Source: Escherichia phage vB_EcoD-Elw. From it: a stretch of DNA of 64,000 nt. How positions within the stretch are numbered: position 1 is the stretch's first letter; each line of letters opens with the position of its first letter. Position numbers and translations under genes: made by a program. The notes beneath the pieces were generated by a model. The model did not search any database and had not been told where the DNA came from. It worked only from the letters and a program-made list of their open reading frames with translations. The DNA lies in sequence record OR621298; one strand, given 5' to 3'. Shown one piece after another: positions 1-64,000 of the stretch.

Positions 1-109
1 GTCCACTGGCTGGCTAGATGAGAATGAGTCTCATTACCGCCCGGTACTTAGCAGGCTAATAGTCACGGCATGTTATCATTACACACCGTGACTATTTCAA
101 CTTTAATTA

Positions 110-844
110 TTACGCAACTTTTAATTTCTCAATATATTGTTGCGGGCTGCAACTATATTCTGCGCGTTCTTCCTCGGTCATACTTTCCCAACATAATTGC
201 AGGCGGTCGGCTAGGAACTGATAATCATTATCATCCTCAAGAGATTCATCAATAAAGGTTTCACCTATCAATGTAACCCCAATCGATAGAATATCGTTAA
301 CGGCTTGCGCGTCCAGCGTTTTAAATCCGTATGATGCCGCCGCTGATAGCACGCCTTTATGATCATCAATCATCGTGAAATCAGCGTTCGGATATAATTG
401 TTTAAATAACTCAAAGTAATGGCTTTTATAAATAGCGTCTTTGCTGTGGTATATCTCGCTAACTTTATCAGCCTCAAAATATTTGTGTAGTGTATCGCGG
501 GAAAATACACGGATATTACTATCCCCACGCCCTCGCAATCCTTGTTTGCGCAAATAATAATAATCCGACTTGCTCATTAGTCGAGCGGTGCAAATAATGT
601 TTAACGTGTTAACGTCATTCATACATTGGCGCATATATGTAACAAGGGGCAATAGTGTATCTTGCATTATTAAATCATGTTTGCAGGCTTCATTTTTATA
701 CTTATTTAAATCTAAATTGCCCTCGCTATCAAAGCAAGGCGCTACGCGATGGAAAGAATTAATGATAGTGCCGTCCAGATCCCAAATCATGACGCGGGAA
801 ATATGCGGGAAATTACGGGTAATATTCGTTTTAACTTGATTCAT
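110..844 (-). CDS. dmp: 5'-deoxyribonucleotidase-like HAD-superfamily phosphatase (T5 Dmp-like)
   Basis: 244-aa ORF; HAD motif I DLDGT near N-terminus; RBS GGAGAA upstream; sits ahead of A1-like gene as in T5 pre-early region. Confidence 0.6.
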   Translation of the reverse strand: MNQVKTNITRNFPHISRVMIWDLDGTIINSFHRVAPCFDSEGNLDLNKYKNEACKHDLIMQDTLLPLVTYMRQCMNDVNTLNIICTARLMSKSDYYYLRKQGLRGRGDSNIRVFSRDTLHKYFEADKVSEIYHSKDAIYKSHYFELFKQLYPNADFTMIDDHKGVLSAAASYGFKTLDAQAVNDILSIGVTLIGETFIDESLEDDNDYQFLADRLQLCWESMTEEERAEYSCSPQQYIEKLKVA

Positions 845-924
845 TTTGTTACGTTCTCCATTTAAGGGATTAGATTAATTCAGCATTACCCGCTATTTAT
901 AAGCGGGTAATAATAAATTAACTA

Positions 925-1317
925 TTAAAGACCATACGCCAACGCATCAGCAATAAAACTAATATCTTCACCAGATACACCGGAACGAATGCCCGCGCAG
1001 GTATATACCTTTGCGCTGGTCAATTGATCATCGAGGCAAGCGGGGCAAGGCGCGACAACTGCAAAGGCTAGGCCGGATTTTACGGCGTCGATGATAATCG
1101 TTTCTTGTTTCACAGTGTCAACATAAACACCTTTTGCTTTAATATGGCTAGTTAGTTTACCTTGCGTATAGGCAAAGGTAGTAACCTGCAAAGCGTCGTT
1201 AAAGTCCAATAGCTCATCAATAACGTGCCCCGCCTCGACGTGGTAACGTTCACCATTAGAATAAACCAGAACAATGGAAGATTGAGCGCGATCGAATGGG
1301 ATATTTTGCTTTTTCAT
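925..1317 (-). CDS. hypothetical protein (contains PCPAC motif)
   Basis: 130-aa ORF from track, same strand as neighbours. Confidence 0.45.
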   Translation of the reverse strand: MKKQNIPFDRAQSSIVLVYSNGERYHVEAGHVIDELLDFNDALQVTTFAYTQGKLTSHIKAKGVYVDTVKQETIIIDAVKSGLAFAVVAPCPACLDDQLTSAKVYTCAGIRSGVSGEDISFIADALAYGL

Positions 1318-1357
1318 ATTTATAAAACTCCAATTAATTTAATAAAGGGTATTTAAT

Positions 1358-1615
1358 TTACTTGATAATAATCTGCATTTGATACGGCGTTAATTCACCA
1401 TTTACGGGTAAATTATTATCGCTTAGCCACTCATAAAAAGCGTCATCATCGTCAAAAGGGATAATATCATTATCACGATAATCGACCGTAATAATCCCAT
1501 CCGTATTAGTTTTGGCGGCTAGGATAGGCCCGAAGCTGTAAACTTTATCGGATTCCATTTCATCCGGTGAAATAAATGCTTTTTCGTCCAGCGTTTTGGG
1601 TAATGTAACTTTCAT
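1358..1615 (-). CDS. hypothetical protein
   Basis: 85-aa ORF from track. Confidence 0.45.
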   Translation of the reverse strand: MKVTLPKTLDEKAFISPDEMESDKVYSFGPILAAKTNTDGIITVDYRDNDIIPFDDDDAFYEWLSDNNLPVNGELTPYQMQIIIK

Positions 1616-1671
1616 TCTAATTTAGCTCCTATAATAGCGGCTATATTTCAAGCCGCTAGGGTATTAATTAT

Positions 1672-3336
1672 TTACGCAAAAAATTTACCGTTCTTAAAAT
1701 CGATCAAAGTACGCTGACCATTTGCATAGGTAATTAAATGCGTTTGTGTCCAGCTTGACGCGCCAACGTTGTAACCCATGTCCAGACTACCAGCCACGCC
1801 AGCGGTATATACCCCGCCGTAAATGCTGGCGGTATGAGTGTGCCCCGTGTTTAATTTGCCCAATTTCTTAAACTGTTTCGGATTGCCACGGCTGCCGTTT
1901 ATGCCATTGTGACCGTGTACGCCGCATTCAATGCCTGCAATTTTAAATGATTGGTCAGTCGTTAGGAAAATGGCGTTAAACTCGCAACCTGCAACCTTAC
2001 GCAGCGCATAATCTAGCACGTTGAAAGTATCGTCTTTTTCTGCAATAGCTCCGTAAATCGCGGCATTCAGGCGGTGATATAGTTCCGCGTTCGCTGGGTC
2101 GTCTTTAATGTTAGCATTACGATCATCAAGCCAACGGGATAGCGCCAAATCGTGATTCGATTCAACAATGATTGTTTGCGAGAAATCGCGCTCCATTGAT
2201 TCCAGTACGCGCCCCGTATCGATGAGATCATCCAGAACTTTATCACGTCCGGCGGCGTATTGTTTTGCTAGGAATACACCCGAAGCGCGGTTGTGATGGT
2301 TGCGTGATGTAAAATCGTGAACGTCATGGATAAACTGATATTTTGGTTTAAGAATATCAAGCAAGCTATTTTCGCCAGCCCATGACGCAATGGCACAATC
2401 ATCATCAAGTTTTTCGGCGTGTATGTCGCCATATTGCAAGCCTAAAACATGCCCCGATGTTTCATAGCATCCGGCGGGAGTAGCGCAAACATTCAGATCA
2501 TAAAACACCCCGCTTTCGTCCATTGTTTCAAGCTGGCGAACAAAAAACTCACCGTCTTCGTCGAACTCAACAATCAGCGCACCGAAGTTATGCAGTGCTT
2601 CCGCTTTCTGTCCTGCTTTCTGCTGGATGTAATTTTTAAGCGTTGCCGTGCCAGTTGAATACATGCGGCGCACTACTTCACCTTTTAAAGCTGGCACGCT
2701 TTCGGCGGTGATTTTAGCGTGACCAATTGCCAGACCTTCCAGATTAAGCGCGGTTGCAGTTTCAGCGAATCCAGAAAGCGGATAATCTGCGGTGGGCAAA
2801 ACATTAATTTCAGCCATGAAAGCAAAACGGCGATTATTCAAAAACACGTTTTTGCTGCAAATATATTTATCGAACGCGGAATCATATTTTATTCCATCCG
2901 CGCCCTCGCCATTTTGGAATCCGTTTTTATTATAAATATACTTGCTAACCAGCAAATCAGCGCCGATATATTTAGCAAATTGCTCCAGTGAGGCTAAAAA
3001 GTTTTTATGCGGGAACGTATTATTCTGAATCGATGTAATAATAAAGCGTTTGCCTTGTTTTACTTCCCAGCTTTCCACCGTGCTAGAAACAATCCCCGCC
3101 GCTTCTGGGCGCTCATCGTTTTTAATGGCTTTTGCTACTTTCGCCGCTTTCGGTTTCGCTGGTTTATTTGCTTCCAGCCAATCACAAATAGCGGTGGAAT
3201 GTTTTGGAGTATCGTAAACCGCTTTTGATATATCGTCACAAACTTCCAATTTAGTGGCGCGCAGGCGTTTACCGTAGAAATTAAAGTCAGCGGCCATTTT
3301 CAGGATAACGGTTTGTTTTTCTGCGGAAATAATCAT
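1672..3336 (-). CDS. A1: A1-like pre-early protein (calcineurin-like metallophosphoesterase fold, probable nuclease)
   Basis: 554-aa ORF; metallophosphoesterase-type motifs (GDIH, GHTH); ATG with RBS; size and position match T5 A1. Confidence 0.7.
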   Translation of the reverse strand: MIISAEKQTVILKMAADFNFYGKRLRATKLEVCDDISKAVYDTPKHSTAICDWLEANKPAKPKAAKVAKAIKNDERPEAAGIVSSTVESWEVKQGKRFIITSIQNNTFPHKNFLASLEQFAKYIGADLLVSKYIYNKNGFQNGEGADGIKYDSAFDKYICSKNVFLNNRRFAFMAEINVLPTADYPLSGFAETATALNLEGLAIGHAKITAESVPALKGEVVRRMYSTGTATLKNYIQQKAGQKAEALHNFGALIVEFDEDGEFFVRQLETMDESGVFYDLNVCATPAGCYETSGHVLGLQYGDIHAEKLDDDCAIASWAGENSLLDILKPKYQFIHDVHDFTSRNHHNRASGVFLAKQYAAGRDKVLDDLIDTGRVLESMERDFSQTIIVESNHDLALSRWLDDRNANIKDDPANAELYHRLNAAIYGAIAEKDDTFNVLDYALRKVAGCEFNAIFLTTDQSFKIAGIECGVHGHNGINGSRGNPKQFKKLGKLNTGHTHTASIYGGVYTAGVAGSLDMGYNVGASSWTQTHLITYANGQRTLIDFKNGKFFA

Positions 3337-3433
3337 AGTAATAAAACTCCATTAAAGGGATTAAAAAACGTTTGTTATTGGCAAATATTGCCAAATATAA
3401 CGCCTATTATTTGAGGCGTTATAATTTGCAACA

Positions 3434-3679
3434 TTAATTTAAAGGCATAAGGCTAGAACTAACACCACAAACAACGGCGGCAATAAAACAAATCAGACCT
3501 AAACGCTTTGCTAACTTAGATTTACGTTTAAAATAATATGAATCTAAATCATTTTGAAAATAAGCGAATAGTAATGAGGCCGCCATAATAAATAAGCCTA
3601 GAATTAAGGATTCAGTAGGGTAAAAGATCATTTTAATAACTCCAGTCAAAGGGAAATTATAGTGGGGAATATTCCCCAC
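3434..3679 (-). CDS. small membrane protein
   Basis: 81-aa ORF with two hydrophobic segments. Confidence 0.4.
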   Translation of the reverse strand: MGNIPHYNFPLTGVIKMIFYPTESLILGLFIMAASLLFAYFQNDLDSYYFKRKSKLAKRLGLICFIAAVVCGVSSSLMPLN

Positions 3680-3688
3680 TAATTAAAT

Positions 3689-4105
3689 TTATTCGCCTGC
3701 GGCTTGTTTCACTTCATCGGCAACGCCTAACAGTTGCGCCACGGCGTCCAGCGTTTCCAGTTTTGCGCTTTCCAGTGATGCCAGATCGTCGGCGTCTTTG
3801 ATAATGCCGGAATCGATAGCGTGTTTTGCAATAACGCGCACATAATGCGCTTTGCGGATTGAGCTACCGCCGCCAACTTTGCGCGGCTTATCGCTTTTCT
3901 GATACGCTTTTGCGCTGGTCAATTTTGAGCGAACGGACACGGGGGAGGCCGCGCCAACTGCTTTTGCAATCTCTTTCAGGCCGTCGCTATTTGCGAAATC
4001 TAAACCGTTTTCATTAATTAACTGCTGGTACATGGTAACAGCTTTTTGGGTGTTTTCTTCATTCCATGCAAATTTTGCGGATTTTTCGGTTTTAACGTTA
4101 GCCAT
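3689..4105 (-). CDS. A2: A2-like pre-early protein
   Basis: 138-aa ORF directly downstream of A1-like gene; RBS AGGAG; assignment by size and synteny only. Confidence 0.5.
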   Translation of the reverse strand: MANVKTEKSAKFAWNEENTQKAVTMYQQLINENGLDFANSDGLKEIAKAVGAASPVSVRSKLTSAKAYQKSDKPRKVGGGSSIRKAHYVRVIAKHAIDSGIIKDADDLASLESAKLETLDAVAQLLGVADEVKQAAGE

Positions 4106-4204
4106 GATTGTAGCTCCTATTAGTTTAATTTAAGGGATAAGATTAACATAATGTTAATCGTTATATCCCCCGAACTACTAGGGGGATATAAAGTTAACAC
4201 TAAA

Positions 4205-4456
4205 TTATAAAACAGCTTCCCATTTTTCGTTACGCTGGACAACCTTTACAACGTCGCCGGATTTAACGCGAACGCTAAAAACGGTTTTGCCGTTGTTACT
4301 CCGTTCCGTTTCAGCGTATACCGCGTCGATTGTATCGAACGGCATAAGCGCCGCGCCTTTAATGCGTTCGGCCTTTCCGGTTAATTCATCCGTTTTAGTA
4401 ACGAAAGGAATAAAAACGGATTGACCAACTTTCGGCGCGGTAATAACGTTTTGCAT
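4205..4456 (-). CDS. hypothetical protein
   Basis: 83-aa ORF from track. Confidence 0.45.
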   Translation of the reverse strand: MQNVITAPKVGQSVFIPFVTKTDELTGKAERIKGAALMPFDTIDAVYAETERSNNGKTVFSVRVKSGDVVKVVQRNEKWEAVL

Positions 4457-4654
4457 AATATAAACTCCTAGTTATTTGGGGATTGTTCCGCATTACCTGC
4501 TAGAAAGTAACAGCAGGTAATAAGTAACAATCCGCTCGCCAATATAATCAATTTAAAGAACTCCACGCAGGCCGCTATATCCCAGTTAGGGGGCGGGGCA
4601 CATTATGGTAAGTGCCGACCGTCAAATTTTATCAAGTTATCGCTCTTATCGAAC

Positions 4655-4947
4655 TGGGTACATCTTAAAGCCTATCGGCTAGGGTGTCAAACAATTTTTT
4701 GCAGTTTTTTATGATTTTCTTTTAAGTCAATCATAATATTACGCCAGATCATTTCCAGACCTTGCTGGCGGCCTTTCTTGTACTGCTTAAATCGATATTT
4801 TACCGATCTTTGCGCTACTGTCAACAAATTTTTTGTTTTGCTGTCCAGTGCCTTGCTAGGTTTACCAGTGATCAATAAAGTTTGTTTCATATCGTCGATT
4901 CCTTATAATGTATAAGTTTACCGCCGATAGGCTTTAAGATGTACCCA
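4655..4947. repeat. 25-bp perfect inverted repeat pair (4655-4679 and 4923-4947) flanking a 67-aa ORF
   Basis: tgggtacatcttaaagcctatcggc at 4655-4679 and its exact reverse complement at 4923-4947. Confidence 0.85.
4687..4890 (-). CDS. small basic protein, inverted-repeat-flanked
   Basis: 67-aa K/R-rich ORF lying entirely between the 25-bp inverted repeats. Confidence 0.4.
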   Translation of the reverse strand: MKQTLLITGKPSKALDSKTKNLLTVAQRSVKYRFKQYKKGRQQGLEMIWRNIMIDLKENHKKLQKIV

Positions 4948-5177
4948 ATTTTTAAAGAGCGCGGCGGTAAACTTCCCGCCGTGTAGTTCGTCATTGCCGC
5001 CCTACGAGATAAATAATAGGGGATTCCCGAAAATGGCGCAACCTTATTTTTGTAAAGAAATGTAAAGACAAACGCCACCGGACACCATGCGGCGACCGGG
5101 GCGCGGCGCATTAAAATTAAAAGAAACGGGCGCGCGAATACCATAAAACCCAGCAGGTTGGCAAGTAATTTTTTCAT
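4887..5177 (-). CDS. hypothetical protein with hydrophobic N-terminus
   Basis: 96-aa ORF; N-terminal signal/TM-like segment. Confidence 0.35.
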   Translation of the reverse strand: MKKLLANLLGFMVFARPFLLILMRRAPVAAWCPVAFVFTFLYKNKVAPFSGIPYYLSRRAAMTNYTAGSLPPRSLKIGYILKPIGGKLIHYKESTI

Positions 5178-5348
5178 TTATATTTGCCTTGCCCTACTTG
5201 ACAAAACTTAAAAAGCTCGTGGTAGCGATAAACGAGGGTAGGCAATGCAATGGCATGGCTAAAACTTTCATCGCGTTCTAGGGCGTTTTAGGCGCATTCT
5301 AGCCTTGTTGATAACTTATCCCCAAAAGCAAAAATGAAATTTTCCTAG

Positions 5349-5746
5349 TTATCCACTTGACTTTTATTTTCCAGTGGATAACTACTTATTTTATGAAATA
5401 AATTAATTGACTTTTATTTGTTAGTATGCATCGGAAGAATAGCAGACTAATAATTACTAGAATAATAATCATGCTGGTGGATTGTAACGGCCTAAACTAT
5501 CAGCAGACTATTAATCACGAAAAATCTCGTTAGCTAACTAACTATTTCATGATGTATAATATACATATAAATTAATGAGAAATAATAATTATAATAAATA
5601 ATAACTACAGTAAATAATAACTATAAGAAACTATCGGCCTAAGTGAGAACCACTATCATTTAAGTTATACACAAAGTTATCCACAGCACTTTTTGACTTT
5701 ACACGATAGGCGGCGATATAAGGACTTTTACACAGACTTATCCACA
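5349..5746. promoter_or_regulatory. DnaA-box cluster (5349-5357, 5373-5381 inverted, 5677-5685, 5738-5746)
   Basis: TTATCCAC(A/T) matches; the first two form a 9-bp inverted pair with a 15-bp spacer. Confidence 0.55.
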
Positions 5747-5756
5747 GGTTATTCCA

Positions 5757-5772
5757 CTGTATAAATATACAG
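5757..5772. promoter_or_regulatory. LexA-box-like palindrome CTGTATAAATATACAG
   Basis: CTGT-N8-ACAG with AT-rich spacer, next to a perfect DnaA box. Confidence 0.4.
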
Positions 5773-6039
5773 GGTAAAAAGGTAGTGTTAACAACTGCAA
5801 TCAATTTTAAGCGGCTTAAATCGCATTCTAACGAGCTAAACGCTGCGGGGTAATATTAAAGTAAAGCCTTAATGCGTCACCCTGGTGGCTTCGCCGTGGT
5901 TTGCTCTTTATTGCACCGCTGCGCGGTTAGCATAAAAATAGGCGCTAGGCAAGGAAAATAAAAAGGTAAAATAATATTTGCCTATGCTAGAAATTTACCT
6001 TTATCATTCACTCACCGATTAACGAGGGAGGCCGAACAA

Positions 6040-7050
6040 ATGAGGCTTTATAAACCTGATAATGCCACCGTTTTAAAAGGTGCATTGCGCAACCTGCTGG
6101 ATGGTAGCAAGTCAACCAGCATTAAACATTTTATTAACAAGATTGAAACTATTCATCAAAACTTTTTTGATGATTATGACGCTTATGATATGGATAGTTT
6201 TCTACCCTTATATAGACAAGGGGCAACGCTAGTTTTATATAATCGGGATTGCCATATCTTTACAGGCAGGGGAGCGGGGCCGGATACCGATTTTATTGTT
6301 GCGCAGGGTAATAATATTGTTGCGTATCATAGCAATTCAGGCCGTCAATCATTTAATATAAATAGTTTTGAGCTTATTGGACTTGATCTGATAAATGGAC
6401 TTTCTAGCATTGAGGGATTTTTAGATGTTATCTGGAAGTATTTACCCGCTGGATGGCATAAGCCGGATAACGACGGATCTCAATATACCGGTATAATGGC
6501 TTTTGATGGCGACGGTAATTTTTTGTTACCACGGGAGCTATACCCATATATTTATGATGGGGATATAGAAAGCGCTGGTTTTTCTTTCTGGAAAGATGAA
6601 GATCAGATTATTGACAGCGTAGAAAACCATGCTGTAAATTCTAACACTCAAAGCGTTAACACTCAAACTACTGAAAACAAAGGAAAAAACACTATGACCA
6701 AGATTGCTAACATCGTTGCCGCTAATAAATCCGCCGTTGTAAATGCTGCAAAACTGGAAGCGGGTAAAATTGCACTGACTCAAATTACGAAAGTAGCGGC
6801 TAAAAAAGCACCGTTTATGATTAAAGGTTATATTGATACACCTATCGGTCGAGTAGTGATTGCCAACCTGCTGGGCGTAGCGGTTGACCAGTACGCCACA
6901 AGTAACCAAAAGGCGAAAGCGGTGGCAGGTGCAGCTATGGAAGCGGCTATGTTAGAAATGGTGCAAAGTTTTAACATCGCTGAGATGATTGATGAAATGG
7001 TAAAAGGTATTGATATTTCTACTTTTACCACTAGCACCGAAAGCGAGTAA
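6040..7050 (+). CDS. hypothetical protein
   Basis: 336-aa ORF; RBS GAGGGAGG upstream of ATG. Confidence 0.6.
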   Translation: MRLYKPDNATVLKGALRNLLDGSKSTSIKHFINKIETIHQNFFDDYDAYDMDSFLPLYRQGATLVLYNRDCHIFTGRGAGPDTDFIVAQGNNIVAYHSNSGRQSFNINSFELIGLDLINGLSSIEGFLDVIWKYLPAGWHKPDNDGSQYTGIMAFDGDGNFLLPRELYPYIYDGDIESAGFSFWKDEDQIIDSVENHAVNSNTQSVNTQTTENKGKNTMTKIANIVAANKSAVVNAAKLEAGKIALTQITKVAAKKAPFMIKGYIDTPIGRVVIANLLGVAVDQYATSNQKAKAVAGAAMEAAMLEMVQSFNIAEMIDEMVKGIDISTFTTSTESE

Positions 7051-7115
7051 TAATATTAAGCGGGGATTGTTACCCCGCTTTACTATTCCCTTGTTAACTA
7101 ATAGGAGGCTAATAA

Positions 7116-7610
7116 ATGGCTGATGAAAAATATGGCTTCTCACTGGGAGAAGTGAGCACGGCAAAACATGATATGATCATTTTGGTCGATTGTCATACTG
7201 GCTATTGCGGGGAAGGGAACACCGAGGAATATTTTGTTCCTGCTGGTACGGATCTGGACGCTTTCGCTCAGGAAATGGCTATTGATAATGCTTCTCGTTT
7301 TGGTAGCGATGGTTACGAAGACGAAGAAACTGGCGAATGGTATGAAAATGAAAACGTATATGCAAGCCTTTATCATTATCAATTAAGTAAATCCGGCACA
7401 TATGTAAACGGCGGCGATCCTATTAATTCCGTCATGAGATTAATTATTAAATATGGCGGCGTCGAGATAGTTGGTAACAAAGCGGTAATATACGCAAATC
7501 GATTAAAACAGCTTGTTTATATTCCTGATAGTACCCGATGGGATGAATATGCTGTTTTGCATGACGAATTGAAACGATGTTTCAATATTGAATCCTTACA
7601 AGTAGTCTAA
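7116..7610 (+). CDS. hypothetical protein
   Basis: 164-aa ORF; RBS AGGAGG upstream. Confidence 0.6.
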   Translation: MADEKYGFSLGEVSTAKHDMIILVDCHTGYCGEGNTEEYFVPAGTDLDAFAQEMAIDNASRFGSDGYEDEETGEWYENENVYASLYHYQLSKSGTYVNGGDPINSVMRLIIKYGGVEIVGNKAVIYANRLKQLVYIPDSTRWDEYAVLHDELKRCFNIESLQVV

Positions 7611-7623
7611 TGTAAAGTTTTGT

Positions 7624-7656
7624 AAAGGTCGCCTTTTATGGTGGCCTTTTTTGTTA
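7624..7656 (+). terminator. rho-independent terminator
   Basis: stem AAAGGTCGCC/GGTGGCCTTT (with G-U pairs) followed by TTTTTGTT. Confidence 0.5.
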
Positions 7657-7715
7657 TAATGCCTTTACACCGTTTGAGGACGGTTGAAAATTTTCCCAAA
7701 AATTGGAGGCTTAAA

Positions 7716-7946
7716 ATGGTTGCTTATTCTTCTGCTAGTCATCTGTTCACCGCTCAAGGCTGGGTATCTAACCGCGTTATTATTCACGAAATGGTGCAAG
7801 AATATGGCATTGCTAAAACATACAATACCATTCAGGCGCTTTATGATAATGATCAAATCGATCAGCAAACGGCGGGCTTTTTGCTGGATACCCTGAAAGC
7901 AGAACATTGCACCAAAAAACAAGCGGCTAAAATTGTTTTAATGTAA
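7716..7946 (+). CDS. hypothetical protein
   Basis: ORF 7638..7946 trimmed to the ATG preceded by RBS GGAGG. Confidence 0.5.
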   Translation: MVAYSSASHLFTAQGWVSNRVIIHEMVQEYGIAKTYNTIQALYDNDQIDQQTAGFLLDTLKAEHCTKKQAAKIVLM

Positions 7947-7993
7947 TTAATAACGGGGCGTTATTTTCGCCCCACTAACTAGGGGGAATGAAA

Positions 7994-8143
7994 ATGGTTA
8001 TTTTTCGAGCTATTTTAGCGGGTATCTTGGGCGCTATTTTATCGTTGTTTGCAATAGCTTTCGGCGTTCACGCGGTTATTATTGGCGCGGGTATCGCTGC
8101 ATTTTCTTATCTGCTGGGCTGCATGACTAGTAAAGGAGAATAA
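7994..8143 (+). CDS. small hydrophobic membrane peptide (49 aa)
   Basis: Not in ORF track (below 60 aa); RBS GGGGGAA; hydrophobic MVIFRAILAGILGAILSLFAIAFG...; ends 3 nt before next gene. Confidence 0.35.
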   Translation: MVIFRAILAGILGAILSLFAIAFGVHAVIIGAGIAAFSYLLGCMTSKGE

Positions 8144-8145
8144 AA

Positions 8146-8358
8146 ATGATCCGCAATGTTTCCCTTGCCCGTTCGAAAGGCTTTAAGCTGGTGGATGTTA
8201 ACACGTTCGAGCGTGAAGATTGTAAAATCGAATATGTAGCACGTAATAAGAATGCCTTTCGTGTTACAGAAAAGAAATTTGACAAGCGCGGCAACGTGAT
8301 CGCTGAAACGGTTAAACACTTTGCCACCTTTTACGCTGCGTTTCGTGGGGTGTTATAA
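8146..8358 (+). CDS. hypothetical protein
   Basis: 70-aa ORF; RBS AAAGGAG upstream. Confidence 0.55.
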   Translation: MIRNVSLARSKGFKLVDVNTFEREDCKIEYVARNKNAFRVTEKKFDKRGNVIAETVKHFATFYAAFRGVL

Positions 8359-8359
8359 A

Positions 8360-8704
8360 ATGGTTATTTATGAGGGCAACCGCTTTGTTGCTAATTGCCG
8401 CCCTGCATTGCTAGCAAATTACTTAAATCAGCTTTCACCAGCTTATAAGGGCGTTATTAATATTTATGAAGGCAAGGCGCATTATAAAATCAATGCGGTC
8501 GTTGCCCGTGAACTAGCGTTTCAATTTTTGACCTTTGCATCTTGTGACGTTCAGGTCATGGGTGAAGCGTTAATTGCAGAAAATGAAGATGATTTTATTA
8601 ATATTTTTCGCAAGATATGCACCGAGCGCCTGATAATGAAAGGCGCTTATATTCAATCCACTGCGGATAGTATTGAAACAGCGTTTCGAAAGGTGGCGCA
8701 ATGA
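8360..8704 (+). CDS. hypothetical protein
   Basis: ORF 8321..8704 trimmed to first ATG just after upstream stop. Confidence 0.5.
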   Translation: MVIYEGNRFVANCRPALLANYLNQLSPAYKGVINIYEGKAHYKINAVVARELAFQFLTFASCDVQVMGEALIAENEDDFINIFRKICTERLIMKGAYIQSTADSIETAFRKVAQ

Positions 8705-8904
8705 GCAATAAAATTGTTGTAACCAAAATCAGTACAATGGTTGATGTTTTTTACGTGCCCGATACGCCGGAAAACCGGCAAGCGGTCGAGCGTGGCGAGT
8801 ATGATAAAGTGATTTATGATCACGATGGTTATTATCAGCATTTGGTCGATTCCTATGGGGAAGAGGAAAAGATCACGCATCAATTACCGGAGGATGGTTT
8901 ATGA
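8701..8904 (+). CDS. hypothetical protein
   Basis: 67-aa ORF overlapping the upstream stop by 4 nt. Confidence 0.5.
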   Translation: MSNKIVVTKISTMVDVFYVPDTPENRQAVERGEYDKVIYDHDGYYQHLVDSYGEEEKITHQLPEDGL

Positions 8905-9014
8905 AACGATGGTTTAATCACTGGTATAAGCGGTTTTTAGTACGCCGTCGCAAATCTAGACATCAAGATGAGTGGCGGGAGTGGGCAAAGCGTAACGGTT
9001 GCCCGCTACTCTGA
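8901..9014 (+). CDS. small basic protein (37 aa)
   Basis: ATGA start/stop overlap with upstream gene; not in ORF track. Confidence 0.3.
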   Translation: MKRWFNHWYKRFLVRRRKSRHQDEWREWAKRNGCPLL

Positions 9015-9155
9015 GAACGACGGGGATTAGCTCCCCGTTTTTCCATGCCTCCAGTTAAATACCCCCTTGTTTTAGTATCCCCACCAAAATTAAACGCGTT
9101 AGAATGCGATCTAGGACGTTTTAGCGGTATATTAGAATTATTCACTACATAGGAA

Positions 9156-9175
9156 TACTGTATATTTATACAGTA
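9156..9175. promoter_or_regulatory. near-consensus LexA box TACTGTATATTTATACAGTA
   Basis: 19 of 20 match to TACTGTATATATATACAGTA; immediately followed by a DnaA box. Confidence 0.5.
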
Positions 9176-9183
9176 GGATAAGC

Positions 9184-9265
9184 TGTGGATAAGTCTGTTA
9201 ATAACGCCTCAAAATGGCTAGGATTCTGTCAAGTCAAATCGTGCTGTTAATAAGTCTGTGGATAA
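9184..9265. promoter_or_regulatory. DnaA boxes (9184-9192 and 9257-9265, both TGTGGATAA)
   Basis: Two perfect reverse-complement matches to TTATCCACA within direct repeats of aagtctgttaataa. Confidence 0.55.
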
Positions 9266-9289
9266 CTTAAATAATAGTGTTTCTCACTT

Positions 9290-9440
9290 CCATTCTTAAA
9301 TGCAAATCATTATCATTCGCATTTCACTTTCTAAATGAGAATCATTTCACTTCTTGAATAGTTCTCATTTCACTTTTTAAATGCGAATTATTATCATTCT
9401 CATTTCGCTTTTTAAATGATTCTTATTATCATTCGCATTC
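9290..9440. repeat. degenerate tandem repeats (~25-30 bp unit, catttcacttt...aaatgagaat) with internal inverted symmetry
   Basis: 4-5 reiterations of TCATTTCACTTTYTRAATG-like units. Confidence 0.6.
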
Positions 9441-9444
9441 AGGC

Positions 9445-9466
9445 GCGCAGGGCAATTGCCCTGCGC
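9445..9466. repeat. 22-bp perfect palindrome followed by a T-run
   Basis: GCGCAGGGCAATTGCCCTGCGC then TTTT; terminator-like or protein-binding site. Confidence 0.7.
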
Positions 9467-9470
9467 TTTT

Positions 9471-10070
9471 GTGCAAATCCGACATTGCTCCACGGGTGTT
9501 ACGTGCGGGCGTGTATGTGCGAATCCGACAATTTTTGGTAGTGTGCAAATCCGACCCGAAAAATTTTTATAGTGTGCAAATCCGACAATGAATTTTCCCA
9601 AAAACTCCAGCAATCCGATGCTGCGCATCAATCCTGTGGAATTAGCTAGAATATGTGCAAATCCGACATGGGTTTATTTGTGCGAATCCGACAAGATTTT
9701 TGTGACTTTGATTGGAGGGTGTGTGATTGTATGGGTTTGAGGAGAAGATGAGAGAGCGAGAAAAATTTGAGGGAACTGTGAGAGGGGCGCAGGATTGGTG
9801 CGGAGCACCTGATTTGCGGGGATTTTGGGGAAGAGTTGAGATAATTTGGGAAGATTTGGGATAGGTGCAGATAAAGTAAAATTTTATTAGCAAAACGAGG
9901 CAAAATAGCTTGACAAGTGAAAATTTCTGTGGCTCTAAAAACTCAGGCAATCATGGGCCTTCGGCCCGAAATAATGCTGCTATTTTCAGGAGATTATATG
10001 TTCCTAAAAACTTAGGCGTTTGTGCAAATCCGATCATAAATTTCTAGAAATGCAGTGTGCAAATCCGACA
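9471..10070 (+). repeat. array of 8 direct 14-bp iteron-like repeats GTGC(A/G)AATCCGACA
   Basis: Copies at 9471, 9517, 9543, 9574, 9655, 9680, 10022, 10057, all same orientation, irregular spacing; non-coding. Confidence 0.8.
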
Positions 10071-10578
10071 GTAATTTCTGGAAATGTGTTTTCAAAAAAT
10101 GTCTTCTAGAAATAACCGCCCTCCCTATAACCGCCTATTGCTGGAGTTTCTAGGAACAATGAAAACCGCCTGAGTTGGCTAGAGAAACAGATTTAAAGTT
10201 TAATGTAAACTCTAGAGTTAGTGCTCAACTATTCCTAGAAACTCAGGAGTCTAGAAGAAAGTGTTGTGCCATCCTAGCAGATGAGCAGCAACAGGTGTAT
10301 CATCTTGAACACAGATATTGCCTTTAAATATTCTCTTGTAAATAAAATTAATAGTTTCCCCAATCTCGTGAGTCTGCTGCTCTAGGCGTTCAAGATCTGT
10401 ATGCTAATCCCGTGAGAACTGCTGCAGAATACATCCTATCGCCGGAGGCGTCGGTGTACTCTTCGAGTTGGGATAGCAATAATCTTGTTGCCTAGAGCTA
10501 AAAACAGAAGTTGTTTTTAATCTATGAGATTATTATAACATGTTTGGGTATGAGAATGCAAGAAATTTTTGCTACTAT

Positions 10579-11310
10579 TTATTCCTTTCGTCTGTATTTG
10601 AGAACGATGCCCTTCGAAACCATGAAGAGGAAAGTTGCTAGATAGGAATGTGGGCTTTTAAGCGCATCATAATCTACTGTCCCGAAAGAACCTTCGCCGA
10701 AAACTTCAGAGTTCTCAAATGTAGGAAGTAAACGTGCCAATCCTACAGCTCCTATAATCTTAAAGAATTGATCCCAGTCATTTAACATTGCTTTATGTGC
10801 AGACTGTAAGATTAATGGCATCTCTAGGTTCTTTTCGAGACATAGATGAACCTGCGCAATCGTAGAGGCAATCCCTAGCAACACTTCATCTTTTGTATAA
10901 GGGAATCCAGTATCTTTTCTTTGGAGTCTAGGAAGATGATCATATTCACAACGTTTAGGTGGGATGAACTTTTCCTCGGGATATAATTCTAATGCAACTC
11001 TAACGTTTCCTTCTTTAAATACTGGAAGTTCCTGATCTGCAAAGACATGATATGAATCTGCCTTGAACCCTACAATCTTATCACCAACAGAATTGATGAT
11101 CTTTCTCATTGCAATATAAGAAGGGGATAGAGTTACGAATTTTTCTTCTTTATTATATTTAACAATTCCAGCTTCTGTATAAGCTGCGGGATGAAACTCA
11201 GAACAGAATGCTACTGCATGAGCTTCATCAGGAGTTAGTTCAGAAACACATTTGCCGTCAGCATTCTTAGCCAGCTTAATAATAGTCTTTAAATTCTCAC
11301 TAATACTCAT
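10579..11310 (-). CDS. hypothetical protein
   Basis: 243-aa ORF from track. Confidence 0.55.
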   Translation of the reverse strand: MSISENLKTIIKLAKNADGKCVSELTPDEAHAVAFCSEFHPAAYTEAGIVKYNKEEKFVTLSPSYIAMRKIINSVGDKIVGFKADSYHVFADQELPVFKEGNVRVALELYPEEKFIPPKRCEYDHLPRLQRKDTGFPYTKDEVLLGIASTIAQVHLCLEKNLEMPLILQSAHKAMLNDWDQFFKIIGAVGLARLLPTFENSEVFGEGSFGTVDYDALKSPHSYLATFLFMVSKGIVLKYRRKE

Positions 11311-11311
11311 A

Positions 11312-11695
11312 TCAAGCCTCCTGAACTTTGTCTGCCGGGTAGAAATCTTCTAGTGAATTGTAGTGAGCGGTAAAGAATTCAAAACTTAAGTAATCAGCAG
11401 TATTCTGGATGTAACGCAGCTCATTAATAAAAGACTCTTTGAAGATCTTGCGATTAGGTTTGAGCTTTATAATTTCTTCTACCAAAGTCTCTAGGATCTT
11501 TTTTGCGTCTTCAACTTGGTATGCAGCTAAGGCTTGAGATTCATAGATTACTTCATCTACTCCATTAGTAATTAAAGATACTTCTATGATTATTCCATCC
11601 TCTTCTGGATGGACTCTATTTGCATCCAGCTCACGAATGATAACACGAGTTTGACTAGTTATTTGACGATTTAACGCGATTGTGTAATGTAACAT
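11312..11695 (-). CDS. hypothetical protein
   Basis: 127-aa ORF, 1-nt gap to downstream gene. Confidence 0.55.
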   Translation of the reverse strand: MLHYTIALNRQITSQTRVIIRELDANRVHPEEDGIIIEVSLITNGVDEVIYESQALAAYQVEDAKKILETLVEEIIKLKPNRKIFKESFINELRYIQNTADYLSFEFFTAHYNSLEDFYPADKVQEA

Positions 11696-11767
11696 ATTAT
11701 TCTCCTAATGTGCCTCCCCCAGTAAAAGGTCTGAGGAGGCGTAGACCTATAAATTAATTAACGATCT

Positions 11768-12500
11768 TTATTGATCCTTTTTACTCTCATTAAGAGCAGC
11801 CCCCAACGCCTCAAGGATAGTATCATTTATGCTCCCAGGCCTAAGATTATTAAAGTGAGTAACATAGATGGGACTTTTAAAACCTTCAGCATTCGCAGGT
11901 GCTACGCTTCGCATATCAGATTCAAAAGCTTCTTGAGTATGTTTCAGCTGTACAGAAGGCCCATAATCTTCACCAACTCGATATGAGGAACTATTTTCTA
12001 TAGTGCCGCCGCATGGAACATTGTGCATTTCCGACGTTATTTTAGAATTAAATGCGATACCACTTTTGGTCCAGGAACCTCCAACAGTCACAGGAGTACT
12101 AGGACGATTCACCTCAGTCTTCACGAGTTTATAACCAGCATCTATTAATGCGTTAATAAGGTTATCAGCTGGAATCCGAGCCTTGCCAAAGATCTTACGA
12201 GCTTCTTTTAATTTATGCTCAAGATCTTTACAGGCTTTAATATCAGTGTACGAGTTTATAACCAGCATCTATTAATGCGTTAATAAGGTTATCAGCTGGA
12301 ATCCGAGCCTTGCCAAAGATCTTACGAGCTTCTTTTAATTTATGCTCAAGATCTTTACAGGCTTTAATATCAGTGTGCGCAAAGGTTAATTTCATAGATT
12401 TGAACTGTACAGTGGCAGTTAAGTCTTTAAAATCATAATCCCATGTATTTAATTCATGGTCTGGTACTACTTGAACAGGTTGTTGTGCATATAAAGTCAT
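11768..12500 (-). pseudogene. gene disrupted by an internal 127-bp tandem duplication (track ORFs 12243..12500 and 11768..12268)
   Basis: The two ORFs share an identical 42-aa stretch (TDIKACKDLEHKLKEARKIF...); 127 is not a multiple of 3, so the duplication shifts the frame. Confidence 0.5.
12123..12376. repeat. perfect 127-bp tandem direct duplication (12123-12249 and 12250-12376)
   Basis: Two adjacent identical copies read directly from the sequence. Confidence 0.85.
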
Positions 12501-12685
12501 TACTTATTCTCCAATTTGTCTAACAGCTTATGAGCTGCTAGGTTATATTGTTTAAGTTCACGGTTAAGGATTTGGTTCTCACACTTTAACTCTAAATTCT
12601 TATTATTAAGAATATTACAGATTAGTAGAAGTGCTAGTATAACTAGCAGGGAACCTACTAGCATTAAAAGAAAAAGAGTTTCCAT
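12500..12685 (-). CDS. small membrane protein
   Basis: 61-aa ORF, N-terminal TM then charged tail. Confidence 0.45.
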   Translation of the reverse strand: METLFLLMLVGSLLVILALLLICNILNNKNLELKCENQILNRELKQYNLAAHKLLDKLENK

Positions 12686-12909
12686 TATTTAATTCCCATG
12701 TAACGTTTGAGATACGTGATGAAGTCTTCTGTTGTATGTTCTACGCTACCCTGAACCACAAACAACTTTAAAGCCTCACGCTGTAATTTAAGAGCAGCTA
12801 ACTCACCACGTATATCTTCCGCTAGTTCTCTAGCTCTGCGCATAATAGCAAATGATACAAATGTTACAATAAATAACATAACTGCTAAAATAATTACTAT
12901 GATCTCCAT
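12685..12909 (-). CDS. small membrane protein
   Basis: 74-aa ORF, N-terminal TM then helical charged segment. Confidence 0.45.
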   Translation of the reverse strand: MEIIVIILAVMLFIVTFVSFAIMRRARELAEDIRGELAALKLQREALKLFVVQGSVEHTTEDFITYLKRYMGIK

Positions 12910-13187
12910 ATTAACATCCAGCTCTTATCGTATATTTGGGCATGTTCTACTAATTCATTTATCGATATAGAATTATCGTAGATACCCTCTAGTAAACGTT
13001 TTCTGTCAAATTTATCAACCAAATACTCTGTGCCATTTATCGCTACCCTATACAGCTCTGGAACTAAAGGGTGTTTGTTTGGTATTGGACGACTACCTAA
13101 GTCTATCTCATTATATCCCCAAGTTGTTTTAAATAGTTTGTTACTAAGTGCTGCTAGTGGATTTGACCATACAATATAGCTACTCAC
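12897..13187 (-). CDS. hypothetical protein
   Basis: 96-aa ORF. Confidence 0.45.
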   Translation of the reverse strand: MSSYIVWSNPLAALSNKLFKTTWGYNEIDLGSRPIPNKHPLVPELYRVAINGTEYLVDKFDRKRLLEGIYDNSISINELVEHAQIYDKSWMLIWRS

Positions 13188-13728
13188 TACTTATCTCCAT
13201 TCTTAGCTTTGAAAACTTATTATACCAAACTATATGATTATCGTCAATTACAAATTTATGGTAACATGCTGGTACGGTATAAGTTCCATAATCCGTGACG
13301 CGCTGCACAACCTTGTGTGCACACAGTCGACAACCATGCCCTTCTAAATGAGATCTAGCAGTCTGCCAGTAATAACCATCATGATCTGGACAATAAATCT
13401 CGACTTGCTGCTGCATTGTTTTATAATTTACACGCTCATATCCGAAGAAAGCCCCGTGAGCTGCAACGGCTTTCTTGATAAATATAAGGTTTAGTGCTTC
13501 TTGCTGGAAGTCGGGATGTAGCTGCTTAATCTTAGTTCTATTAATAGAACCATCCGATTTAATGAACCTATTTATTGGAAAGTTGTTAGCTTCCTCGATT
13601 AATAATTCATTTACTTTCTCTCTCATATTAAATAGTCTCACAGTTAAGGTAGAAACATTCGTAAGCATCTCCAGTAAACTCTTTATCTTGTAGTAAACAC
13701 TTAGTTTGGTCTTCCGGTACTCCAGCAT
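13180..13728 (-). CDS. hypothetical Cys/His-rich protein (possible zinc-binding)
   Basis: 182-aa ORF with CPDHDGYYW...HGCRLCAH cluster; start may be later. Confidence 0.4.
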   Translation of the reverse strand: MLEYRKTKLSVYYKIKSLLEMLTNVSTLTVRLFNMREKVNELLIEEANNFPINRFIKSDGSINRTKIKQLHPDFQQEALNLIFIKKAVAAHGAFFGYERVNYKTMQQQVEIYCPDHDGYYWQTARSHLEGHGCRLCAHKVVQRVTDYGTYTVPACYHKFVIDDNHIVWYNKFSKLRMEISSE

Positions 13729-13906
13729 CTAATAATTGTTGTTTACTTGGCTTTTCAGCGAATACTTTTACAAAATACTCACCATCCTGATTATACTCAT
13801 TTATATCTCTGGTAAGGACATATACTTGCATTTGAAGTTCCTTGAAAACATAAAAGGCCAGAACAATTAAGTCCTGGCCTCTAGAATTAGTGAAGTTGTT
13901 TACCAC
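13628..13906 (-). CDS. hypothetical protein
   Basis: 92-aa ORF; overlaps neighbour at its 3' end. Confidence 0.35.
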   Translation of the reverse strand: MVNNFTNSRGQDLIVLAFYVFKELQMQVYVLTRDINEYNQDGEYFVKVFAEKPSKQQLLDAGVPEDQTKCLLQDKEFTGDAYECFYLNCETI

Positions 13907-14260
13907 TTCGTAACATAGTGGCCGTTTCCATAAGACCTAGCGTAGTATCACGCTTATTGATCTGTTTACCAAGTTCATCGGTACGTTTACCAATGTAAAC
14001 GTTAATAGCCATATTCATAGCTGTAGCGAGATCTTCTTTGGTTATCTCTTCATCGTCTAAAGCTAATTTAGCCAAAGAATCAAATGTGCTAGAGAGTCCT
14101 ATAAGATCGGAGGTTTCTTTGGCCAAAATAGGATTAATATTATCTACTGTTACTTCTAGCATGGAGTTAACAATATCTTCTCCGTCTACTAGACCAGATT
14201 CAATATTACTCTCCCACTCCTTCATCTGCTCCAATAATGGATTTTTCTTTTCTGTCATGG
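13887..14260 (-). CDS. hypothetical protein
   Basis: ORF 13887..14324 trimmed to internal ATG (MTEKKNPLL) to relieve overlap. Confidence 0.4.
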
Positions 14261-14667
14261 TAGAGGTTTCCTGTGTCAGTTGGTAAGAAGGATGATTGAG
14301 CTTTAGGCGGATGTTGTTTAGCAATCCAGTTAAGAATCAGTACACGACTAGGAACAATATCAGTGTTGTACCAGAAATCATGGACCCATTGACGAGCATC
14401 CTCAAACTTACCAAATTTATATGCTTTCTTAAATAATTCAAACCCAAAACAATCTGGTGTAAAGTCTACTTCACGATATTGAACTACTTTAGAACCAGTT
14501 AGGTCTTGGATCGCTGCATTAATTTCTGTATGCGAGAATTTTGTTTCGTGAAACTTGTTAAAGAATCGGTAGTTGAAGCGTCCGTTCGTTTCGACAAATA
14601 ACTGGATAAAGAGATCGTTAAATTGGTTATCAAACCAGTAATTCTGTAGTTGTTGTAGTGCTGTCAT
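14206..14667 (-). CDS. hypothetical protein
   Basis: 153-aa ORF. Confidence 0.45.
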   Translation of the reverse strand: MTALQQLQNYWFDNQFNDLFIQLFVETNGRFNYRFFNKFHETKFSHTEINAAIQDLTGSKVVQYREVDFTPDCFGFELFKKAYKFGKFEDARQWVHDFWYNTDIVPSRVLILNWIAKQHPPKAQSSFLPTDTGNLYHDRKEKSIIGADEGVGE

Positions 14668-14864
14668 TTACGAACTCCGTTAATTGCCACGATGATGCCT
14701 TCGTACATAAAAGGAAGTAGCCCAGAAGTGTAGAAGATATTTTCCGTTATTCCTAGATGTCGAAAAAGTATATTAAATAATGCTGTTAGAAATACAATCT
14801 GAGGCAGTAATACAAAATACTCAGTTACAATCTTTGGTGCCTGATAAACAAGACGTTTTATCAT
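14664..14864 (-). CDS. small membrane protein
   Basis: 66-aa hydrophobic ORF. Confidence 0.35.
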   Translation of the reverse strand: MIKRLVYQAPKIVTEYFVLLPQIVFLTALFNILFRHLGITENIFYTSGLLPFMYEGIIVAINGVRK

Positions 14865-14963
14865 TGTTTTTAAGTCTCCTTATTACTTTGGCCTGCTCCA
14901 CAATAATAAAAACTGCAAGCACTAATAGTGCTATTAGCCCCGCAGTAATTGGTATTAAATCAA

Positions 14964-15308
14964 TCATGGGAGACGCCATACGTAATTAGCTGTCTGTAGA
15001 ACCTTAGGTGTGTCATCATGATACATTACTACAGACTTTGGTGAATAACTATCAGCTAGCTCTTTACGAATCATCTTACATTCTTCACCAGTATCGATAT
15101 TTTTAACTATCACTTTCATATTAAGAGGTGTTAATACAGAAAGCGGTTTCCAAGAGTCCTCAATTTCAATTCCTACCTTTTTCTCGATTACCATGAGAAC
15201 TTCTAGTGTATCATCTGGAATACTAATATTATTATTCACAAACTGTAATATCTCATGTAAGGTATTTAATTCATTAAAATTAAGCTTCATCTTTAAGAAT
15301 ATCCTCAA
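14964..15308 (-). CDS. hypothetical protein
   Basis: 114-aa ORF. Confidence 0.5.
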   Translation of the reverse strand: MRIFLKMKLNFNELNTLHEILQFVNNNISIPDDTLEVLMVIEKKVGIEIEDSWKPLSVLTPLNMKVIVKNIDTGEECKMIRKELADSYSPKSVVMYHDDTPKVLQTANYVWRLP

Positions 15309-15525
15309 TCATATCACAGGACTGTTGCAATTCGTCAGCAATGCGCTTAACATCTGTTTTTGTTACTTTACCTATTAACATCACCAGTAACATAGAAAGT
15401 ATAATAAGTGGAACTGGGATAACAAACAGTGCTACCTTAACAACATTCTTTGGTGCCCATGTATGGTACTTAGTAACTAGAACCCCTACCACGATTATAT
15501 AAAATGCTAGAATAAACATCATCAT
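15280..15525 (-). CDS. small membrane protein
   Basis: 81-aa ORF with two TM-like segments. Confidence 0.45.
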   Translation of the reverse strand: MMMFILAFYIIVVGVLVTKYHTWAPKNVVKVALFVIPVPLIILSMLLVMLIGKVTKTDVKRIADELQQSCDMIEDILKDEA

Positions 15526-15803
15526 TTTTTAATCTCCGTGATTATCTGTGTACGCATTACTTTAGCAGGTAATTTATTATTCCCAACTATTGCTTCTATA
15601 TTATTTAATTTTTCTTTTAGAATATCTGAGCGTCTCTGTGCTAGTTCAATATCTTGTTCTTGTTCTATTAAGCGGCAGTGAAGTCCACTATTAGTAGTAA
15701 GCATACTCTCTATATTTTTTCGCATGCTTACAATACCAATAATCCCGCCAATCGCTACTAGTGTCATAAGCACTAGCAATCCAATGAGAATTTCAGTTAA
15801 CAT
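15522..15803 (-). CDS. small membrane protein with coiled-coil tail
   Basis: 93-aa ORF. Confidence 0.45.
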   Translation of the reverse strand: MLTEILIGLLVLMTLVAIGGIIGIVSMRKNIESMLTTNSGLHCRLIEQEQDIELAQRRSDILKEKLNNIEAIVGNNKLPAKVMRTQIITEIKK

Positions 15804-15966
15804 TAAATGCCCCTACATTTTTCGTTATTTGGCGTTACTTTGCAAATCTCTACGTTTAGCTCATGAAGAGCCTTGTCTACTTCAGTTAAGCGTATGTTAA
15901 GAGAAACCATATTATATATTAGTATTCCTATAAGGAATGACAGTATTGAAATTGATACTCTTTCCA

Positions 15967-16218
15967 TTATTTCTTACCTTTCAGTTGCTTAACTTCACGC
16001 TCAAAAGATGCTGCACGACGTTCGGCAGTCGCTTGATGCTCTTTAGCAAAACGTGCTTCCTGTTTTGCAAGGTTGAATGCCATAGCATTCTTATTCAGAG
16101 AATCATACATCTTTTTCATTGCCGGAATAGACATCTTCATGAGCTGACCCTCAAAACCCTGCATGTCGAGGAGAATTGCCAGAACGTTAGCCATTTCATT
16201 TTTAGTCATGTTTTCCAT
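15967..16218 (-). CDS. hypothetical protein
   Basis: ORF 15967..16236 trimmed to M7; the first track ATG lies inside the promoter downstream box, RBS GAGAGGAAG precedes M7. Confidence 0.5.
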   Translation of the reverse strand: MENMTKNEMANVLAILLDMQGFEGQLMKMSIPAMKKMYDSLNKNAMAFNLAKQEARFAKEHQATAERRAASFEREVKQLKGKK

Positions 16219-16250
16219 TAGAACTTCCTCTCTCATTAATTTATGAACTT

Positions 16251-16279
16251 ATTATACAGAATTTTAAGGCTTAAAGCAA
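16251..16279 (-). promoter_or_regulatory. T5-type early promoter (-35 TTGCTT, 17-bp spacer, -10 TATAAT)
   Basis: Reverse complement of attata...17 nt...aagcaa with conserved ATAAATT downstream box. Confidence 0.6.
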
Positions 16280-16296
16280 CTGAATTTTTTAATTAC

Positions 16297-16728
16297 TTAC
16301 CAATCATTAACAACGCCGGAGAACTCAGAAGCAAAAACTTTTTCAAATTTCTCTGTAATTTCAGGATGATCTTTGCAGATCAGCTCAATGCATGCTTCTG
16401 GAGTCATTCCTTCATCTTCAGGATCACCATAGTATTTATCCCAAAGATCATCGGGGATGATGTGCTCCGCCAAATCTTGGAAAGAGATTAGCTGATAACG
16501 TTCTGCTTCCTCGGGGATAAGGATTTCACAAAGATCTTTATCTATATCGCTACGATAATCCGCAATTAATAGGGCATTGCAAGCATGACACTCCCAAACC
16601 ATCAAGCGTTCAGAAATAGGATTAGACTTATCCTGAACGTAAGACTGAAACAGGGTTCGGAAAGTTGCCTTAACTTGTTCAAACTTATCTGCTGCTGCGA
16701 AAACTAGAGCTTTATCAACTTTGTTCAT
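16297..16728 (-). CDS. hypothetical protein
   Basis: 143-aa ORF; RBS GAGAAGGAA. Confidence 0.55.
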   Translation of the reverse strand: MNKVDKALVFAAADKFEQVKATFRTLFQSYVQDKSNPISERLMVWECHACNALLIADYRSDIDKDLCEILIPEEAERYQLISFQDLAEHIIPDDLWDKYYGDPEDEGMTPEACIELICKDHPEITEKFEKVFASEFSGVVNDW

Positions 16729-16758
16729 TTTGATTCCTTCTCATCAATTTATAAAGTA

Positions 16759-16787
16759 ATTATACAGAAACTTAAGCATTTTAGCAA
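16759..16787 (-). promoter_or_regulatory. T5-type early promoter (-35 TTGCTA, -10 TATAAT)
   Basis: Same architecture, 17-bp spacer. Confidence 0.6.
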
Positions 16788-16895
16788 ATAAAACTTTTAG
16801 TTAAAATGCCTAATCCTGTGCCAATAGCAATACAAATGATTATAAGTATTGCTACTGTTTGTATGATTCGTTTAATAATAGCCTCAGCTATATAC

Positions 16896-17486
16896 TTAGA
16901 CATTTATATCTCCACGCAATACGGCAGCTACATCTTCCCCTATTTGTAATACTTCGCCGGTAGTACAATTAACTACTCTATCATAGCTAGTAAACTTACC
17001 AGATACAATATCCTCCAGTGGGATTGGAGTTTTACTCATTTCAAATGAGACATTAATATAATGTGGATCACGTAGAGAAGTAGTATGTACATGTCCGTGA
17101 ATATTTAGTTTGCCACGAAGTTCATTAGGGTGCAAAGGGCAGTGAGATAGCCAAAACTTTTTGCCGCCTCCAGTCTGTTTACCTAGAGCCTGGATATCGT
17201 CATAAACTTCCGCTAAATCCCTGATGCTCAGTCCTTGACGTTCCGCATCATGATTACCCATAATAAGTTGATTAGGGACATTGTGGATAACCGACTTTAA
17301 TTTGGTTAGACCTTCACGACCTACTGCAATATCTCCTAGCAAAATAAGTTTTGTTCGTTTACCAATATGCTTAGACAAAGTATCTAGAATATACTCATCG
17401 TGCTCTTTCATGTTCTTAAACCACGGACGGAAACGTAACGCTCCAGGGTGGTCTAGATGCAAGTCTGACCAGAATTTAACTTTCAT
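16896..17486 (-). CDS. calcineurin-like metallophosphoesterase
   Basis: 196-aa ORF; motifs GDIAVGREG, GNHD, GHVH. Confidence 0.65.
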   Translation of the reverse strand: MKVKFWSDLHLDHPGALRFRPWFKNMKEHDEYILDTLSKHIGKRTKLILLGDIAVGREGLTKLKSVIHNVPNQLIMGNHDAERQGLSIRDLAEVYDDIQALGKQTGGGKKFWLSHCPLHPNELRGKLNIHGHVHTTSLRDPHYINVSFEMSKTPIPLEDIVSGKFTSYDRVVNCTTGEVLQIGEDVAAVLRGDINV

Positions 17487-17775
17487 TACTCTTTTCCTTA
17501 TTCTGTATTAAACTATCAACCCAAGAGGTTAACACTTTGGTTTTAAACTCCTCGGGAGTCTCTCCTTCCTTAAGATCTACCTCATTAAGGTAGGTAGTAA
17601 GCCTTGTTTCTATCTCTATTTCAGCAGGAGAATTAAAACAAAAATTGACTGCTATTCCAGAATATATTACTCCGGTGTCTCCTTTGACGAAAGCATTAAC
17701 TAATGCCCTCCAACGAAGGGCATCAATACGCATTGCTCGTAATTCTTCTTGTACTTCTTTCATTCTATCATTCAT
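17476..17775 (-). CDS. hypothetical protein
   Basis: 99-aa ORF. Confidence 0.45.
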   Translation of the reverse strand: MNDRMKEVQEELRAMRIDALRWRALVNAFVKGDTGVIYSGIAVNFCFNSPAEIEIETRLTTYLNEVDLKEGETPEEFKTKVLTSWVDSLIQNKEKSNES

Positions 17776-18650
17776 TAAAGGATCCTCTGTACACCGCAGC
17801 TATCATTTTTGTCTGTGGTAAATGTGGTGATTTTGCCAGTTTCATCGTTAACCTGCGCAACCGTCAACTGCCCGTTGAAAACACCGCCAGTATCTAGGTA
17901 AACACGGTTCTGGTATAAAATCGGGTAAGGTACTCCGGTATGCCCATGAAATACAAAGTCTACTCCATTAACCGGAGGTACTTCTACCATGTATTTCTCT
18001 TTAAACCCTGCATAACGCTGGAAATGTGAGTGTTCTTCACCATTTTTAGCTAAGTGAAAACCTATTTCTTGGATTACATCTCGATCCCATAAGTATGGCT
18101 CAACATGGTATCCAGGATGGTCATGTGGGTCTTCCTTAGCTGCTTCTACTTGTGCAATAAGGCTATCCCATACTGGGGTTTCTACTTCGTTACCACATTC
18201 TTTGTACGTAAAAGGTACACCACCATGAACAACACCATACTTTTTACCACGATGCAATACAGTCAGAAATACTGGCATTTTTTCAGCCATGTCTTCAGCA
18301 ATATTTTTAATGGTATCTGCATCTAGTTCATTCATGGCCCACATACCACCGTTATACATCCAGTTAGCCCAATCTCCCACAATCATAAATTGGTCATGAT
18401 TACCACGGACACTGATAAAGCGTGGATTATACAGGAATTTGGCTAAAACTTGTAGGTTCTGCGTGCCTCGATCAATTAAATCTCCCACGCATACAACGCA
18501 GTCTTTCTTGCCATTATAGCCAGCTAATTGTAGTGCATCTTCTAGTAAATCGTTGCATCCATGAATATCACCAACAAAGAATAAGTTAACATCATCAGGT
18601 ACTACTAGTGTTTTATGCACATTAAATTCTTTTTTCATAATTATTCCCAA
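17775..18650 (-). CDS. serine/threonine protein phosphatase (PPP family, lambda-phosphatase-like)
   Basis: 291-aa ORF; GDIHG, GDLIDRG and GNHD motifs in canonical order. Confidence 0.8.
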   Translation of the reverse strand: MGIIMKKEFNVHKTLVVPDDVNLFFVGDIHGCNDLLEDALQLAGYNGKKDCVVCVGDLIDRGTQNLQVLAKFLYNPRFISVRGNHDQFMIVGDWANWMYNGGMWAMNELDADTIKNIAEDMAEKMPVFLTVLHRGKKYGVVHGGVPFTYKECGNEVETPVWDSLIAQVEAAKEDPHDHPGYHVEPYLWDRDVIQEIGFHLAKNGEEHSHFQRYAGFKEKYMVEVPPVNGVDFVFHGHTGVPYPILYQNRVYLDTGGVFNGQLTVAQVNDETGKITTFTTDKNDSCGVQRIL

Positions 18651-18886
18651 ATAACAGTTAAAATAGTTGTGCCATACTCATTAGATAACTGGAGAGTATA
18701 ACCCTCTTTATTGAGGGCTTTTATAGCTTCATAACTAATTTCGTCACGATTAAGCTGTACAAAGGAACCTCCAATCTCTACAGAAGATACTATCCTCCGC
18801 TTAACCCATCTATACGTTTTCTTTCGGCTCTTAAGGAGTGCAGCTCTATTTATTCTAGCTAAACGTTTTGCTTGTTCTGCTAACAT
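18641..18886 (-). CDS. hypothetical protein
   Basis: 81-aa ORF; RBS AGGAGG. Confidence 0.5.
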   Translation of the reverse strand: MLAEQAKRLARINRAALLKSRKKTYRWVKRRIVSSVEIGGSFVQLNRDEISYEAIKALNKEGYTLQLSNEYGTTILTVIWE

Positions 18887-18913
18887 TTAATCCTCCTATC
18901 AATTTATATAAGT

Positions 18914-18942
18914 ATTATACCAAAATTTTTAGCTGAAAGCAA
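18914..18942 (-). promoter_or_regulatory. T5-type early promoter
   Basis: -10 TATAAT and -35 TTGCTT (reverse complement on plus), 17-bp spacer. Confidence 0.55.
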
Positions 18943-18943
18943 G

Positions 18944-18976
18944 TAAAATAAAAGCCTGATCCGCTAAGATCAGGCT
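18944..18976 (-). terminator. rho-independent terminator
   Basis: stem GCCTGATC/GATCAGGC then U-run in minus sense, just downstream of the thioredoxin-like gene. Confidence 0.6.
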
Positions 18977-18983
18977 TGGTTTA

Positions 18984-19274
18984 TTAATCCTCTGGATTAT
19001 CATCCAGGAAATTTTTAATAGCTTCGTGCATAGTTTCTTTACGAAGCTGACGTCCAATCAAAATATGATTAGCTTCTACTCGACCATTAGGTAAGCGATC
19101 CGCTAGAACTACTACAGGAACTTGGCGTACACCAAATTTCTGCATTAATTCTGTATTATCAGTCTCTTTATGGACTTCCAAATTATAGTCATTGACTACT
19201 TTATCAAATACTGGCTCGAAAAGTTTACACGGGTTACAAGTAGAACCTTTCAATAGATATACTAATTTACTCAT
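18984..19274 (-). CDS. thioredoxin/glutaredoxin-like protein
   Basis: 96-aa ORF with CNPC (CxxC) motif near N-terminus. Confidence 0.55.
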   Translation of the reverse strand: MSKLVYLLKGSTCNPCKLFEPVFDKVVNDYNLEVHKETDNTELMQKFGVRQVPVVVLADRLPNGRVEANHILIGRQLRKETMHEAIKNFLDDNPED

Positions 19275-19698
19275 AGTTATTAATGGCCTCTAAGAAGTTT
19301 TTCATAGTTTTTACGGTTGCGGTGCTCAGATCAAGATTTACACCCAAACACTCGGTTAATGCTTCCTGATAGGGAGCCTTTAATCTGCCTTCCGGGACTT
19401 CTACCTTCTTATATTCTTTATTTTTGACCTTTTTAATCATAGTCTCTAGTACAAGAAGTGGTAATTTAGCACCTTCAATATCAGTACCCAAAAGTTCAGT
19501 TAAAATTTTATTAAGATCAAGACGAGTTAACTTTTTGCCTTTAGACATAGGAGCACCTACCTTTGTACCAATAGATTTTTCCGCTTTCTTTTCGAGCTTT
19601 TTGTACTCAGGAGAGTCATGATCACGGAGTGCAATGTTTAGCTCGTAATGTGGTATACGAAAATGTTCCGCCATTTGAGTATAGAAACGATCAGACAT
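19267..19698 (-). CDS. hypothetical protein
   Basis: 143-aa ORF. Confidence 0.5.
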   Translation of the reverse strand: MSDRFYTQMAEHFRIPHYELNIALRDHDSPEYKKLEKKAEKSIGTKVGAPMSKGKKLTRLDLNKILTELLGTDIEGAKLPLLVLETMIKKVKNKEYKKVEVPEGRLKAPYQEALTECLGVNLDLSTATVKTMKNFLEAINNYE

Positions 19699-19773
19699 AA
19701 TATATACCTCTCTTAACTAATTTATGTATATATTATATAATAACTAGGGCTAAAAGTCAACTACTTTTTTATC

Positions 19774-20190
19774 TTAATCTACTGCATGTATAAATCTTTT
19801 CCTAACTAGATACATAGTTATTGGGTAAATTGAGTACATAAGTATCGGGGAGAAAAGGGTGAAATACGCTGTAACTCCCCCAGCTAACATCAAAGGTATT
19901 AATGCTAGAGTAAGGGCCATAAGAATCATGCCGAATGAAACAGCCAAAGCTATGGATATAGGATTCTCTAGTTCCATCCATAACCAACAATATTTCGTAT
20001 CTCTATGGCAATTGCATTTACAAACGCCGAATGAACCCATAATTATATACTCTAGTCCGTGAATAACCTTTATTAATAAGCTATTTCGGGTAGTTAATGC
20101 AATGATAGTAAAGACTATCATTAAAACGAATACTACTAGACTTATTTTCCAGATACCTAGCAGCATCATAGTGAATAGTTCTGCAAACAT
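19774..20190 (-). CDS. multi-pass membrane protein
   Basis: 138-aa ORF, 3-4 hydrophobic segments, adjacent to lysis genes. Confidence 0.45.
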   Translation of the reverse strand: MFAELFTMMLLGIWKISLVVFVLMIVFTIIALTTRNSLLIKVIHGLEYIIMGSFGVCKCNCHRDTKYCWLWMELENPISIALAVSFGMILMALTLALIPLMLAGGVTAYFTLFSPILMYSIYPITMYLVRKRFIHAVD

Positions 20191-20253
20191 GGCTTTCTCC
20201 TATCTTCAAAAATTATTAAAGCCCCCTTTGCCTAAAAAGGCGGGAGTATTCCC

Positions 20254-20278
20254 GCCTAAGTTATTAATTAAACTAGTT
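20254..20278 (-). terminator. rho-independent terminator
   Basis: stem GGCGGGA/TCCCGCC followed by UUUUU in minus sense at the endolysin 3' end. Confidence 0.55.
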
Positions 20279-20681
20279 CGACATGACCGCCATCATAGGT
20301 ACCACGTTTTATTTCATCGTGATAGTCTCCCGAAGCATTCCAATCAGCACCAAAACGAAGCTTAATGCCTAGTTCTTTACCAGCTTGTTCAAAAGCCTTT
20401 TTAACTGCCCAAAATGCTTCTAAGTCATTCCAATCAATTTTGCCATTAATGTATGGAGCAAAATCAAGAGCATCCCCAGTAATATGCTTACTTTTACTAG
20501 GATCCTTTAAAAATGAAGTACCATTAGCAATATTCTGGGCACTTTGTGCTACTGTACGAATACCTTGTACGATCGTAAAATCATATGGAGATAATTCTAA
20601 AGCTCTACGAGCTACTTTTTGTAGCTCTGGCTTAACGGTAGCTAATTGTTTTTCGCTATTTTTACCAAATTTAAAACTCAT
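20268..20681 (-). CDS. lys: endolysin, L-alanyl-D-glutamate peptidase type (M15-like)
   Basis: 137-aa ORF; size, C-terminal GDYHDEIKRGTYDGGHVEL and position next to holin-like gene match T5 endolysin. Confidence 0.65.
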   Translation of the reverse strand: MSFKFGKNSEKQLATVKPELQKVARRALELSPYDFTIVQGIRTVAQSAQNIANGTSFLKDPSKSKHITGDALDFAPYINGKIDWNDLEAFWAVKKAFEQAGKELGIKLRFGADWNASGDYHDEIKRGTYDGGHVELV

Positions 20682-21334
20682 ATTGATCTACCTAAAGATC
20701 TCTGTTGTGGGGAACAGAGCTTTGTTAAATACTCGTTAAATTTCTCAGAATCGGCTGCATCTACAGGATTATCTTTCCAAGCAATACCAATATATCCAGC
20801 ATAGATATTGTTTAGATTGAAATACGGACAAGTGTATATGTAATTAAAAGTAACGTTCTTAAACGCAGGTATATTTAACCCCATGTATTTATTTACTTTT
20901 ACACTTAAATCCGATGCGTAGTTAAAGCCTTCCAAGTGACGTCTATATAGCTCAGACGTTTTATTTACCGCTTTATCGGCCAAGTCAGCCCTATCTAATT
21001 GCGCATTGCTTTCCCATGCAATAATGTTAGAATAATCATTAATGGCATCGGGTTTATACTTGACGACAAAAACAGCATCCGCACCCGTTTGAGAAAAGAG
21101 TACCATGCTCTTTTCTCTAGCTACATTAGGAAAGTTATCTATCCTTTGAGTTTGAACATCCTGTAGAACCGCAGACGTGGAGAAAGTCTTTAAGAATGAC
21201 ATCACCTCGCTAGTATTACTAACAAATAAGAAAATAATGACAGCAACTAAGATAGTTAGCAGACGTTTAAGAAGCGATGCTGGATCTTTCGCTTCTTGGA
21301 GCAGTACCGTTAATAATTGTAAGAACTTTTCCAA
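20678..21334 (-). CDS. holin-like membrane protein
   Basis: 218-aa ORF with N-terminal TM, directly upstream of and overlapping the endolysin gene. Confidence 0.5.
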   Translation of the reverse strand: MEKFLQLLTVLLQEAKDPASLLKRLLTILVAVIIFLFVSNTSEVMSFLKTFSTSAVLQDVQTQRIDNFPNVAREKSMVLFSQTGADAVFVVKYKPDAINDYSNIIAWESNAQLDRADLADKAVNKTSELYRRHLEGFNYASDLSVKVNKYMGLNIPAFKNVTFNYIYTCPYFNLNNIYAGYIGIAWKDNPVDAADSEKFNEYLTKLCSPQQRSLGRSI

Positions 21335-21489
21335 TTGTAACCTCCTCTAACCAGTACCATTATACTAATTTTGGAGGAAAATTTCAATGGGTTTTTAAAT
21401 GTTACACTTGGAGCACAAAATTATGTCGTTGTCAAGAAGAATTTTAGATAAAAGAAAAGCCAGGGTACTTAACCCTGGCTTAAAATTAC

Positions 21490-22086
21490 TTACTCTTCGT
21501 TGTGCTCTTCTGATTGAGGTAACTGGGCTTTATTATATTGCTCAGATCGATATTTTGCCAAGATTTCAATACGCTTACGGATTTCCTTGCTATCTAGATA
21601 GATATTTTTGTTGTCTTTTACCATCTCGTCGATTTCATCTATTGAGAAGAACGGATAGTAGACATCTAGCATCATATCTTCTACAAACTTGTTGTAAGAT
21701 TCATAGGCTTTCTTGATTTCTTGACCTTTCTCACAGAACCCGCCAGAGAACGTGTGTCCCATTAGCGTAGCATGTGGATGTACTACCCATCCATGACAGG
21801 ATAGGAAAATTGTGCAGTAAGCAGAAGCACTAGGACCAATCAGGTGTCCTATAACTGTTCCACGGCAATTAGCAATTAAGTTAGATAACTGTGCAGCAGT
21901 ATCAACATAACCACCCGGACCATTAATCATCAGATTAATTTCGTCGTCCTCATTTGCCTGCATAAGTACCATTGATAAATCACGGTATTCATCCGGCGGG
22001 CCTAATTCTTCATCAAAGAAGAAGGTATACTCGTTAGATTGGCGAATGGAGTGAAACAGATTAGTCTTTTCTTTTTTATTAGCCAT
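21490..22086 (-). CDS. ClpP-like serine protease
   Basis: 198-aa ORF; GPGGYVDTAAQLSNLI segment typical of ClpP/S14 family. Confidence 0.55.
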   Translation of the reverse strand: MANKKEKTNLFHSIRQSNEYTFFFDEELGPPDEYRDLSMVLMQANEDDEINLMINGPGGYVDTAAQLSNLIANCRGTVIGHLIGPSASAYCTIFLSCHGWVVHPHATLMGHTFSGGFCEKGQEIKKAYESYNKFVEDMMLDVYYPFFSIDEIDEMVKDNKNIYLDSKEIRKRIEILAKYRSEQYNKAQLPQSEEHNEE

Positions 22087-22098
22087 AGCGATCCTTGA

Positions 22099-22851
22099 TT
22101 ATCCAACTAGTGGTTCTAGCTCTAAGTCACAGAAGTTATAAACTTCTAGTTTAAGGTTATTGATACCATCGAATTTATTAACTAATTCGTGAGTAATATA
22201 TTTTGCAGGAATACCACTTTCAGATGGATGATCTGATTTAATAGTGAACTTCTGCTCAGCGGGTACTACATTTACTATCAAAGAATCCATATCTAAATGG
22301 TTTGTTTCTCTGAGTAACTCTCCTTCATTGGGGAATCTAACATCTGTTATTACGGCGACATCTGGGTCGTCTTTAGCGATGGATTGCTCCAGAATTATGA
22401 GCCAAATGCGTTCATGCACCAGCTGCCTTCCTAGCTCTGTCCCTACGAGCTGTAACATTTTTCTCGGAGAAATAAATAAACTATAAAGTCCGTCTTCTTT
22501 ATTCTCTGAGATAAGTTGTTGAGGATTAAGATATTTTTCCTCAAAAATAGGCCAAACGTACGAGAAGTCTTCAAACTTATCGATACCGTACTTAAACCAC
22601 ACATCTCTGGCTCGCTCCAGTTGAGATTGTGTGACCGTAAACCATTGGTCAATCTCTTTTCCCCTGCGCTCTCCTAAAAACTCTGGAGTTACACCGAGGA
22701 TTACGGATGCAAGTTCATAAACGGGCTTAGCAAAACTATAACGACGGGATAAACACGTTGGATACGTGTCATTACACCAATCGATAATTAATTTTGCAAC
22801 GGTATCTTTTCCCGAACCAGCTTCACCATGTAAACCGACTAATACTGACAT
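22099..22851 (-). CDS. dnk: deoxynucleoside monophosphate kinase
   Basis: 250-aa ORF; P-loop GEAGSGKDT near N-terminus. Confidence 0.6.
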   Translation of the reverse strand: MSVLVGLHGEAGSGKDTVAKLIIDWCNDTYPTCLSRRYSFAKPVYELASVILGVTPEFLGERRGKEIDQWFTVTQSQLERARDVWFKYGIDKFEDFSYVWPIFEEKYLNPQQLISENKEDGLYSLFISPRKMLQLVGTELGRQLVHERIWLIILEQSIAKDDPDVAVITDVRFPNEGELLRETNHLDMDSLIVNVVPAEQKFTIKSDHPSESGIPAKYITHELVNKFDGINNLKLEVYNFCDLELEPLVG

Positions 22852-23204
22852 TAATCTTTCCTATTGTTAATTGGTGGATAGTAAACTAAGCAACGTTTTT
22901 CTTGTAAATCTTGGCGATAGAAGCAAACCATACCAGTCAGTCGTGAAATGTAAGAGTAAACTGCTTCCTCACATTTTGCTTTTGCATTCCAATCTTTATA
23001 CGGTACAACAACTACTACGCCATCTTCTCCATTTGTAGCTAATTTCTTTTCAAACTTAAAGTCAAAGCTACAAGGTTGAAGTCCTTTAGGCCAGTCTACA
23101 TGAGCTTGCTTTAACTCATGAGATGGCTCTGGTTTTATTTCTTCTGCACAGCCTGTGATTGTGATTGTGGCTGCGAGCAGTACTCCAAGTTTCCAGTTAA
23201 ACAC
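22851..23204 (-). CDS. lipoprotein (possible outer-membrane spanin component)
   Basis: 117-aa ORF; signal peptide with lipobox ITGC; overlaps upstream gene in another frame. Confidence 0.4.
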   Translation of the reverse strand: MFNWKLGVLLAATITITGCAEEIKPEPSHELKQAHVDWPKGLQPCSFDFKFEKKLATNGEDGVVVVVPYKDWNAKAKCEEAVYSYISRLTGMVCFYRQDLQEKRCLVYYPPINNRKD

Positions 23205-23584
23205 GCTAATCTTTCCTCGAACTCTTTATTCTGCTTTTTAGCAATTAATGTTACCAATCCAGGCTTTGCAGCGATAACATCTTGGCGACTAAGAGCTTTA
23301 TCTAGCTGCTTAATCTTTTTGTCTAGATCTGCTTGAGATACATTATTCAGTGTAAAATATTGATTCATGCGTGTCTCACGACGTTCACTCTCAACTTTTA
23401 CATTATTCAAGGAAGTTTCTAGAGAAGAGATCTTTTTAGTAGCTACCGCAAGATCACCCGCTAAAGTCTCCACTTTATCTACTAAGTGATAAGCACCGAA
23501 CCCGATGCCTATTGCTAGACCTGCTCCCAGGATACACCACTTACCGTGCCATATTCCTGAAAGAAGTTTTTGTATCAAATCCAT
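23135..23584 (-). CDS. membrane-anchored coiled-coil protein (possible inner-membrane spanin component)
   Basis: 149-aa ORF; N-terminal TM then long coiled-coil; overlaps downstream lipoprotein gene by ~70 nt. Confidence 0.4.
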   Translation of the reverse strand: MDLIQKLLSGIWHGKWCILGAGLAIGIGFGAYHLVDKVETLAGDLAVATKKISSLETSLNNVKVESERRETRMNQYFTLNNVSQADLDKKIKQLDKALSRQDVIAAKPGLVTLIAKKQNKEFEERLACLTGNLEYCSQPQSQSQAVQKK

Positions 23585-24239
23585 GCGCTGCTAACCTGTC
23601 TTTATCTGATACTTTAATCATATCAGGCTCACCAGTTCCTAGTACACCGAAGATATACTGTTCGAGAACTTGGTGTAAACGGTATAAGTTACTTTCAATT
23701 TCCTGCCACGGAATACCGGACTGATGGAAACGAATGTTAGTCTGAATTACGAAGTTACGAACATCATCGTTATCGTTCTTTTTAATACCTTTCACATATG
23801 CAATTGGTACACGCAGTTCGGATAAGATACGTTCTGCTTTAGGTTTTGCTTCAGCGAGCAGATCACGCATTGTTTCACGAACATCTCCACGACTCTTATC
23901 CATTAAGTAAGAGCGAGCATGTAATCCCATCTCTTCCATTTTATCAAACATAGTGTCGAGATTAAACGTTTTGAAGCTAAATGCTGGATGCCAGCAGTAC
24001 AGCTCGTGTAACCAGTAAACTTCACCTGCAACAAACAGTGGGTTTACAAAGTATTCGAAGTCGCCACGGAAAGATAGTGAACCATCCCGAAATACTTGGC
24101 GAGTATGCACAATGTTCTTTTCTGCATCATCAGTTACCTTAACCAGTAGCTCTTCAGTTTTACGCTCCCAAACACGATCGGGGTCGAACAAACTGTTCTG
24201 CAAATCATACACATCGGCGAACTTAGAAATAATCCTCAT
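23541..24239 (-). CDS. hypothetical protein
   Basis: 232-aa ORF; RBS AGAGGA. Confidence 0.55.
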   Translation of the reverse strand: MRIISKFADVYDLQNSLFDPDRVWERKTEELLVKVTDDAEKNIVHTRQVFRDGSLSFRGDFEYFVNPLFVAGEVYWLHELYCWHPAFSFKTFNLDTMFDKMEEMGLHARSYLMDKSRGDVRETMRDLLAEAKPKAERILSELRVPIAYVKGIKKNDNDDVRNFVIQTNIRFHQSGIPWQEIESNLYRLHQVLEQYIFGVLGTGEPDMIKVSDKDRLAAHGFDTKTSFRNMAR

Positions 24240-24270
24240 ATTTAATCCTCTTGCCTCAATCTATAAACAT

Positions 24271-24299
24271 ATTATACAAAAGTTTGGGCATCTAAGCAA
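24271..24299 (-). promoter_or_regulatory. T5-type early promoter
   Basis: -10 TATAAT, -35 TTGCTT, 17-bp spacer. Confidence 0.55.
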
Positions 24300-24309
24300 C
24301 TAAAATTTT

Positions 24310-24349
24310 ATTATAAAAATAGCCCAGTCGCAAAAGTGCGTGCTGGGCT
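24310..24349 (-). terminator. rho-independent terminator
   Basis: stem AGCCCAG/CTGGGCT with AT-rich run in minus sense. Confidence 0.5.
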
Positions 24350-24393
24350 TTGTCATTATTTGCTTTTGCTAGTAAGTTGACTTAGTGTCAATC

Positions 24394-24774
24394 TTATGTA
24401 ATATTAGTTTCTCTAGCTTTGCGTAGTACCCCTGCATTTCTCCATAACTTAATATCGTCTACTGTTTCTTTATAAGGAGCTATGGTAAAACCTAGTGGGC
24501 CAGCACTAAATAACCCTAAGAATCCTATTGCACGCATATAGAACAAGCATTCTTCGCCTGTCATTTCTTCAACTGCTTTTCTTTGTTTTTCGTTTTCAAA
24601 CTCGTGCTCCTTGTTGTCTATACGAAGGTGTTTAATGAACCATTCAGCAGAATATTCATCTAAGTGTCTAAGTATAGCTACTGCATACCCAGCGCCAATT
24701 AAAAACCAAGTGGTAACAAGAATTAGTATTATAGTCATATAATCTCCAGTTAAGGTCAGCGACCAACTCACCAC
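24394..24774 (-). CDS. membrane protein
   Basis: 126-aa ORF with TM segments. Confidence 0.45.
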   Translation of the reverse strand: MVSWSLTLTGDYMTIILILVTTWFLIGAGYAVAILRHLDEYSAEWFIKHLRIDNKEHEFENEKQRKAVEEMTGEECLFYMRAIGFLGLFSAGPLGFTIAPYKETVDDIKLWRNAGVLRKARETNIT

Positions 24775-24848
24775 TTACCGCACTAAGGGGCACGACTCCC
24801 TTATCCGTAACAGTTGCAGGTGACGCAACTCGGTCCTACGCGAGTTCT

Positions 24849-25133
24849 TTAGGTATTCTGCATTTCAGCTTTAAATTTTTTCATATTACGAGTCTTTCTA
24901 TAAAAGAAAAACACAGATGTTGGGCCTAGAAGAATATCCACAATAAATATCATAGATCTAGCACATCTGAGTAATGTTTTATCATCAAGAGGAGGCAGAT
25001 CTAACGGTCGAGTTTTATGTATAACGTATAATATTACATCTTTATTCTTAGAAATATACAGATCATCAACCAAGCTGTAAATAGCTACTATAGATCCAAT
25101 GACGAACCAAAGAGCAAATGGAGAGATAATCAT
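24849..25133 (-). CDS. membrane protein
   Basis: 94-aa ORF. Confidence 0.45.
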   Translation of the reverse strand: MIISPFALWFVIGSIVAIYSLVDDLYISKNKDVILYVIHKTRPLDLPPLDDKTLLRCARSMIFIVDILLGPTSVFFFYRKTRNMKKFKAEMQNT

Positions 25134-25426
25134 TTCAGATCCTTTTCATTAATTAGAATATTAGTAAACAGTGGAATAACCCCTAGACTCATAGCAGGTC
25201 CAAACGTATTCATAGCTACCCACAGCTGCATAGTGATCATCCCATCTTTAATCTCTGGATCTTTATATTCTTCGATACGTTTTTTGGCAAAGGCAACTAC
25301 ATCTGGATTATTTTTATTTTCCTGAATATAGTCATGCCAAAACTGGGTATTCTCACTACGTAGGAATGTTAAAACATCCTTAGTTGCTGGAATCTGCACC
25401 GTGCTGTTGATGTTTAGCTTTTTCAC
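25130..25426 (-). CDS. hypothetical protein
   Basis: 98-aa ORF. Confidence 0.45.
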   Translation of the reverse strand: MKKLNINSTVQIPATKDVLTFLRSENTQFWHDYIQENKNNPDVVAFAKKRIEEYKDPEIKDGMITMQLWVAMNTFGPAMSLGVIPLFTNILINEKDLK

Positions 25427-25823
25427 GTTCTTCTCTCCTACGTTTGCATTCTTTCATCATATGAGCTGCTACAACTTCATGGTAGTAGTCATTAATGTTA
25501 CCTTCTGGCAAGAAATGCTTAATAGTCTCTAGCTGACAAATAACTCGATGAAGATGGTTATTTGGTAGACACAATTTTATACCTGCAACAAATCCAGAGA
25601 AGCCTGGAACACTGAACATGGGTTGGGCTTCCACTCTACCTTCAGAGTTGATATTAAGATCAATTGAGATACCCATTTTCATGCTATAAAGCTGGCAATA
25701 TTCTCCATTACCAGATCTTGACCAAACAGTGAAATCCTCATCAATTTGATCTTGGATTTCTGTAATTGCAAATTTAATTCTAGGGTCTAAATTATTCATC
25801 TTCACCTTCAAAGTCGCAATCAT
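25380..25823 (-). CDS. hypothetical protein
   Basis: 147-aa ORF. Confidence 0.45.
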   Translation of the reverse strand: MIATLKVKMNNLDPRIKFAITEIQDQIDEDFTVWSRSGNGEYCQLYSMKMGISIDLNINSEGRVEAQPMFSVPGFSGFVAGIKLCLPNNHLHRVICQLETIKHFLPEGNINDYYHEVVAAHMMKECKRRREEREKAKHQQHGADSSN

Positions 25824-26157
25824 AACGACAAGTAAAAGAACTGGAGCTATTAGTACGTTGAGTGGTTATTTCACCGCGTTTGCTAATAGTAACGGCTGGA
25901 GTAGAGAAGTTTTTATTAGTATATATTTCTACTTTACCATTACGTTCCTTAACATCACGAACTTTACCATACTCGGTAATAATGCCGTTCTGTTGGACTT
26001 TAACATTACCATTTTTCATAGAAACTTTGGTAGATGCCAGAGAACCGAAACTAACTGTGGAGATCATCAGTGCAATAATAAACTTATTCATCTTCATCCT
26101 CCCCACTACAATCACGACATACATCATAATCGTTGAAAGAACGTTCGTGAGCTTCAC
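25792..26157 (-). CDS. secreted/periplasmic protein (signal peptide)
   Basis: 121-aa ORF; N-terminal hydrophobic signal-like segment. Confidence 0.45.
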   Translation of the reverse strand: MKLTNVLSTIMMYVVIVVGRMKMNKFIIALMISTVSFGSLASTKVSMKNGNVKVQQNGIITEYGKVRDVKERNGKVEIYTNKNFSTPAVTISKRGEITTQRTNSSSSFTCRYDCDFEGEDE

Positions 26158-26365
26158 ACCACCAAGAACAAGAATCGCAGAGAAACATTTCGGTTTTCTC
26201 TAGTGCTTGACCTAAAAGATCATCAGCTTCCTCAGCAGTAATCTTCAATCCGCACACATCTGCCACACGTTCTTTAATTAAACGACCTGCTTCGTGATAA
26301 GACATACAGGTTCCCACAACATCATGTTCAAGAACATGAACAGCACAGTCTAGACGAGTTTTCAT
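26084..26365 (-). CDS. Cys-rich acidic protein
   Basis: 93-aa ORF; CDSCSWWC and CRDC clusters; RBS GAGAGG. Confidence 0.45.
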   Translation of the reverse strand: MKTRLDCAVHVLEHDVVGTCMSYHEAGRLIKERVADVCGLKITAEEADDLLGQALEKTEMFLCDSCSWWCEAHERSFNDYDVCRDCSGEDEDE

Positions 26366-26395
26366 TTCAAACCTCTCTCATCAATTTATAAATAT

Positions 26396-26424
26396 ATTAT
26401 AGCAAGAAAAGAGAGGTTTAGCAA
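26396..26424 (-). promoter_or_regulatory. T5-type early promoter
   Basis: -35 TTGCTA, 17 bp, -10 TATAAT, then ATAAATTGATGAGAGAGG leader. Confidence 0.6.
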
Positions 26425-26441
26425 ATGAATTATTTCAGAAT

Positions 26442-26789
26442 TTAGTCATAGCACCACCATAATCCACGCTTACGCATGTCATGATCGCGATTATAATCAT
26501 AATTTTCTGGATCTTTCATCACGCGGTGGAGTTCTTGACGATTCCCTTGACGAACCATTTTATTAGAATGCCACTTAACATTCTTACTAATAGAATTCCA
26601 GTTATAACCATCCTTTTTCTCATTACGAATGGTTGCTTCCTTCATTTCCTGTTCTACATCATCCCAGGATTTAGCATAAATAACACGAATCCAGTAGCCA
26701 TTTTCTTTGATGAAAGAATATTCTTGAGAGAATTGTTCTTTAGACTTCCACCACTGATCACCAGATTGTTTACGATAAGTACGGCTCAT
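26442..26789 (-). CDS. hypothetical protein
   Basis: 115-aa ORF; RBS GGAGG. Confidence 0.5.
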   Translation of the reverse strand: MSRTYRKQSGDQWWKSKEQFSQEYSFIKENGYWIRVIYAKSWDDVEQEMKEATIRNEKKDGYNWNSISKNVKWHSNKMVRQGNRQELHRVMKDPENYDYNRDHDMRKRGLWWCYD

Positions 26790-26910
26790 ATTACCTCCAT
26801 TAAGTCTTTTAAATTAACCTAATGTGGATGAATTTTGTTATACATATATTATGTACCTTTATACAGAAAAACCCCAGACTACTTATTCAATAGCTGGGGT
26901 TTGTTATTAA

Positions 26911-27225
26911 TTACAGATCGGGGCGTTCATCTTCGAAACAGCCTGAGCTAATTCCTTCTCCGAATCCTACAAAGCCATCAAATTCATCATTTGAGATGCC
27001 CATAATCATTGCTTCCATTTTCCTAACCTCCGAAATTTTCATGCCTGCTTTACTATTCTTATAATATTTGCGAGGGTTCCCGCACATCCAACAAGAACAG
27101 ATGCAAGGAGTAGTAGTGATAATACCTAACCGCTTAGGGCTTTCTTCATGTGGGAAGACTGTCCAATACTTCTTGCGGTTGTTCTTCACACGTTGCCGGT
27201 GATGGCGTCTTAATGCTCGATCCAC
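26911..27225 (-). CDS. Cys-rich basic protein
   Basis: 104-aa ORF with CICSCWMCG cluster. Confidence 0.45.
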   Translation of the reverse strand: MDRALRRHHRQRVKNNRKKYWTVFPHEESPKRLGIITTTPCICSCWMCGNPRKYYKNSKAGMKISEVRKMEAMIMGISNDEFDGFVGFGEGISSGCFEDERPDL

Positions 27226-27306
27226 ACATTTCTCCTAAAACTTGGGAGATAAACGGAGTTTGCTCGACTACCTTGCGTAGCTGGGAGAAATCGTATCCAA
27301 ACCCCA

Positions 27307-27675
27307 TTACATCGCCTGAGTAAATGTACGACTAATAACGTCGTTCTGTTGTTCACGAGTCAGTGCATTAAATCGAACAGCGTAGCCAGAGACACGGATG
27401 GTCAACTGAGGATATTTTTCAGGATGTTTCTGCGCATCCAAAAGCTGATCACGGCTTAACACATTGACATTTAGGTGCTGACCACCTTCGATTTGAGGGG
27501 CGACTTCCACCTTAACTTCACGGAAGGCTTCGGGATCGAATTGTGGTGTGATACCTTCTAGATCTTCAACTAGAACTTTCTGTTTAAGTTCACCATTGTC
27601 GGAGTATAGCTGAATAATCTGGTTTTCATGAACAAGGTTAATTACGCCAGACTTAAGATTTTGATATGCTTTCAT
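27307..27675 (-). CDS. grcA: GrcA/YfiD-like autonomous glycyl-radical cofactor
   Basis: 122-aa ORF; C-terminal [11 protein letters not shown]...[36 protein letters not shown] matches the glycyl-radical domain of E. coli GrcA as I recall it. Confidence 0.75.
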
Positions 27676-27717
27676 TAGATCTCCCTGATGTTAGAATTTG
27701 GCTCAGCTCTTTATTGT

Positions 27718-27912
27718 CTATAGTTTACCACGATATACAGAAACTGTCTTACCAGTTTGGTTCATAACGTATGCTACTTCATCTTCTTTTAAGAAGATTG
27801 CTTGATCTATTCCAGAAATAGCTATGCTTTTATTTCTGGGATTAAACCCTACGCTTTTACCAACATGAATCTGCTCACCACCATCAGTGGACATTATTTT
27901 AACTGTTAACAT
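27718..27912 (-). CDS. hypothetical protein
   Basis: 64-aa ORF. Confidence 0.4.
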   Translation of the reverse strand: MLTVKIMSTDGGEQIHVGKSVGFNPRNKSIAISGIDQAIFLKEDEVAYVMNQTGKTVSVYRGKL

Positions 27913-27949
27913 AATTGCTCCTATATTTAGCTATCTCTAGCTCTTTTAA

Positions 27950-28025
27950 TGGTAGTTAGTAGTGGATTTGAACCACTGTAGTCGCTCCGTATGAAGGAGG
28001 TGCATAACCACTCTGCCAACTAACT
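27950..28025 (-). tRNA. tRNA anticodon CAT (Met or Ile-lysidine)
   Basis: Hand fold: 7-bp acceptor AGTTAGT/ACTAACT, T-loop TTCAAAT, anticodon loop TTCATAC, encoded CCA. Confidence 0.55.
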
Positions 28026-28121
28026 GTTATGTTTTACTAGACTAAGTAAGTATTCTTTATACTCTTTAGACCAATTAGCTTTTTTAAACTTTCCTGGACG
28101 CATAGTCTTAATTCCTAGATT

Positions 28122-28198
28122 TGGTACTCCGGGAGGGATTTAAACCCCCGATCTCTCGGTTATCAGCCGAGTGCTTTAGATCGCTAAGCTACCGAAGT
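28122..28198 (-). tRNA. tRNA-Ile (GAT)
   Basis: Hand fold: anticodon arm CTCGG-CTGATAA-CCGAG, acceptor with one G-U, encoded CCA. Confidence 0.6.
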
Positions 28199-28213
28199 AT
28201 TAGAATATTTACA

Positions 28214-28504
28214 TCATACACTGTCTAAGTAAGAAGTATAATGGAATTTAGCTTCTCCAGTCTTATCTACTTCTACCTCAGTTCGTGGTACTTGACGAAC
28301 CACACCATGAATCATCTTATAGCGAATGCCTTTAGCTGGTTCATGATCTTTTGGGAATACTTGTTTAACCGTTACTACTTTATATCCTTCACGCGGTGTT
28401 AACACTACTACTTGATCACCTTCTTTGATTTTCCAAGAAGATGGAAATTCATAGGTATATCTTTGACCACCAGTTTGGAATACTACAGAAAGATAACGTT
28501 TCAT
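28214..28504 (-). CDS. hypothetical protein
   Basis: 96-aa ORF; RBS GAGAGGGAAA. Confidence 0.45.
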   Translation of the reverse strand: MKRYLSVVFQTGGQRYTYEFPSSWKIKEGDQVVVLTPREGYKVVTVKQVFPKDHEPAKGIRYKMIHGVVRQVPRTEVEVDKTGEAKFHYTSYLDSV

Positions 28505-28578
28505 TTGGTTTCCCTCTCATTAATTTATATAGATAGTATAACAAGAAATAAGAGAGAAGGCAAATGAATTTTTAAATT

Positions 28579-28653
28579 TGGTGCTCCCACCAGGAATCGA
28601 ACCCGGTTCAGATGCTTACAAGGCAACTGCATCGCCAGCAATGCTTTAGGAGC
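28579..28653 (-). tRNA. tRNA-Thr (TGT)
   Basis: Hand fold: anticodon loop CTTGTAA, T-loop TTCGATT, CCA encoded. Confidence 0.55.
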
Positions 28654-28820
28654 GATGATCCCGTTATTTCAACGGGATTTCTTTTTCAATAACAGGAGAC
28701 TTATCAGTCATAACTGTCATTGCCATTTGTTGTAGAAATTCAAAGGTGAAGGCTACACGTTCTTCACCAATCTCTACTTCTACACGTTTCTTTTGTTTAT
28801 CGATCTTGACTTTTAGGTTG

Positions 28821-29042
28821 TCAGCCATCTTCGGGTTCTCGTTGCTGCGCTACTTCTAGCCAGTCTGGTAGAAGAAACTTTGTACGAAATTCTTCGTAAG
28901 TTTCTTTGGGATAAAAGCTAAAACCTCCTTTCTCATCATTCAGGATAACAGAACCGTCAGTTTGTTCGTATGCTCGGTATGTTTCCCCAATAACAATAAC
29001 TCGTTTATCAGTACTTTTATTACGAAACTCAAAAACGTGCAT
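28821..29042 (-). CDS. hypothetical protein
   Basis: 73-aa ORF. Confidence 0.4.
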   Translation of the reverse strand: MHVFEFRNKSTDKRVIVIGETYRAYEQTDGSVILNDEKGGFSFYPKETYEEFRTKFLLPDWLEVAQQREPEDG

Positions 29043-29058
29043 AATGTTCCCTTAAAGT

Positions 29059-29134
29059 TGGAGCGGCTAGAGGGAATCGAACCCTACTCAGCGAGGCTTG
29101 GAAGGCCTGCGACACAACCCGTGTGCTTAACCGC
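29059..29134 (-). tRNA. tRNA-Gly (TCC)
   Basis: Hand fold: anticodon loop CTTCCAA, T-loop TTCGATT, acceptor GCGGTTA/TAGCCGC, CCA encoded. Confidence 0.6.
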
Positions 29135-29142
29135 TTATTGTT

Positions 29143-29220
29143 TGGCAGGGGATATTGGATTTGAACCAATGATCTCGACTTCAAAGGCCGAAGCTTTAGA
29201 CCAGGCTAAGCTAATCCCCA
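29143..29220 (-). tRNA. tRNA-Gln (TTG)
   Basis: Hand fold: anticodon arm TCGGC-CTTTGAA-GTCGA; position 1:72 unpaired (U-U); CCA encoded. Confidence 0.55.
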
Positions 29221-29226
29221 ACTGTT

Positions 29227-29302
29227 TGGCAGAAGGTAGTAGGTTCGAACCACTGATCGGGGTTTCAGAGACCCCAGCCTTAACCGACTTGGCTAACCTT
29301 CT
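29227..29302 (-). tRNA. tRNA-Gln (CTG)
   Basis: Hand fold: perfect acceptor AGAAGGT/ACCTTCT, anticodon arm GGGGT-CTCTGAA-ACCCC, CCA encoded. Confidence 0.6.
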
Positions 29303-29486
29303 TCTTAATACTTTTTGGATCTTCTAAACGTTTGCCTTCATGATCTACTCGAATAACTCCGCACCCTTCGCAAACCACAACTACACCATAACCTTCTTTG
29401 ACCTCAGCTTCTGTAATCAAACCAGAAAGATCACCAGTATCTCTGCCCCACATATCAATGGAGCATTGTTTGCAGAAATCAGCCAT
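29280..29486 (-). CDS. small zinc-ribbon-like protein
   Basis: 68-aa ORF with CKQC and CEGCG pairs; 3' end overlaps tRNA-Gln by ~23 nt. Confidence 0.4.
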   Translation of the reverse strand: MADFCKQCSIDMWGRDTGDLSGLITEAEVKEGYGVVVVCEGCGVIRVDHEGKRLEDPKSIKKKVSQVG

Positions 29487-29511
29487 ATTTTATTTCCTAT
29501 TTAAGTTAATT

Positions 29512-29588
29512 TGGGGTGGCTAGTGGAATTCGAATCCACATAGGCCTGATTCACAATCAGGATCATTAACCAATTATGATATAGCCAC
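29512..29588 (-). tRNA. tRNA-His (GTG)
   Basis: Hand fold: acceptor GTGGCTA/TAGCCAC, anticodon arm CCTGA-TTGTGAA-TCAGG, T-loop TTCGAAT, CCA encoded. Confidence 0.65.
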
Positions 29589-30088
29589 AATTGAAAACTC
29601 GCAGGGTTAGCGAAACCTTCCTCAATTAGCATGTTCTAGAATACTAATCAAGTTATCTCCTATTGCACGCAGCTCAAGACGAGTACGAATTTTCAATTGT
29701 GGTGGCTCTCAGAAACTCTTCTACTCTAGCCTTAGCAGCTTACTCCCGAACGCATGTCGGGGAAGTCTTACTAAGAGCTTCGAATAGCACCGTTACACTT
29801 TGAGCCATAGATGTATCAAGAAGCAGAAGGACTTGAACCTTCACGAGATAGACCATTTATCTCAGCCGCTTTATGAGGTATGTTGCAGGGAGTGGATGTT
29901 CCCTATAAACCTTTTAGGCAGCCCCGTCTACCGATTCCAGCATACTTCAAGAATTTTTATAAACCAGCAGAAGCCTCATTTAAAGCATCAACAATAGCTT
30001 CACGTTGGGTCATTCCATACCCAGTGGAATCTAGGTGTGGCAAATAAGCCATCCATCCCTTATCTGTTTCATGAAGGCATGCTTTAAA

Positions 30089-30107
30089 TTTTTTTTTTTT
30101 TTTTTTT
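30089..30107. repeat. 19-nt poly(T) homopolymer (poly(A) on the coding minus strand)
   Basis: 19 consecutive T read directly; lies inside a short minus-strand ORF that starts at 30143 behind RBS AAGGAA. Confidence 0.9.
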
Positions 30108-30163
30108 ACCGTCCTTCATTGTTACAGTAACTGTTTTGCTCATAATGATTCCTTATAGTTAAT

Positions 30164-30253
30164 TGGAGGAAGGTAATGGAGTCGAACCATCACCGTATCA
30201 CTACAGCGGGCTAGTTTTCAAGACTAGTTGCGTACCACTACGCCCTACCTTCC
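30164..30253 (-). tRNA. tRNA-Ser (TGA), class II
   Basis: 90 nt; acceptor GGAAGGT/ACCTTCC, anticodon arm CTAGT-CTTGAAA-ACTAG, long variable arm, CCA encoded. Confidence 0.6.
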
Positions 30254-30260
30254 ATTTGTT

Positions 30261-30351
30261 TGGCGGAAGAGGAGAGATTTGAACTCTCAAGCCGTTTTAC
30301 CAGTCAGCCACTTTCCAAGCGGTTTTCGTCGCCAATTCGATTTGCTCTTCC
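30261..30351 (-). tRNA. tRNA-Ser (GGA), class II
   Basis: 91 nt; acceptor GGAAGAG/CTCTTCC, T-arm GAGAG-TTCAAAT-CTCTC, long variable arm; anticodon assignment tentative. Confidence 0.45.
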
Positions 30352-30384
30352 AATAATAAGATGATGCCTCTATCACACCAGGCA

Positions 30385-30460
30385 GTTACGCCTCGCTGGG
30401 ATTCGAACCCATTAAAACAGCTCAACCGAGATAGTAGATTTAATTTACTCTGACCATCAA
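30385..30460 (-). other. tRNA-like element with canonical T-arm but no foldable acceptor stem
   Basis: GGGTTCGAATCCC T-arm motif present; no 7-bp acceptor pairing or CCA found by hand. Confidence 0.3.
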
Positions 30461-30463
30461 ATT

Positions 30464-30540
30464 TGGTGCGTGACAAGGGATTCGAACCCTCAAAACCCGA
30501 CTTCTAAGGACGGTATGTATGCCAATTCCATCAATCACGC
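30464..30540 (-). tRNA. tRNA with anticodon TAG (Leu-type anticodon) in a short 77-nt class-I-like body
   Basis: Acceptor GCGTGAT/GTCACGC (one G-U), T-arm GAGGG-TTCGAAT-CCCTT, anticodon loop CTTAGAA, discriminator A, CCA encoded. Confidence 0.45.
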
Positions 30541-30545
30541 GTATT

Positions 30546-30620
30546 TGGTGGACAAAGAGGGACTCGAACCCTCCCTACCAGATTGCAAATCTGGTGTGCT
30601 CCCGCTGACACTATTCGCCC
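30546..30620 (-). tRNA. tRNA-Ala (TGC)
   Basis: Anticodon arm CCAGA-TTTGCAA-TCTGG, T-arm GAGGG-TTCGAGT-CCCTC, acceptor with two G-U pairs, CCA encoded. Confidence 0.6.
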
Positions 30621-30997
30621 AAATTTATTAATCCAGCATGTACTTCTCTATGGCAGTTAGAGCATAATAGTACGCACTTTTTAAGTTCTGCTATTACTAC
30701 TTCTCTGTTTCTACGAGAAGTTCTAAACCTTGCAATGGAGTATTCCTTTTCTTCTGGATTAGTATGGTGGAAATCTAAGGCTTGTTTACACCTATTATAT
30801 CCACAAATACTACATTCTAATACAGGAAATACTTCTTTAATTAATTCTTCATGTCCAGCTACTCGTTCAGCTTTTTCACATGCTTTACATGTTGGCTTCC
30901 ACTTCTTTGTGCCATTAGGAGTAAATCCATTCGAATAAAAATATTCGGTTGTTAACGGATATTCATTCCCACAGGCTCTACATGTTTTTGTACACAC
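30611..30997 (-). CDS. HNH homing endonuclease
   Basis: 128-aa ORF; N-terminal Cys pairs and C-terminal HNH signature (DFHHTNP...CSNCH); 3' end overlaps tRNA-Ala by 10 nt. Confidence 0.7.
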   Translation of the reverse strand: MCTKTCRACGNEYPLTTEYFYSNGFTPNGTKKWKPTCKACEKAERVAGHEELIKEVFPVLECSICGYNRCKQALDFHHTNPEEKEYSIARFRTSRRNREVVIAELKKCVLLCSNCHREVHAGLINLGE

Positions 30998-31357
30998 TGC
31001 GTTAACCCCTGTAAGTTTACTAAGGCTATTAGCTCGGCGTAACTACAGCACCTTCGCTTCGAGCGGAAGGAACTGCGTCATCTCGCAAACCCGATACACT
31101 ATTCAGTTGCCGCTGAATCTAGTGGACTAATCTAGAACTTCTCCCGAATTGTAGGGATCGTGCTTTTTGGCAGCCAGTCCTAGGTCGAGCTAATACCTTA
31201 GTGAACTAAATTGATGGATACCAGACTAATTTTGCTACGACGTTTATCCTGAGGATCTCTTTTTCGGTAGCTCTGCTAGTGTAGACGTCATACACCTGGT
31301 ATCTAGGCAGCTATTTTCGCATCAATTTATATAAATATTATAACAAGAAATTAAGCA

Positions 31358-31720
31358 TTAAGCAAGTACATTTTTAGCGATTTCCTGTAGTTCCTTTACA
31401 TCACGAACGTAAAGGTAATCAGAGCTTCCAGAGTGCATACTTTGCATAACCACACCTTCATCTGGTGCATTATCCTTCAAGGTAATTCCTAGCCAGAACT
31501 CGGCAAAACTAGGTGTTATCTCACCTTGACTTGCCTTGAATACATCATATTCTGTAAGTTCTTGACCAGTAGATAATCCCAAATAGACAGAACTAAGATC
31601 AATCTCTTTATGAGACTCATAAAATTCCGATAGATCTTTTTCCATATCCCAGCCATGCTGCAATGCGAACTCCATTGTCACATGACCGAAATAACCTTGA
31701 ATCTTGTTTGATAATTGCAT
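31358..31720 (-). CDS. hypothetical protein
   Basis: Track ORF 31358..31726 starts at TTG; trimmed to ATG with RBS AAGGA. Confidence 0.45.
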   Translation of the reverse strand: MQLSNKIQGYFGHVTMEFALQHGWDMEKDLSEFYESHKEIDLSSVYLGLSTGQELTEYDVFKASQGEITPSFAEFWLGITLKDNAPDEGVVMQSMHSGSSDYLYVRDVKELQEIAKNVLA

Positions 31721-31745
31721 TTGCAATTCCTTATTTTGAGTTAAT

Positions 31746-31819
31746 TGGTACTCGGTGATAGAATCGAACTATCACAACCGCCGTGTAAAGACGGGGTTCT
31801 CCCATTAAACTAACCGAGC
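31746..31819 (-). tRNA. tRNA-Val (TAC)
   Basis: 74 nt; anticodon arm CCGTC-TTTACAC-GGCGG, T-arm GATAG-TTCGATT-CTATC, CCA encoded. Confidence 0.6.
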
Positions 31820-31823
31820 AATT

Positions 31824-31901
31824 TGGTAGATCGCCTGGGATTCGAACCCAGAACTGACGGATTAAAGGTCCGCTACTCTTATCCAGTTGAGCTAGCGATC
31901 T
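31824..31901 (-). tRNA. tRNA-Lys (TTT)
   Basis: Perfect acceptor AGATCGC/GCGATCT, T-arm CTGGG-TTCGAAT-CCCAG, anticodon loop CCTTTAA (C at position 33 is unusual). Confidence 0.5.
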
Positions 31902-31902
31902 A

Positions 31903-32070
31903 TTAGTAACCATTATATACCTCTTTAATAGAGTGAACTTTCAAGTAAGGGTGATTAGTATTAAACTCTGCCATTACTTCATCCCAATTTTTACCATAAT
32001 GTGCAAGTAAGGATCTTGAGGTATTATTACCTAAACGTTTGTCACTTACTACTAATCGAAATACTTTCAT
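31903..32070 (-). CDS. small protein (55 aa)
   Basis: Not in ORF track; ATG with RBS AGAGGA; translated by hand; fills the gap between tRNA genes. Confidence 0.35.
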   Translation of the reverse strand: MKVFRLVVSDKRLGNNTSRSLLAHYGKNWDEVMAEFNTNHPYLKVHSIKEVYNGY

Positions 32071-32090
32071 TTCGAAATCCTCTATTAAAG

Positions 32091-32167
32091 TGGAAGCGGG
32101 TGCAGGAATCGAACCTACCTCTTTCTAGCTTATGAGACTAGCGATCTCTACCAGAGATCTAACCCGC
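32091..32167 (-). tRNA. tRNA anticodon CAT (Met or Ile-lysidine)
   Basis: Anticodon arm CTAGT-CTCATAA-GCTAG at canonical position; acceptor and T-stem contain mismatches. Confidence 0.45.
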
Positions 32168-32174
32168 AATTGTT

Positions 32175-32252
32175 TGGTCTCCGTGGGAGGATTTGAACCC
32201 CCGACCCTATCGCCCCAAACGAAACGCTCTGGCCAAACTGAGCTACACGGAG
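32175..32252 (-). tRNA. tRNA-Pro (TGG)
   Basis: Acceptor CTCCGTG/CACGGAG, D-stem GCTC/GAGC, anticodon loop TTTGGGG, T-loop TTCAAAT, CCA encoded. Confidence 0.55.
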
Positions 32253-32256
32253 AATA

Positions 32257-32415
32257 TTATTTCTTCAACCACAACAAAGATAAGCCCAGCATACTAAAGC
32301 CGCTAACTAATCCGATACATTTTTCTTCTATAGTAAAAGTATCTAGATTAAATGCTGTTATAGCTATTGGCATACACCATAATGTCATAAAAACTTGAGC
32401 TATCTTGTGTTTCAT
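32257..32415 (-). CDS. small hydrophobic protein (52 aa)
   Basis: Not in ORF track; ATG with RBS GAGAAGGAAAG; sits immediately upstream of tRNA-Pro. Confidence 0.35.
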   Translation of the reverse strand: MKHKIAQVFMTLWCMPIAITAFNLDTFTIEEKCIGLVSGFSMLGLSLLWLKK

Positions 32416-32725
32416 TTTGCTTTCCTTCTCTTCACTTTATAAAATATATTATACAGATAATATAGCAGAATAGCAAATGAATTTTTAATAAATTTACTTA
32501 TTGTGTAGGCCACCTGGAGGCTACCAACCCCACGGCTGACAAAGAAGTTTGCGAGACCTCTCTTAAATGCCAGAATAGACCCGCCGATCTATCGGAACCT
32601 ACATAATAAGTAAACTTTCGTTTACTTACGCCCCGTTAGAGGGACTTTAGCGACTAGAACCGGCCGGAAACTTCATCGCCTTGTTTATTCAGAAGTCCGT
32701 TCTCTAGGGAGCAGAAATCTAAATT

Positions 32726-32800
32726 TGGTGGAGTTTGGGAGACTACGTGTTACTCCCTCTGTCCGAAGTAGGATAGTGCTTAACCGTTTAGCTGAACCCC
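32726..32800 (-). other. tRNA-like element (acceptor- and D-arm-like stems, CCA end, non-canonical T and anticodon arms)
   Basis: Plus-strand AAATTTGG junction as at true tRNA 3' ends; acceptor GGGGTTC/AAACTCC pairs 6 of 7; 5-bp GGGAG/CTCCC stem with 11-nt loop replaces the T-arm. Confidence 0.3.
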
Positions 32801-32979
32801 TTTAAATATTTATACGTTTTATCTAACAACTCTTGTTTAGAGATTATACCATCACGATATTCAGTAATAAAATTATCTATGTTGGAGTCCTTTGATACAA
32901 CGTTATCAGATAGCTCTGTGAATTTATTTGCTAAAAGATCTAATTCTTTGTAATTCACAAAACCTCCAGAATATGCCAT
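32788..32979 (-). CDS. hypothetical protein
   Basis: 63-aa ORF. Confidence 0.4.
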   Translation of the reverse strand: MAYSGGFVNYKELDLLANKFTELSDNVVSKDSNIDNFITEYRDGIISKQELLDKTYKYLKGFS

Positions 32980-33219
32980 TCTAGACAGGACTCGAACCTG
33001 CTATCACTTGTGCGGACTTACGAGAACCATTCTTTCACTCGAATCGAACGAGCTTCTGCCCTAGCCAAGCTGGTTTCCCCATCAACCACGCTAGAATGTT
33101 TGATTGTTTTCAGTGCAAGAGTCCGAGTCTTGGACACGACCGCTTCGCAAGTACATAGGCAGCTTATCATGAGTCAGCACTTCCGAATTGCTAGCTCCGT
33201 GTTCTGCACTGAGATTTTG

Positions 33220-33567
33220 TTAATTTAATAGTAAAGTACGATCTACTTCACCATTAATTGTTCGGCATTCCTCTGGAATTGCTGGTGTAGTCTTATATTC
33301 CCACCATTCAGAACCATCATATTCACCACGTTCTAACCAAGTTCCATCAGTAAACCATACGTTACCATAAAGCAATTGTCCACCGAAACCAGAATCATAT
33401 TTAAAGTCTAGATTATTTAGAAAATCTTCAATATCTTTTTCTGTATAACCTACGGGTAATACCCAAACTTCTTTGTCTCCATAATAACCGAATTCTATCT
33501 TAATACACTTAACTTCAGAATTAGTATTCTTTAGGGCAAGTAACAATTCTTCTTTAGCATTAATCAT
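33220..33567 (-). CDS. hypothetical protein
   Basis: 115-aa ORF. Confidence 0.45.
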   Translation of the reverse strand: MINAKEELLLALKNTNSEVKCIKIEFGYYGDKEVWVLPVGYTEKDIEDFLNNLDFKYDSGFGGQLLYGNVWFTDGTWLERGEYDGSEWWEYKTTPAIPEECRTINGEVDRTLLLN

Positions 33568-33593
33568 AGCATATTTCTCATACTAAATTAATT

Positions 33594-33669
33594 TGGTACA
33601 CCCACTAGGACTTGAACCTAGAACCCTCCGCTTAAGAGGCGGTAGCTCTAACCATTGAGCTATGGGTGT
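33594..33669 (-). tRNA. tRNA-Lys (CTT)
   Basis: 76 nt with canonical numbering: acceptor ACACCCA/TGGGTGT, D-stem GCTC/GAGC, anticodon loop CTCTTAA, T-arm CTAGG-TTCAAGT-CCTAG, CCA. Confidence 0.6.
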
Positions 33670-33675
33670 ATTAAA

Positions 33676-33828
33676 TTACTTTTCCAGTTCATCAGCTATG
33701 GCTTTGATTTTTTCAAAGTTTACATCACTAATAATGATACCTTCCAGTGACAGAGATATTCTAGCATTTTTCATAGCAGATTCTTTTATCTGCTCTATTT
33801 CTTCTGGAGTAAACTCCCTACGTTCCAT
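33676..33828 (-). CDS. small acidic protein (50 aa)
   Basis: Not in ORF track; ATG with RBS AAGGTAGG; between two tRNA genes. Confidence 0.3.
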   Translation of the reverse strand: MERREFTPEEIEQIKESAMKNARISLSLEGIIISDVNFEKIKAIADELEK

Positions 33829-33845
33829 AGCTAACCTACCTTATT

Positions 33846-33922
33846 TGGCGCGACCGATGGGATTTGAACCCACATTCCCTCCCGTGACAGGAGAGTACCA
33901 TTACCAAGCCAGCCCCGGTCGC
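33846..33922 (-). tRNA. tRNA-Asp (GTC)
   Basis: Acceptor GCGACCG/CGGTCGC, anticodon arm CTCTC-CTGTCAC-GGGAG, T-loop TTCAAAT, CCA encoded. Confidence 0.6.
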
Positions 33923-33931
33923 ATAATTCAT

Positions 33932-34117
33932 TTACTCAGCTTTGAGCTTTTCAATAGCTGCATTAAGTTCTTTAAGAAACTCTTTTCGTACATTAAGACG
34001 ATTGAGACTTACTAGTATATCGTGTTTAAGTTCTTCGATGTATTTCTTTTCAACTTCAATATTGTTGATAGTGCTATCACGATGAACTTCTAGCTGCGCA
34101 ATTACATTCTTGGACAT
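33932..34117 (-). CDS. hypothetical coiled-coil protein
   Basis: 61-aa ORF. Confidence 0.4.
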   Translation of the reverse strand: MSKNVIAQLEVHRDSTINNIEVEKKYIEELKHDILVSLNRLNVRKEFLKELNAAIEKLKAE

Positions 34118-34144
34118 GCTTGTTTCCTCAGTTATTAATGAAAA

Positions 34145-34215
34145 TGGTATCTGTGGCTGAATTCGATGTCAGCAATGATAGCTGGTTGGCTACCGGTTTA
34201 CTTAACTCTACACAG
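34145..34215 (-). other. tRNA-like element with 8-nt T-loop and imperfect acceptor
   Basis: 3' ...GATACCA end and GCTGA/TCAGC stem around a CATCGAAT loop; no standard anticodon arm found. Confidence 0.25.
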
Positions 34216-34219
34216 AATT

Positions 34220-34297
34220 TGGCGGTTCCTGCTGGATTCGAACCAGCAAACCTCAACTTAACAAGATGCCGCTCTAACCAATTAGAGCTAAGGAACC
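34220..34297 (-). tRNA. tRNA-Asn (GTT)
   Basis: Perfect acceptor GGTTCCT/AGGAACC, D-stem GCTC/GAGC, T-arm GCTGG-TTCGAAT-CCAGC, anticodon loop TTGTTAA on a weak 3-bp stem. Confidence 0.5.
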
Positions 34298-34792
34298 ATA
34301 TAAGTCAGAACTAGAGTTAATACGTTCTAGATATTTACTAAGATCCCTAGAATTTATACTAAACCACTCATGTTCTTTTAAATCTTTGAAATACTGGTGA
34401 ATTAGTTTTTCACCTTTTCGTTTGTCAAACCAAAACGACCAATGCTCTAATTTATAATCCCTATATGGGGAATAGGTCTGATATTGAGCTAATCTCTCTT
34501 TTGGATTTTGACTCATACCTATTTTATACTGATTTTTCCATGCAGGATTACTAATACAGTATACAAAACCTTCAGAAATAGGAAGTTTATTTTCCTGCTT
34601 AAACTTTATAAAGGAAAGTGCGGCAAGTTTTCTCGAATACATAGTATTCGTATTCTTTTTGGTATTACCATTAGTTCCTGAAAGATTTATATATTCTTCC
34701 ATAAATCTTTGGATTAGTTCTGCGGTTATACAGAAAGGCCCATTAGTAACAACGCCTTTCTTTACCAAACTATCAAAAACTTTTGTATGCAC
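34274..34792 (-). CDS. T5orf172-type GIY-YIG-like domain protein (putative homing endonuclease)
   Basis: 172-aa ORF (GTG start in track); GFVYCISNPAWKNQYKIGMSQNPKERL resembles the GIY-YIG-like T5orf172 domain; 3' end overlaps tRNA-Asn. Confidence 0.6.
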   Translation of the reverse strand: MHTKVFDSLVKKGVVTNGPFCITAELIQRFMEEYINLSGTNGNTKKNTNTMYSRKLAALSFIKFKQENKLPISEGFVYCISNPAWKNQYKIGMSQNPKERLAQYQTYSPYRDYKLEHWSFWFDKRKGEKLIHQYFKDLKEHEWFSINSRDLSKYLERINSSSDLYGSLALIG

Positions 34793-34813
34793 TACTTCTT
34801 TCCTTTAGTAAAT

Positions 34814-34889
34814 TGGACGACCGCATGAGATTTGAACTCACATAAAAAGGATTTGCAATCCTTCGCCTAAGCCCTTCAGCCAACGGTCG
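34814..34889 (-). tRNA. tRNA-Cys (GCA)
   Basis: Anticodon arm AAGGA-TTGCAAA-TCCTT, T-loop TTCAAAT, acceptor CGACCGT/GCGGTCG, CCA encoded. Confidence 0.6.
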
Positions 34890-34958
34890 GTTTATCTTGT
34901 TCTGTCATGTTGCTTCTCCAGTTCAATTTATGTAATTATTATACAGAACTTTTGGAAA

Positions 34959-35231
34959 CTAAGCAACTACATTTTTTAAGAATTTGATGCCTTTCTTTTT
35001 CTTCTTATATTTCCACGTTAATGGATTCTGTCGATTATGAACGCTTGAGATCTTTGTCTCGTCAAAGTTCTTCAATATCATGTAATCACAGGATAATTGT
35101 TCTAGTAGAATGTGATCACCGTCAAAAGCGTATACATAAGGCTGTTGACTAACACGATAATGATAGACTTTGTTAATTCTACGTTTCAGCGACTTATCAG
35201 CGCAGTAAATAAAGAAGTTTTCAGGATGCAT
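34959..35231 (-). CDS. hypothetical protein
   Basis: Track ORF 34959..35246 starts at TTG; trimmed to ATG (MHPENFF) with RBS AAGGAG. Confidence 0.45.
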   Translation of the reverse strand: MHPENFFIYCADKSLKRRINKVYHYRVSQQPYVYAFDGDHILLEQLSCDYMILKNFDETKISSVHNRQNPLTWKYKKKKKGIKFLKNVVA

Positions 35232-35248
35232 CAGCAGCTCCTTCAATT

Positions 35249-35323
35249 TGGTGCACCCTGTTCGTATCGAACGAACCTCTCAAGCTCTTCAGGCAAGCGC
35301 TAATCCATCTCAGCTAAAGGTGC
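35249..35323 (-). tRNA. tRNA-Phe (GAA)
   Basis: Perfect T-arm GTTCG-TTCGATA-CGAAC, acceptor GCACCTT/AGGGTGC; anticodon loop CTGAAGA on a weak stem. Confidence 0.45.
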
Positions 35324-35329
35324 AAATTT

Positions 35330-35406
35330 TGGCAAACCTACTAGGACTCGAACCTAGACCGTACGGTTTTGGAGACCGACATGCTGTCCAGTAACACTCT
35401 AGGAAT
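35330..35406 (-). tRNA. tRNA-Trp (CCA)
   Basis: Anticodon arm TCGGT-CTCCAAA-ACCGT, T-arm CTAGG-TTCGAGT-CCTAG; acceptor stem has two U-U mismatches. Confidence 0.4.
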
Positions 35407-35414
35407 GCAGAAAT

Positions 35415-35491
35415 TGGCGTCCTGTGCGGGGATCGAACCCGCAAATCCTACCTTGAAAGGGTAGTGACTTTACCAGTTTGTCTAACAGGAC
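35415..35491 (-). tRNA. tRNA-Glu (TTC)
   Basis: Perfect acceptor GTCCTGT/ACAGGAC, anticodon arm CTACC-CTTTCAA-GGTAG, T-arm GCGGG-TTCGATC-CCCGC, CCA. Confidence 0.65.
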
Positions 35492-35498
35492 TTAAATT

Positions 35499-35589
35499 TG
35501 GTGTTGGATGATGGAGTCGAACCACCCGAGACCCTTCCGAGTCGGCAGATTTACAGTCTGCTTCGCTACCTCTACGATACTAATCCAAC
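35499..35589 (-). tRNA. tRNA-Tyr (GTA), class II
   Basis: 91 nt; perfect acceptor GTTGGAT/ATCCAAC, anticodon arm GCAGA-CTGTAAA-TCTGC, long variable arm, CCA. Confidence 0.6.
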
Positions 35590-35719
35590 ATATTTAGAAG
35601 TATTCAAAAATTCTCATTTAAACACTTTTAAATATGCTTTCAAATTAGGTAACTATTATACCAAGTTTTAAGGCACTGAGCAAGTCAAATTTTAAAGAAC
35701 TTGCTCAGTGCTATATTAG

Positions 35720-35995
35720 TTAGTCGAACTTAGGAGTGACAGTTAAGGAGAACGGAAGTTCGAAAACTTCTTCACCCTCATTACTAACGGTAACTACACG
35801 ACCTTTAAGTTCAGACATTAAAATATCAATATCAGCTTTTGCATCTGGAGCCATGCCAGCTTCAATACATTTAGCTTTAACCTCCGGTAGAAGATCTACG
35901 TTATAGAGATAGAGCCACTCAATCTCACCTTCCCAGTCTTCCCAGGATTTGCAGATTGCACTTTCAATACCAGTTGCTACAACACGATTTTGCAT
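35720..35995 (-). CDS. hypothetical protein
   Basis: 91-aa ORF; RBS GAAGGAG. Confidence 0.5.
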   Translation of the reverse strand: MQNRVVATGIESAICKSWEDWEGEIEWLYLYNVDLLPEVKAKCIEAGMAPDAKADIDILMSELKGRVVTVSNEGEEVFELPFSLTVTPKFD

Positions 35996-36085
35996 TCGTT
36001 AACTCCTTCATCAATTTATACAACTATTATATCAGAAATTTAAAGCAAAAGGCAAGTACATTTTTAAAAATTCTGTTTGGAGGAG

Positions 36086-36292
36086 CTAAACTCCAGATTC
36101 TTCAGCTAAGTCTAGGCTAATAAGAGTTATAGCCATAATTGCTGCACCGTGTTCTTTTTCTCCGGTGTTTTTAGCAGAGTCTATAATAGTCTTAATCTGT
36201 TCGTAATAGCCTTTTACTTCTTGTTCAATACCTGCCTCGGCTATCATGCCTTTAGTCATGATTCGTTGCATAGTAATTTCACGGTTAGCCAT
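36086..36292 (-). CDS. hypothetical protein
   Basis: 68-aa ORF. Confidence 0.45.
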   Translation of the reverse strand: MANREITMQRIMTKGMIAEAGIEQEVKGYYEQIKTIIDSAKNTGEKEHGAAIMAITLISLDLAEESGV

Positions 36293-36452
36293 GATGTTTC
36301 TCCAGCTTCATTTTTAATAGTTTACAAATGAAATCAACGTCTTCATCTGTACCTAGATCTCTATCTTCAAGAGTTGCCTTGAAGTTTTTAGTCAATTCCA
36401 TGAGGATAACTTCTCTAGAACGACGTGTTGGCGGAGGTGGATGTCTATACAT
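36285..36452 (-). CDS. small Pro-rich protein (55 aa)
   Basis: Not in ORF track; hand-translated; 8-nt overlap with the downstream start codon. Confidence 0.35.
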   Translation of the reverse strand: MYRHPPPPTRRSREVILMELTKNFKATLEDRDLGTDEDVDFICKLLKMKLEKHHG

Positions 36453-36467
36453 CTTATTTCCTTAGTT

Positions 36468-36544
36468 TGGTAGGGGTGGTGGGATTCGAACCCACAAAAC
36501 CTGAATTTTAAGTCCAGTACCTATGCCAATTCGATTACACCCCC
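36468..36544 (-). tRNA. tRNA with anticodon TAA (Leu-type anticodon) in a short 77-nt class-I-like body
   Basis: Perfect anticodon arm CTGGA-CTTAAAA-TTCAG, T-arm GTGGG-TTCGAAT-CCCAC, discriminator A, CCA; variable region only 5 nt. Confidence 0.5.
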
Positions 36545-36551
36545 GTGTAGT

Positions 36552-36740
36552 TTAGTCAATTACTTTTGAGGCTTCAAGGTAGTCGATATAGTGTATGTTT
36601 TCTACCGTAATCATATAATCTGCCACTTTATCCATAGCTTGGGCTTCAGAGGTAGCTCTGGCTAACCTATATCCTTTTTTATATTCATCCGGGTATTCTC
36701 TATCTTGGATAAACACAACATAAACTATATATAGATCCAT
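36552..36740 (-). CDS. hypothetical protein
   Basis: 62-aa ORF. Confidence 0.4.
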   Translation of the reverse strand: MDLYIVYVVFIQDREYPDEYKKGYRLARATSEAQAMDKVADYMITVENIHYIDYLEASKVID

Positions 36741-36759
36741 TTGTGACCTCTATTTAATT

Positions 36760-36837
36760 TGGTGGCTCCCCGAGGATTCGAACCTACGTACCTTCCGGTT
36801 ATGAGCCGGGTGCTCATACCATATGAGCTTGAGAACC
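36760..36837 (-). tRNA. tRNA anticodon CAT (Met or Ile-lysidine)
   Basis: Anticodon arm CCCGG-CTCATAA-CCGGA; acceptor pairs with two G-U; T-stem only 3 bp. Confidence 0.45.
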
Positions 36838-36843
36838 AGAATT

Positions 36844-36932
36844 TGGCGGAAGAAGCGGGAATCGAACCCACAAGGCTATATTTCAAACCGACAGATTAGC
36901 AATCTGCTGCAATACCGTTATGCTATTCTTCC
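36844..36932 (-). tRNA. tRNA-Ser (GCT), class II
   Basis: 89 nt; perfect acceptor GGAAGAA/TTCTTCC, anticodon arm GCAGA-TTGCTAA-TCTGT, long variable arm, T-loop TTCGATT, CCA. Confidence 0.6.
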
Positions 36933-36953
36933 GAATTTATAAGATATATTATA

Positions 36954-37472
36954 TTAGAAATTTAGCTTCATAGCAAGAAAATTTTTCAAGTTTTCGGTAG
37001 ACATCTCATCCACATCTACGGGAGAAACAAAGCCGTTTAATTTTCTAGCAAATTTTTCACCCGCAGGATCATTATCTCCGACAGCTACCAATTTAAAAGG
37101 TAGTAATTTCAGTTGCTTTAATAACGCTTTTCCTGGAGAAGAACCCAACATTGCTAGGGCTGGATAACCAGCATTATGTAACGCAACTGCCTTAAATACA
37201 GATTCAGCAATCAATACTACTTTTTCATCTCCATTGAGAGTTTCTAGTCCCCATACACACTGGGTAGTAGAATAAGTAAAGTATTTAGCTTCAAAGGGGC
37301 ACTTACCATGACCTTTTGGAGCAGAAGGATTATAAGTTTGATAGCCCCTCAACATCCCAGAGAAGTCATACAACGGGACTGTTAGCCATCCTTCCGGACT
37401 TAACCAGCAATGATATTTATCTGTATCAAATCCTCTAGATAAGAGGTGCTGTGTTAGCTCATCAACATTCAT
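36954..37472 (-). CDS. Toprim-domain protein (DnaG/primase-like catalytic core)
   Basis: Track ORF trimmed to M18 (the first 17 codons are the promoter read backwards); VAVGDNDPAGEKFA is a Toprim DxD signature; RBS AAGAGGAA. Confidence 0.5.
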   Translation of the reverse strand: MNVDELTQHLLSRGFDTDKYHCWLSPEGWLTVPLYDFSGMLRGYQTYNPSAPKGHGKCPFEAKYFTYSTTQCVWGLETLNGDEKVVLIAESVFKAVALHNAGYPALAMLGSSPGKALLKQLKLLPFKLVAVGDNDPAGEKFARKLNGFVSPVDVDEMSTENLKNFLAMKLNF

Positions 37473-37502
37473 ATTTGGTTCCTCTTTCAAATTTATAGAT
37501 AT

Positions 37503-37531
37503 ATTATACAGAGAATTTAGCATTCAAGCAA
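37503..37531 (-). promoter_or_regulatory. T5-type early promoter
   Basis: -10 TATAAT, -35 TTGCTT, 17-bp spacer, conserved downstream box. Confidence 0.6.
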
Positions 37532-37646
37532 TCAAATTTTTTAACTTTTTAGAGGAAAATCATAGGGCACTTAAGGATAGCAGATAAGTGGTGAGGACCA
37601 AAATTTGTGACCCCACTAAAAATTCAGGGGCAATTTTTAAAGACCC

Positions 37647-37675
37647 CTTGACATTTTCGCTGGGGTAGTGTAAAG
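37647..37675 (+). promoter_or_regulatory. sigma70-like promoter (-35 TTGACA, -10 TAAAGT) for the plus-strand cassette
   Basis: Consensus -35 with 17-bp spacer; -10 matches 4 of 6; preceded by a GGGG...CCCC hairpin. Confidence 0.4.
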
Positions 37676-37737
37676 TATATGTTATGGATGAGTGATCAAA
37701 GAGACACACATTTTCTATATACTAGGAGGTGTCAAAA

Positions 37738-38721
37738 ATGACAGAAGAAGTAGCTAAGAGTCCTGAGACCGTCGCTAGCGTTGCAGCAGAACTGCACCGT
37801 CACGAGGAATCAGATAAGAAAAAGTGGGAGAAGGTCAGAGCCTACGAAGAAAAACATCGTGAACACGATGATGAAGAAGATGATGATGAACATTGTCATA
37901 AATATGGAAAACATAAAATGCAAGAACCAGTAAACGTATTTACTAGTGGCTTCCCTGGCCTACTGGGTGGTTACCCAGCAAACGCAGGTGCTTTCGGTGG
38001 TGAAGGTATGGGACTATTCGGAGCTATCCTAATCGGTGCTCTATTAACAGGCGGATTCGGTGGTTTCGGTGGATTCGGTGGACGTGGTGTAGTTGGTGAT
38101 GGTACCGCAGTTGATGCAGTACTTCAGAACCAAGATACCGCTAGTATTCTAGCAGCTATTAACACTACTCGTACAGAAGCTAACCAGGGTACTGGAGCTG
38201 TTTTAAGCGCAGTTAACAATGGGTTTAGCCAGACATCCCAAAACCAGAGCCGTGATACTCAGTCTGTACTAACTACGATCTATGGTACAGGTGCTAATCT
38301 GTCTAATCAGATCTGTCAGGAAACTCGCAACGTTATTCAGGGTCAGTTCGATCTTTCTCGCCAGATTGATCAATCTTTCGCAGCTAATCAGATAGCTCGT
38401 GCACAAGATAAGTTTGATTCTGCACAGATCGCTTTCCAGCAGACTTTACAAACTAATAACCAGTTTGCCGCTGTTCAGGCTCAGATGTGTGCTAACCAGA
38501 ACTCTCTGGAACGTCAGATCGCTGAATGTTGCTGTGAACTTCAGACTGCGATCGCTGGTGTAACTACTGCGCGTATTCAGGATGAGTTAGATGCATGTCG
38601 CCTACGTGAAGCAATCGCTGCGGGTAACGGTGCTAACGGTCAGGTAATTAATCAAATCGCTGTAAGTCTTGGTGCTATCACTCAGACTCTGGCTGGTCTG
38701 CAGGCTAAACTGCCGGCTTAA
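37738..38721 (+). CDS. low-complexity protein: acidic/His N-terminus, Gly-rich hydrophobic segment, Q/N-rich C-terminus
   Basis: Track ORF 37729..38721 (GTG) trimmed to ATG 9 nt after RBS AGGAGG; GGFGGFGGFGG and hydrophobic GLFGAILIGALLTGG segment. Confidence 0.55.
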   Translation: MTEEVAKSPETVASVAAELHRHEESDKKKWEKVRAYEEKHREHDDEEDDDEHCHKYGKHKMQEPVNVFTSGFPGLLGGYPANAGAFGGEGMGLFGAILIGALLTGGFGGFGGFGGRGVVGDGTAVDAVLQNQDTASILAAINTTRTEANQGTGAVLSAVNNGFSQTSQNQSRDTQSVLTTIYGTGANLSNQICQETRNVIQGQFDLSRQIDQSFAANQIARAQDKFDSAQIAFQQTLQTNNQFAAVQAQMCANQNSLERQIAECCCELQTAIAGVTTARIQDELDACRLREAIAAGNGANGQVINQIAVSLGAITQTLAGLQAKLPA

Positions 38722-38742
38722 TATTAAGGGGAGGAGCCCATT

Positions 38743-39159
38743 ATGAGTAAATATGGTTTTGTAAATAACGGACTTAATCAAAGTATGGGCTCCCAGCAGC
38801 CCATTCCGGGTCTGGATAACCCCTACTTACAACAATTGCAACAGCGTTTAGCAGAAGCGCAACAGATGCAGCAACAACTCCAGCAAAACCCTGGAAGTGT
38901 GAGTCCTATGCAAATGATGCAGCAAATGAGCGGGCAGTCGCAAATGCCTCAACAAATGCAGCAACAGGTGCCGCAGCAGCAAGCTCAGCAGCAAACCCAA
39001 CAACCGCAGGTTTCTGCGGAAGGACAGGCAGTACTAGCCCTTTTCGAAGACTTCGCAAAGACAGAGGATGGTAAGCAGCTTGTATCACTTATGGGTAAGT
39101 TTAATAGCTTCTGCCAAAGCCAGGTTGCAAAAGCTCAAAATAGTGGTAATAACTCCTAA
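38743..39159 (+). CDS. Gln-rich low-complexity protein
   Basis: 138-aa ORF; RBS GGGGAGGAG; central QQ/MQ repeats. Confidence 0.5.
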   Translation: MSKYGFVNNGLNQSMGSQQPIPGLDNPYLQQLQQRLAEAQQMQQQLQQNPGSVSPMQMMQQMSGQSQMPQQMQQQVPQQQAQQQTQQPQVSAEGQAVLALFEDFAKTEDGKQLVSLMGKFNSFCQSQVAKAQNSGNNS

Positions 39160-39168
39160 GGAGGAATT

Positions 39169-39363
39169 ATGTGTTGCAGAAAATCTGTTTCGTGCTGCCC
39201 AATGCCTGTAGCACGTTGTTGCTCTCCAGCAATGTTTACGCAAATACCGGCGTTCAATCCGTTTGCCTTTAAGCCTACTCTTATCCTGCCCCCTAGAGTA
39301 GATTTTCAGTCAAGATTGGCCTCCCGTATGGGTGGTTGCTGTAATAAGAGTATATGGTTCTGA
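39169..39363 (+). CDS. Cys/Pro-rich small peptide (64 aa)
   Basis: RBS AGGAGG; paired CC motifs (MCCRK, SCC, RCC, GGCC). Confidence 0.45.
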   Translation: MCCRKSVSCCPMPVARCCSPAMFTQIPAFNPFAFKPTLILPPRVDFQSRLASRMGGCCNKSIWF

Positions 39364-39377
39364 AGAACCAAACAATA

Positions 39378-39413
39378 AAGCCCCTAGTCGAAAGACTTAG
39401 GGGCTTTTCTTTT
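39378..39413 (+). terminator. rho-independent terminator
   Basis: stem AAGCCCCTAG/CTAGGGGCTT followed by TTTTCTTTT. Confidence 0.65.
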
Positions 39414-39420
39414 ATCTTAA

Positions 39421-39460
39421 ATACAGAAAAGCCCTGCGCTCTCCAGGAAACGCAGGGCTT
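39421..39460 (-). terminator. rho-independent terminator (convergent)
   Basis: stem AGCCCTGCG/CGCAGGGCT with U-run in minus sense, downstream of the SPFH gene. Confidence 0.55.
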
Positions 39461-39483
39461 ATTTCAGATGTTACATGCGGGTA

Positions 39484-40431
39484 TTACTTATTACGCATAT
39501 CCATAATCATTTGGCCATCATAGCCAGTGCCAACCACAGTCTGCGGTACACCACCTTGGTATTTCTGAGCACGAATCATTTCAACTTCCAGTTGCTTCCA
39601 GCGAATCATCTCAGGAGTAATGGTACGTTGCAACGCGGCGTTAGCTTCAGCTTCTTTCTTAGCTGCGTACAGTTTGGCATCTGCGTCACGCTCATTGGCA
39701 ATAGCTTGGTTATTACGAGCTTCGCGATCTGCTTCTGCTTGTTTAACCTTCTGCTGTGCTTCTTGTTCAACACGAGCCAGTTCAGCTTTCGCAGCATTAA
39801 CTTGCTCTTCACGAACTTTGGTATTCTGTACCTGTTCCATGATTACCGGTGGCAAAGTAATATCCTGAAGGAATACCTGCTTAACTGTATAACCATATGG
39901 GCGTGCATACTCTTCAACTTCCTGTTGAATTGCAGTTTGCAATTGAGCCTGAATTTTAGCATCAAACAAATCTTGTGCTTTAGGTACAGACTTACCAAAC
40001 TCACGAATAGTAGACAGTAATTTTTCAGTTACATATTTGTCTAGCGCTTGATCCTGAGTACCTGCGTTAATACGGTTAATCGGTGCCTTAGAACCATCAA
40101 ACTGCAACATAACAGTCAGGTCAACAGTGGATTTAAACTTATCCTGACTAGGAACCTGAAGTTTATCTAATTTTAGAGCAATATCTTTAGTACTAAAAGT
40201 ATCGAAAGAAGCAAAAGGATTTACAATATGAAAGCCGGGTAGTACTGGGCTAGGGTCAACTTTACCCAGGAAAGTCTGGGTTTTAACAGTACCGTCTTGA
40301 ACAACGGTATAAGAGTTAAAGGCTAGAATCAAGCCTGCTAAACCAACTATAGCACCAATACCCCAACGTTTAATAGTACGAATTACTTTCTGCTCAGAAG
40401 TCAGTTCTTTCATATTTTTAGTATTAAACAT
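39484..40431 (-). CDS. SPFH/band-7 (prohibitin/HflC-like) membrane protein
   Basis: 315-aa ORF; N-terminal TM, SPFH-like core, C-terminal coiled-coil rich in E/A/Q/K. Confidence 0.6.
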   Translation of the reverse strand: MFNTKNMKELTSEQKVIRTIKRWGIGAIVGLAGLILAFNSYTVVQDGTVKTQTFLGKVDPSPVLPGFHIVNPFASFDTFSTKDIALKLDKLQVPSQDKFKSTVDLTVMLQFDGSKAPINRINAGTQDQALDKYVTEKLLSTIREFGKSVPKAQDLFDAKIQAQLQTAIQQEVEEYARPYGYTVKQVFLQDITLPPVIMEQVQNTKVREEQVNAAKAELARVEQEAQQKVKQAEADREARNNQAIANERDADAKLYAAKKEAEANAALQRTITPEMIRWKQLEVEMIRAQKYQGGVPQTVVGTGYDGQMIMDMRNK

Positions 40432-40465
40432 ATATTTCCTTTGTTTTAGTTACAGTTAATAAAAT

Positions 40466-40540
40466 TGGCCGAGGTGACAGGATTCGAACCTGCATAAAGG
40501 AATTTAGAAGACTCCTGCCTCTCCATTAGACTACACCCCG
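40466..40540 (-). tRNA. tRNA-Arg (TCT)
   Basis: Anticodon arm GGAGT-CTTCTAA-ATTCC, T-arm GCAGG-TTCGAAT-CCTGT, acceptor CGGGGTG/CACCTCG, CCA. Confidence 0.6.
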
Positions 40541-41337
40541 TTTAAGTATTTTTAAGAACTCTCGTAAAAACTCTTAAAAATACAGACGATACCGGGAGAG
40601 TCATAAGTCTCACTCATTAAGTATTTCAAGACAAAATACAGTAACGTCTATTATTTTCCAGTTTAAGTCAAGGTGACTTAGTGGTTATGTCCTGCGGTAT
40701 ACTGAGGACTCGGTTAGGATTGGGGTCATGACTTCCCGCCTTTTGCTGCTACTCAACAGGAGTTATCGCGAATTACCTGTGCTATTGTGCACCATTAGTG
40801 ACATCTCTCATGTCAGCATTTCCCACTTTGTGGATAGCTTGAAAAACTACTCCGATATGGAGAAAGAACTTCACTATCCTAGAATACCTTCTAAAGTTCT
40901 TCTTTAGCCTGGACATAGTTAAATCGTAATAAAACTATTCAGCAGACTAGTTGGTTAGTCTGGAACCAACTACCGCGTGGTTTAGGCAGTGCGCAACTAA
41001 CCTCGGAAGCTTTTACGTTAAAAGCATCAGTTATCCAGTTCTTACCGACCGTAGGATTCGAACCTACATCTTCCACCAGTTACGGCTTGATAATACCAAT
41101 TATACTAGGACGGCAGTGTTACTACATAAGTGATTTCCACACCCCACTATTTATAAATTAGGGAAGAGTTTAGGGGAGAGGTTTCAGACGCCTCATTTTA
41201 TACGTTCTAGCCACTAACCGGGATTGCCGCCCCCTGTGTACTAGTTTTACAACTAACCCACCGACTCTATTCAATGCGCTCCGGTTGGGATTCTGCACTC
41301 AGCGTAATCGGCTCGCTGTTCCCTAATTTATGAATAT

Positions 41338-41366
41338 ATTATACAGAATTTATAAGCATTTAGCAA
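41338..41366 (-). promoter_or_regulatory. T5-type early promoter reading into the 40.5-41.3 kb non-coding region and tRNA-Arg
   Basis: -10 TATAAT, -35 TTGCTA, 17-bp spacer. Confidence 0.55.
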
Positions 41367-41374
41367 ATGAATTT

Positions 41375-41809
41375 TTAGAAAAATTCACTAGCGATCAAAG
41401 CAGTTGTTTTACCGTCATAACGTCCAGGAAATTCTGCCTTAATAGTTTTCATTAATAGAGCTTTGGTAATACCTGGATTTAATTTAACCAGTTCTGCAAA
41501 ATACTCACGAATCTGAACTTCAGTTAACTGCTCCAGAGCATATTCATGCTCTAGACCTGCTAACAAGTCGAGATATTCAGCATCTGGAGTATATTCGATA
41601 TTTGCTTTTGCAGCAGAAGTCATTGTATTCTCAATTGCTTTGAACTGTGATTTAACCCAGTTAGTAAACTCTAGTCTAGATACGCAATCTTTATCAATTC
41701 GTTGTAAGTCGCCTAAAATCGTACTAAGGTGCTTGACTGACACAGTATCACCGTGTTTGCGAGCTTTTTCAATTAATTCTCGCAGCACACGAATCATATT
41801 CGTACCCAT
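41375..41809 (-). CDS. hypothetical protein
   Basis: 144-aa ORF; start overlaps upstream stop (TAATG). Confidence 0.5.
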   Translation of the reverse strand: MGTNMIRVLRELIEKARKHGDTVSVKHLSTILGDLQRIDKDCVSRLEFTNWVKSQFKAIENTMTSAAKANIEYTPDAEYLDLLAGLEHEYALEQLTEVQIREYFAELVKLNPGITKALLMKTIKAEFPGRYDGKTTALIASEFF

Positions 41810-41979
41810 TATTTCATCCCCAATGCTTGGTTAAAAGATTGTTCTGTCATAACTGCTGAGACTTTGGCGAAATCAAACTTTTTAGGGTTCGTAGTGATTT
41901 CAGCAACGTTAGAAGTTTTAACAGTTTTCGTAGTACGAATACCACGAGTGTTAACACCAATAATTACAACTGATTTCAT
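41809..41979 (-). CDS. small protein (56 aa)
   Basis: Not in ORF track; ATG with RBS GAGAGGAAG; stop overlaps the next start. Confidence 0.4.
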   Translation of the reverse strand: MKSVVIIGVNTRGIRTTKTVKTSNVAEITTNPKKFDFAKVSAVMTEQSFNQALGMK

Positions 41980-42047
41980 ATTTCGCTTCCTCTCATTAAT
42001 TTATGAAAGTATTATACAGAAATTTAAGTAGTTAAGCAAGTAAATTT

Positions 42048-42497
42048 TTAAGTTTTAGTGACAACAGGTTTATAAAACGTATGTCCCTTAATCTTAGTTG
42101 TTTTCTTAAACTTCTTTGTCCAGTAAGGTTTATCTTTACCACTATGGAAGTATAGTGCTCCATGTGTAGGATCTTGTGGTAAATCAACGTAGTATATCAC
42201 TCTAGCTAAATTCTTAGCGGTTTGCCAAGCCTCATCAGTTTTATCAACTTTTGGTCTCTTAGATACCCAAGAGAACTGGTTAGACTGATATACTACTTTA
42301 CAGTAGGAATCTGGGAATTTACCGGAGTTTACACGGTTTTTAGTAACATATGCAATCGCCGTCATTCCCTTTATGCCCTCACCACGACTTTCGAAATAGA
42401 TATTTTTAGCAATGCAATCTATTTCTTTTGCATCGTGCGATGCCTGACTACTAAAGCTGAAGGTAAGGGCAGCTACTAAAAGCAAAGCTGCCTTCAT
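42048..42497 (-). CDS. secreted cell-wall hydrolase (SleB/CwlJ-like)
   Basis: Track ORF trimmed to MKAALLL (signal peptide); NIYFESRGEG and YCKVVYQSNQFSW motifs; RBS AGGAG. Confidence 0.55.
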   Translation of the reverse strand: MKAALLLVAALTFSFSSQASHDAKEIDCIAKNIYFESRGEGIKGMTAIAYVTKNRVNSGKFPDSYCKVVYQSNQFSWVSKRPKVDKTDEAWQTAKNLARVIYYVDLPQDPTHGALYFHSGKDKPYWTKKFKKTTKIKGHTFYKPVVTKT

Positions 42498-42502
42498 TCT
42501 TT

Positions 42503-42820
42503 TTACTCCTGCCAATCATATTCAACACGATTGGGATTTTCTTTATACCCTAAGTCAAGCAAATCATTACGCATATTTTGCTTAGCTACTGGGTTCGAGG
42601 TTACTAGTACCACTTTCTTTGGTCTCTGTCCAAATTCTAAGAGTAAACGAAGAATTTGATAACCTTCCATACCATCTACAGCCAAGTCATTATCCATATA
42701 AACGAAATGGCCTGTGGTATCAGTTTTATTCAGAAACTCTACAGCGGCTTCTGGGGTTCGAATGATAATGTCCATTCCGTGAAGATTGCGCACATCATCA
42801 ATCAAAATATGAAAAGTCAT
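42503..42820 (-). CDS. stand-alone receiver (CheY-like REC) domain protein
   Basis: 105-aa ORF; acidic pocket residues (DD near N-terminus, central D, later T/S and K) spaced as in receiver domains. Confidence 0.4.
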   Translation of the reverse strand: MTFHILIDDVRNLHGMDIIIRTPEAAVEFLNKTDTTGHFVYMDNDLAVDGMEGYQILRLLLEFGQRPKKVVLVTSNPVAKQNMRNDLLDLGYKENPNRVEYDWQE

Positions 42821-43262
42821 AATAGCCTCGTTTCATCAATTTAAAAATATATTATACACATAATTTAGTAAATTAGCAAATACATTTTTAAATTGTGAAA
42901 CTAGTAAACCGATAAACAGCCTAGAGGCGCCACAGGCCATATCTTATGAGCCATGTACCTTTGATCTAGGGTTTGAATCATCAACGAATACTTTGCATCT
43001 TTTAGCTTTAGAAGTTTAGAAGTTTGAGTTCTTTAAACTTTTCAGCTTTCATACTTAAATGTTGATCTTTGAAGTTGTGTCGGTAATATCAACGACGCTT
43101 TGTTTTTACGTGTCAGATTAAATGTCTGATGTAATAAACATAATCTCCAATAGATTATACTTTATAGTATGGTCAGCGGTCTTATTTAACCTCGTATTTC
43201 AACCGCTGCTGCGAGGTAAGATGCTTGGGCTTTCGTCTACCGATTTACTAGCTTTTAAATTA

Positions 43263-43901
43263 TTACTCTACTTCAATGAAGGTAGAGGCGTTAGACTCGG
43301 ACAGAACAAAGTCAACATTTGTTGCAAAGTCCTGATATTCCTCGTCATGCTGCTTAATCAGCTTCTCCAGTTCCAGCGGATCAATCAAGAATGGAGTATT
43401 CTTGAGTTCCAGCAGGTTGAGCTGCATTTTAACCTCATCTTCGGAAGTTTTCTTATCGCGGGTAGCCATGCTATCCTGCAAACGCTCATATTTAGTATCA
43501 AACTGTGCTTTCTGCGTATTAAACTTAACCGTAGCGGCGTGGAACTGCTTACGCATGTTAGCCAGCAGTTGAGCTTTAAGTTCCATAGAACGCTTAGCTT
43601 CAATTGCTTCCGCAACAGTCATCTTACGAGAACCAATCTCAACTACTGTTTCCGCATTGCTCTTAATCAGAGCAGCTTTGATACGATCACGCTGGGACAT
43701 CATATCCAGGAGAGATTGGAAATCTGCCTTAATACGAGCAGATAGATCGTCTACTTCGATTGCAGCGCCAACTACAACCTTATTTTTATCCTTACCTTCA
43801 CCAACAGCGATCAGAAGCTGTTGTTCAGTAGCTTTACGGATTTTAGCTTCCAGAGATTTGATAGTTGCCAGAGCGCGAGTTTTAGAGATACGAGTAGTCA
43901 T
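43263..43901 (-). CDS. coiled-coil protein
   Basis: 212-aa ORF; RBS AAGGAAG. Confidence 0.5.
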   Translation of the reverse strand: MTTRISKTRALATIKSLEAKIRKATEQQLLIAVGEGKDKNKVVVGAAIEVDDLSARIKADFQSLLDMMSQRDRIKAALIKSNAETVVEIGSRKMTVAEAIEAKRSMELKAQLLANMRKQFHAATVKFNTQKAQFDTKYERLQDSMATRDKKTSEDEVKMQLNLLELKNTPFLIDPLELEKLIKQHDEEYQDFATNVDFVLSESNASTFIEVE

Positions 43902-43954
43902 TATTTGCTTCCTTATATGAAGTTTGAGATTTGAATTTGTTTAAATTTGGTCTA

Positions 43955-44137
43955 TTACAGACCAATTGCCAGCAGAGTGCGCAGAACAGTATCGTTACTG
44001 TTATCAATTTTAGGATTAGCACGATTTAGCAGATCAAAGATTTTCTGGATACCTGATTGACGTTCAGCCATACGACGGATACCCAGATTACGAGTAGCTT
44101 TCTTACCATTTTTACGAACATTTTTAGATACTGGCAT
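43955..44137 (-). CDS. small basic protein
   Basis: 60-aa ORF; RBS AAGGAAAA. Confidence 0.45.
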   Translation of the reverse strand: MPVSKNVRKNGKKATRNLGIRRMAERQSGIQKIFDLLNRANPKIDNSNDTVLRTLLAIGL

Positions 44138-44207
44138 ATTTGTTTTCCTTTTATTGTTTTCTCAAATTTATGAATATATTATACAGAATTTTGGAGCCGG
44201 AAGCAAA

Positions 44208-44909
44208 TCAAATTTTCATTTTTTCGATCATAGCTGCAACACAATAGCTCTCAACTAAGGCATCAAATGCTGGGTCGTGCTTAACCGGATAGATCCCATA
44301 ACGAATGGTGTCCATCTTCTCCATTTTAGCTTTTGCCCAGCTAATACCTTCAGCTTCTAGATCTTTGTAACTATAACCAGCTTGCATCCAGAGATTACGA
44401 AGAGATCGAACATTGCCCAAATTCCAGAATTTCCACGGAACTACCTCTTCATTGGTTCCAGCATGGAACGTGTTTGCCGAGTAGATAGTCATATCAAACT
44501 CTGGGCCATTGCCGTAATACAAAGCATTTTCGCCTAGAGCCAACTCCATAATATTTTGAGCCATAGAGAAGGCAGCATAGTTAGAGCCAAGTTTATTAGT
44601 GCAATGATGTTTACCATTTTGGAAGGCAATCAGCTTTGGATTACGCCCGTTCATAGCTTCCATAATGTGGATAGCAGACGGGCTATTTTTAGCTTGATCC
44701 ATCCAGAATGCTAGAGTAGATGCTGTAACTTTGGCACCAGAATTAAGTTGATCTTGTACATCCAAAGTAACAAATACTAGATCAGGGTCTTTATCAATTC
44801 CATGCATAGCCACAAAAGCGAATGAAGGCATCGCGATATGAGTAGTACCACAATCTCCTGGAGTTCCTAGAGATTCAATATCTAGCATACCAAATGGTTT
44901 TACTTTCAT
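44208..44909 (-). CDS. DEDDh-type 3'-5' exonuclease-like protein
   Basis: 233-aa ORF; N-terminal LDIESLG (Exo I-like DxE) and C-terminal HDPAFDA (Exo III-like). Confidence 0.45.
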   Translation of the reverse strand: MKVKPFGMLDIESLGTPGDCGTTHIAMPSFAFVAMHGIDKDPDLVFVTLDVQDQLNSGAKVTASTLAFWMDQAKNSPSAIHIMEAMNGRNPKLIAFQNGKHHCTNKLGSNYAAFSMAQNIMELALGENALYYGNGPEFDMTIYSANTFHAGTNEEVVPWKFWNLGNVRSLRNLWMQAGYSYKDLEAEGISWAKAKMEKMDTIRYGIYPVKHDPAFDALVESYCVAAMIEKMKI

Positions 44910-44937
44910 AACTTATCCTTTATTGTGTAGAAAACTA

Positions 44938-45174
44938 TTAAAGAGCTGTCTCTTTAATAGACTCCCACTTCTTGGGGTCTTTAAAACCAGGAAGCATATC
45001 CTCACTGACATCCCAGTTCTCTTCCATAGAAAAGTCAGGCCATTCATTCCAGCTACCTTCCAGCTCTTCATAACAGGTATCCATTATCTCATGACTAGAA
45101 AGTCGTGTATAATCCCTAGCAGACTTATGAGTGCTAGCACGGTTAAAATCATTCTTTGCTACAAAATTACGCAT
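44938..45174 (-). CDS. hypothetical acidic protein
   Basis: 78-aa ORF; RBS GGAGAAA. Confidence 0.45.
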   Translation of the reverse strand: MRNFVAKNDFNRASTHKSARDYTRLSSHEIMDTCYEELEGSWNEWPDFSMEENWDVSEDMLPGFKDPKKWESIKETAL

Positions 45175-45215
45175 AGTTTCTCCAAATAAGAGGGGCTTTC
45201 GCCCCCTGATTTAAA

Positions 45216-45431
45216 TCACTTGCCCAGCAGTTTAAGGATATTTTCCATAATAGTTTGGGCAGACTTTTCACTCTTGTTGGTTTCAGCCAACTTTAAAGCG
45301 AGTTCTTCCTGCTGTTTCTGAATATCCGCAGCAATTTTTTGATCAGCCTCAATACGAGCTTGAAGCTCATCAGTGATAGTGGTAAAGGAAGCAACGATTT
45401 CAGTAACGGAGCGTGGTTTCTTAGAGAACAT
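45216..45431 (-). CDS. hypothetical coiled-coil protein
   Basis: 71-aa ORF; RBS AAGGATA; hairpin terminator downstream. Confidence 0.45.
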   Translation of the reverse strand: MFSKKPRSVTEIVASFTTITDELQARIEADQKIAADIQKQQEELALKLAETNKSEKSAQTIMENILKLLGK

Positions 45432-45495
45432 AAAAAATATCCTTGATTAGTTAGAGAATTAGTAGATTGTAGGGGCTTCTGCCCCTATTTATCTA

Positions 45496-46011
45496 TTACT
45501 TCGCTTTACGCTTGCGAGCTGGTTTAGCAGATTTACGAGCAGAATCACCCGTGAACTTAATGCCTACACCGTAACACAGAGCACGAACGTTATCTTTGCT
45601 ATACTCTACACCGAAGATATTTGGCTTAACAGAACCAAACTGTCCACGAGCATCACGCAGTACATCTGCCGTTGGTTTGCGTTTCTGGTTAACTGATTTC
45701 TCGTAATCTTTCATGGCCATGCCATTACGAGGGAACAATTCTGCTCCAGCATTGAAACTCAGTGTTACTGGAACAGATTTGTGACCATAACCTTGTACAT
45801 AGGTCACAAGGCGGGCTACAGAACGAGTAGCGTTCTTAGCCTTCGGCTTTTGACGAATCGGGGCCGGACGATTCAGTGCCTGTGCAGCTTGAGCATCAGT
45901 AGGGTGTTTGCGCAGGTGGCGTTCCAGACGAGCTTTGCGGTTAGCCTCAGTCTGAGGGAAAGTTTTAACTGCCGGAGCTGCTTGAGTTTTTGCGTTTTTC
46001 TGCTTAGCCAT
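45496..46011 (-). CDS. basic protein, probable nucleic-acid binding
   Basis: 171-aa ORF; K/R-rich N- and C-termini; RBS AAAGGAAAA. Confidence 0.5.
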   Translation of the reverse strand: MAKQKNAKTQAAPAVKTFPQTEANRKARLERHLRKHPTDAQAAQALNRPAPIRQKPKAKNATRSVARLVTYVQGYGHKSVPVTLSFNAGAELFPRNGMAMKDYEKSVNQKRKPTADVLRDARGQFGSVKPNIFGVEYSKDNVRALCYGVGIKFTGDSARKSAKPARKRKAK

Positions 46012-46049
46012 TATTTGTTTTCCTTTTTGTTTATCAATTTATGAAGTAT

Positions 46050-46078
46050 ATTATACGGTAATTTGAAGCGTTTAGCAA
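46050..46078 (-). promoter_or_regulatory. T5-type early promoter
   Basis: -10 TATAAT, -35 TTGCTA, 17-bp spacer. Confidence 0.55.
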
Positions 46079-46086
46079 ATGAATTT

Positions 46087-46536
46087 TTAATTTATTAACT
46101 GTAAGCTTCTTTTAATTTCAGACCTTACCTGCATCAAAAGAACTCCTAAAGTATTGTCCCCGATGCCTCGGCAAACACCCCAATATGTATCTCCCCAGGT
46201 ATTTCCTTCGATCAAAGTTGCATTTTTTGTTGCTAACAGTTTGTCTCTCAAATCAGGGATTGCAAACTTTAACCGTAAAAGCTCTAGCATTACATCATCT
46301 TTTACCTTATCCCAGTCAGAGCGTAGAGTTAATTTACGTCCTCTACGTTTGGCAACTCCTGCATTTAGGGAGCGCAGTACATGAGCTACATCATCTTTTT
46401 GGTCAGATTTCATAGCCTGAAAAGCATGTTCTACAGTATCAGCATGCCATATTTCATTTAGATATTCGAAAGTAATTGGTGATAAATAAAAGTTAGATAA
46501 GAAACTATAAGTACCTTTAAATTCAGTAATCTTCAT
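46087..46536 (-). CDS. NADAR-family (YbiA-like, DUF1768) protein
   Basis: 149-aa ORF; FKGTYSFLSNFY...EHAFQAMK matches the NADAR core as I recall it. Confidence 0.6.
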   Translation of the reverse strand: MKITEFKGTYSFLSNFYLSPITFEYLNEIWHADTVEHAFQAMKSDQKDDVAHVLRSLNAGVAKRRGRKLTLRSDWDKVKDDVMLELLRLKFAIPDLRDKLLATKNATLIEGNTWGDTYWGVCRGIGDNTLGVLLMQVRSEIKRSLQLIN

Positions 46537-46817
46537 TTTTTACGCCCCGCATCTTTAGCCTCCTCGGCTGTATAGATATACTGATAAGCCCCTTTGGAGT
46601 AGGCTGGAGCAGTACACATTTTCTTACGCTCAATCTCTTCTTGAGCTTTTCTTTCGCGTTCAGCTAATTCTTCGTCCAGATAAACTAAACGTTGTTCTGG
46701 AGGAGGTGGAAGACGTGTTTCTGGCTCACCAATATTAGCCTTTCTTATTTGACGAGGTGATTGTGCACGTTTTCTCAATGGTTTAAATCCTAGTGAATTT
46801 GAGTTATAAATCCGCAT
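46533..46817 (-). CDS. hypothetical protein
   Basis: 94-aa ORF; RBS GGAGG; stop overlaps NADAR start (ATGA). Confidence 0.5.
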   Translation of the reverse strand: MRIYNSNSLGFKPLRKRAQSPRQIRKANIGEPETRLPPPPEQRLVYLDEELAERERKAQEEIERKKMCTAPAYSKGAYQYIYTAEEAKDAGRKK

Positions 46818-46893
46818 AAAGCCCTCCTCACTTTCAATACGAATATTATACTAAATTAGAGAGCTTTAAGCAAGAGAATTTTTAATTTATTTA

Positions 46894-47370
46894 TTACATC
46901 TCAGCCATTTCAGCTTCAGTAATAACTGTGTTACACAGTGCATCTACAGCTTCATTACCACTAATACCAGAATGTCCTTTAACCTTAATAAAGGTAGGAT
47001 TAGTATTATGAAAGTTGATATACTGCTGTGTTAATTTAAATGCTTCCTGCCAAAGTTCTAGATTAAGAGGAACTTCACCATCTGCTTTCTTCCAGCCTTT
47101 CCTTTGCCAAGAAAACATCCAACTTTCCATACCATTTTTGCAATAAGCAGAATCAGTATAGATAACAATTGGTCTATTATCTTTTTTAACTGACCAACGT
47201 AGAGCCTCTACAATAGCCGTGAGTTCCATCTCATTATTTGTAGTTTTAGGACTATATCCAGATTTAGAACCTAAACGATCATCGTTATCATCATAGACAA
47301 TAAATCCCCAAGCACCTGGACCTGGGTTAGACTTACAAGCACCATCTGTGTAAATGTGGAAAACCGACAT
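46894..47370 (-). CDS. rnh: ribonuclease H (RNase HI-like)
   Basis: 158-aa ORF; YTDGAC, TNNEMELTA, YTDS and C-terminal D motifs in RNase HI order. Confidence 0.8.
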   Translation of the reverse strand: MSVFHIYTDGACKSNPGPGAWGFIVYDDNDDRLGSKSGYSPKTTNNEMELTAIVEALRWSVKKDNRPIVIYTDSAYCKNGMESWMFSWQRKGWKKADGEVPLNLELWQEAFKLTQQYINFHNTNPTFIKVKGHSGISGNEAVDALCNTVITEAEMAEM

Positions 47371-47639
47371 TATTTGCTCCAGTCAATTTCAAGCCAAAAA
47401 CCTTCACGCTGCTCATACTTAGCTTCTACGACATAGCCTAGTTTAGTGAGTCGTTGCATAACGCTGTTTCTGGCGTTTTCTGAATATTCAGTTAATCCCT
47501 GAATATGGCAGTTAAATTCTTTTTCTTTGATTGCTTTATCAATCTCTACGGCAATAAGTGACTCTAGATTAAGTACTTCCTGTTTAATAACAGCAATAGT
47601 ATTTTGTTTTGCTTCTAAAGCAGATAAAAGAATAGACAT
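47370..47639 (-). CDS. hypothetical protein
   Basis: 89-aa ORF; translationally coupled to neighbours. Confidence 0.45.
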   Translation of the reverse strand: MSILLSALEAKQNTIAVIKQEVLNLESLIAVEIDKAIKEKEFNCHIQGLTEYSENARNSVMQRLTKLGYVVEAKYEQREGFWLEIDWSK

Positions 47640-47893
47640 TAGTTTTCGCCTTCTATAATTACCCTAGTCGCTGGAGGAATTGGCGGCATAGGAGGAATAC
47701 ATGGTTGACCTCTCTGTGCATCATTTAGTACTCTTGGCGGTTCAGGTCTAATTGCCTTTAATTCCTTTTCTAGGAATTGTTCTAACGCCCGTTCTACAAA
47801 ATGATCGAAAGGTAAGTGATAATACTGAGACAGAGCTAAGAACCTACGTTCTTGACTTTGTGTTAAATAAACTTTCTTTTTAAATAGTCCCAT
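47639..47893 (-). CDS. hypothetical protein
   Basis: Track ORF trimmed to M15 (the N-terminal 14 codons are the promoter read backwards); RBS GGAGA. Confidence 0.45.
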   Translation of the reverse strand: MGLFKKKVYLTQSQERRFLALSQYYHLPFDHFVERALEQFLEKELKAIRPEPPRVLNDAQRGQPCIPPMPPIPPATRVIIEGEN

Positions 47894-47917
47894 AGTTGTC
47901 TCCGATTTATAAAATAT

Positions 47918-47946
47918 ATTATATCTAAATTTCACTCAGTAAGCAA
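47918..47946 (-). promoter_or_regulatory. T5-type early promoter
   Basis: -10 TATAAT, -35 TTGCTT, 17-bp spacer. Confidence 0.55.
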
Positions 47947-47985
47947 ATGAAATTTAAATATAATAGCCCCGAAGGGCTATTTGAG

Positions 47986-48825
47986 TTAAGAAGACATCTT
48001 AGCTTTAAGAGCTGGGTGAGGATCGTACCCCTCTAAATGGAATGACCAAGCTGCAGTATTATTCTCCAGTAAATCGTAGAGATCTACAAATTCTGGCATT
48101 ACTAGAGTTGGTAAAGAACGAGGTTTACGTTTTACCTGTTCTTCTACCTGTTCCATATGGTCATTATAGATATGAGTATCACCGCCACTAAAGATAAGGT
48201 AGCGAGGTTTTAATCCAGTCAGTTTTGCCAGGATATGTGTTAATAAAGCATAACTAGCAATATTGAAAGGTAAACCGAGGAAACAATCCACAGAGCGTTG
48301 TGTCCATTTAAGATCTAGGTATCCATCGTTACTTACATAGCACTGGAAGCCGTAGTGACAAGGTGGTAATGCCATTTTATCAAGTTCAGCTACGTTCCAC
48401 GCAGAAACTAGATGTCTGCGGCCATGAGGATTATTCTTGAGTCCTTCAATAAGTTCTAGAATCTGATCTCGCCCACCAAAGTTACGCCACTGTTTACCAT
48501 ATACCGGTCCTAGATTACCCTTATCATACCCCATACTTATAGCTTGGTCTTCATAATTTGGAGTCCAGATGGTCCACTGTCCTTCGTCACGACCAAATGT
48601 GAATACACGTAGATCATGGAGATTTGTGGAACCAGACAAGAACCATAAGAGTTCTCCTACTACGGATTTCCAAGCTAGACGTTTAGTGGTTACAGCTGGG
48701 AATCCCTCACGTAGATCGAATTTAGCGTAAGAATCAAAAATTGAAACTGTGCCTGTTCCTGTACGGTCATTACGGGGTTCACCTAGTAAAATTACATCTG
48801 TCAAAATTTTTAAGTATTGTTGCAT
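47986..48825 (-). CDS. thyA: thymidylate synthase
   Basis: 279-aa ORF; ThyA active-site region LPPCHYGFQCYV and overall ThyA-like sequence. Confidence 0.9.
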   Translation of the reverse strand: MQQYLKILTDVILLGEPRNDRTGTGTVSIFDSYAKFDLREGFPAVTTKRLAWKSVVGELLWFLSGSTNLHDLRVFTFGRDEGQWTIWTPNYEDQAISMGYDKGNLGPVYGKQWRNFGGRDQILELIEGLKNNPHGRRHLVSAWNVAELDKMALPPCHYGFQCYVSNDGYLDLKWTQRSVDCFLGLPFNIASYALLTHILAKLTGLKPRYLIFSGGDTHIYNDHMEQVEEQVKRKPRSLPTLVMPEFVDLYDLLENNTAAWSFHLEGYDPHPALKAKMSS

Positions 48826-49358
48826 TAATAAGTAACCAATTCCTGTACAAATCGCAGGCTGTTATCACTGTTTGCGCCAACTGCATAGACTAATCGAGTG
48901 GATTCATAGTTATAATCCAGTATCATACTATCTAGGTGTGTATCTGCCTCTAGCTTCTGTTCGCTAAAGATTGTAGATACAAAAGCGCTTTCAATATGCC
49001 CATGTTGGTACATTTCTAGAAGAAGATTAGCCCCACCTAGAACTACTGTTTGTTGATCTTTTAGAAAAGTAGGTAATGTATCACCTATCATTGATATGGG
49101 AGTGTAAATATCATGTGTAATATCGTCTGGCAGTGGACGATCAGCACGAATAAATAGGTCAGAAGCTCCAATCATACGTTCTCTAACGGCGTATGGAAGA
49201 GCTAAATAAGTACCCGCACCAATGATAATATTATCTGGATTCAACACGTCCAGTTGAGAATAGAAAGCATCTAGTTCTTCTTTGAAGGAACCCCATGGAA
49301 GTTTACCGCGGAGGCCGAACTCCCCATTCGGCCCAACTGCATACATTGCTGTAATCAT
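48825..49358 (-). CDS. dihydrofolate reductase
   Basis: 177-aa ORF; N-terminal MITAMYAVGPNGEFG...LPW pattern; coupled to thyA and nrdB. Confidence 0.75.
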   Translation of the reverse strand: MITAMYAVGPNGEFGLRGKLPWGSFKEELDAFYSQLDVLNPDNIIIGAGTYLALPYAVRERMIGASDLFIRADRPLPDDITHDIYTPISMIGDTLPTFLKDQQTVVLGGANLLLEMYQHGHIESAFVSTIFSEQKLEADTHLDSMILDYNYESTRLVYAVGANSDNSLRFVQELVTY

Positions 49359-50500
49359 AAGAAATCTCCAAATTCATTACCCAGATCTTTCAGAGTATCA
49401 GTAGAGGTCTCAGTTACCTGACCTACACGGTAGGCTGCACCAATCTGGATTTCTTGCGGAGCAGGCTGTAGAGAAGTAGTATCCAACCAGTTCATGATCC
49501 ACGGAATAGGGTTTTTGGTGATTACTGGTAAGTGACTAGGCCATTCTACACCAATGTGCATAAATGCATTACGCCCCACAAAGTACAGATATTCTTCTAG
49601 AAGTTCTGCGTTCAAGCCAATCAGACTACGACCTTTGAAAATGAAATGACCCCATTCAATTTCAGTTTTCAGAGTTTTCAGGAGCTGTGCTGGTGCTTTA
49701 GCCACTGCTTCATCTACCAGATCTTTATCAAACTGCTGGAACATAATCTGGATGATTGCTTTAGACATCTGGGTGTGCAGAGCCTCATCTTTAGCGATTA
49801 ATTGCAGATTTTTAGCAATACCTTGCAGAATATCGTTCTCTGCTAATGCAAAGGTACATGCAAAGGATGCGTAAAACTGCATTGCTTCCAGACCATAGAT
49901 AGCAAAGTAAGCGTCTAATAGTTTAGCCTGAGTTTCACGTTTAACTTCAGGGAACTCCGTTTCTGGATATGTATTGTCGCCACGATGATCGCGTACTGCG
50001 ATGAAATACTGACCTAACTGGTACAGTTCATCGAATAGTTCAACAGAATCAGCGATGCGTGCGAATGCTTCTTGGTTTTTGGTTACAGAATCAATAAATT
50101 CTGCTGGGTCAGTCAGCACATTACGAATAATATTGCTATAAGCACGACTATGCAGGTCTTCAAAATAGCTCCACTGTTTGAGCATACCTTCCAATTCTGG
50201 ACGACTTACAAGTGGCATAATAGCTGCTTCAGGGGCACGACTGATAAAGGAATCAGTTTGAGTCTGCCATGCTAGGTTCAGGAGTGTAATTTCCTGAATT
50301 TCCCGTGGGAGGTTAGGCCATTGTTTCTTATCTGCTTCCAGACTGATTTCAGTTTCAGTCCAAAATTGAGAGCGTTGCAGAAGTGCCAGACGTTCTAGTT
50401 CTGGATGTGCTACACGTACATAATCTGCGATACCGAGAGAATCTCCCAGGAAAAGGTCAGCATTAGTATGCTCCCAATTCAGGTTTAGTAAAGTAGTCAT
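49355..50500 (-). CDS. nrdB: ribonucleotide reductase class Ia beta subunit
   Basis: 381-aa ORF; size, ferritin-like iron-ligand spacing, position next to nrdA. Confidence 0.8.
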   Translation of the reverse strand: MTTLLNLNWEHTNADLFLGDSLGIADYVRVAHPELERLALLQRSQFWTETEISLEADKKQWPNLPREIQEITLLNLAWQTQTDSFISRAPEAAIMPLVSRPELEGMLKQWSYFEDLHSRAYSNIIRNVLTDPAEFIDSVTKNQEAFARIADSVELFDELYQLGQYFIAVRDHRGDNTYPETEFPEVKRETQAKLLDAYFAIYGLEAMQFYASFACTFALAENDILQGIAKNLQLIAKDEALHTQMSKAIIQIMFQQFDKDLVDEAVAKAPAQLLKTLKTEIEWGHFIFKGRSLIGLNAELLEEYLYFVGRNAFMHIGVEWPSHLPVITKNPIPWIMNWLDTTSLQPAPQEIQIGAAYRVGQVTETSTDTLKDLGNEFGDFL

Positions 50501-50531
50501 TGATTTTCCTCTTTCTCACTATTTCAGGAAT

Positions 50532-50560
50532 ATTATAGCAAATCTGGTAGCGATTAGCAA
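50532..50560 (-). promoter_or_regulatory. T5-type early promoter
   Basis: -10 TATAAT, -35 TTGCTA, 17-bp spacer upstream of nrdB. Confidence 0.5.
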
Positions 50561-50606
50561 GTAAAATTTCAAAGAAAAAGGAGACCCGAAGATCTCCTTA
50601 TTTTTA

Positions 50607-52937
50607 TTAAATAGTACAACCACCGGATGCACAACCGGCTGCTTCTTCTCCAGCACCTCCACCATTTGCGGTATTGAAGTTAGCATAATACCAAGTTTTC
50701 CACCCATACTTAACAGCAGTCATGAAATCACGAACTACTACTGGACCAGGAATGATTTCATTCTCAAACTTGGTGTAGTCATAGTACATATTCGTACTGA
50801 TAGACTGACTGAAGAATTTCTGCATAGTTGCTACCCATTTGATCCACTCGATACGATCTACATCATAAGCCAGTTTATAGCTCATTAACGTTTCCCAATC
50901 GGTTGCACCCGGAGCAATTGCAATTACTTTATTCACTGCACTACCCTTGATAGATACAATCTTACGAGGCGGTTCAATAGAGTTAGTAACACCTAACAGA
51001 ACAGAAGAACTTTCTCCCGGCATCTGAGCAGTCAGAACAGAGTTACGCATACCGTATTTCAGAATATCTGCACGCAGAGACTCCCAATCCATTTCTAGAC
51101 CTACGGATACCAGTTCATCAACAGTTTTCTTGTACGTGTCTATTACCAGAATTCCTTTAGATGGTTTAGTACGATCAAACCACTCACATGCACCCTGTTC
51201 TTTAGCTAGGCGTACAGAGGCTTTATGCAGGAAGTAAGACAGTTTTTCAGCCTCACGGTGAATCCAGTTACGGGCTTCAATACCTTCATAAGCCAGACCT
51301 TCTGCTGCCATTGCACCTGCTGCGTTCATCAGGCCAATACCAACATTACGACGTTTCTTAGCCGTATATTCCATAGTTGGGAACGGATAATCCTGAATTT
51401 CAATAATTGTATCAACGAATTTCAGAAGGATGTAGCAAGTTTTTTCCCACTCAGCCAGAGATTCCATGCGCCCCAGTACAACACCACCTAAGTTACACAG
51501 AGATACTTCACCAATGTCCTCCGGCTTCATTTGATCAAGCTGCTCTTTTGTCTTATACAGCTCTGTAATGTGATGGAATGGGCGTGTAGGCTGAGTAATC
51601 TCAACACAAAGGTTTGTCATACGGATCGGATCAAGGAAATTACCGTGACGATTAGATTCCCCGATATGATGAGCATACATACGTCCTGTTTCCATTCGGA
51701 TACGTAGCCAAGTATCTAGGATTTCTTTTGCAGAGACTTTAGGAGCTGCAGGAACTGTTTTTCCTTCGTGGTCGATCTTTGTAAGAGATGCCACACGTTT
51801 CTCCGCTGCCACGTAGATTTCTTCAAATTTAGCCTCGTCATCACTATAAAACGCTTCATGAACTTCTGGAGCATAGAAGTATGACATTAGCGTAATATCT
51901 TCATTTTTCAGATAACGTTTTAACAAAAGATTGTTGAAACTCAGAGAATAATCCATCTTATCGATTTTATTCTCATCTGTAGCACGTTGTTGCTTAACCT
52001 GCATCAATTGAATGATTTCAGGGTCGAAGTACGGATAAGACACTGTAGCAGAACCACCACGAGTTTGCTGAGTATTGGCCTTTACTGAGCGGTCAATGTG
52101 TCGATAATATGGCAGTTTTCCGGAATGCGGGAATGCCCCATTTCGCACCGGATCAGCAATTGATCGGCTTTCAAGATGATACCCGATTCCCGCTCTGGCT
52201 GCGACCATTTTGAAGACGATGTGCTCGGCGGTGTCGATTGAATCCAACGTGTCAGTGGAATCCACGAGGCAGCAACTAGCAAATCCACGGTCACTAGAGC
52301 GCAGACCAACCAGTGGCGGCGTAGGAACGTTGATTTTGTGGAGTGACATTGCGTTGTAGAGGTCGATTGCATCTAGAATTGTCCAGTTAGGTTGAGATAG
52401 CATCGCCATTGCCATACCCATGTAGGCAAACTGCGGGGTTTCATAAATTTCACCAGTGGCTATATTACGACGGGAATATTTATCAAAGAACTGTTTCAGC
52501 CCACCACTAGTAAAAAGACGGTCACGATCATGGTCGATAACCTGATTCAGAGCTTCAAATTGCTCATCGGTAATCCATGCACTCATGTCTTCCCATGCAC
52601 CTACGCTAACCATGTGGTCATGGAAGAAACGTAGAGAAGGTGGTTCGAAAGAGTCATAAAGGCGCTTACGCATTTGCGCAAGACGTAATTCCTTTGCTGG
52701 CACATCGTATGCTGGGTTATCTTTGATAAGACTTTCAGCAGCTTTAATTAATGCGTCCATCAGAGTGTCGGAATCTACAACCCCTTTAGGTAGAGTTTTT
52801 TGAGCAGCCATAGTAATGGCTGACCAACTTACATCAACTGTTTTGCAACCATACTCCGCCCAACCATTGAGTTTTTCAGGAGCAAAGTCTTCTACAGTAC
52901 CGTCACGTTTAATTACTTTTTCAATGCGATGGCTCAT
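50607..52937 (-). CDS. nrdA: ribonucleotide reductase class Ia alpha subunit
   Basis: Track ORF 50607..53042 trimmed to MSHRIEKVIKRDG (ATP-cone start) with RBS AAAGGAAAG. Confidence 0.85.
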   Translation of the reverse strand: MSHRIEKVIKRDGTVEDFAPEKLNGWAEYGCKTVDVSWSAITMAAQKTLPKGVVDSDTLMDALIKAAESLIKDNPAYDVPAKELRLAQMRKRLYDSFEPPSLRFFHDHMVSVGAWEDMSAWITDEQFEALNQVIDHDRDRLFTSGGLKQFFDKYSRRNIATGEIYETPQFAYMGMAMAMLSQPNWTILDAIDLYNAMSLHKINVPTPPLVGLRSSDRGFASCCLVDSTDTLDSIDTAEHIVFKMVAARAGIGYHLESRSIADPVRNGAFPHSGKLPYYRHIDRSVKANTQQTRGGSATVSYPYFDPEIIQLMQVKQQRATDENKIDKMDYSLSFNNLLLKRYLKNEDITLMSYFYAPEVHEAFYSDDEAKFEEIYVAAEKRVASLTKIDHEGKTVPAAPKVSAKEILDTWLRIRMETGRMYAHHIGESNRHGNFLDPIRMTNLCVEITQPTRPFHHITELYKTKEQLDQMKPEDIGEVSLCNLGGVVLGRMESLAEWEKTCYILLKFVDTIIEIQDYPFPTMEYTAKKRRNVGIGLMNAAGAMAAEGLAYEGIEARNWIHREAEKLSYFLHKASVRLAKEQGACEWFDRTKPSKGILVIDTYKKTVDELVSVGLEMDWESLRADILKYGMRNSVLTAQMPGESSSVLLGVTNSIEPPRKIVSIKGSAVNKVIAIAPGATDWETLMSYKLAYDVDRIEWIKWVATMQKFFSQSISTNMYYDYTKFENEIIPGPVVVRDFMTAVKYGWKTWYYANFNTANGGGAGEEAAGCASGGCTI

Positions 52938-53007
52938 TTGGCTTTCCTTTTTATATTTATCAGGATTTAAGGAATATTCTACTTTATTATTGGTCATTAG
53001 GCAAATA

Positions 53008-53040
53008 AAATTTTCTGATAGAAAAGGCCCGGGTATTTTC
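53008..53040 (-). terminator. rho-independent terminator
   Basis: stem GGGCCTGGGTA/TACCCGGGCC followed by UUUU in minus sense. Confidence 0.55.
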
Positions 53041-53079
53041 ATACCCAGGCCCTGTATATTACCAGTCTAGCTTTTTAGC

Positions 53080-53301
53080 TTATTCAATTACTTTAGCTCT
53101 AGCCACTTCTTTTAATAGAATATCTATGGAGGTGCTCAGCTCGTTATAATTGAATGGTTTATTTGGATTTGAGGTTACAATTTTCCACGCTAGGGTTGTC
53201 TTAGGACTTTCTTCCCCTTCCTTACGTGTAATCATATTGGCAGCACTCAGTGAAGTACGATGTATTTTAGTTTTACGGCTCAGATGAACGACGTTTCCCA
53301 T
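53080..53301 (-). CDS. hypothetical protein
   Basis: Track ORF 53080..53370 trimmed to ATG just after the phoH stop; RBS GGGGAAGG. Confidence 0.4.
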   Translation of the reverse strand: MGNVVHLSRKTKIHRTSLSAANMITRKEGEESPKTTLAWKIVTSNPNKPFNYNELSTSIDILLKEVARAKVIE

Positions 53302-53302
53302 A

Positions 53303-54055
53303 TTACACCTTCCCCATGTCTTTAAAGATGTCATAGAATGCTTTAGACTCAACAGAACGAACGTTATCAATCAATTCAATCATTGAGAATGGGGCATTTT
53401 CGTATTTCTCATAGACTTCCATAAGGAGTGCTAGACCTGAGTCACCTTTAATGTCTTTCTGAGCTATATCTCCGCAGATAATTAAACGGCAGTCTTGCCC
53501 TACACGAGTTAGAAGACAAATCATTGCCTCAACGGAAATATTCTGAGCTTCATCGACAATTACATAGGAGTTGTTGAAAGTTCTGCCACGAGCATGTTCG
53601 ACAGCCAAAAATTTAATTTTCTGACGTTCGACATATCCCTTATAGGCGTGATCGCCGATGGCCCATTTCATACCATCAGCTATTGGCTCTAACCAAGGCT
53701 CTAGCTTTTCCGCTAGATCACCAGGAAGCATACCAAGAGACTTACCTAGAGGTTCATTAGGACGTACGAGAATCACTTGCTCAATATCTGAGTGAATGTC
53801 TACGAGTTCCTGAGCTGCAAGAACGGACGGAATAAAGGTTTTACCAGTACCTGGCTCACCGATACCCACAGTTACTGTGTTGTTCTTGATCATATTGATA
53901 TATGATTTTTGCTCGCGGTTTTTACCTACTAGGGATTTAGCAACTGGGTTAGCGTAATCATTAGAAAAATCAGCCTGAATTACGTTATTCTCATATTTGT
54001 TGCCACGCTTTCTTGAACCATTGCGGTTCTCTCTTTTTTGACGTGCTTTTCCCAT
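53303..54055 (-). CDS. phoH: PhoH-like P-loop ATPase
   Basis: Track ORF (GTG) trimmed to ATG with RBS AGGAG; Walker A GEPGTGKT. Confidence 0.75.
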   Translation of the reverse strand: MGKARQKRENRNGSRKRGNKYENNVIQADFSNDYANPVAKSLVGKNREQKSYINMIKNNTVTVGIGEPGTGKTFIPSVLAAQELVDIHSDIEQVILVRPNEPLGKSLGMLPGDLAEKLEPWLEPIADGMKWAIGDHAYKGYVERQKIKFLAVEHARGRTFNNSYVIVDEAQNISVEAMICLLTRVGQDCRLIICGDIAQKDIKGDSGLALLMEVYEKYENAPFSMIELIDNVRSVESKAFYDIFKDMGKV

Positions 54056-54128
54056 AAATAACACTCCTATAGTGTACTTCGCTAACAGAGGATCAACAAA
54101 AAGATCTTGTTTATCAACTTACAAATAT

Positions 54129-54157
54129 ATTATACCAATATATACAGTAAAAAGCAA
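54129..54157 (-). promoter_or_regulatory. T5-type early promoter
   Basis: -10 TATAAT, -35 TTGCTT, 17-bp spacer upstream of phoH. Confidence 0.55.
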
Positions 54158-54349
54158 CTACAATTTTAAATAAGCCTATGATATTGCATTTAAATAAAAA
54201 ATTTGCTTGCTTTTAACGTGAGATGTGTGATACTAGATAATCATTTTATATCGCGTGCACGAGTGCGTGATTATACAATTTTTAATAGAAATTGGCAAAT
54301 AAAATTTTTTGACTCAGATCATGTTGCAGAACTTTATAGTAAAATATTG

Positions 54350-54378
54350 TTGACATCCGCCCTCGAATGAGTTATAAT
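54350..54378 (+). promoter_or_regulatory. consensus sigma70 promoter (-35 TTGACA, -10 TATAAT) for nrdD
   Basis: Perfect hexamers with 17-bp spacer, ~30 nt upstream of the nrdD start. Confidence 0.65.
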
Positions 54379-54407
54379 AGTAGTCTTAGTTAGAGAAGGA
54401 GAGTGTA

Positions 54408-56282
54408 ATGAATCGTAATGAAGAACTAAAATATAAAGAAATGCAGGCGTTAATTAGAAACTGCAAAGAGATTATCGAAGGGTCAGCGGATGAAGAGCTG
54501 CTGTTTAATAATGCCAATAAACCCTCAGAACGTTTCCCTACACAGAGGGATATGCTTGCAGGTGAATTGAGTAAGTATCTGATTCTAGAAGAAATGCCAA
54601 TTCAGATTCGAAATGCTCATATGATTGGGGATATTCATTTCCATGATGCTGATTATGCTGCATTAGGCATGACTAATTGTTGTCTGGTAGCTCTGGAAGA
54701 TATGTTGAAGAATGGTATGAAGGTTGGTAATGCTGAAATTAGCACTCCAAACTCTATCACTACTGCAGCGGCTATTACTGCTCAGATTATCACTCAAGTT
54801 AGCTCCCATCAGTATGGGGGCACTTCCGTGGATCGCCTTGATGAAGTATTAGCTCCTTATGTTCGTAAATCCTATGACAAAAATCATGCGTTTGCAAAAC
54901 GTTGGACTAAGGATGAAGCCAAAGCATCAGTAATGGCTACGGAGATGACTGAAAAAGAAGTCTATGACGCTTGTCAGGGTTTAGAATATGAAATCAATAC
55001 CATGTTCAACTCTAATGGTCAGAGTCCATTTATTACCTTTGGTTTTGGTCTAGGAACTTCTTGGGAAGCACGTCTAGTACAGAAAGCAATATTGAAAGTA
55101 CGCATGGATGGTTTAGGTATCAATAAACGTACAGCTATCTTCCCGAAACTGGTATTTGTACTTCGTGATGGCGTAAATATGAAACCAGGGGATGTTAGTT
55201 ATGACATCAAGAAGTTAGCTATGAAATGTACTGCTGAACGTATGTATCCAGATTATATCAGCTATGACAAGGTTGTAGAAGTTACTGGAGACTATAAAGT
55301 TTCTATGGGCTGCCGTTCATTCCTAGCTGCTACAGAAGATGGTGAAACTGCTGGTCGTAATAACTTAGGTGTTGTTTCTGTAAACTTGCCTAGAATTGCT
55401 ATCGAAGCTGAAGGAAATATTGATCTATTCTTTGATTTGCTTGAGCTACGTGTGGATACAGCGTTAAAAGCATTGGAGTGGAGAGTTGATCGCTTAAAAT
55501 ACATCCAAGCTAAAGCTGCACCCATCCTCTATATGTCAGGAGCCTTTGGGTTACGCTTGGAGCCTGATGAATATGTATTCGATCATTTCTATAACCGTGC
55601 TTCTGTATCTCTAGGATATATTGGTTGCCATGAAATGCTACAGTTCATGTTTGGCAAAGATGTAGATACAATGTCCGAGACCTGCATCAAGTTTGTTCAG
55701 CGTGTGCTGCAGTACATGCGAGATAGAGTCGATCAGAAGAAGGAGGAGACTAAGTTAGGTTATAGCCTGTATGCTACACCGTCGGAATCCCTATGCGATC
55801 GTTTTTGTCGTCTAGACCGTGAATATTTCCCGGAGCATGAAGATATTCTGTCCAAAGGATACTACACTAACTCTCACCACCTTGATGTGGAACGTAAAGT
55901 TGCTCCCAACGTGAAATTTGATTATGAATCTAACTTTACTCCGATTGCTTCTGGTGGGTGTATTTCCTATGTAGAACTACCGGATATGAAACGATTCCCA
56001 GATGCACTAGAATGGGTTATTAATTATGCTGCTAGTAAAGTTCATTACTTCGGTATTAATACTCCGGTGGATTCTTGTGGTAAATGTGGATTCTTAGGTG
56101 AAACAGTAGCATCCGAAGATGGGTTTAAGTGCCCTATCTGTGGTAATCATGACCCCGAAACTCTTGAAGTAACTCGTCGAGTTTGTGGGTATCTTGGAAA
56201 TCCAGGTGCTCGTCCATTTAACCCAGGCAAACAGCATGAGGTTATGGGCAGAGTGAAACATCAGGATATTCGAGCTAAATAA
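54408..56282 (+). CDS. nrdD: anaerobic ribonucleoside-triphosphate reductase (class III)
   Basis: 624-aa ORF; C-terminal Cys cluster (CGKCG...CPICG) and glycyl-radical motif RVCGYLG; RBS GAAGGAGAG. Confidence 0.85.
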   Translation: MNRNEELKYKEMQALIRNCKEIIEGSADEELLFNNANKPSERFPTQRDMLAGELSKYLILEEMPIQIRNAHMIGDIHFHDADYAALGMTNCCLVALEDMLKNGMKVGNAEISTPNSITTAAAITAQIITQVSSHQYGGTSVDRLDEVLAPYVRKSYDKNHAFAKRWTKDEAKASVMATEMTEKEVYDACQGLEYEINTMFNSNGQSPFITFGFGLGTSWEARLVQKAILKVRMDGLGINKRTAIFPKLVFVLRDGVNMKPGDVSYDIKKLAMKCTAERMYPDYISYDKVVEVTGDYKVSMGCRSFLAATEDGETAGRNNLGVVSVNLPRIAIEAEGNIDLFFDLLELRVDTALKALEWRVDRLKYIQAKAAPILYMSGAFGLRLEPDEYVFDHFYNRASVSLGYIGCHEMLQFMFGKDVDTMSETCIKFVQRVLQYMRDRVDQKKEETKLGYSLYATPSESLCDRFCRLDREYFPEHEDILSKGYYTNSHHLDVERKVAPNVKFDYESNFTPIASGGCISYVELPDMKRFPDALEWVINYAASKVHYFGINTPVDSCGKCGFLGETVASEDGFKCPICGNHDPETLEVTRRVCGYLGNPGARPFNPGKQHEVMGRVKHQDIRAK

Positions 56283-56289
56283 GCTAATC

Positions 56290-56320
56290 AGCCGGGTTGC
56301 TAGTCGACCTGGCTTTTATT
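56290..56320 (+). terminator. rho-independent terminator
   Basis: GC-rich imperfect stem followed by TTTTATTTTATT. Confidence 0.5.
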
Positions 56321-56324
56321 TTAT

Positions 56325-56353
56325 TTGCTTTCAGCCAAAAATTTATATATAAT
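56325..56353 (+). promoter_or_regulatory. T5-type promoter (-35 TTGCTT, -10 TATAAT), PN25-like architecture
   Basis: 17-bp spacer; downstream ATAAATTTGAGAGGAG leader. Confidence 0.65.
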
Positions 56354-56381
56354 AGATTTATAAATTTGAGAGGAGAAAGAT

Positions 56382-56762
56382 ATGGAATTAAAGCACTATA
56401 TAGTTGAATCTACATGTGGTAGTTTCCATCTGGGTGTAGATGATGTTGCTGAGGCTGTCTTTGCTGCCACAGGTGATTACTCGCATATAGAGGGTGTTGG
56501 ATACCCTACCATTATTGGCGATTGGGTGGGAACAAATCTAGATGTATCACCTTATAACCCATATTGCTTGTTTGATGAAGACAGAGATGAAGTAAAATGT
56601 AATCTTGAATTTGTGTATAATAGAGTGTTAAAAGTATACCAACGTAGCCCCAATGGGTACGAAGATATTACTTGGAGTATTAAACAGTATCTTAAAGATG
56701 TGTACTCTAGTTTTTCTGACGAAGACCTAGAAACAGTTGCAGTGGAGTTTAATAATGACTAA
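56382..56762 (+). CDS. hypothetical protein
   Basis: 126-aa ORF; RBS GAGGAGAAAG. Confidence 0.55.
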   Translation: MELKHYIVESTCGSFHLGVDDVAEAVFAATGDYSHIEGVGYPTIIGDWVGTNLDVSPYNPYCLFDEDRDEVKCNLEFVYNRVLKVYQRSPNGYEDITWSIKQYLKDVYSSFSDEDLETVAVEFNND

Positions 56763-56961
56763 GAATGTGAAACACCTTAAATATCGCTTAATTTACAACG
56801 GACGTATGGAAACAGAAGATCTGGCCCAGTTAGCTATTAATTCTAATGAGGTTACGGTGCGTGCGCTGGCAATTGAAAAGTTGCGTGCTTCTTATGAAAA
56901 TCGTGTTATGGAACTAGAGGAGAAACTTTATGGCATTCTCGAAGCCGATGCTACCAGATAA
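56737..56961 (+). CDS. hypothetical protein
   Basis: 74-aa ORF overlapping neighbours. Confidence 0.4.
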   Translation: MQWSLIMTKNVKHLKYRLIYNGRMETEDLAQLAINSNEVTVRALAIEKLRASYENRVMELEEKLYGILEADATR

Positions 56962-57151
56962 GGGTTTAAACTCCGCTTTGGAAAACGCATTAATGCAGCA
57001 CTGGGAAACTGGCTATAAGGATGGTGTTGAATCCTGCGCTACTATGCTAGAAGTTATTGCTAATACCTTAATGGAGAAAGGCAATAAAGAATTAGCTGAG
57101 CTATTAGACAGTATTGGGCAAAACTTCAGAGAACAGGTGAAAAATGCGTAG
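56930..57151 (+). CDS. hypothetical protein
   Basis: 73-aa ORF. Confidence 0.4.
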   Translation: MAFSKPMLPDKGLNSALENALMQHWETGYKDGVESCATMLEVIANTLMEKGNKELAELLDSIGQNFREQVKNA

Positions 57152-57968
57152 ATTAATTATTATTAGCGGTGCAGGTTTGAGTGTTGAAAGTGGTGTACGA
57201 GCTTTTCGTACTGATACTGCTAGTGGTAAAGCACTGTGGGATGATTATGATCTAGAAGAAGTATGTAATATTCATGCCTTTCGTGGTAATTTTTATCATA
57301 AAACCCATATGTTTTACAACAAGCGTCGTGAAGAGCTAAAAACTGTTGAACCTAACCTTGCGCATCTTCGTATTGGTGAGTGGTATAAACAATACCCAGG
57401 TCAAGTAGTAAACTTGACTACCAATGTTGATGACCTTATTGAACGTGCTGGCGTTCCACATAGTGACATTCTGCACATTCACGGATATTTAAAAGAGGTT
57501 GTTGTAGCTGACAGCTACAATAGTAGTAATAAACGAATTATTGATGTTGGGTATAACTCTATTGACCCAGATGATTATAAATGGGTTAAACCTAATGTAA
57601 TCTTCTTTGGTGAGCATGCTCCAGCATATACAGAAATGTACAATGTTTTTGATGGTATTACCAGTCAAGATATGATCATTGTGGTTGGTTGCTCTAACCA
57701 AGTAATTAACTTCTACTGGGAATTATTTCCTGTTCTTAATTTGACTGCTGCCAAATTAATGGTAGTTAACTACTATGATAGTGCCCTAGCGACAGAGCCG
57801 GGCTACCAAGGTATGACTCGTAGTGAGATGTACCAGCTGGAAGAACGCGGTATCCCTTACTGGAGTAAAGGGGCTGTAGATGCCTTCAGTGACCCTGATT
57901 TTATTGCTCGTGTAGAAGCTCATCTAGAGGGTAGACCTTATATGCCGGGGAAACAAATATGTCCATAA
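57144..57968 (+). CDS. Sir2-family NAD-dependent deacylase/ADP-ribosyltransferase-like protein
   Basis: 274-aa ORF; N-terminal GAGLSVESGVRAFR matches the Sir2 NAD-binding motif. Confidence 0.6.
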   Translation: MRRLIIISGAGLSVESGVRAFRTDTASGKALWDDYDLEEVCNIHAFRGNFYHKTHMFYNKRREELKTVEPNLAHLRIGEWYKQYPGQVVNLTTNVDDLIERAGVPHSDILHIHGYLKEVVVADSYNSSNKRIIDVGYNSIDPDDYKWVKPNVIFFGEHAPAYTEMYNVFDGITSQDMIIVVGCSNQVINFYWELFPVLNLTAAKLMVVNYYDSALATEPGYQGMTRSEMYQLEERGIPYWSKGAVDAFSDPDFIARVEAHLEGRPYMPGKQICP

Positions 57969-58141
57969 TTAAATCTGTGTATACACACCCTGATGATATA
58001 TTTGTATGGGCGGACGGTAGTTGGTGTTATCGCTGTGAGTTGTGGGAAATGGACTATAAATCCGATGACTATGGTGTTATATATGTGGATACGGTTGAGT
58101 ATGATACGTTCTTAGAAAGGAACAAAAATGGAAATAAGTAA
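57959..58141 (+). CDS. hypothetical protein
   Basis: 60-aa ORF. Confidence 0.35.
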   Translation: MSIIKSVYTHPDDIFVWADGSWCYRCELWEMDYKSDDYGVIYVDTVEYDTFLERNKNGNK

Positions 58142-58634
58142 TACTCCAATTATTTTTCTAGACATTGATGGGGTGCTCAATTCGAGCATCTCCCACCATC
58201 ATGCACCTGATGATGAAAAGATTTTCTTTGGAAGTGACTGGGTTTTCAAACCACTTCTCAAGGCTTTTCAGGACTTTATTCGTCCTTCTCCGATAATGAT
58301 TGTTGGAGTATCCTCATGGTTCTCTGTCAGGAATGAGATGGAGAACGTTCAGATTATGACCGGATTAGGTCTTATCGATCGTTTTCTTGGTACAACGGAT
58401 TTTACCGGGGGTGGATTATCTAGGGGTAATTCTGTTCTTCGCTTCGTTGAAAAGCATAAGCTCAAACATTGGTGTGTGCTGGATGATGCCGGTGCTATGA
58501 TGTATCAGTATCCAACGGTTATAGTCAATGGTAGAACAGGAATAAATCTTCAGGATTTAAAAGCTGTTAGCTATATGCTAGAATTTAGCCCAGATCTTGA
58601 AATGTGTAAATCCTTACAACAATTTAAGGTGTAA
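58128..58634 (+). CDS. HAD-superfamily hydrolase-like protein
   Basis: 168-aa ORF; motif I FLDIDGVLN at N-terminus. Confidence 0.5.
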   Translation: MEISNTPIIFLDIDGVLNSSISHHHAPDDEKIFFGSDWVFKPLLKAFQDFIRPSPIMIVGVSSWFSVRNEMENVQIMTGLGLIDRFLGTTDFTGGGLSRGNSVLRFVEKHKLKHWCVLDDAGAMMYQYPTVIVNGRTGINLQDLKAVSYMLEFSPDLEMCKSLQQFKV

Positions 58635-58636
58635 AT

Positions 58637-59065
58637 ATGTTCAATAATGTATTCTCTAAAGAAGCTAACCCAATTTTGGTTAACTTTTGGCGTACTCTCC
58701 CGGCTAGCCTGTATAATGAGGCTATTAACTCCTTGAAAATATGGTGTGAGAATAACGAAATCTCCTTTGCTTTTAAAGATGATATTGATGAGGCCCCCTG
58801 TATTGGTCTAGTTGTGCAGGTAGAGGAGGGTCTTGAAGAGATTGTGGGCTGGAAAGAGTTAGACGAAATGGGCTTAGTTTTTGCGTTAAATTATAAGCTG
58901 TTTATGCCTGCTAAGCATCGCCTAGTTGTTAACTATAAAACTAGTGAATCTCCTGGTTTTCAGGTTAATGAACGTTATGGTTGGTCTTACTCACCGGAAG
59001 AAGTAAATGATGGTATCCAAAAACTTCGTCGTTTTGGTTATCAAATTCCGGGTTTAACCGCCTAA
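58637..59065 (+). CDS. hypothetical protein (paralog of next gene)
   Basis: 142-aa ORF; shares PCIG, MGL..ALN and GYQIPGL-type motifs with 59075..59467. Confidence 0.5.
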   Translation: MFNNVFSKEANPILVNFWRTLPASLYNEAINSLKIWCENNEISFAFKDDIDEAPCIGLVVQVEEGLEEIVGWKELDEMGLVFALNYKLFMPAKHRLVVNYKTSESPGFQVNERYGWSYSPEEVNDGIQKLRRFGYQIPGLTA

Positions 59066-59074
59066 GGGGGCATA

Positions 59075-59467
59075 ATGGAACAAGTATATTGGCGTCAGAT
59101 TGATCCTAGTTTGGTGAAGCGTGCGGAGAAGCTGCTACAACGTTGGTTGGTGGTAAGACAAGTCTCCTTCACTTTTCCGGAGCAGCAAACGGATGATCCA
59201 TGCATTGGCGTTTTCCTGTCTGGATATGCCGGGGAATGGGAATTGGATTGGAATGAATTGTCTGCTATGGGCTTGATTGTTGCCCTAAACTTCTCTATAT
59301 TCCATCCACGTGGTTTGGCCATATGTCGTGTGCCTGATGACGGTTGTTCGCCCCATCTTTTACAGGTGGAAGATGATATTTGGGAGTACACTCCAGATAT
59401 TCTCGCAGAAGCTAAAGAACAATTAAATCGTGTTGGGATTTATGTTCCGGGCTTAAATGATGGATGA
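59075..59467 (+). CDS. hypothetical protein (paralog of previous gene)
   Basis: 130-aa ORF; RBS AAGGGGG. Confidence 0.5.
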   Translation: MEQVYWRQIDPSLVKRAEKLLQRWLVVRQVSFTFPEQQTDDPCIGVFLSGYAGEWELDWNELSAMGLIVALNFSIFHPRGLAICRVPDDGCSPHLLQVEDDIWEYTPDILAEAKEQLNRVGIYVPGLNDG

Positions 59468-59489
59468 TTTTTATTAGCTAAACTCTGAT

Positions 59490-59516
59490 TACCGAGTCAT
59501 TTTGGCTCGGTTTTAT
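59490..59516 (+). terminator. rho-independent terminator
   Basis: stem ACCGAG/CTCGGT followed by TTTTA. Confidence 0.5.
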
Positions 59517-59558
59517 CCGTACTTAAGACCAATGATAGCACCATCCGGAAAATTTTAC

Positions 59559-59587
59559 TTGCATGATGCCCAAAATCTTGATATAAT
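59559..59587 (+). promoter_or_regulatory. sigma70-type promoter (-35 TTGCAT, -10 TATAAT)
   Basis: 17-bp spacer; ~500 nt non-coding leader before the 929-aa gene. Confidence 0.5.
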
Positions 59588-60084
59588 ATTTATATTGAAT
59601 TGAGAGACATTAGTAAAAATTGATTTTGCTAATTTTTCTTGTTTACAATCCGCGATACGGAACAGTTAGGCTGCCCCATTAAGGGTTGTTTTAACTATTA
59701 CTAGTGTTTATATTGCATTAGTTAATCTTCAATTAAGTGATCTGTGTACCCTGAATTCGGAAAGGTAAATCCAAACCGTGCATATTTAGCTCGTTATATA
59801 GGCAGAGTTTTATATGGGGGTGCGAACGAAAAGAGCAGCGAATGGCGGCACGTACAGTAGTCACCTACCAATAGGATAGTGAGGACAAATAGAATCGGCT
59901 TAGCGGCCAATGACCTAGGTTCTATTCTGTATATGAGCGAAGAGAGCACAGCACTGAGATATGATAACTTATTCATATTGCTTGATGATAATTAATGTTT
60001 ACGTAAATAGTAGTAATAGTTGTTCTATTCTTTCTGAATAGTCCTAAAGAAAAGATTTCGATTAACCAACACAGGAGTATTGTT

Positions 60085-62874
60085 GTGTTTTCTATTCTCC
60101 AAGGTCACGCCGGATTTTCTCGTGATTTAGCAACAGGTATTTGGCGAGAAATCAAAGCGGAAGATTATACCTTTGCCAAGCGATTCTCGAAAAAGCATCC
60201 AGAAGGTAAACCAGCTTCTATGCCCTTCAAATTTGATGTAATAGAAGAGCATGACCCGCAAAGCCTTGCCGAAATGTTACCACTTATGAGACGTTTAACG
60301 TCTGACCCTCATATCGTTGCGGTACGAGGTCGATGTCTTGCACCTAAAAATAACGTGCGACGTAAGAAAGGTAACTTTAATGTATCTAATCCTAGTAATA
60401 TTATTGCTATGGACGTGGATGGTATCCTAGATACCGGTGGGTATGACAAGTTTAACCTTGTTGGTATGGCCCGCCACATTATTAAGATGTTGAATAGTAT
60501 TAGTGAGGACATGTTCCCTCTTGATGCAGGCTTTATAGCTCATGCATCGTCTTCGGCTGGGCTTAAACCAGGTATCCGAATGCACTTAATGCTAGAATCT
60601 AACGTCAAGGTAACTCAGGGTCAGTTAAAGTTCTTATTTACATCTATCAACGATAGTAGTAAGCAAAAATTTGGTTTTGATATTGCCGACTTAGCTTATT
60701 ATTCATCTGTCCAGCTCCACTATTTTGCCGACCCCTTATTTAGTGATGGTATTGTTGATCCGTTTAAAGCGGAGAGTAAGCCACGTCTGGTGTATGTTAA
60801 AGGTTCGAAAGTAAATTTGCCCAATAATCTGGTTGACTATGAAACAACTAGAGGGGAGTTTAAGGAAGAGTTTTATTCTTTACTTGATCAAATTAAAGGC
60901 AAAAAGATCGCGTCTGATAAAGTAGAAGAAACCATCAGCGAATTGGAAGAAGCTGAGGATGGGGTGTACCTGCGTATTATCCCCAAACTATACCATAGAG
61001 CATTAGAGGATGGTGTTGATTTTGCATGGCTAGAACGTGAGATTAAACCCGCTTTATCTGAATATATTGCAACTAAAGATAACAGTCGTAATATTCAAGA
61101 TTACTTTAATAACGGTCGTAAGCAGGCTCTCAAAGCGTTTGTTAATAATTCTAAACGTGAGATTCCATTAAATCTGAAAGGTGTTCCGCTCAAGAAGTTA
61201 GAAGTGGATTCTCCACCAGAAGTTCCGTACCTGAAGATTAACATTGTGCCTCCAAAAGGCCATATAACATTTGTTAAGGCAAGTCTTGGTACTGGTAAAA
61301 CTACGGCAGTAACTAAATGGCTGGACGCAGGTGTTCTTCCTGGCAACTTTTTAGCAGTTACAAATACTAGAGCACTGGTATCTTCAAACGCTAAGAAATT
61401 TAGCGCAGGACAATATGATAAGTCTGTAGATATGCTCAACTTTAAACGTGGAGCTATTGATCGTATGTCCACAACTATTCACTCTTTGCATAAGTTCAAA
61501 AGTTTTATTGGTCAAATAGATACCATTTTTATTGATGAATGTGATGCTGTAATGAATGATCTATTATTCGCACCTGTTGTTAAGCAACGTCGCGAATGTA
61601 TTCAAGTTCTACGTGACATCCTCATGACAGCTAAAACTGTAATTCTATCAGATGGTGATATTAGTGCCGAAACTATTGAAGCATATGGTTCTCTAATTGA
61701 TTTTGATAAACCAGTAGCATTTTATAATCATCACCGTAAGATGCTGTCAAAAGCTCATGCTTATGAGTTCCCGGATGAGTCCAGTATTTGGGTTGCACTT
61801 CAGACTTCTCTAGAGATGGGTGAGAAATCTATCCTAGTATCTGATTGTGGGCCGGATGAACTGAATGAGAAGGGCATGGCGTTGCGTCGTAATACGGGTG
61901 CATTAGTTAAGGAAATCCACTCAAACTCTACGTCTGATGTAGATATTAGACGTATTCTGGATTACACAACTAATGAGCTAATTGACCAACAAATTGATTG
62001 CTTATTATGTAGTCCATCTGTAACGAGTGGTGTTGACTTTAACTATTTTGATAACGTATTCGTTATCACTAGAACTAGCAACCAAGCGCCAAACATGCGT
62101 TTCCAAGCAATCAGGCGCGACCGTGGTGCTCAGAATATCTATTATTTTATTGATAAATCCACTAGTGGGTTCTCCGCAGGTTCTGAACAATATAATATTG
62201 ATGAAGGTTGGCTGGAGTTAGCACAGCAATTATACGCACGTCGCAGAGAACTAGAATCTAGGAACTATACTAGTACTTTACGTTATTACTTGCTTGATCA
62301 GGGTGCAACTATTGATATTTTCAGCGAAAGCTGGGGAACTATTGAAGGTGCTGGTAAAGAATACACAGAAGAGCGAATCAAAGCTATCCTACATTCAACT
62401 CCGGATTACTGTGCACCACGTCATGCGGATGCGTATGAGGCTAAACTACTTCTTGTTCGCTATTATCATCTTGAGTCTATTAAAGATGTAACAGTTGAGC
62501 ATGTTGAACAATATATCAAAGATAAACCGAATGATCGAGCTGCATTCTTCCATAAGATGCACGAGATGTTCTGGGAAGATATTAAGAAGTGTTCAAATGT
62601 GACCATTAAACCATTCATAGAGGCTCTGAAAGGTAAGAAGAAAGACTTCTTCCTTAAAACAGGTCAGAGTGCTAACCCAAAATATGCTAGAATGTATCTT
62701 GGTATGATGGGTATTGGTAAGGATATGAACACTGAAAATATTGTAGACTGGTACAGAACCTATTGTAAAATCGAGTGTATGCCAATCCCATATAAGTTTA
62801 TGACTGATGAGGAGAAACATATGCATGATGAAGCAATGGCAGAGCTAGGTGCTAGAAATGACAGTGAAGAATAA
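60085..62874 (+). CDS. large P-loop NTPase, helicase-like (possible replication-associated protein)
   Basis: 929-aa ORF, GTG start after RBS CAGGAG; Walker A ASLGTGKTTAV and DExD-like FIDECDAV. Confidence 0.55.
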   Translation: MFSILQGHAGFSRDLATGIWREIKAEDYTFAKRFSKKHPEGKPASMPFKFDVIEEHDPQSLAEMLPLMRRLTSDPHIVAVRGRCLAPKNNVRRKKGNFNVSNPSNIIAMDVDGILDTGGYDKFNLVGMARHIIKMLNSISEDMFPLDAGFIAHASSSAGLKPGIRMHLMLESNVKVTQGQLKFLFTSINDSSKQKFGFDIADLAYYSSVQLHYFADPLFSDGIVDPFKAESKPRLVYVKGSKVNLPNNLVDYETTRGEFKEEFYSLLDQIKGKKIASDKVEETISELEEAEDGVYLRIIPKLYHRALEDGVDFAWLEREIKPALSEYIATKDNSRNIQDYFNNGRKQALKAFVNNSKREIPLNLKGVPLKKLEVDSPPEVPYLKINIVPPKGHITFVKASLGTGKTTAVTKWLDAGVLPGNFLAVTNTRALVSSNAKKFSAGQYDKSVDMLNFKRGAIDRMSTTIHSLHKFKSFIGQIDTIFIDECDAVMNDLLFAPVVKQRRECIQVLRDILMTAKTVILSDGDISAETIEAYGSLIDFDKPVAFYNHHRKMLSKAHAYEFPDESSIWVALQTSLEMGEKSILVSDCGPDELNEKGMALRRNTGALVKEIHSNSTSDVDIRRILDYTTNELIDQQIDCLLCSPSVTSGVDFNYFDNVFVITRTSNQAPNMRFQAIRRDRGAQNIYYFIDKSTSGFSAGSEQYNIDEGWLELAQQLYARRRELESRNYTSTLRYYLLDQGATIDIFSESWGTIEGAGKEYTEERIKAILHSTPDYCAPRHADAYEAKLLLVRYYHLESIKDVTVEHVEQYIKDKPNDRAAFFHKMHEMFWEDIKKCSNVTIKPFIEALKGKKKDFFLKTGQSANPKYARMYLGMMGIGKDMNTENIVDWYRTYCKIECMPIPYKFMTDEEKHMHDEAMAELGARNDSEE

Positions 62875-63091
62875 AAAATGGGAAACAAGGAAGTTCCCAG
62901 TAAAAGAACGTAAAGTTCCTGTTTATGATACTTCGGAAAAGCTATGTAGGGTGGTACCACGTAGATTAGCTGGTATCCCTAACATATCCGAGTGGTTACT
63001 TAAACAACGGAAAACAAACGTGTCTCTTCGCATCGGCTTTGAATTAGATAAAGTCTATGCTGAACTTGCTTCTTTGCTCAAGGAATCGTAA
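62858..63091 (+). CDS. hypothetical protein
   Basis: Track ORF 62849..63091 trimmed to ATG with RBS AGGTG; overlaps the end of the upstream gene. Confidence 0.35.
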   Translation: MTVKNKKWETRKFPVKERKVPVYDTSEKLCRVVPRRLAGIPNISEWLLKQRKTNVSLRIGFELDKVYAELASLLKES

Positions 63092-63099
63092 AAATTTAT

Positions 63100-63128
63100 T
63101 TGCTTTCAGGAAAAATTTTCTGTATAAT
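63100..63128 (+). promoter_or_regulatory. PN25-type strong T5 promoter
   Basis: aaaatttatttgctttcaggaaaaattttctgtataatagattcataaatttgagagaggag is near-identical to the published T5 PN25 sequence as I recall it. Confidence 0.8.
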
Positions 63129-63159
63129 AGATTCATAAATTTGAGAGAGGAGTTTAAAT

Positions 63160-63864
63160 ATGGCCGGTTCTCGCAGAAAGAAACATATCCATGAAATCCC
63201 GGATGAAGTCTTTAAAAAAGTTATAGAGCATCTGGAGAACGGTGGTACTAAGAAAGCAGCTTGTGAGATGCTCGGCGTATCATCCAATCCAACTATGGAA
63301 AGGATGATTGAAGAGTGGCAAGACCGCCAGATTCAAGTTGCCGAAATGAAGAAAAAGAAACGTGGCACACTCATTGAAGGTATTGAGTTGGCCAACGTTA
63401 TTGAACAGTATTTATCTGGTGATTCTTTTGAAGAGATTGCCGATCGTAATTATCGCTCTGTAGCAATGGTTAAATCTGTTCTGGAACGCTATGGTGCTCT
63501 GCTTCGTTTGAACGATATTGTAGACCCGTTGAATCCTCCTATTATTCCTGATGATGCTGTAGCAGAAGAATTTGAAGTTGGTGAGCTTGTTTGGGTTCCT
63601 GGATACCAGTGTATCGGTGAAATCAAAAAAGCAATGGATAATCCTGTTGGTTGCTACCGTGTATGGCTTCTATCGGAAGGCAAACAACAGAACGTTCATT
63701 ATATGAATTATGAGCTGGCTTCTGTTAAACACCTGGAAAAGTTAGGAGTTGATGTAAAATCTCTGGGGTATAAATGGACTCGGGAAGAAGTCATTACGTT
63801 GATTAACGAAGCTGTTAAGGCCGCCTTGAAACTTGATAAAGAAAAAGGAAAACGCCGTGAGTAG
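63160..63864 (+). CDS. hypothetical protein transcribed from the PN25-type promoter
   Basis: 234-aa ORF; RBS GAGAGGAG 8 nt upstream of ATG. Confidence 0.6.
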   Translation: MAGSRRKKHIHEIPDEVFKKVIEHLENGGTKKAACEMLGVSSNPTMERMIEEWQDRQIQVAEMKKKKRGTLIEGIELANVIEQYLSGDSFEEIADRNYRSVAMVKSVLERYGALLRLNDIVDPLNPPIIPDDAVAEEFEVGELVWVPGYQCIGEIKKAMDNPVGCYRVWLLSEGKQQNVHYMNYELASVKHLEKLGVDVKSLGYKWTREEVITLINEAVKAALKLDKEKGKRRE

Positions 63865-64000
63865 ACTAACTGATTTACTTAAAGATGGGGAAGTAAAAAC
63901 ACTATATCGTAGAAGCTGGGGTAACGATAATAACGGCTTAGTATTACTAACTTTAGATGCTGACTCGGATGTAGCTACTCAGCATACCTGGGTAGCCGGT

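What the first reader, a model, noticed from the sequence alone, without database searches (positions are those of the whole stretch)
5733..9196. Inverted ~42-bp repeats carrying a DnaA box plus a LexA-like SOS box bracket the only plus-strand block of the pre-early region
5733-5775 and the reverse complement of 9151-9196 are 39 of 42 identical. Each holds a perfect DnaA box (TTATCCACA) next to a CTGT-N8-ACAG palindrome; the right copy TACTGTATATTTATACAGTA is one base off the E. coli LexA-box consensus. Between them lie genes 6040-9014, all on the plus strand, while flanking genes are on the minus strand. Host DnaA or LexA binding at the boundaries of a first-transferred segment would be a neat regulatory or DNA-transfer-arrest device, or mark an inversion-prone segment.
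Basis: seen in the sequence. Interest (0 to 1): 0.6.

Follow-up and report, generated by a model that had tools for sequence, protein, structure and literature searches.

The report
Host LexA/DnaA sites in T5 repeats
The two inverted repeats are the already described DnaA-box repeats linked to the injection stop of T5-like phages. Each also carries a near-perfect binding site for the host SOS repressor LexA, which is kept across the whole phage family, is not mentioned in any paper I could read, and gives a testable lead on how these phages control their first-injected DNA.

Summary
The window is the left end of a T5-like phage genome. It is the known IRC-spacer-IRD / IRD'-spacer-IRC' repeat pair of T5. 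Its paired DnaA boxes and a DnaA-based injection-stop model are already published (Davison 2020), so that part is not new.

The CTGT-N8-ACAG palindromes add something. The right one matches the E. coli LexA consensus at 19 of 20 positions and scores above the recA and sulA operators. Both are kept in 27-28 close relatives. Near-consensus boxes next to DnaA boxes also recur upstream of A2 in Klebsiella, Pectobacterium, Proteus, Aeromonas and Vibrio T5-like phages (A1 only 33-74% identical), where the surrounding non-coding DNA shares little else.

Sequence variation fits a dimeric protein site, not a hairpin. No paper I could read links LexA to T5.

The block between the arms is inverted in the Klebsiella and Pectobacterium lineages. 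It has one orientation in all 36 close-relative loci, and no recombinase is present, so this is not a programmed switch.

Most likely the arms are docking modules for host LexA and DnaA on first-step-transfer DNA. The function is inferred, not shown.

The parts
5641..5787 (.). Left arm, equivalent to IRC-spacer-IRD of T5. From outer to inner side: GTGAGAA motif, DnaA-box pair, 40-nt spacer containing TTGACT (TTGACA in the other arm and in most relatives), DnaA-box pair, LexA-like box.
   Evidence: the repeat finder I1. blastn matches T5 6098-6296. Alignment of 28 relatives. Literature.
9143..9289 (.). Right arm, equivalent to IRD'-spacer-IRC' of T5. It lies inside the region annotated in T5 as the injection stop signal and mirrors the left arm.
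   Evidence: I1. 92% identical to T5 9343-9542. The T5 iss feature spans 9140-10149. Alignment of 27 relatives.
5755..5774 (.). Left LexA-like operator CACTGTATAAATATACAGGG (core CTGT-N8-ACAG at 5757-5772).
   Evidence: Scores 21.9 bits on my PWM. Median 22.8 bits in 28 relatives, with 4 decayed to 17-18 bits.
9156..9175 (.). Right LexA-like operator TACTGTATATTTATACAGTA, matching the E. coli consensus at 19 of 20 positions.
   Evidence: Scores 25.5 bits against 26.8 for the consensus, 20.9 for recA and 20.5 for sulA. 22.7-25.5 bits in all 27 relatives.
5665..5685 (+). Left outer DnaA-box pair, TTATACACA-aag-TTATCCACA.
5726..5746 (+). Left inner DnaA-box pair, TTTTACACA-gac-TTATCCACA, 10 bp from the CTGT of the LexA-like box.
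   Evidence: The two pairs are 61 bp apart start to start (D12).
9184..9204 (-). Right inner DnaA-box pair, TTATTAACA-gac-TTATCCACA when read on the - strand.
9245..9265 (-). Right outer DnaA-box pair, TTATCCACA-gac-TTATTAACA when read on the - strand.
   Evidence: 61-bp spacing to the inner pair (D9).
5809..5840 (.). Inner extension of the left arm, with a perfect GTTAGAATGCGAT at 5820-5832(-).
   Evidence: I4.. Related CTTAGAATSGC motifs lie beside the LexA-like boxes in distant genera.
9090..9121 (.). Inner extension of the right arm, with a perfect GTTAGAATGCGAT at 9098-9110(+).
   Evidence: I4..
6040..9014 (+). The bracketed pre-early gene block: homologues of T5 genes 011 to 017, plus a 164-aa ORF (7116-7610) that T5 lacks.
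   Evidence: ORFs. T5 annotation. PHROG/Pfam families of unknown function. Reported as dispensable in T5.
9020..9043 (+). Terminator-like hairpin plus T-run ending the + strand block, just inside the right arm.
   Evidence: Sequence read directly. The homologous T5 site is annotated as a putative rho-independent terminator at 9275-9296. The consensus scan did not list it.
5764..5791 (-). Candidate outward-facing sigma-70 promoter, TTAACA-16-TATATT. Its -10 lies inside the left LexA-like box. Unverified.
   Evidence: Consensus scan, 10 of 12 matches. The -35 is present in most but not all relatives and is absent in T5.
9137..9164 (-). Candidate inward-facing sigma-70 promoter, TATACA-16-AATAAT. 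Its -35 is the right half of the right LexA-like box. Weak and unverified.
   Evidence: 9 of 12 matches. The same layout recurs in T5, Klebsiella, Proteus, Aeromonas and Vibrio phage Noelle.
5978..6007 (+). Position homologous to the experimentally characterised T5 pre-early promoter P11 upstream of gene 011. It lies about 200 bp from the left LexA-like box and does not overlap it.
   Evidence: TTGCCT-18-TATCAT. T5 promoter feature at 6411-6489. Primer-extension evidence for P11 in PMC7472727 and bioRxiv 2026.04.02.716235.

Best explanation
The arms are the conserved IRC-spacer-IRD / IRD'-spacer-IRC' repeats of the T5 terminal repeat. [quoted passage not shown] Each arm has two pairs of DnaA boxes on its outer side and one high-affinity LexA operator on its inner side.

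Shown here:
- The sequences are near-consensus LexA and DnaA sites.
- The box-containing blocks are the best-conserved parts between the two arms; the spacer and inner flank are much less so.
- The module is kept across Demerecviridae genera.

Inferred:
- In an uninduced host, LexA dimers occupy both operators within seconds of first-step transfer. I put LexA binding in vivo at about 0.8.
- LexA then acts as it does elsewhere, as an operator-bound repressor or roadblock. It would silence weak promoters embedded in the arms, whose -10 or -35 hexamers lie inside the palindrome. That would keep the borders of the 011-017 cassette, and the DNA just before the injection stop, transcriptionally quiet.
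- The LexA pool would collapse either because the host was already SOS-induced or because A1-driven host DNA breakdown activates RecA. I put this transcriptional role at about 0.45.
- DnaA bound alongside would co-regulate or anchor the DNA, as Davison proposed.

The inverted arrangement is a duplicated regulatory boundary. It has allowed at least one evolutionary inversion of the cassette. It is not a switch.
For: Identity with the T5 element:
- Searches place the arms at the T5 repeats.
- Searches give the literature description, including the pairs of DnaA boxes spaced by 3 bp and the constant spacing between pairs.

LexA site quality:
- The right box matches the consensus at 19 of 20 positions.
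- The boxes score 25.5 and 21.9 bits, against 12.2-24.0 for E. coli operators. The next best site in the 64 kb scores 16.2, and the highest site in any shuffle scored 17.4.
- Most operators used for the PWM match the list printed in PMC3009722.

Conservation:
- All 27 right-arm boxes score 22.7-25.5 bits. Left-arm boxes have a median of 22.8 bits.
- Between the two arms, identity is 0.83-0.88 over the DnaA pairs, linker and LexA box, but 0.54 in the spacer and 0.41 in the inner flank.
- Klebsiella, Pectobacterium, Proteus, Aeromonas and two Vibrio phage lineages each keep at least one box of 19.7-25.5 bits beside DnaA boxes upstream of A2, and most keep two or three. The second-best box is 17.7 bits in Aeromonas and 17.1 in Noelle. 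The best box is far above the mean highest score in shuffles (9-12.5) in every locus and above every shuffle in all but one.
- Seven environmental contigs that encode A1 show the same pairing.

Protein site rather than hairpin:
- T4 and G5 are invariant, the centre is variable, there are no compensatory changes, and the outer pairs are often non-complementary.
- The hairpins are weak, -3.9 and -4.9 kcal/mol.

Promoter overlap:
- Candidate promoters overlap the boxes. One in Proteus phage 1 matches 11 of 12 positions, with its -35 in a DnaA box and its -10 in the LexA-like box.
Against: - No binding or expression data exist for these sites.
- The arm promoters are only consensus matches (9-10 of 12) in AT-rich DNA, and they are not uniformly conserved. 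T5 itself lacks the TTAACA -35.
- The experimentally known promoter P11 lies about 200 bp from the left box.
- The right arm has no gene on its outer side for more than 1.3 kb.
- A T5 mutant deleted from hegG to 017 is viable with small plaques. That deletion should remove the left arm, so at least one arm is non-essential.
- To my knowledge T5 grows on recA hosts, so LexA cleavage cannot be required.
- All hosts of this phage family are Gammaproteobacteria and share the same LexA motif. A test for co-variation between host LexA motif and phage motif was therefore impossible.
- The whole arm is well conserved among close relatives. Only the comparison between arms and the distant genera single out the box.
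Confidence: 0.5

Rival explanations
1. A nucleoprotein stop. LexA and DnaA bound at the right arm (with or without the left arm) physically form, or form part of, the injection stop signal. They would act as an anchor, roadblock or knot that halts DNA entry until A1 and A2 act. This extends Davison's DnaA-membrane model by adding LexA.
For: - The right arm lies inside the region annotated as iss in T5, a few hundred bp to the left of the calculated shear point.
- The stop needs no new protein synthesis: FST DNA is sheared off in the presence of chloramphenicol. That fits host proteins already in the cell.
- The right-arm box is under tighter constraint than the left one.
- The module sits near the inner end of the terminal repeat in My1 as well.
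Against: - Proteins that bind DNA already inside the cell would be expected to favour entry, not block it.
- There is no evidence that LexA is membrane-associated.
- In distant genera the spacing and orientation of DnaA boxes relative to the LexA-like box vary, which argues against a precise architecture.
- None of this has been tested experimentally (quotes BF23 authors saying that functional studies are lacking).
Confidence: 0.2
2. The palindrome is the binding site of a phage-encoded protein, for example the DNA-binding dimer A2 or the A1-A2 complex. Its match to the LexA consensus would then be coincidence, or mimicry that shuts LexA out.
For: - A1 and A2 are the pre-early genes conserved in every lineage that carries the module.
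- A2 is annotated as a DNA-binding protein. Its model is all-helical, with weak resemblance to helix-turn-helix proteins.
- A second conserved motif, GTTAGAATGCGAT-like, lies beside the box and has no known binder.
Against: - The motif stays CTGTAT-N4-ATACAG while A1 and A2 fall to 33-42% identity. A host factor with fixed specificity explains this more simply.
- The site equals the host LexA consensus at 19 of 20 positions. LexA would bind it whatever else does.
- The A2 model has no beta wing and no significant match to LexA or any solved structure.
- No LexA-like domain was found in ten pre-early proteins.
Confidence: 0.12
3. The arms are mainly recombination or structural elements. They would be substrates for inversion of the cassette, or for cruciform or hairpin formation, and the palindrome would matter as DNA structure rather than as a protein site.
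For: - The cassette is inverted in Klebsiella phages and Pectobacterium My1 relative to T5-type phages (annotation).
- The centre of the palindrome flips between AAAT and ATTT without intermediates, as a hairpin-loop inversion would.
Against: - All 36 close-relative loci share one orientation, and megablast hits are collinear.
- The arms are only 76% identical, with a longest perfect run of 17 bp.
- No recombinase is present.
- The hairpins are weak.
- There are no compensatory stem substitutions.
Confidence: 0.06
4. No function of its own. The LexA-like palindrome is a passenger in a repeat that is conserved for other reasons, or an ordinary AT-rich promoter element.
For: - The whole arm is 86-97% conserved among close relatives, so conservation there is not specific to the box.
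- TATAAA and TATATT inside the palindrome resemble -10 elements.
Against: Distant genera keep the box while the surrounding non-coding sequence changes. The best box in each distant locus scores 19.7-25.5 bits, far above the mean highest score in shuffles and above every shuffle in all but one locus. The information profile peaks on CTGT/ACAG rather than on a -10 hexamer.
Confidence: 0.07

Closest known systems
IRC-spacer-IRD / IRD'-spacer-IRC' inverted repeats of the phage T5 terminal repeat, with eight paired DnaA boxes (Heusterspreute 1987; Wang 2005; Davison 2015; Davison 2020, bioRxiv 10.1101/866236)
   Same: This is the same element. It has the same position flanking genes 011-017 and is 76-92% identical to the T5 arms. 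It has the same pairs of DnaA boxes separated by 3 bp and the same constant distance between pairs. The right arm lies in the annotated injection-stop region.
   Different: Nothing structural differs. What is added here is that the palindrome at the inner end of each arm (probably 'palD' of the T5 papers) is a near-consensus LexA operator conserved across the family. Davison 2020 does not mention LexA or SOS. The 1987, 2005 and 2015 papers could not be read.
E. coli SOS boxes (LexA operators), e.g. umuDC, sulA, recA, recN and sbmC; consensus TACTGTATATATATACAGTA
   Same: The same 20-bp palindrome. The scores equal or exceed those of strong chromosomal operators. The pattern of conserved and variable positions is the same.
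   Different: Chromosomal boxes overlap the promoter of a defined gene. Here no verified promoter overlaps the boxes. The sites lie on DNA of an obligately lytic phage that enters the cell first, and they sit next to DnaA boxes.
LexA operators on mobile elements: coliphage 186 tum, CTXphi PrstA, Bacillus phage GIL01 and colicin operons (from my own knowledge, reviewed by Fornelos et al. 2016)
   Same: A mobile element borrows the host SOS repressor by carrying its operator.
   Different: Those cases couple lysogenic induction or toxin release to DNA damage. T5-like phages are virulent, have no lysogeny decision, and destroy the host chromosome themselves within minutes.
The uvrB regulatory region of E. 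coli, with a LexA box at P2 and a DnaA box at P3 (from my own knowledge)
   Same: A LexA operator and a DnaA box lie side by side in one control region.
   Different: uvrB has single boxes in front of one gene, not two pairs of DnaA boxes plus a LexA box duplicated as an inverted repeat. This was not tested here.
Site-specific invertible segments: Mu G, P1 C, Salmonella hin and fimS
   Same: Inverted repeats bracket a gene block, and both orientations of the block exist among related genomes.
   Different: There is no invertase gene. Only one orientation occurs among close relatives. The arms are long, diverged and full of host-factor sites.

Membership tests
T5 IRC-spacer-IRD / IRD'-spacer-IRC' repeats | Located in the long terminal repeat of a T5-like phage, flanking the 011-017 gene block downstream of dmp-A1-A2 | tested here: met
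   the gene order is the same as in T5 NC_005859, and 454 T5-like records match 5500-9500.
T5 IRC-spacer-IRD / IRD'-spacer-IRC' repeats | Arms homologous to the T5 arms (about 131 bp, running from the palindrome to the GTGAGAA motif) | tested here: met
   the left arm is 76% identical to T5 6098-6296 and the right arm 92% identical to T5 9343-9542. Alignments.
T5 IRC-spacer-IRD / IRD'-spacer-IRC' repeats | Two pairs of DnaA/DnaA* boxes per arm, 3 bp within a pair, with a constant distance between pairs (52-bp spacer in Davison's terms) | tested here: met
   The pairs are 61 bp apart start to start in both arms (D9 and D12), which equals a 9-bp box plus 52 bp.
T5 IRC-spacer-IRD / IRD'-spacer-IRC' repeats | Acts as, or contributes to, the injection stop signal | not testable with these tools
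   This is only a hypothesis in the literature.
Gammaproteobacterial LexA operator (SOS box) | A CTGT-N8-ACAG palindrome with an AT-rich centre, close to TACTGTATATATATACAGTA | tested here: met
   the right box matches 19 of 20 and the left 16 of 20, both with intact CTGT and ACAG.
Gammaproteobacterial LexA operator (SOS box) | A score within the range of experimentally verified operators | tested here: met
   25.5 and 21.9 bits against 12.2-24.0 for 29 E. coli operators. I recalled the operator list from memory; most entries match the list in PMC3009722.
Gammaproteobacterial LexA operator (SOS box) | A substitution pattern that follows LexA contacts (invariant CTGT/ACAG, free centre) rather than base pairing | tested here: met
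   on 26 distinct boxes from loci that encode A1. Caveat: the boxes were collected with the PWM (17 bits or more), which biases the profile towards LexA.
Gammaproteobacterial LexA operator (SOS box) | Overlaps or abuts the promoter it controls | tested here: inconclusive
   Only consensus-level promoter candidates overlap the boxes. The verified P11 is about 200 bp away.
Gammaproteobacterial LexA operator (SOS box) | LexA binds, and expression or another output changes with SOS induction | not testable with these tools
   Needs EMSA or footprinting, ChIP, and lexA/recA host genetics.
DnaA box (R-type, TTWTNCACA) | Match to the 9-mer consensus, clustered | tested here: met
   six consensus boxes lie within the two 147-nt arms, out of 14 in 64 kb (7.7 expected). 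There are also two one-off boxes, TTATTAACA.
DnaA box (R-type, TTWTNCACA) | DnaA binding | not testable with these tools
   No data.
Programmed invertible segment (Gin/Hin/Cin or Fim type) | A site-specific recombinase encoded in or next to the segment | tested here: not met
   none of ten pre-early proteins matches a recombinase family. The T5 annotation lists none.
Programmed invertible segment (Gin/Hin/Cin or Fim type) | Both orientations found among close relatives or within a population | tested here: not met
   36 of 36 Tequintavirus/Epseptimavirus-type loci share one orientation. Only the Klebsiella phage (L039-L042) and Pectobacterium My1 (L043) lineages are inverted. Heterogeneity within a population is not testable here.
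Replication origin (DnaA-box cluster plus unwinding element) | An AT-rich unwinding element next to the boxes, and origin activity | not tested
   Davison notes that the mapped T5 origins lie near the genome centre and that replication genes are not yet in the cell. I searched for no unwinding element.

The most novel reading that the evidence does not exclude
LexA, together with DnaA, bound at the right arm is the long-sought host component of the T5 injection stop, and its removal is the timer for second-step transfer. A1-driven degradation of the host chromosome would activate RecA. LexA would cleave itself. The near-consensus operator, among the last to be vacated, would be freed, and the rest of the genome would enter. 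DNA entry would thus be coupled to confirmed destruction of the host genome.
Probability: 0.07. Interest if true: 0.85.

Novelty: new member of a known kind. Interest (0 to 1): 0.55.

Why it matters
How T5 stops after injecting 8% of its genome, and how pre-early expression is organised, have been open questions for more than 50 years. The only sequence-based proposal so far involves DnaA boxes and is untested.

Each repeat also carries a LexA operator stronger than those of recA or sulA. It is kept from Escherichia phages to Vibrio and Aeromonas phages. This adds a second, easily manipulated host factor to the problem.

LexA is well suited to experiment. lexA(Def), lexA(Ind-) and recA hosts exist, purified LexA is simple to assay, and T5 can now be edited.

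A positive result would show that a strictly lytic phage reads the host SOS state, or its own destruction of the host chromosome, through DNA that enters first. A negative result would still remove one candidate from the models of the injection stop.

The DnaA boxes and the repeats themselves are already known.

Tried and rejected
- **Host/motif co-variation test.** I looked for A1-bearing phages of hosts with a different LexA motif. Rhizobium phage RHph_Y2_11 carries A1 among late and replication genes and has no T5-type first-transfer region. All true Demerecviridae hosts found were Gammaproteobacteria, so the test could not be run.
- **Known RNA families.** Rfam with E-values on 4400-10700 returned only chance-level hits.
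- **Hairpin or cruciform reading.** Rejected because the predicted energies are weak and there are no compensatory changes.
- **A phage LexA mimic.** Pfam and PHROGs searches on ten pre-early proteins found no LexA-like or recombinase domain. An AlphaFold model of A2 (pLDDT 83) is all-helical, and its best PDB matches have E about 1.
- **Programmed inversion.** Rejected.
- **Earlier literature.** Davison 2015 is not held in the library. Wang 2005 and Heusterspreute 1987 were not available. Whether they noted the LexA similarity is unknown. Full-text searches combining LexA or SOS terms with T5-family terms found nothing relevant.
- **The TTGACA conserved in the spacer of both arms.** No usable -10 follows it at 16-18 bp, so I did not call it a promoter.

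Full report
**What the window is.**
- Megablast of 5500-9500 finds 454 phage records, almost all T5-like Escherichia and Salmonella phages.
- The ORF order (dmp, A1, A2, small genes, a + strand block, then a long non-coding stretch) matches the left terminal repeat of T5 NC_005859.
- The window therefore starts at about the left end of a T5-like genome. The finding lies in the first-step-transfer (FST) DNA.

**Checking the observation.**
- The sequences are as described.
- The repeat is far larger than reported: 5641-5787 against 9143-9289 (147 nt, 111 identical), continued by 5809-5840 against 9090-9121. A perfect GTTAGAATGCGAT lies at 5820-5832(-) and 9098-9110(+).
- Each arm holds two pairs of DnaA-type boxes with 3 bp inside a pair and 61 bp between pair starts. 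The left arm has four consensus boxes. The right arm has two consensus boxes and two one-off boxes (TTATTAACA).
- CTGT-N8-ACAG occurs three times in 64 kb (0.55 expected). The two AT-rich copies are the ones reported.
- The 20-mer at 9156-9175 is one mismatch from TACTGTATATATATACAGTA, and nothing else in the window is within three mismatches.
- ORFs 6040-9014 are all on the + strand and the neighbours are on the - strand.

**Already known.**
- The arms are the IRC-spacer-IRD and IRD'-spacer-IRC' repeats of T5. The right arm is 92% identical to T5 9343-9542 and the left arm 76% identical to T5 6098-6296.
- Davison's preprint (bioRxiv 10.1101/866236) makes these points:
  - It describes the repeats in 25 T5-like phages.
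  - It describes eight DnaA or DnaA* boxes in pairs 3 bp apart, and a constant 52-bp spacer.
  - It proposes that membrane-bound DnaA holding these boxes is the injection stop.
  - It credits the first DnaA box to a 1987 paper and the repeat nomenclature to Wang 2005.
- T5's annotated injection stop signal (9140-10149) contains the right arm.
- Later papers repeat the idea and note that it is untested.
- The repeats, the DnaA boxes and the transfer-arrest idea are therefore not new.

**The LexA-like box.**
- Davison's text contains neither 'LexA' nor 'SOS'. Three full-text searches combining LexA or SOS terms with T5-family terms found nothing relevant.
- I built a position weight matrix (PWM) from 29 E. 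coli operators recalled from memory. Most of them match the list printed in PMC3009722.
  - The right box scores 25.5 bits and the left 21.9.
  - For comparison: consensus 26.8, umuDC 24.0, recA 20.9, sulA 20.5.
  - The next best site in the window scores 16.2, and the highest site in any shuffle scored 17.4.
- I collected LTR loci through the A2 protein. Across about 28 distinct phages the palindrome sits at the same place in both arms.
  - Right-arm boxes score 22.7-25.5 bits in all 27 phages.
  - Left-arm boxes have a median of 22.8 bits, with four decayed to 17-18.
- Close relatives conserve the whole arm, so I made two sharper comparisons.
  - First comparison, between the two arms of the same genome. 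Identity is 0.83-0.88 over the DnaA pairs, the linker and the LexA box. It falls to 0.54 in the spacer and 0.41 in the inner flank.
  - Second comparison, distant Demerecviridae found through A1. Roth50, My1, Proteus phage 1, AhSzq-1, D342 and Noelle have A1 33-74% identical to the window's. Each carries at least one box of 19.7-25.5 bits next to DnaA boxes upstream of A2, and most carry two or three. The second-best box is 17.7 bits in AhSzq-1 and 17.1 in Noelle. The surrounding non-coding DNA has changed.
  - In those loci the highest score in shuffles averages 9-12.5 bits. Long inverted repeats spanning the boxes are detectable in four of the six.
- A pattern scan of IMG/VR for a DnaA box followed by CTGTAT-N4-ATACAG found seven more environmental contigs that encode A1 and carry the pair.

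**Protein site or DNA structure?**
- Among 26 distinct boxes, T4 and G5 never change. C3, T6, A7 and T8 rarely change, and the central four bases vary.
- Deviations are one-sided, with no compensatory pairs. The outermost pairs are complementary in fewer than half of the boxes.
- Caveat: the boxes were gathered with the PWM.
- Predicted single-strand hairpins are weak, -3.9 and -4.9 kcal/mol.
- This fits recognition by a dimer with CTGTAT half-sites, which is the LexA half-site.

**Could a phage protein be the binder?**
- Ten pre-early proteins show no LexA-like, helix-turn-helix or recombinase Pfam family.
- An AlphaFold model of A2 (pLDDT 83) is all-helical and has no significant PDB match.
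- A2 binding cannot be excluded. However, a motif that stays fixed while A1 and A2 diverge to 33-42% identity is explained more simply by a host factor of constant specificity.

**Inversion.**
- In all 36 Tequintavirus/Epseptimavirus-type loci the 011 homologue is on the strand opposite to A2.
- In the Klebsiella phages (L039-L042) and Pectobacterium My1 (L043) the homologues of 011 and of the 164-aa ORF are on the same strand as A2, and 011 lies next to the distal arm.
- In both groups each arm keeps its DnaA boxes outside and its LexA box inside.
- The cassette has therefore been inverted between the arms at least once in the family's history.
- Three things argue against a programmed switch:
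  - no recombinase is present;
  - there is only one orientation among close relatives;
  - the longest perfect run between the arms is 17 bp.

**Function.**
- The experimentally characterised pre-early promoters are P_H22, P_D/E20 and P11. P11 is about 200 bp from the left box.
- Consensus scans place weak promoter-like sites on the boxes:
  - TTAACA-16-TATATT facing outward at 5791-5764, with its -10 inside the left box;
  - TATACA-16-AATAAT facing inward at 9164-9137, with its -35 inside the right box.
- The layout with TATACA as the -35 recurs in T5, Klebsiella, Proteus, Aeromonas and Noelle. Proteus phage 1 has an 11-of-12 site with its -35 in a DnaA box and its -10 in the LexA-like box.
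- These are leads, not evidence.
- A T5 mutant deleted from hegG to 017 is viable with small plaques. That deletion should remove the left arm, so the pair is not essential.
- Davison notes that some T5-like phages lack the left-arm repeats.
- Together with the tighter conservation of the right box, this makes the arm on the injection-stop side the more important one.

**Verdict.**
- The DnaA and transfer-arrest reading is already published.
- I found no earlier report of the LexA reading. It is well supported as a prediction of LexA binding (about 0.8). Its role is open.
- I favour LexA-gated silencing of arm-embedded promoters and cassette borders, released when LexA is depleted (about 0.45). 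Next comes a contribution to the injection stop (about 0.2).
- Rivals are a phage-protein site (0.12), a structural or recombination element (0.06) and a passenger sequence (0.07).

Noticed in passing
window 9296-9436; also 20, 214-238, 4147, 7278-7302, 8818: There are 16 Fur-box-like 19-mers (GATAATGATAATCATTATC with up to 5 mismatches) against 4.1 expected, and 13 of them fall in the first 9.5 kb. Five lie in the DRE repeats just right of the right arm. Two overlapping matches with 3 mismatches lie inside dmp. The T5 receptor FhuA is Fur-regulated (my own knowledge), so this could be a third host-factor motif in the injection-stop region.
   Followed up: partly
L046 (Vibrio phage D342) about 10290-10345 and 10955-10990; L047 (Vibrio phage Noelle) about 4025-4060; L044 (Proteus phage 1) 9930-9965: In Vibrio T5-like phages the LexA-like box is followed within about 15-55 bp by sigma-54-type -24/-12 elements (TTGGCACG-N4-TTGC). 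Proteus phage 1 has TTGACA at the same place. All are followed by a shared ACGCATACGC-like stretch.
   Followed up: no
L043 8012 and 8216; L044 9911; L046 10939; L047 4007: There is a third class of module without adjacent DnaA boxes. It consists of a CTTAGAATGCG...TTTTAG motif directly abutting a full or half-degenerate LexA-like palindrome, then a TTGAC(T/A) or sigma-54-like element. The same GTTAGAATGCGAT motif flanks both arms in the window. Its binder is unknown.
   Followed up: partly
window 5761-5768 and 9162-9169, and the same columns in L001-L043: The four central bases of the palindrome are either AAAT or ATTT (reverse complements of each other) in different phages and arms. The one-step intermediates ATAT and AATT never appear. 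This suggests the centre flips in a single event, as in a hairpin-loop inversion, rather than by point mutation.
   Followed up: partly
window 5346-5384: Another inverted pair of DnaA-like boxes, TAGTTATCCACTTGA / TCCAGTGGATAACTA, with 9 nt between the two 15-nt arms. It lies in the non-coding stretch left of the left arm (I17).
   Followed up: no
window 9468-9700 and 10019-10077: Eight copies of TGTGC(A/G)AATCCGA(C/T), the DRD repeats of T5, lie right of the right arm (D1). No known binding protein.
   Followed up: no
window 9700-9870: A stretch of about 170 bp is G/A-rich and almost free of C on the + strand (GC skew up to 0.5). It lies near where T5 annotates a major single-strand interruption.
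   Followed up: no
window 1-10000 versus L002/L003 and L019: The terminal repeat is mosaic. A2 is 100% identical to IMG/VR contig 2974619995 (L002/L003). The right arm, however, is 100% identical to a different contig (L019) and only 98% identical to L002/L003. The left arm is best matched by yet other phages.
   Followed up: no
window 7116-7610: The 164-aa ORF inside the bracketed block has no counterpart in T5 itself and is present in only about a third of the related loci. This agrees with Davison's remark that the cassette between the arms is poorly conserved while the arms are not.
   Followed up: no

What the first reader, a model, noticed from the sequence alone, without database searches (positions are those of the whole stretch)
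9290..10560. Repeat-dense non-coding region with eight 14-bp iterons, a 22-bp perfect palindrome and tandem repeats
About 1.3 kb with no credible ORF contains: degenerate ~25-bp tandem repeats (9290-9440), a perfect palindrome GCGCAGGGCAATTGCCCTGCGC (9445-9466), eight same-orientation copies of GTGC(A/G)AATCCGACA (9471-10070), TTTCTAGAAA-type palindromes, CTA(A/G)AAACTYAGG repeats, and a purine-rich tract (9700-9880). Position and character fit the terminal-repeat boundary / injection-stop region described for T5, but the iteron-like array could equally be an origin or a partition-like site.
Basis: partly seen in the sequence, partly recalled or inferred. Interest (0 to 1): 0.5.

Follow-up and report, generated by a model that had tools for sequence, protein, structure and literature searches.

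The report
T5-type terminal-repeat boundary repeat region
This repeat-dense non-coding stretch is this phage's copy of the long-known "Repeat Region 3" / injection-stop region at the right end of the left terminal repeat of T5-like phages, so it is real and conserved but not new, and how it works is still unsolved.

Summary
The window is the left end of a T5-like phage (Tequintavirus), starting one base from T5's left terminus. Positions 9290-10560 align collinearly with T5 "Repeat Region 3", annotated in GenBank AY587007 and discussed by Davison.

- The eight 14-bp "iterons" are T5 "direct repeat D" (DRD).
- The 22-bp palindrome is T5 palJ. It carries the recognition motif of major nick 1 (7.9%).
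- The AT-rich tandem repeats are T5 direct repeats C (DRC; Davison's DRE).
- The T5 and BF23 terminal-repeat end (GGATC|TAAAAAC) maps to window 9935|9936, between DRD6 and DRD7.

The origin reading is weak but not excluded. The partition reading has no support.

Beyond the literature I read:
- The DRD motif and the whole architecture persist in Sugarlandvirus, Pectobacterium phage My1 and a Vibrio phage whose A1 protein is only 33% identical.
- DRD clusters flank the repeat end in all four lineages.
- The left part holds a near-perfect LexA box and Fur-box-like repeats next to the known DnaA boxes.
- Three PhageTerm "repeat ends" in public records sit exactly on the nick site.

No function was tested here. 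My preferred role for DRD, terminase recognition at the repeat end, is inference.

The parts
9019..9043 (+). Hairpin plus T-run, homologue of T5 palindrome C / putative rho-independent terminator that ends the rightward pre-early operon
   Evidence: Aligned to T5 9194-9213, annotated as terminator; sequence read. The simple scan did not list it.
9143..9289 (.). IRD'-spacer-IRC' block; 147-bp inverted partner lies at 5641-5787 (T5 Repeat Region 2)
   Evidence: Inverted repeat I1, 76% complementary; T5 annotation; Davison preprint
9156..9175 (.). palD = TACTGTATATTTATACAGTA, 19/20 match to the E. coli LexA (SOS) box consensus; weaker partner at 5755-5774
   Evidence: 3 matches vs 0.10 expected; conserved in 42 of 63 fetched loci and in Sugarland, My1 and Noelle. 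The LexA consensus is from my own knowledge; binding is untested.
9184..9265 (-). Two pairs of DnaA / DnaA* boxes, 3 bp apart within each pair: TTATCCACA at 9184-9192 and 9257-9265, TTATTAACA at 9196-9204 and 9245-9253. Four more consensus boxes lie at 5665-5746.
   Evidence: sequence; matches Davison's description
9290..9440 (.). AT-rich (27-31% GC) degenerate tandem and inverted repeats = T5 DRC / palE-I (Davison's DRE). Contains three Fur-box-like 15-mers (9301, 9382, 9417). The T5 shear point (end of first-step-transfer DNA) maps near 9416.
   Evidence: T5 annotation; shear point
9445..9466 (.). Perfect 22-bp palindrome = T5 palJ. The right arm CCCTGCGC (9459-9466) is the T5 'major single-stranded nick 1, 7.9%' motif (bottom strand A/GCGCAGG). 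It also scores as a + strand intrinsic terminator (9-bp stem, then TTTT).
   Evidence: nick consensus R/GCGCRGG from PMC3517423
9471..9693 (+). DRD copies 1-6 (9471, 9517, 9543, 9574, 9655, 9680), inside the predicted terminal repeat
   Evidence: cores more conserved than most spacers between them
9617..9629 (.). Small hairpin GATGC-TGC-GCATC whose stem covaries among relatives (CGAAC/GTTCG, GTGC/GCAC) around an invariant CTGCG
   Evidence: Alignment; fold (weak, z = -1.0)
9694..9880 (+). G-rich, C-poor tract, including T5 DRA copies 2 and 3 (9821-9839, 9844-9860; GATTTTGGGGAAGA-type)
   Evidence: a similar tract is present in Sugarland, My1 and Noelle
9871..9935 (+). Most deeply conserved block, ending at the predicted right end of the terminal repeat (9935|9936, GGCTC|TAAAAAC); contains TTGACA at 9910-9915
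   Evidence: T5 repeat end 10139 and BF23 repeat end 9743 map here; My1 end is at the equivalent site; it lies inside the only stretch (window 9848-9941) still found by blastn in Sugarlandvirus; 1.85 bits/column
9935..9947 (+). CTAAAAACTCAGG, first of three direct copies (also 10004-10016 and 10235-10247; inverted copy at 10144-10156); straddles the predicted repeat end
9955..9967 (.). GGGCCTTCGGCCC hairpin, conserved in all but one (L039) of the aligned Tequintavirus/Epseptimavirus sequences
   Evidence: z = -2.1
10022..10070 (+). DRD copies 7 and 8, outside the predicted terminal repeat, each followed by a TTCTAGAA/TTCTGGAA element
10113..10170 (+). Three copies of AACCGCC (10113, 10128, 10163); the block AGAAATAACCGCCCTCCCTATAACCGCC is nearly invariant and is also present in My1 and Sugarland
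10171..10560 (.). Poorly conserved tail of the non-coding region, downstream of the first leftward early gene (10579-11310, - strand). T5's ninth DRD copy has no counterpart here.

Best explanation
**Identity (high confidence).** This is the phage's copy of the T5 'Repeat Region 3'. That region is the ~1.2-kb untranslated stretch spanning the right end of the left terminal repeat. In T5 it holds the genetically defined cis-acting injection stop signal, major nick 1 and the terminal-repeat end.

**Mechanism (inferred, not shown).** I read it as a composite protein-binding platform in three parts.

1. **Left part, 9143-9440.** It is built from consensus-like sites for host DNA-binding proteins: paired DnaA boxes, a near-perfect LexA box, and Fur-box-like AT-rich repeats. 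By homology with T5, this is the DNA at or just inside the cell envelope when transfer pauses. A nucleoprotein complex there is the most likely brake. My probability is about 0.4.
2. **Palindrome, 9445-9466.** Its right arm carries the T5 nick motif, and the bottom strand is probably nicked after 9466 in virions. My probability is about 0.8, by homology.
3. **DRD iterons and boundary block.** The two DRD clusters (9471-9693 and 10022-10070) flank the deeply conserved block that ends at 9935. I think they are binding sites for a conserved phage protein that positions the cut creating the right end of the terminal repeat. The terminase small subunit is the most likely candidate. My probability is about 0.35.

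The confidence figure below refers to the identity claim.
For: **Identity**
- Best DNA hits are T5-like phages at 85-95% identity.
- The region aligns collinearly with T5 and chee24, and every T5-annotated repeat is recovered in order.
- The inverted partner of the left block lies at 5641-5787.
- Eight DnaA-type boxes sit in pairs 3 bp apart, as Davison describes.
- dmp, A1 and A2 lie to the left.
- Window position 1 equals T5 position 2.

**Repeat end**
- T5 and BF23 (the latter from PhageTerm) end at the identical site, GGATC|TAAAAAC.
- My1 ends at the equivalent site. Stitch ends within 4 nt of it.

**Functional constraint**
- DRD cores carry 1.9-2.0 bits per column for six of the eight copies, against 1.2-1.7 for most spacers.
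- The motif GTGCAAATCCGA and the order of elements persist in Sugarlandvirus, My1 and Vibrio phage Noelle, whose A1 is 33% identical.
- In all four lineages a DRD cluster lies on each side of the boundary block.
- In IMG/VR, paired DRDs gave 48 loci, nearly all on contigs of T5-like length; I did not check the four metagenome contigs.

**Link between nicking and terminase**
- The T5 gene annotated sciB matches the terminase small subunit family at E = 6.5e-91.
- sciA and sciB are reported as the nicking genes (PMC3517423).
- The nick motif lies 3-4 bp upstream of DRD1 in T5-like phages, Sugarland and Noelle.

**Host-factor sites:**
Against: - No binding, cleavage or injection data exist for this phage. 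Every functional statement rests on homology or anatomy.
- The literature I read treats the function of these repeats as unknown.
- DRD spacing is irregular, and some relatives carry homing-endonuclease insertions or lost copies inside the array. A rigidly phased complex is therefore unlikely.
- T5 has two further DRD copies inside the D13 gene at about 65% of the genome. A repeat-end-only role does not explain them.
- One paper states that the left end of T5 is packaged first. That conflicts with the last-in-first-out reasoning that would make this site the packaging start.
- Fur-like boxes are weak or absent in Epseptimavirus and absent in the Vibrio phage.
- A T5 mutant deleted from hegG to 017 is viable. 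By the T5 map that span includes Repeat Region 2, so half of the DnaA and LexA-type sites are dispensable.
- T5-like phages grow on the host strain DH5a, which is recA1 by my own knowledge. LexA cleavage therefore cannot be required for transfer to resume.
Confidence: 0.85

Rival explanations
1. The DRD iterons are binding sites for the pre-early DNA-binding protein A2, alone or with A1. Binding next to the paused DNA pulls in or releases the rest of the genome (second-step transfer).
For: A2 is an essential, predicted DNA-binding protein required for second-step transfer, with no known target. It matches a PHROG 'DNA binding protein' family. It is conserved in the Vibrio phage at 42% identity, as is the motif. 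DRD1 starts about 55 bp to the right of the mapped end of first-step DNA.
Against: At the pause the DRDs should still be outside the cytoplasm, to the right of the shear point. Two or three copies lie beyond the terminal repeat, and two lie in gene D13 in T5. The terminase small subunit is equally conserved at 43%, so conservation does not discriminate between the two proteins.
Confidence: 0.22
2. The region is a replication origin of the iteron type. DnaA boxes, an AT-rich unwinding block and iterons would be bound by a phage initiator such as the UL9-like D2 helicase.
For: The order DnaA boxes (9184-9265), AT-rich repeats (9290-9440), iterons (9471-9693) mirrors plasmid origins as I know them. 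The window encodes a 929-aa helicase matching Pfam Herpes_ori_bp (30.5 bits, cut-off 20). A role for T5 D2 in initiation has been suggested. A second DRD pair lies inside a gene at ~65% of T5, and DRD-like motifs occur in a different reading frame in distant D13 homologues.
Against: Electron microscopy placed T5 origins near the genome centre (cited). Iteron spacing is irregular: 46, 26, 31, 81, 25, 342, 35. No initiator gene is adjacent, and the flanking gene has no Pfam hit. The Pfam match covers only the helicase core, not a DNA-binding domain. The array is split by the terminal-repeat end.
Confidence: 0.1
3. Davison's model. Membrane-bound DnaA binds the eight DnaA boxes and stops the DNA. 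An A1/A2 nuclease then cuts at a palindrome to the right, in both terminal repeats, freeing the rest of the genome and circularising it.
For: The eight boxes in pairs are present here exactly as described. Palindromes, including a perfect 22-mer, lie just to the right.
Against: The model is untested. It assigns no role to DRD, by its own admission. A T5 mutant deleted from hegG to 017 is viable; by the T5 map that span includes four of the boxes. The palindrome arm is already accounted for by the virion nick motif.
Confidence: 0.1
4. A partition-like (centromere) site, or repeats with no function (slippage debris or a mis-called coding region).
For: Same-orientation short repeats resemble some centromere arrays. 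Several records annotate ORFs across the region.
Against: This is a virulent phage with no sign of a partition system near the site. The motif is conserved across three subfamilies plus Sugarlandvirus while spacers diverge. The annotated ORFs are not conserved, are broken by 1-2-nt indels and have no family match.
Confidence: 0.02

Closest known systems
Bacteriophage T5 'Repeat Region 3' / injection stop signal region (annotated in GenBank AY587007; discussed by Davison, bioRxiv 10.1101/866236)
   Same: Same position, same order of named repeats (palC, palD, IRD'/IRC', DRC, palJ with nick 1, DRD, DRA). Same paired DnaA boxes and same inverted partner 3.4 kb to the left. Same terminal-repeat end sequence. 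About 85-90% identity over the core.
   Different: Eight DRD copies instead of nine. palJ is a perfect 22-bp palindrome here but imperfect in the T5 record. One DRC unit is missing. The tail right of ~10150 is diverged.
SPP1-type pac site (terminase small subunit boxes pacL and pacR flanking the cut site pacC) and lambda cosB (from my own knowledge)
   Same: Short direct repeats on both sides of a defined terminus-generating cut. One candidate reader is the terminase small subunit.
   Different: No sequence similarity. T5 has long direct terminal repeats and two distinct cut sites. Binding has never been shown. This is a resemblance in how it may work, not membership.
Iteron-type plasmid and lambda-type replication origins (from my own knowledge)
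   Same: DnaA boxes, an AT-rich block and same-orientation iterons in that order.
   Different: Irregular spacing, no adjacent initiator gene, and reported T5 origins elsewhere.
Site-specific nicks of T5/BF23 (consensus R/GCGCRGG)
   Same: The right arm of the palindrome carries the motif on the bottom strand. The same 8-mer, CCCTGCGC, recurs at 22662 and 39432, where T5 nicks 2 and 3 map.
   Different: Here the left arm also carries GCGCAGG on the top strand, preceded by C rather than a purine.

Membership tests
T5-type Repeat Region 3 / injection-stop region | Large untranslated region downstream of the rightward pre-early operon and before the first leftward early gene | tested here: met
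   ORF map; no PHROG hits; frame-breaking indels in relatives
T5-type Repeat Region 3 / injection-stop region | Collinear set of named repeats (palC, palD, IRD', DRB, IRC', DRC, palJ, DRD, DRA) | tested here: met
   T5 feature table and alignment
T5-type Repeat Region 3 / injection-stop region | Inverted partner IRC-spacer-IRD in Repeat Region 2, and eight DnaA / DnaA* boxes in pairs 3 bp apart | tested here: met
   147-nt inverted repeat 5641-5787 / 9143-9289; boxes
T5-type Repeat Region 3 / injection-stop region | dmp, A1 and A2 genes to the left, in the same terminal repeat | tested here: met
   ORFs 110-844, 1672-3336, 3689-4105; A1 up to 98.9% identical to T5-like A1 proteins; A2 family match
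T5-type Repeat Region 3 / injection-stop region | The region spans the end of a long direct terminal repeat present at both genome ends | not testable with these tools
   The window covers only 64 kb. The end is predicted at 9935|9936 by homology with T5 and BF23.
T5-type Repeat Region 3 / injection-stop region | Cis-acting arrest of DNA transfer after ~8% of the genome | not testable with these tools
   Needs infection experiments. Shown only for T5 and BF23.
T5 nick site | R/GCGCRGG on the nicked (bottom) strand at the position of major nick 1 | tested here: met
   Bottom strand reads A/GCGCAGG at 9466-9460; T5 annotation; consensus. Actual nicking is not testable.
Iteron-type replication origin | Regularly phased iterons next to the gene for their initiator | tested here: not met
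   Spacings 46, 26, 31, 81, 25, 342, 35; the flanking 243-aa gene has no Pfam hit
Iteron-type replication origin | DnaA boxes and an AT-rich unwinding region adjacent to the iterons | tested here: met
Iteron-type replication origin | Replication starts here | not testable with these tools
   The literature cited places origins near the genome centre.
Terminase recognition site (pac/cos type) | Contains the mature chromosome end | tested here: met
   By homology only: T5, BF23 and My1 repeat ends
Terminase recognition site (pac/cos type) | Terminase small subunit binds repeated boxes beside the cut | not testable with these tools
   The anatomy fits, with DRD clusters on both sides in four lineages. 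No binding data exist.
Partition site | Adjacent ParA/ParB-type genes | not tested
   No systematic search was done. The neighbouring gene has no Pfam family.
Intrinsic terminator | GC-rich stem followed by a T-run | tested here: met
   9445-9466 plus TTTT, 9 pairs of which 8 are GC. Transcription through it is not known.

The most novel reading that the evidence does not exclude
The injection-stop region may be a two-part device conserved across all Demerecviridae.

**Left half.** It is a mosaic of high-affinity sites for abundant host regulators: a near-perfect LexA box, paired DnaA boxes and Fur-box-like repeats. Together these would form the roadblock that halts DNA entry.

**Right half.** It is an array of one nearly invariant iteron, GTGCAAATCCGA. 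A single conserved phage protein would read this iteron at the terminal-repeat end and at a second site inside gene D13. That would tie together terminus formation, nicking and possibly replication.

Neither the LexA nor the Fur resemblance appears in Davison's preprint, and the few searches I ran of the held paper library found no link. The family-wide reach of the iteron is not covered in that preprint either, since its phage set includes no Vibrio phage.
Probability: 0.2. Interest if true: 0.65.

Novelty: already known. Interest (0 to 1): 0.25.

Why it matters
How T5 stops and restarts DNA injection has been open for more than fifty years, and this region is where the cis-acting signal lies. 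This copy adds no new kind of element.

The comparisons made here do narrow the search:
- The iteron, the nick motif next to it and the block at the repeat end are the parts conserved from E. coli phages to Vibrio phages.
- The left half looks like a set of host-regulator sites.

Both points are directly testable with purified proteins and with the T5 genome-engineering methods now available.

A practical point follows as well. Automated terminus calling can mistake the nick for the repeat end, which affects terminal-repeat annotation in public T5-like records.

Tried and rejected
- **Known RNA families.** An Rfam scan of 8500-11000 at E<=1 gave only three sub-threshold chance hits. No known RNA family is present.
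- **Promoters.** The promoter scan was only marginally above shuffles, 9 against 5.2. The conserved TTGACA at 9910 has no acceptable -10 element at 17-19 bp, so I do not call it a promoter.
- **Coding potential.** The two longest ORFs have no PHROG match, and their frames are broken in relatives.
- **DRD as a general companion of nick sites.** Rejected. No DRD-like site lies within about 1.4 kb of the nick-2 and nick-3 motifs.
- **A2 versus terminase small subunit by conservation.** This led nowhere. Both are 42-43% identical between T5-like phages and the Vibrio phage.
- **A host transcription factor for DRD.** I compared the motif by eye, from memory, with CRP, the GalR/LacI family, FadR, MarA and CytR. 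Nothing was convincing.
- **UL9 box.** The reverse complement of DRD contains TT(C/T)GCAC, which resembles the herpesvirus UL9 box as I recall it. This is a post-hoc 6-7-nt match, so I keep it only as a lead.
- **tRNA T-arm.** The DRD core resembles the tRNA T-arm consensus (PWM hits in the phage tRNA genes), but the flanks cannot form a T-arm stem.
- **LexA cleavage as the release timer.** Rejected as a requirement, because T5-like phages grow on the recA1 strain DH5a (host strain; the recA1 genotype is from my own knowledge).
- **Davison's 2015 review.** It could not be retrieved.
- **Technical note.** Only some fetched loci were visible to scripts, so sequences were passed through alignments.
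Full report
**What the window is**

The region and its flanks match several hundred T5-like phage records.
- The best matches are FFH_1 at 94.7% identity, and NBSal003 and chee24 at about 90%.
- The left part of the window encodes dmp, A1 and A2 on the minus strand. The A1 protein is up to 98.9% identical to those of sequenced T5-like phages.
- T5's right terminal repeat begins TGTCCACTGCC and the window begins GTCCACTGGC.

The window therefore starts one base from the left terminus of a Tequintavirus genome.

**Check of the observation**

- **Iterons.** The 14-mer GTGCRAATCCGACA has eight same-strand copies between 9471 and 9693 and between 10022 and 10070. The whole window has 10 matches at two or fewer mismatches, against 0.44 expected. 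A weight matrix built from the copies scores them at 25-30 bits, and the next best site in 64 kb scores 17.8.
- **Palindrome.** The 22-bp palindrome at 9445-9466 is perfect.
- **Tandem repeats.** They span 9296-9439 with periods of 23 and 35 bp rather than about 25. They are also inverted relative to each other. The 150-nt block folds far better than shuffles, z = -5.55.
- **G-rich tract.** GC skew reaches 0.79.
- **Other repeats.** The CTARAAACTYAGG repeats and the TTCTAGAA palindromes are confirmed.
- **No real gene.** ORFs are short. The longest two have no PHROG match. Close relatives differ by one- and two-base indels inside them.

**What it is**

GenBank AY587007 (T5) annotates every repeat in this stretch, and the window aligns to it collinearly.

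| Window feature | T5 name |
|---|---|
| 14-bp iterons | direct repeat D (DRD), nine copies near this boundary in T5, eight here |
| 22-bp palindrome | palindrome J |
| Right arm CCCTGCGC (9459-9466) | 'major single-stranded nick 1, 7.9%' |
| AT-rich repeats | direct repeat C and palindromes E-I |
| G-rich short repeats | direct repeat A, copies 2 and 3 |

- Davison's preprint calls the whole stretch 'Repeat Region 3' and places the cis-acting injection stop signal in it.
- The region actually starts further left than the finding. The block 9143-9289 is the inverted partner of 5641-5787.
- That block carries two pairs of DnaA-type boxes 3 bp apart. Four more boxes lie in the partner. This is exactly Davison's description.

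**The terminal-repeat end**

- T5's left repeat ends at 10139, within GGATC|TAAAAACTCAGG.
- BF23's end, determined with PhageTerm, is at the identical site.
- My1's annotated end is at the equivalent position, after TTGACAAATGAAAAAGTTCGGGGGGCGG.
- Stitch ends 4 nt to the right and Kenya-K38 ends 27 nt to the left.

This site maps to window 9935|9936, between DRD6 and DRD7.

Two other kinds of annotation exist.
- chee24 and chee130_1 place the end about 205 bp further left, in the G-rich tract.
- Seafire, Seabear and Sugarland carry PhageTerm 'repeat ends' that fall at, or one base from, the end of CCCTGCGC, which is the nick motif. The simplest reading is that the nick imitates a terminus in read-start statistics.

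The window cannot show its own duplication.

**How deep the conservation goes**

- Across 22 Tequintavirus and Epseptimavirus sequences, six of the eight DRD cores carry 1.87-1.98 bits per column. Most spacers carry 1.2-1.7.
- With blastn, Klebsiella Sugarlandvirus phages retain only window 9848-9941, the block just left of the repeat end.
- Read by eye, Sugarland, Pectobacterium phage My1 and Vibrio phage Noelle all show the same order of elements. Noelle's A1 is only 33% identical. The order is:
  1. A LexA-like palindrome with DnaA boxes.
  2. Tandem repeats.
  3. A DRD cluster, directly preceded by a CCTGCGC motif in Sugarland and Noelle but not in My1.
  4. A G-rich tract with TTTTGGGG-type repeats.
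  5. A TTGAC-containing boundary block.
  6. A second DRD cluster.
- The motif itself, GTGCAAATCCGA, hardly changes.
- A scan of 2.9 million viral contigs for two DRDs 10-40 bp apart found 48 loci. Nearly all lie on contigs of 104-123 kb, and four are metagenome contigs I did not characterise.

**How it may work**

Nothing here is shown experimentally. What follows is inference from anatomy.

*The left half.* In T5 the shear point that defines first-step DNA is about coordinate 9618, which is window ~9416. When transfer pauses, the left half (9143-9440) is therefore at or just inside the envelope, and the DRDs are still outside. The left half is made of sequences that resemble sites for abundant host proteins.
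- **DnaA boxes.** These are already known.
- **palD.** TACTGTATATTTATACAGTA at 9156-9175 differs at one position from the LexA box consensus as I know it. The core CTGTATAWWTATACAG is present in 42 of 63 fetched loci.
- **Fur-box-like repeats.** The AT-rich repeats contain three 15-mers within two mismatches of the Fur 7-1-7 motif TGATAATNATTATCA. Most Tequintavirus relatives have two to four. Two relatives carry perfect copies. Epseptimavirus has none or one.
- Neither LexA nor Fur is mentioned in Davison's preprint.

A host-protein roadblock is thus plausible. Two results limit it.
- A T5 mutant deleted from hegG to 017 is viable. By the T5 map that span includes Repeat Region 2, with half of these sites.
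- T5-like phages grow on DH5a, which is recA1 by my own knowledge. LexA cleavage therefore cannot be needed for transfer to resume.

*The DRDs.* I favour a role at the repeat end.
- Clusters lie on both sides of the conserved boundary block in all four lineages. This resembles small-terminase boxes flanking a pac cut site, a comparison from my own knowledge.
- There is a link between terminase and the adjacent nick. The T5 gene annotated sciB lies directly upstream of the large terminase gene and matches the terminase small subunit family at E = 6.5e-91.
- sciA and sciB are reported as the genes responsible for nicking.
- The nick motif sits 3-4 bp before DRD1 in T5-like phages, Sugarland and Noelle.

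Several points count against this.
- Nick sites 2 and 3 (window 22662 and 39432) have no DRD nearby.
- T5 has two more DRD copies inside gene D13 at 79019-79048.
- One paper says the left end is packaged first.

*Rivals.*
- **A2 binding for second-step transfer.** A2 is an essential, predicted DNA-binding protein with no known target.
- **An iteron origin read by the UL9-like D2 helicase**. Irregular spacing and the reported central origins count against it.

Conservation of A2 and of the terminase small subunit is equal, at 42-43%, so it does not discriminate between them.

**Verdict**

This is a correct rediscovery of a known, named and annotated element. The mechanism remains unknown in the literature and is not resolved here. 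The useful additions are the family-wide reach of the iteron and of the architecture, the LexA- and Fur-like sites, and the nick/terminus confusion in public annotations.

Noticed in passing
window 9156-9175 and 5755-5774: palD is TACTGTATATTTATACAGTA, one mismatch from the LexA (SOS) box consensus. A weaker copy sits in the inverted partner region. The core is conserved across T5-like loci, Sugarland and a Vibrio phage; My1 has one mismatch in it. Davison's preprint does not mention it.
   Followed up: partly
window 9301-9315, 9382-9396, 9417-9431; also 219-233: Fur-box-like 15-mers (TGATAATNATTATCA, two mismatches each) lie in the AT-rich repeats. A perfect Fur box lies inside the dmp gene near the left terminus, where it encodes DDNDY. 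Relatives carry 0-4 such sites, and two have perfect copies in the repeats.
   Followed up: partly
L004 610, L005 718, L006 1239 (Seafire, Seabear, Sugarland): PhageTerm-derived 'terminal repeat ends' in these public records fall at, or one base from, the end of CCCTGCGC, the T5 nick-1 motif. That is about 350-470 bp left of the T5/BF23-type end. The nick probably mimics a terminus.
   Followed up: yes
window 22662-22686 and 39432-39439: The T5 nick-2 and nick-3 motifs (CCCTGCGC) are conserved here. Nick 2 is followed by CTAAAAACTCTGG, which resembles the CTAAAAACTCAGG motif at the predicted terminal-repeat end.
   Followed up: partly
L015 46017-46499 (T5 108016-108498): The T5 gene annotated 'SciB protein' lies directly upstream of the large terminase gene and matches the PHROG terminase small subunit family (E = 6.5e-91). 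Since sci genes are reported to control nicking, terminase may make the nicks.
   Followed up: partly
L015 17021-17049 (T5 79019-79048); alignment A3: Two tandem DRD copies lie inside the D13 (exo2) gene, 370 bp right of nick 4. Distant D13 homologues (about 40% identity) carry DRD-like motifs nearby in a different reading frame, which hints at selection on the DNA itself.
   Followed up: partly
window 5641-5787 and 9143-9289: The 147-bp inverted repeats bracket the 3.4-kb rightward pre-early operon. Davison reports this segment as the least conserved part of the repeat and as replaced by oppositely oriented genes in other lineages. It looks like an exchangeable cassette.
   Followed up: no
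window 9617-9629: A small hairpin, GATGC-TGC-GCATC, has a stem that changes by compensatory substitutions among relatives while the centre CTGCG stays fixed.
   Followed up: partly
window 9821-9860: GATTTTGGGGAAGA / ATTTGGGAAGATTTGGG repeats lie on the strand that runs 5'->3' towards the repeat end. A similar tract (GATTTTGGGGATTTGGG) occurs at the same place in a Vibrio phage.
   Followed up: no
window 10113-10170: AACCGCC is repeated three times in a nearly invariant block just right of the outer DRD pair.
   Followed up: partly
window 60085-62874: A 929-aa helicase matches Pfam Herpes_ori_bp above threshold, in the helicase core only. It is the homologue of T5 D2, for which a role in replication initiation has been suggested. 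Its DNA target is unknown.
   Followed up: partly
relatives SA001, NR01, KKP_3831, and locus L039: Some relatives carry homing-endonuclease genes or rearrangements inside the DRD array, so exact spacing of the copies is not essential.
   Followed up: no

What the first reader, a model, noticed from the sequence alone, without database searches (positions are those of the whole stretch)
12123..12376. Perfect 127-bp tandem duplication splits a ~200-aa gene into two ORFs
Two adjacent identical 127-bp copies. Because 127 is not divisible by 3, the reading frame is interrupted: track ORFs 12243..12500 and 11768..12268 share an identical 42-aa segment. This could be a recent duplication, a reversible on/off switch through recombination between the copies, or an assembly artefact.
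Basis: seen in the sequence. Interest (0 to 1): 0.55.

Follow-up and report, generated by a model that had tools for sequence, protein, structure and literature searches.

The report
Assembly-seam duplication in T5-like phage
The perfect 127-bp tandem duplication that breaks a conserved early gene of this T5-like phage is almost certainly not biology: it looks like the untrimmed 127-base end-overlap that the SPAdes assembler leaves on its contigs, carried into the interior when the genome was re-opened at the standard T5 start.

Summary
Window 12123-12249 and 12250-12376 are identical and adjacent, with no extra matching base on either side. On the minus strand they split the ortholog of phage T5 gene T5.019 into an 85-aa and a 166-aa ORF that share 42 aa. 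Removing one copy restores an intact 201-aa gene.

The window is the left end of a T5-like (Tequintavirus) genome. Every relative examined has one copy and an intact gene:
- T5, SP15 and a Logan read-assembly were checked directly at the DNA level.
- In the tblastn hits to 439 phage records, every listed row is one piece.
- The 120 best homolog clusters are all 198-206 aa.
- The copy-to-copy junction occurs in no public collection searched.

127 is the largest k-mer SPAdes allows. Published phage work describes 127-bp artificial overlaps at SPAdes contig ends, and PCR plus Sanger sequencing proved them artefactual in other phages. Window base 1 aligns to T5 base 2, so the record was re-opened after assembly, which would move an untrimmed seam inside the genome.

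Best explanation: assembly or curation artefact (about 0.88). A genuine, very recent duplication cannot be excluded without reads (about 0.1). Nothing supports a programmed switch. The function of T5.019 remains unknown. Interest is low.

The parts
12123..12249 (.). Copy 1 of the 127-bp unit
   Evidence: TRF, string identity and the repeat finder family D3. It is 127/127 identical to the single copy in phage SP15.
12250..12376 (.). Copy 2 of the 127-bp unit. The boundary 12249/12250 is the presumed seam where the two contig ends were joined.
   Evidence: It is identical to copy 1. blastn HSPs against T5, SP15 and a Logan contig all break at 12249/12250 and overlap by exactly 127 bp on the subject.
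11768..12500 (-). Ortholog of phage T5 gene T5.019 (PHROG 5271, function unknown), interrupted as deposited. It is 733 nt with the duplication and 606 nt (201 aa) once one copy is removed.
   Evidence: The collapsed ORF is intact. It aligns end to end with T5.019 (YP_006847.1, 202 aa). It matches PHROG 5271 at E=1.4e-101 over residues 3-199.
12243..12500 (-). 85-aa ORF: residues 1-84 of the T5.019 ortholog, then one out-of-frame residue and a stop
   Evidence: the ORF listing, compared with the collapsed protein.
11768..12268 (-). 166-aa ORF: 7 spurious N-terminal residues, then residues 43-201 of the T5.019 ortholog. No Shine-Dalgarno-like sequence lies just upstream of its ATG.
   Evidence: the ORF listing and the sequence read. 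The exact product is on record nowhere.
13219..13247 (-). Sigma-70-type promoter (TTGACG-17-TATAAT with extended -10 TG), likely driving the operon of T5.022-.021-.020-.019 orthologs. This is context, not part of the repeat.
   Evidence: Promoter scan, 11/12 matches. T5 has a promoter annotated at the equivalent place, 13212-13286.

Best explanation
The duplication is an assembly or curation artefact, not a feature of the phage DNA. T5-like phages have terminal repeats of about 10 kb, which short-read de Bruijn assemblers collapse, so the genome comes out as a cycle. SPAdes writes a cycle, or two neighbouring contigs, as linear sequence whose ends share exactly k bases, and k = 127 is its largest permitted value. 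The sequence was then re-opened so that it starts at the canonical T5 left terminus. The old contig ends were joined head to tail without trimming the overlap, which left two identical adjacent 127-mers inside the genome at an arbitrary place. That place happens to lie within the T5.019 ortholog. Because 127 = 3x42+1, the gene appears frameshifted into two ORFs. In the real phage the gene is most likely a single intact 201-codon ORF. Shown here: the length, the identity, the single copy in relatives, and the re-opening of the record. Inferred: that SPAdes with k=127 was used and that the seam was left untrimmed.
For: (1) The unit is exactly 127 bp, in 2.0 copies at 100% identity, with 0 bp of extension on either side. 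In my knowledge of the software, 127 is SPAdes' maximum k and its default top k for long reads.
(2) Published descriptions of the artefact:
- PMC8104045 removed 127-bp terminal repeats and then reopened the genome to match a reference.
- PMC9331655 describes a phage with true 5.7-kb terminal repeats whose SPAdes contig lacked one repeat and carried a '127 bp DTR, assembly artefact'.
- PMC9206674 used PCR and Sanger sequencing to show a 64,089-bp SPAdes contig was really 63,962 bp 'due to a duplication of 127 bp ... at the assembly ends'.
- PMC10438801 found ~79-bp repeats inside re-oriented short-read phage assemblies, outside the terminal repeats, not matched by read depth, and shown by Sanger to be artefacts in most phages.
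(3) Window base 1 aligns to base 2 of T5, and window base ~16 matches the record ends of other T5-like genomes. A de novo contig would not start there, so the sequence was re-opened by hand or by script.
(4) Every relative has one copy:
- HSPs against T5, SP15 and a Logan read-assembly break at 12249/12250 and overlap by exactly 127 bp on the subject.
- SP15's single copy is 127/127 identical, and its gene is 606 nt, the same as the collapsed window gene.
- The junction query matches phage records only as two separated pieces.
- tblastn finds the gene in 439 records, and every listed row is one piece.
- The 120 best homolog clusters are all 198-206 aa.
(5) The 30-mer across the junction is absent from IMG/VR, JGI metagenome contigs and GTDB genome contigs.
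(6) The gene shows no decay. dN/dS is 0.22-0.29 overall, and the part downstream of the apparent frameshift has no stops, with dN/dS of 0.28-0.40.
Against: No reads, depth profile or assembly metadata are available, so the use of SPAdes with k=127 is inferred from the length alone. The same genome is not present in any searchable collection, so no independent assembly of this phage could be compared. A genuine duplication only a few generations old would also be perfect, unique to this isolate and free of decay. T5.019 has no known function and may be dispensable, so a real knock-out could be tolerated.
Confidence: 0.88

Rival explanations
1. This is a genuine, very recent tandem duplication in this phage isolate. 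It would have arisen by illegitimate recombination or replication error, and it frameshifts and inactivates a dispensable early gene (T5.019 ortholog). It would be lost again at appreciable frequency by homologous recombination between the copies.
For: The sequence as given contains it. Perfect identity and lack of decay in the downstream part are also what a very young duplication would show. The gene borders a mosaic region that differs among T5-like phages: 75%-coverage hits begin at about window 11770, and T5 has T5.018 where this window has two other ORFs. The gene has no known function, so dispensability is conceivable.
Against: The length would have to equal SPAdes' maximum k by coincidence. 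Real duplication lengths are spread over a wide range, so the chance of exactly 127 is about 1% or less (my estimate). There is no microhomology at the junction (0 bp either side), whereas slipped-strand duplications usually form between short direct repeats. No other example exists in the phage records matched or in the listed homolog clusters. The gene is under purifying selection. The record shows signs of post-assembly re-opening.
Confidence: 0.1
2. This is a programmed, reversible on/off switch. The phage would alternate between one-copy (gene on) and two-copy (gene off) states by recombination between the repeats, giving phase-variable expression of the early gene.
For: The only support is the formal property that a 127-bp tandem duplication (not a multiple of 3) toggles the reading frame and can revert by recombination.
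Against: A selected switch should recur or be conserved. No relative carries two copies or the junction. Going from one copy to two has no templated mechanism here, since there are no flanking repeats or recombinase sites and no microhomology. The off-state products look accidental: an 85-aa stub, and a 166-aa ORF with no ribosome-binding site. No phage early-gene switch of this kind is known to me.
Confidence: 0.02

Closest known systems
SPAdes k-mer end-overlap artefact (127-bp artificial terminal repeat of contigs from circular or terminally redundant genomes)
   Same: It has exactly 127 bp, perfect identity and two copies, and it occurs in a phage whose long terminal repeats make short-read assemblies close into a circle. 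The duplication is absent from all relatives. This matches the cases in PMC5923482, PMC8104045, PMC9331655 and PMC9206674.
   Different: In those reports the two copies sit at opposite ends of the contig and were trimmed. Here they lie side by side inside the record, which is what results if the contig is rotated or concatenated before trimming.
Internal artefactual repeats in re-oriented short-read phage assemblies (PMC10438801, ~79-bp repeats in przondovirus genomes, disproved by Sanger)
   Same: A short perfect repeat inside the genome but outside the true terminal repeats, produced by short-read assembly and re-orientation and unsupported by read depth.
   Different: The length differs (~79 bp from Shovill/SPAdes against 127 bp here), and so does the phage family. 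In that study the artefact was proved experimentally. Here it is inferred.
Genuine tandem duplications in phage genomes (illegitimate recombination or slipped mispairing)
   Same: A head-to-tail direct repeat that disrupts a reading frame and could be lost by homologous recombination.
   Different: Such events usually form between short direct repeats, but here there are 0 bp of junction microhomology. Nothing would tie their length to an assembler parameter.
Phage T5 gene T5.019 (YP_006847.1) / PHROG 5271
   Same: The collapsed gene is a full-length, syntenic ortholog. It sits in the same operon after the T5.022-.021-.020 orthologs, and its length is 201 aa against 202 aa.
   Different: As deposited, the window's copy is interrupted by the 127-bp duplication. 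No function is known for the family.

Membership tests
SPAdes contig-end overlap artefact carried into a re-opened genome | Repeat length equals the assembler's final k (127 is the SPAdes maximum) | tested here: met
   The period is exactly 127 with 0 bp of extension on either side. That SPAdes leaves 127-bp overlaps is documented in PMC5923482 and PMC9206674.
SPAdes contig-end overlap artefact carried into a re-opened genome | Exactly two copies, 100% identical, directly adjacent | tested here: met
   TRF reports 2.0 copies, 100% matches and 0 indels. String equality confirmed.
SPAdes contig-end overlap artefact carried into a re-opened genome | The sequence was rotated or re-opened after assembly, so the contig ends became internal | tested here: met
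   Window base 1 aligns to T5 base 2, the canonical left terminus. Window base ~16 matches the record ends of other T5-likes.
SPAdes contig-end overlap artefact carried into a re-opened genome | The genome type assembles as a cycle from short reads (circular, permuted or long direct terminal repeats) | tested here: met
   The window is a Tequintavirus-type genome. T5 has a 10,219-bp terminal repeat. A long-DTR phage behaved this way in PMC9331655.
SPAdes contig-end overlap artefact carried into a re-opened genome | The duplication is absent from relatives and from independent assemblies | tested here: met
   T5, SP15 and a Logan contig have a single copy. The junction is absent from four collections. 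No split homologs were listed. No independent assembly of this same phage was available.
SPAdes contig-end overlap artefact carried into a re-opened genome | No sequencing reads span the copy-to-copy junction, and depth fits one copy | not testable with these tools
   No reads or depth data are available for the window.
SPAdes contig-end overlap artefact carried into a re-opened genome | The record was actually assembled with SPAdes at k=127 | not testable with these tools
   The source record and its assembly metadata are not given.
Genuine slipped-strand / illegitimate-recombination tandem duplication | Short direct repeat (microhomology) at the duplication boundaries | tested here: not met
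   There are 0 bases of identity beyond the two units on either side. This feature is typical rather than obligatory.
Genuine slipped-strand / illegitimate-recombination tandem duplication | The junction is physically present in the phage DNA | not testable with these tools
   This needs reads or PCR.
Phase-variable (reversible) gene switch | The same switch architecture recurs or is conserved in related genomes | tested here: not met
   All relatives examined have a single copy and an intact gene of 198-206 aa.
Phase-variable (reversible) gene switch | Both states coexist in one population | not testable with these tools
   This needs population read data.
T5.019 / PHROG 5271 protein family (for the interrupted gene) | Full-length profile match | tested here: met
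   Collapsed protein against phrog_5271: E=1.4e-101, residues 3-199 matched to profile positions 1-202 of 203.
T5.019 / PHROG 5271 protein family (for the interrupted gene) | Conserved position downstream of the T5.022-.021-.020 orthologs, just right of the left terminal repeat | tested here: met
   The ORF order in the window matches the T5, NBSal003, SP15 and Kenya-K16 annotations.

The most novel reading that the evidence does not exclude
The duplication is physically real: a very young 127-bp tandem duplication in a T5-like phage that knocks out the conserved early gene T5.019 and reverts by recombination between the copies. The phage stock would then be a mixture of gene-on and gene-off genomes. 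That would show T5.019 is dispensable under the isolation conditions, and could hint at selection against it on that host.
Probability: 0.08. Interest if true: 0.3.

Novelty: not a real feature. Interest (0 to 1): 0.05.

Why it matters
The practical consequence is that the deposited record probably carries 127 spurious bases and a falsely split gene. That will propagate two bogus 'hypothetical proteins' (85 and 166 aa) into databases and shift every downstream coordinate. A perfect tandem or terminal repeat of 127, 99, 77 or 55 bp in a short-read assembly should be treated as an assembler seam until reads show otherwise. If the duplication were real, it would only show that an uncharacterised T5 early gene can be lost.

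Tried and rejected
(1) I looked for an independent assembly of the same phage. Exact-product look-ups for three window ORFs found nothing. The closest homolog cluster is only 98% identical, and its Logan contig is a different phage at 95-98% DNA identity. A read-level proxy was therefore not possible.

(2) I searched for the junction 30-mer in IMG/VR, JGI metagenomes and GTDB genomes and found 0 hits.

(3) I tried to assign a function to T5.019:
- Pfam gave no hit.
- NCBIfam gave only a chance-level Cas1 hit, E=0.08 at 12 bits against a cut-off of 71.7.
- PDB sequence search gave only calmodulin at E=0.6.
- AlphaFold2 with a 40-sequence alignment gave a poor model (mean pLDDT 43; only residues ~19-89 reach ~70).
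- Foldseek against the PDB gave nothing below E=0.4, with TM <= 0.15.
The function stays unknown.

(4) Literature searches for T5.019 or YP_006847 found nothing relevant. One apparent '127 bp' hit in a T5-like phage paper (PMC12630848) was only the genome size, '36,127 bp'.

(5) I considered a programmed frameshift producing a protein with a duplicated 42-aa segment. I rejected it because it is not conserved anywhere and no slippery-site rationale exists.

(6) I considered a link to the T5 nick sites or the injection-stop signal. I rejected it because the repeat lies about 2 kb beyond the terminal repeat, inside a coding sequence.

(7) I did not survey other GenBank T5-like records for k-sized seams. 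That would have cost many calls for little added weight.

Full report
OBSERVATION. The repeat is there exactly as described. Tandem Repeats Finder reports a single array at window 12123-12376 with period 127, 2.0 copies, 100% matches and no indels. A direct comparison shows 12123-12249 and 12250-12376 are identical strings, and the identity does not extend by a single base on either side. It is the only perfect long direct repeat in the 64-kb window. On the minus strand there are two overlapping ORFs, 12243..12500 (85 aa) and 11768..12268 (166 aa), which share a 42-aa segment. Removing one copy yields one uninterrupted 606-nt ORF of 201 aa.

WHAT THE LOCUS IS. The window is the left part of a T5-like phage genome (Demerecviridae, Tequintavirus). 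The first 25 kb match many such phages at 92-95% identity over more than 90% of their length, and window coordinates track T5 coordinates. The interrupted gene is the ortholog of T5.019 (YP_006847.1, 202 aa, 'hypothetical protein'). It is the last conserved gene of a small early operon (T5.022-.021-.020-.019) just to the right of the 10.2-kb left terminal repeat. A strong sigma-70-type promoter lies at 13247-13219, where T5 has an annotated promoter. The collapsed protein matches PHROG 5271 (unknown function) end to end at E=1.4e-101. It has no Pfam, NCBIfam or PDB relative. An AlphaFold2 model from a 40-sequence alignment was poor (mean pLDDT 43), and Foldseek found no similar fold. Its function remains unknown.

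RELATIVES HAVE ONE COPY. I aligned window 11700-12560 to T5, to SP15 and to a Logan read-assembly contig from SRR24907992. Each time there were two HSPs that break exactly at 12249/12250 and overlap by exactly 127 bp on the subject, which is the signature of a duplication present only in the query. SP15's single copy is 127/127 identical to the window unit, and its gene is 606 nt, the same as the collapsed window gene. A 91-nt query across the junction matches phage records only as two separated pieces. tblastn finds the gene in 439 phage records, 290 of them covering at least 80% of the protein, and every listed row is one piece. The 120 best of 268 homolog clusters in a 5.8-billion-protein collection are all 198-206 aa. 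The 30-mer spanning the junction is absent from IMG/VR, JGI metagenome contigs and GTDB genomes. The gene is under purifying selection (dN/dS 0.22-0.29). The portion downstream of the apparent frameshift is free of stops and gives dN/dS of 0.28-0.40.

WHY AN ARTEFACT IS THE BEST EXPLANATION. The decisive detail is the length. 127 is the largest k-mer SPAdes accepts and its top default for long Illumina reads (my knowledge of the software). A de Bruijn assembler writes a cyclic path, or two adjoining contigs, with exactly k bases repeated at the ends. This is well documented for phages:
- PMC8104045 removed 127-bp terminal repeats before the genome was 'reopened' to match a reference.
[quoted passage not shown] One of them has genuine 5.7-kb terminal repeats that SPAdes had collapsed, which is the situation expected for T5-like phages.
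- PMC9206674 used PCR and Sanger sequencing to show that a 64,089-bp SPAdes contig represented a 63,962-bp genome 'due to a duplication of 127 bp ... at the assembly ends'.
- PMC10438801 describes the internal form of the artefact. Repeats of about 79 bp lay inside re-oriented short-read phage assemblies, outside the true terminal repeats. They were not reflected in read depth, and Sanger sequencing disproved them in most phages.

The present record was clearly re-opened after assembly. Its first base aligns to base 2 of the T5 genome, the canonical left terminus, and base ~16 matches the record ends of other T5-like genomes. A de novo contig would not begin there. If the contig is rotated, or doubled and cut, without first trimming the k-mer overlap, the two copies end up side by side at the old contig ends. 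That point is arbitrary with respect to genes, and here it falls inside T5.019. All the sequence-level predictions of this model hold: exact length k, perfect identity, exactly two copies, no junction microhomology, uniqueness to this record, and no decay of the 'broken' gene.

RIVALS. A genuine, very young duplication would also be perfect and unique, and without reads I cannot exclude it. It would, however, need a coincidence of length with an assembler parameter, which I estimate at about 1% or less. It also lacks the microhomology usual for slipped-strand events. I give it about 0.1. A programmed reversible switch has no support. Nothing comparable is seen in any relative, there is no mechanism for regenerating the two-copy state, and the off-state ORFs look accidental, with no ribosome-binding site before the 166-aa ORF. 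I give it about 0.02.

LIMITS. The phage itself is not in any collection I could query, so no independent assembly or read-derived contig of the same genome could be compared. The use of SPAdes is inferred from the length alone. Read mapping or a single PCR across 12060-12440 would settle the matter: about 254 bp for one copy against about 381 bp for two.

VERDICT. This is not a real biological feature and interest is low. The useful outcomes are a correction to the record (delete 127 bp and merge the two ORFs into one 201-aa T5.019 ortholog) and a general warning about k-sized perfect repeats.

Noticed in passing
window 16230-54172 (minus-strand elements) and 56320-63147 (plus-strand elements): Dispersed families of about 65-nt repeats (17, 8 and 3 copies, 60-89% identical). 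Read on the coding strand they contain TTGCTT ... TATAAT(A) followed by an AT-rich leader and GAGAG. They look like the classic strong T5 early promoters with their ribosome-binding regions. The switch of strand near 55 kb marks a change in the direction of transcription.
   Followed up: no
window 9270-9439: Three overlapping copies of a ~54-nt direct repeat (70-74% identical). They fall at coordinates that correspond to T5's annotated injection stop signal (9140-10149), near the end of the left terminal repeat.
   Followed up: no
window 27950-40540, minus strand: A cluster of 24 tRNA genes, including two Met, two Gln, two Lys, two Leu and two Ser. This is typical of T5-like phages.
   Followed up: no
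window 10579-11695, minus strand: The two ORFs downstream of the T5.019 ortholog (243 aa and 127 aa) are a mosaic segment. T5 has a different gene (T5.018) there, SP15 and Kenya-K16 have other ORFs, and only some relatives such as NBSal003 and Stp1 share this arrangement. Many megablast hits begin abruptly at about window 11770. In a Logan relative a T5orf172/MUG113-domain ORF lies two genes downstream of T5.019, after a 243-aa ORF, and SIA3lw has an annotated homing endonuclease a few genes upstream.
   Followed up: partly
T5.019 family (collapsed window gene, residues 19-89): Only the N-terminal part of the protein (three strands, two helices, then a strand) was modelled with moderate confidence (pLDDT about 70-80). 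The C-terminal 110 residues are highly conserved in sequence, with many invariant residues including H117, C121, G122-G123 and H145, but were modelled as disordered. This is a conserved T5 early protein with no recognisable fold.
   Followed up: partly
window 1-100 vs T5 1-100: The extreme left terminus is conserved for the first ~9 bases (GTCCACTG, matching T5 bases 2-9) and then diverges with indels until about base 90, after which identity is near-perfect. The window lacks T5's first base.
   Followed up: no
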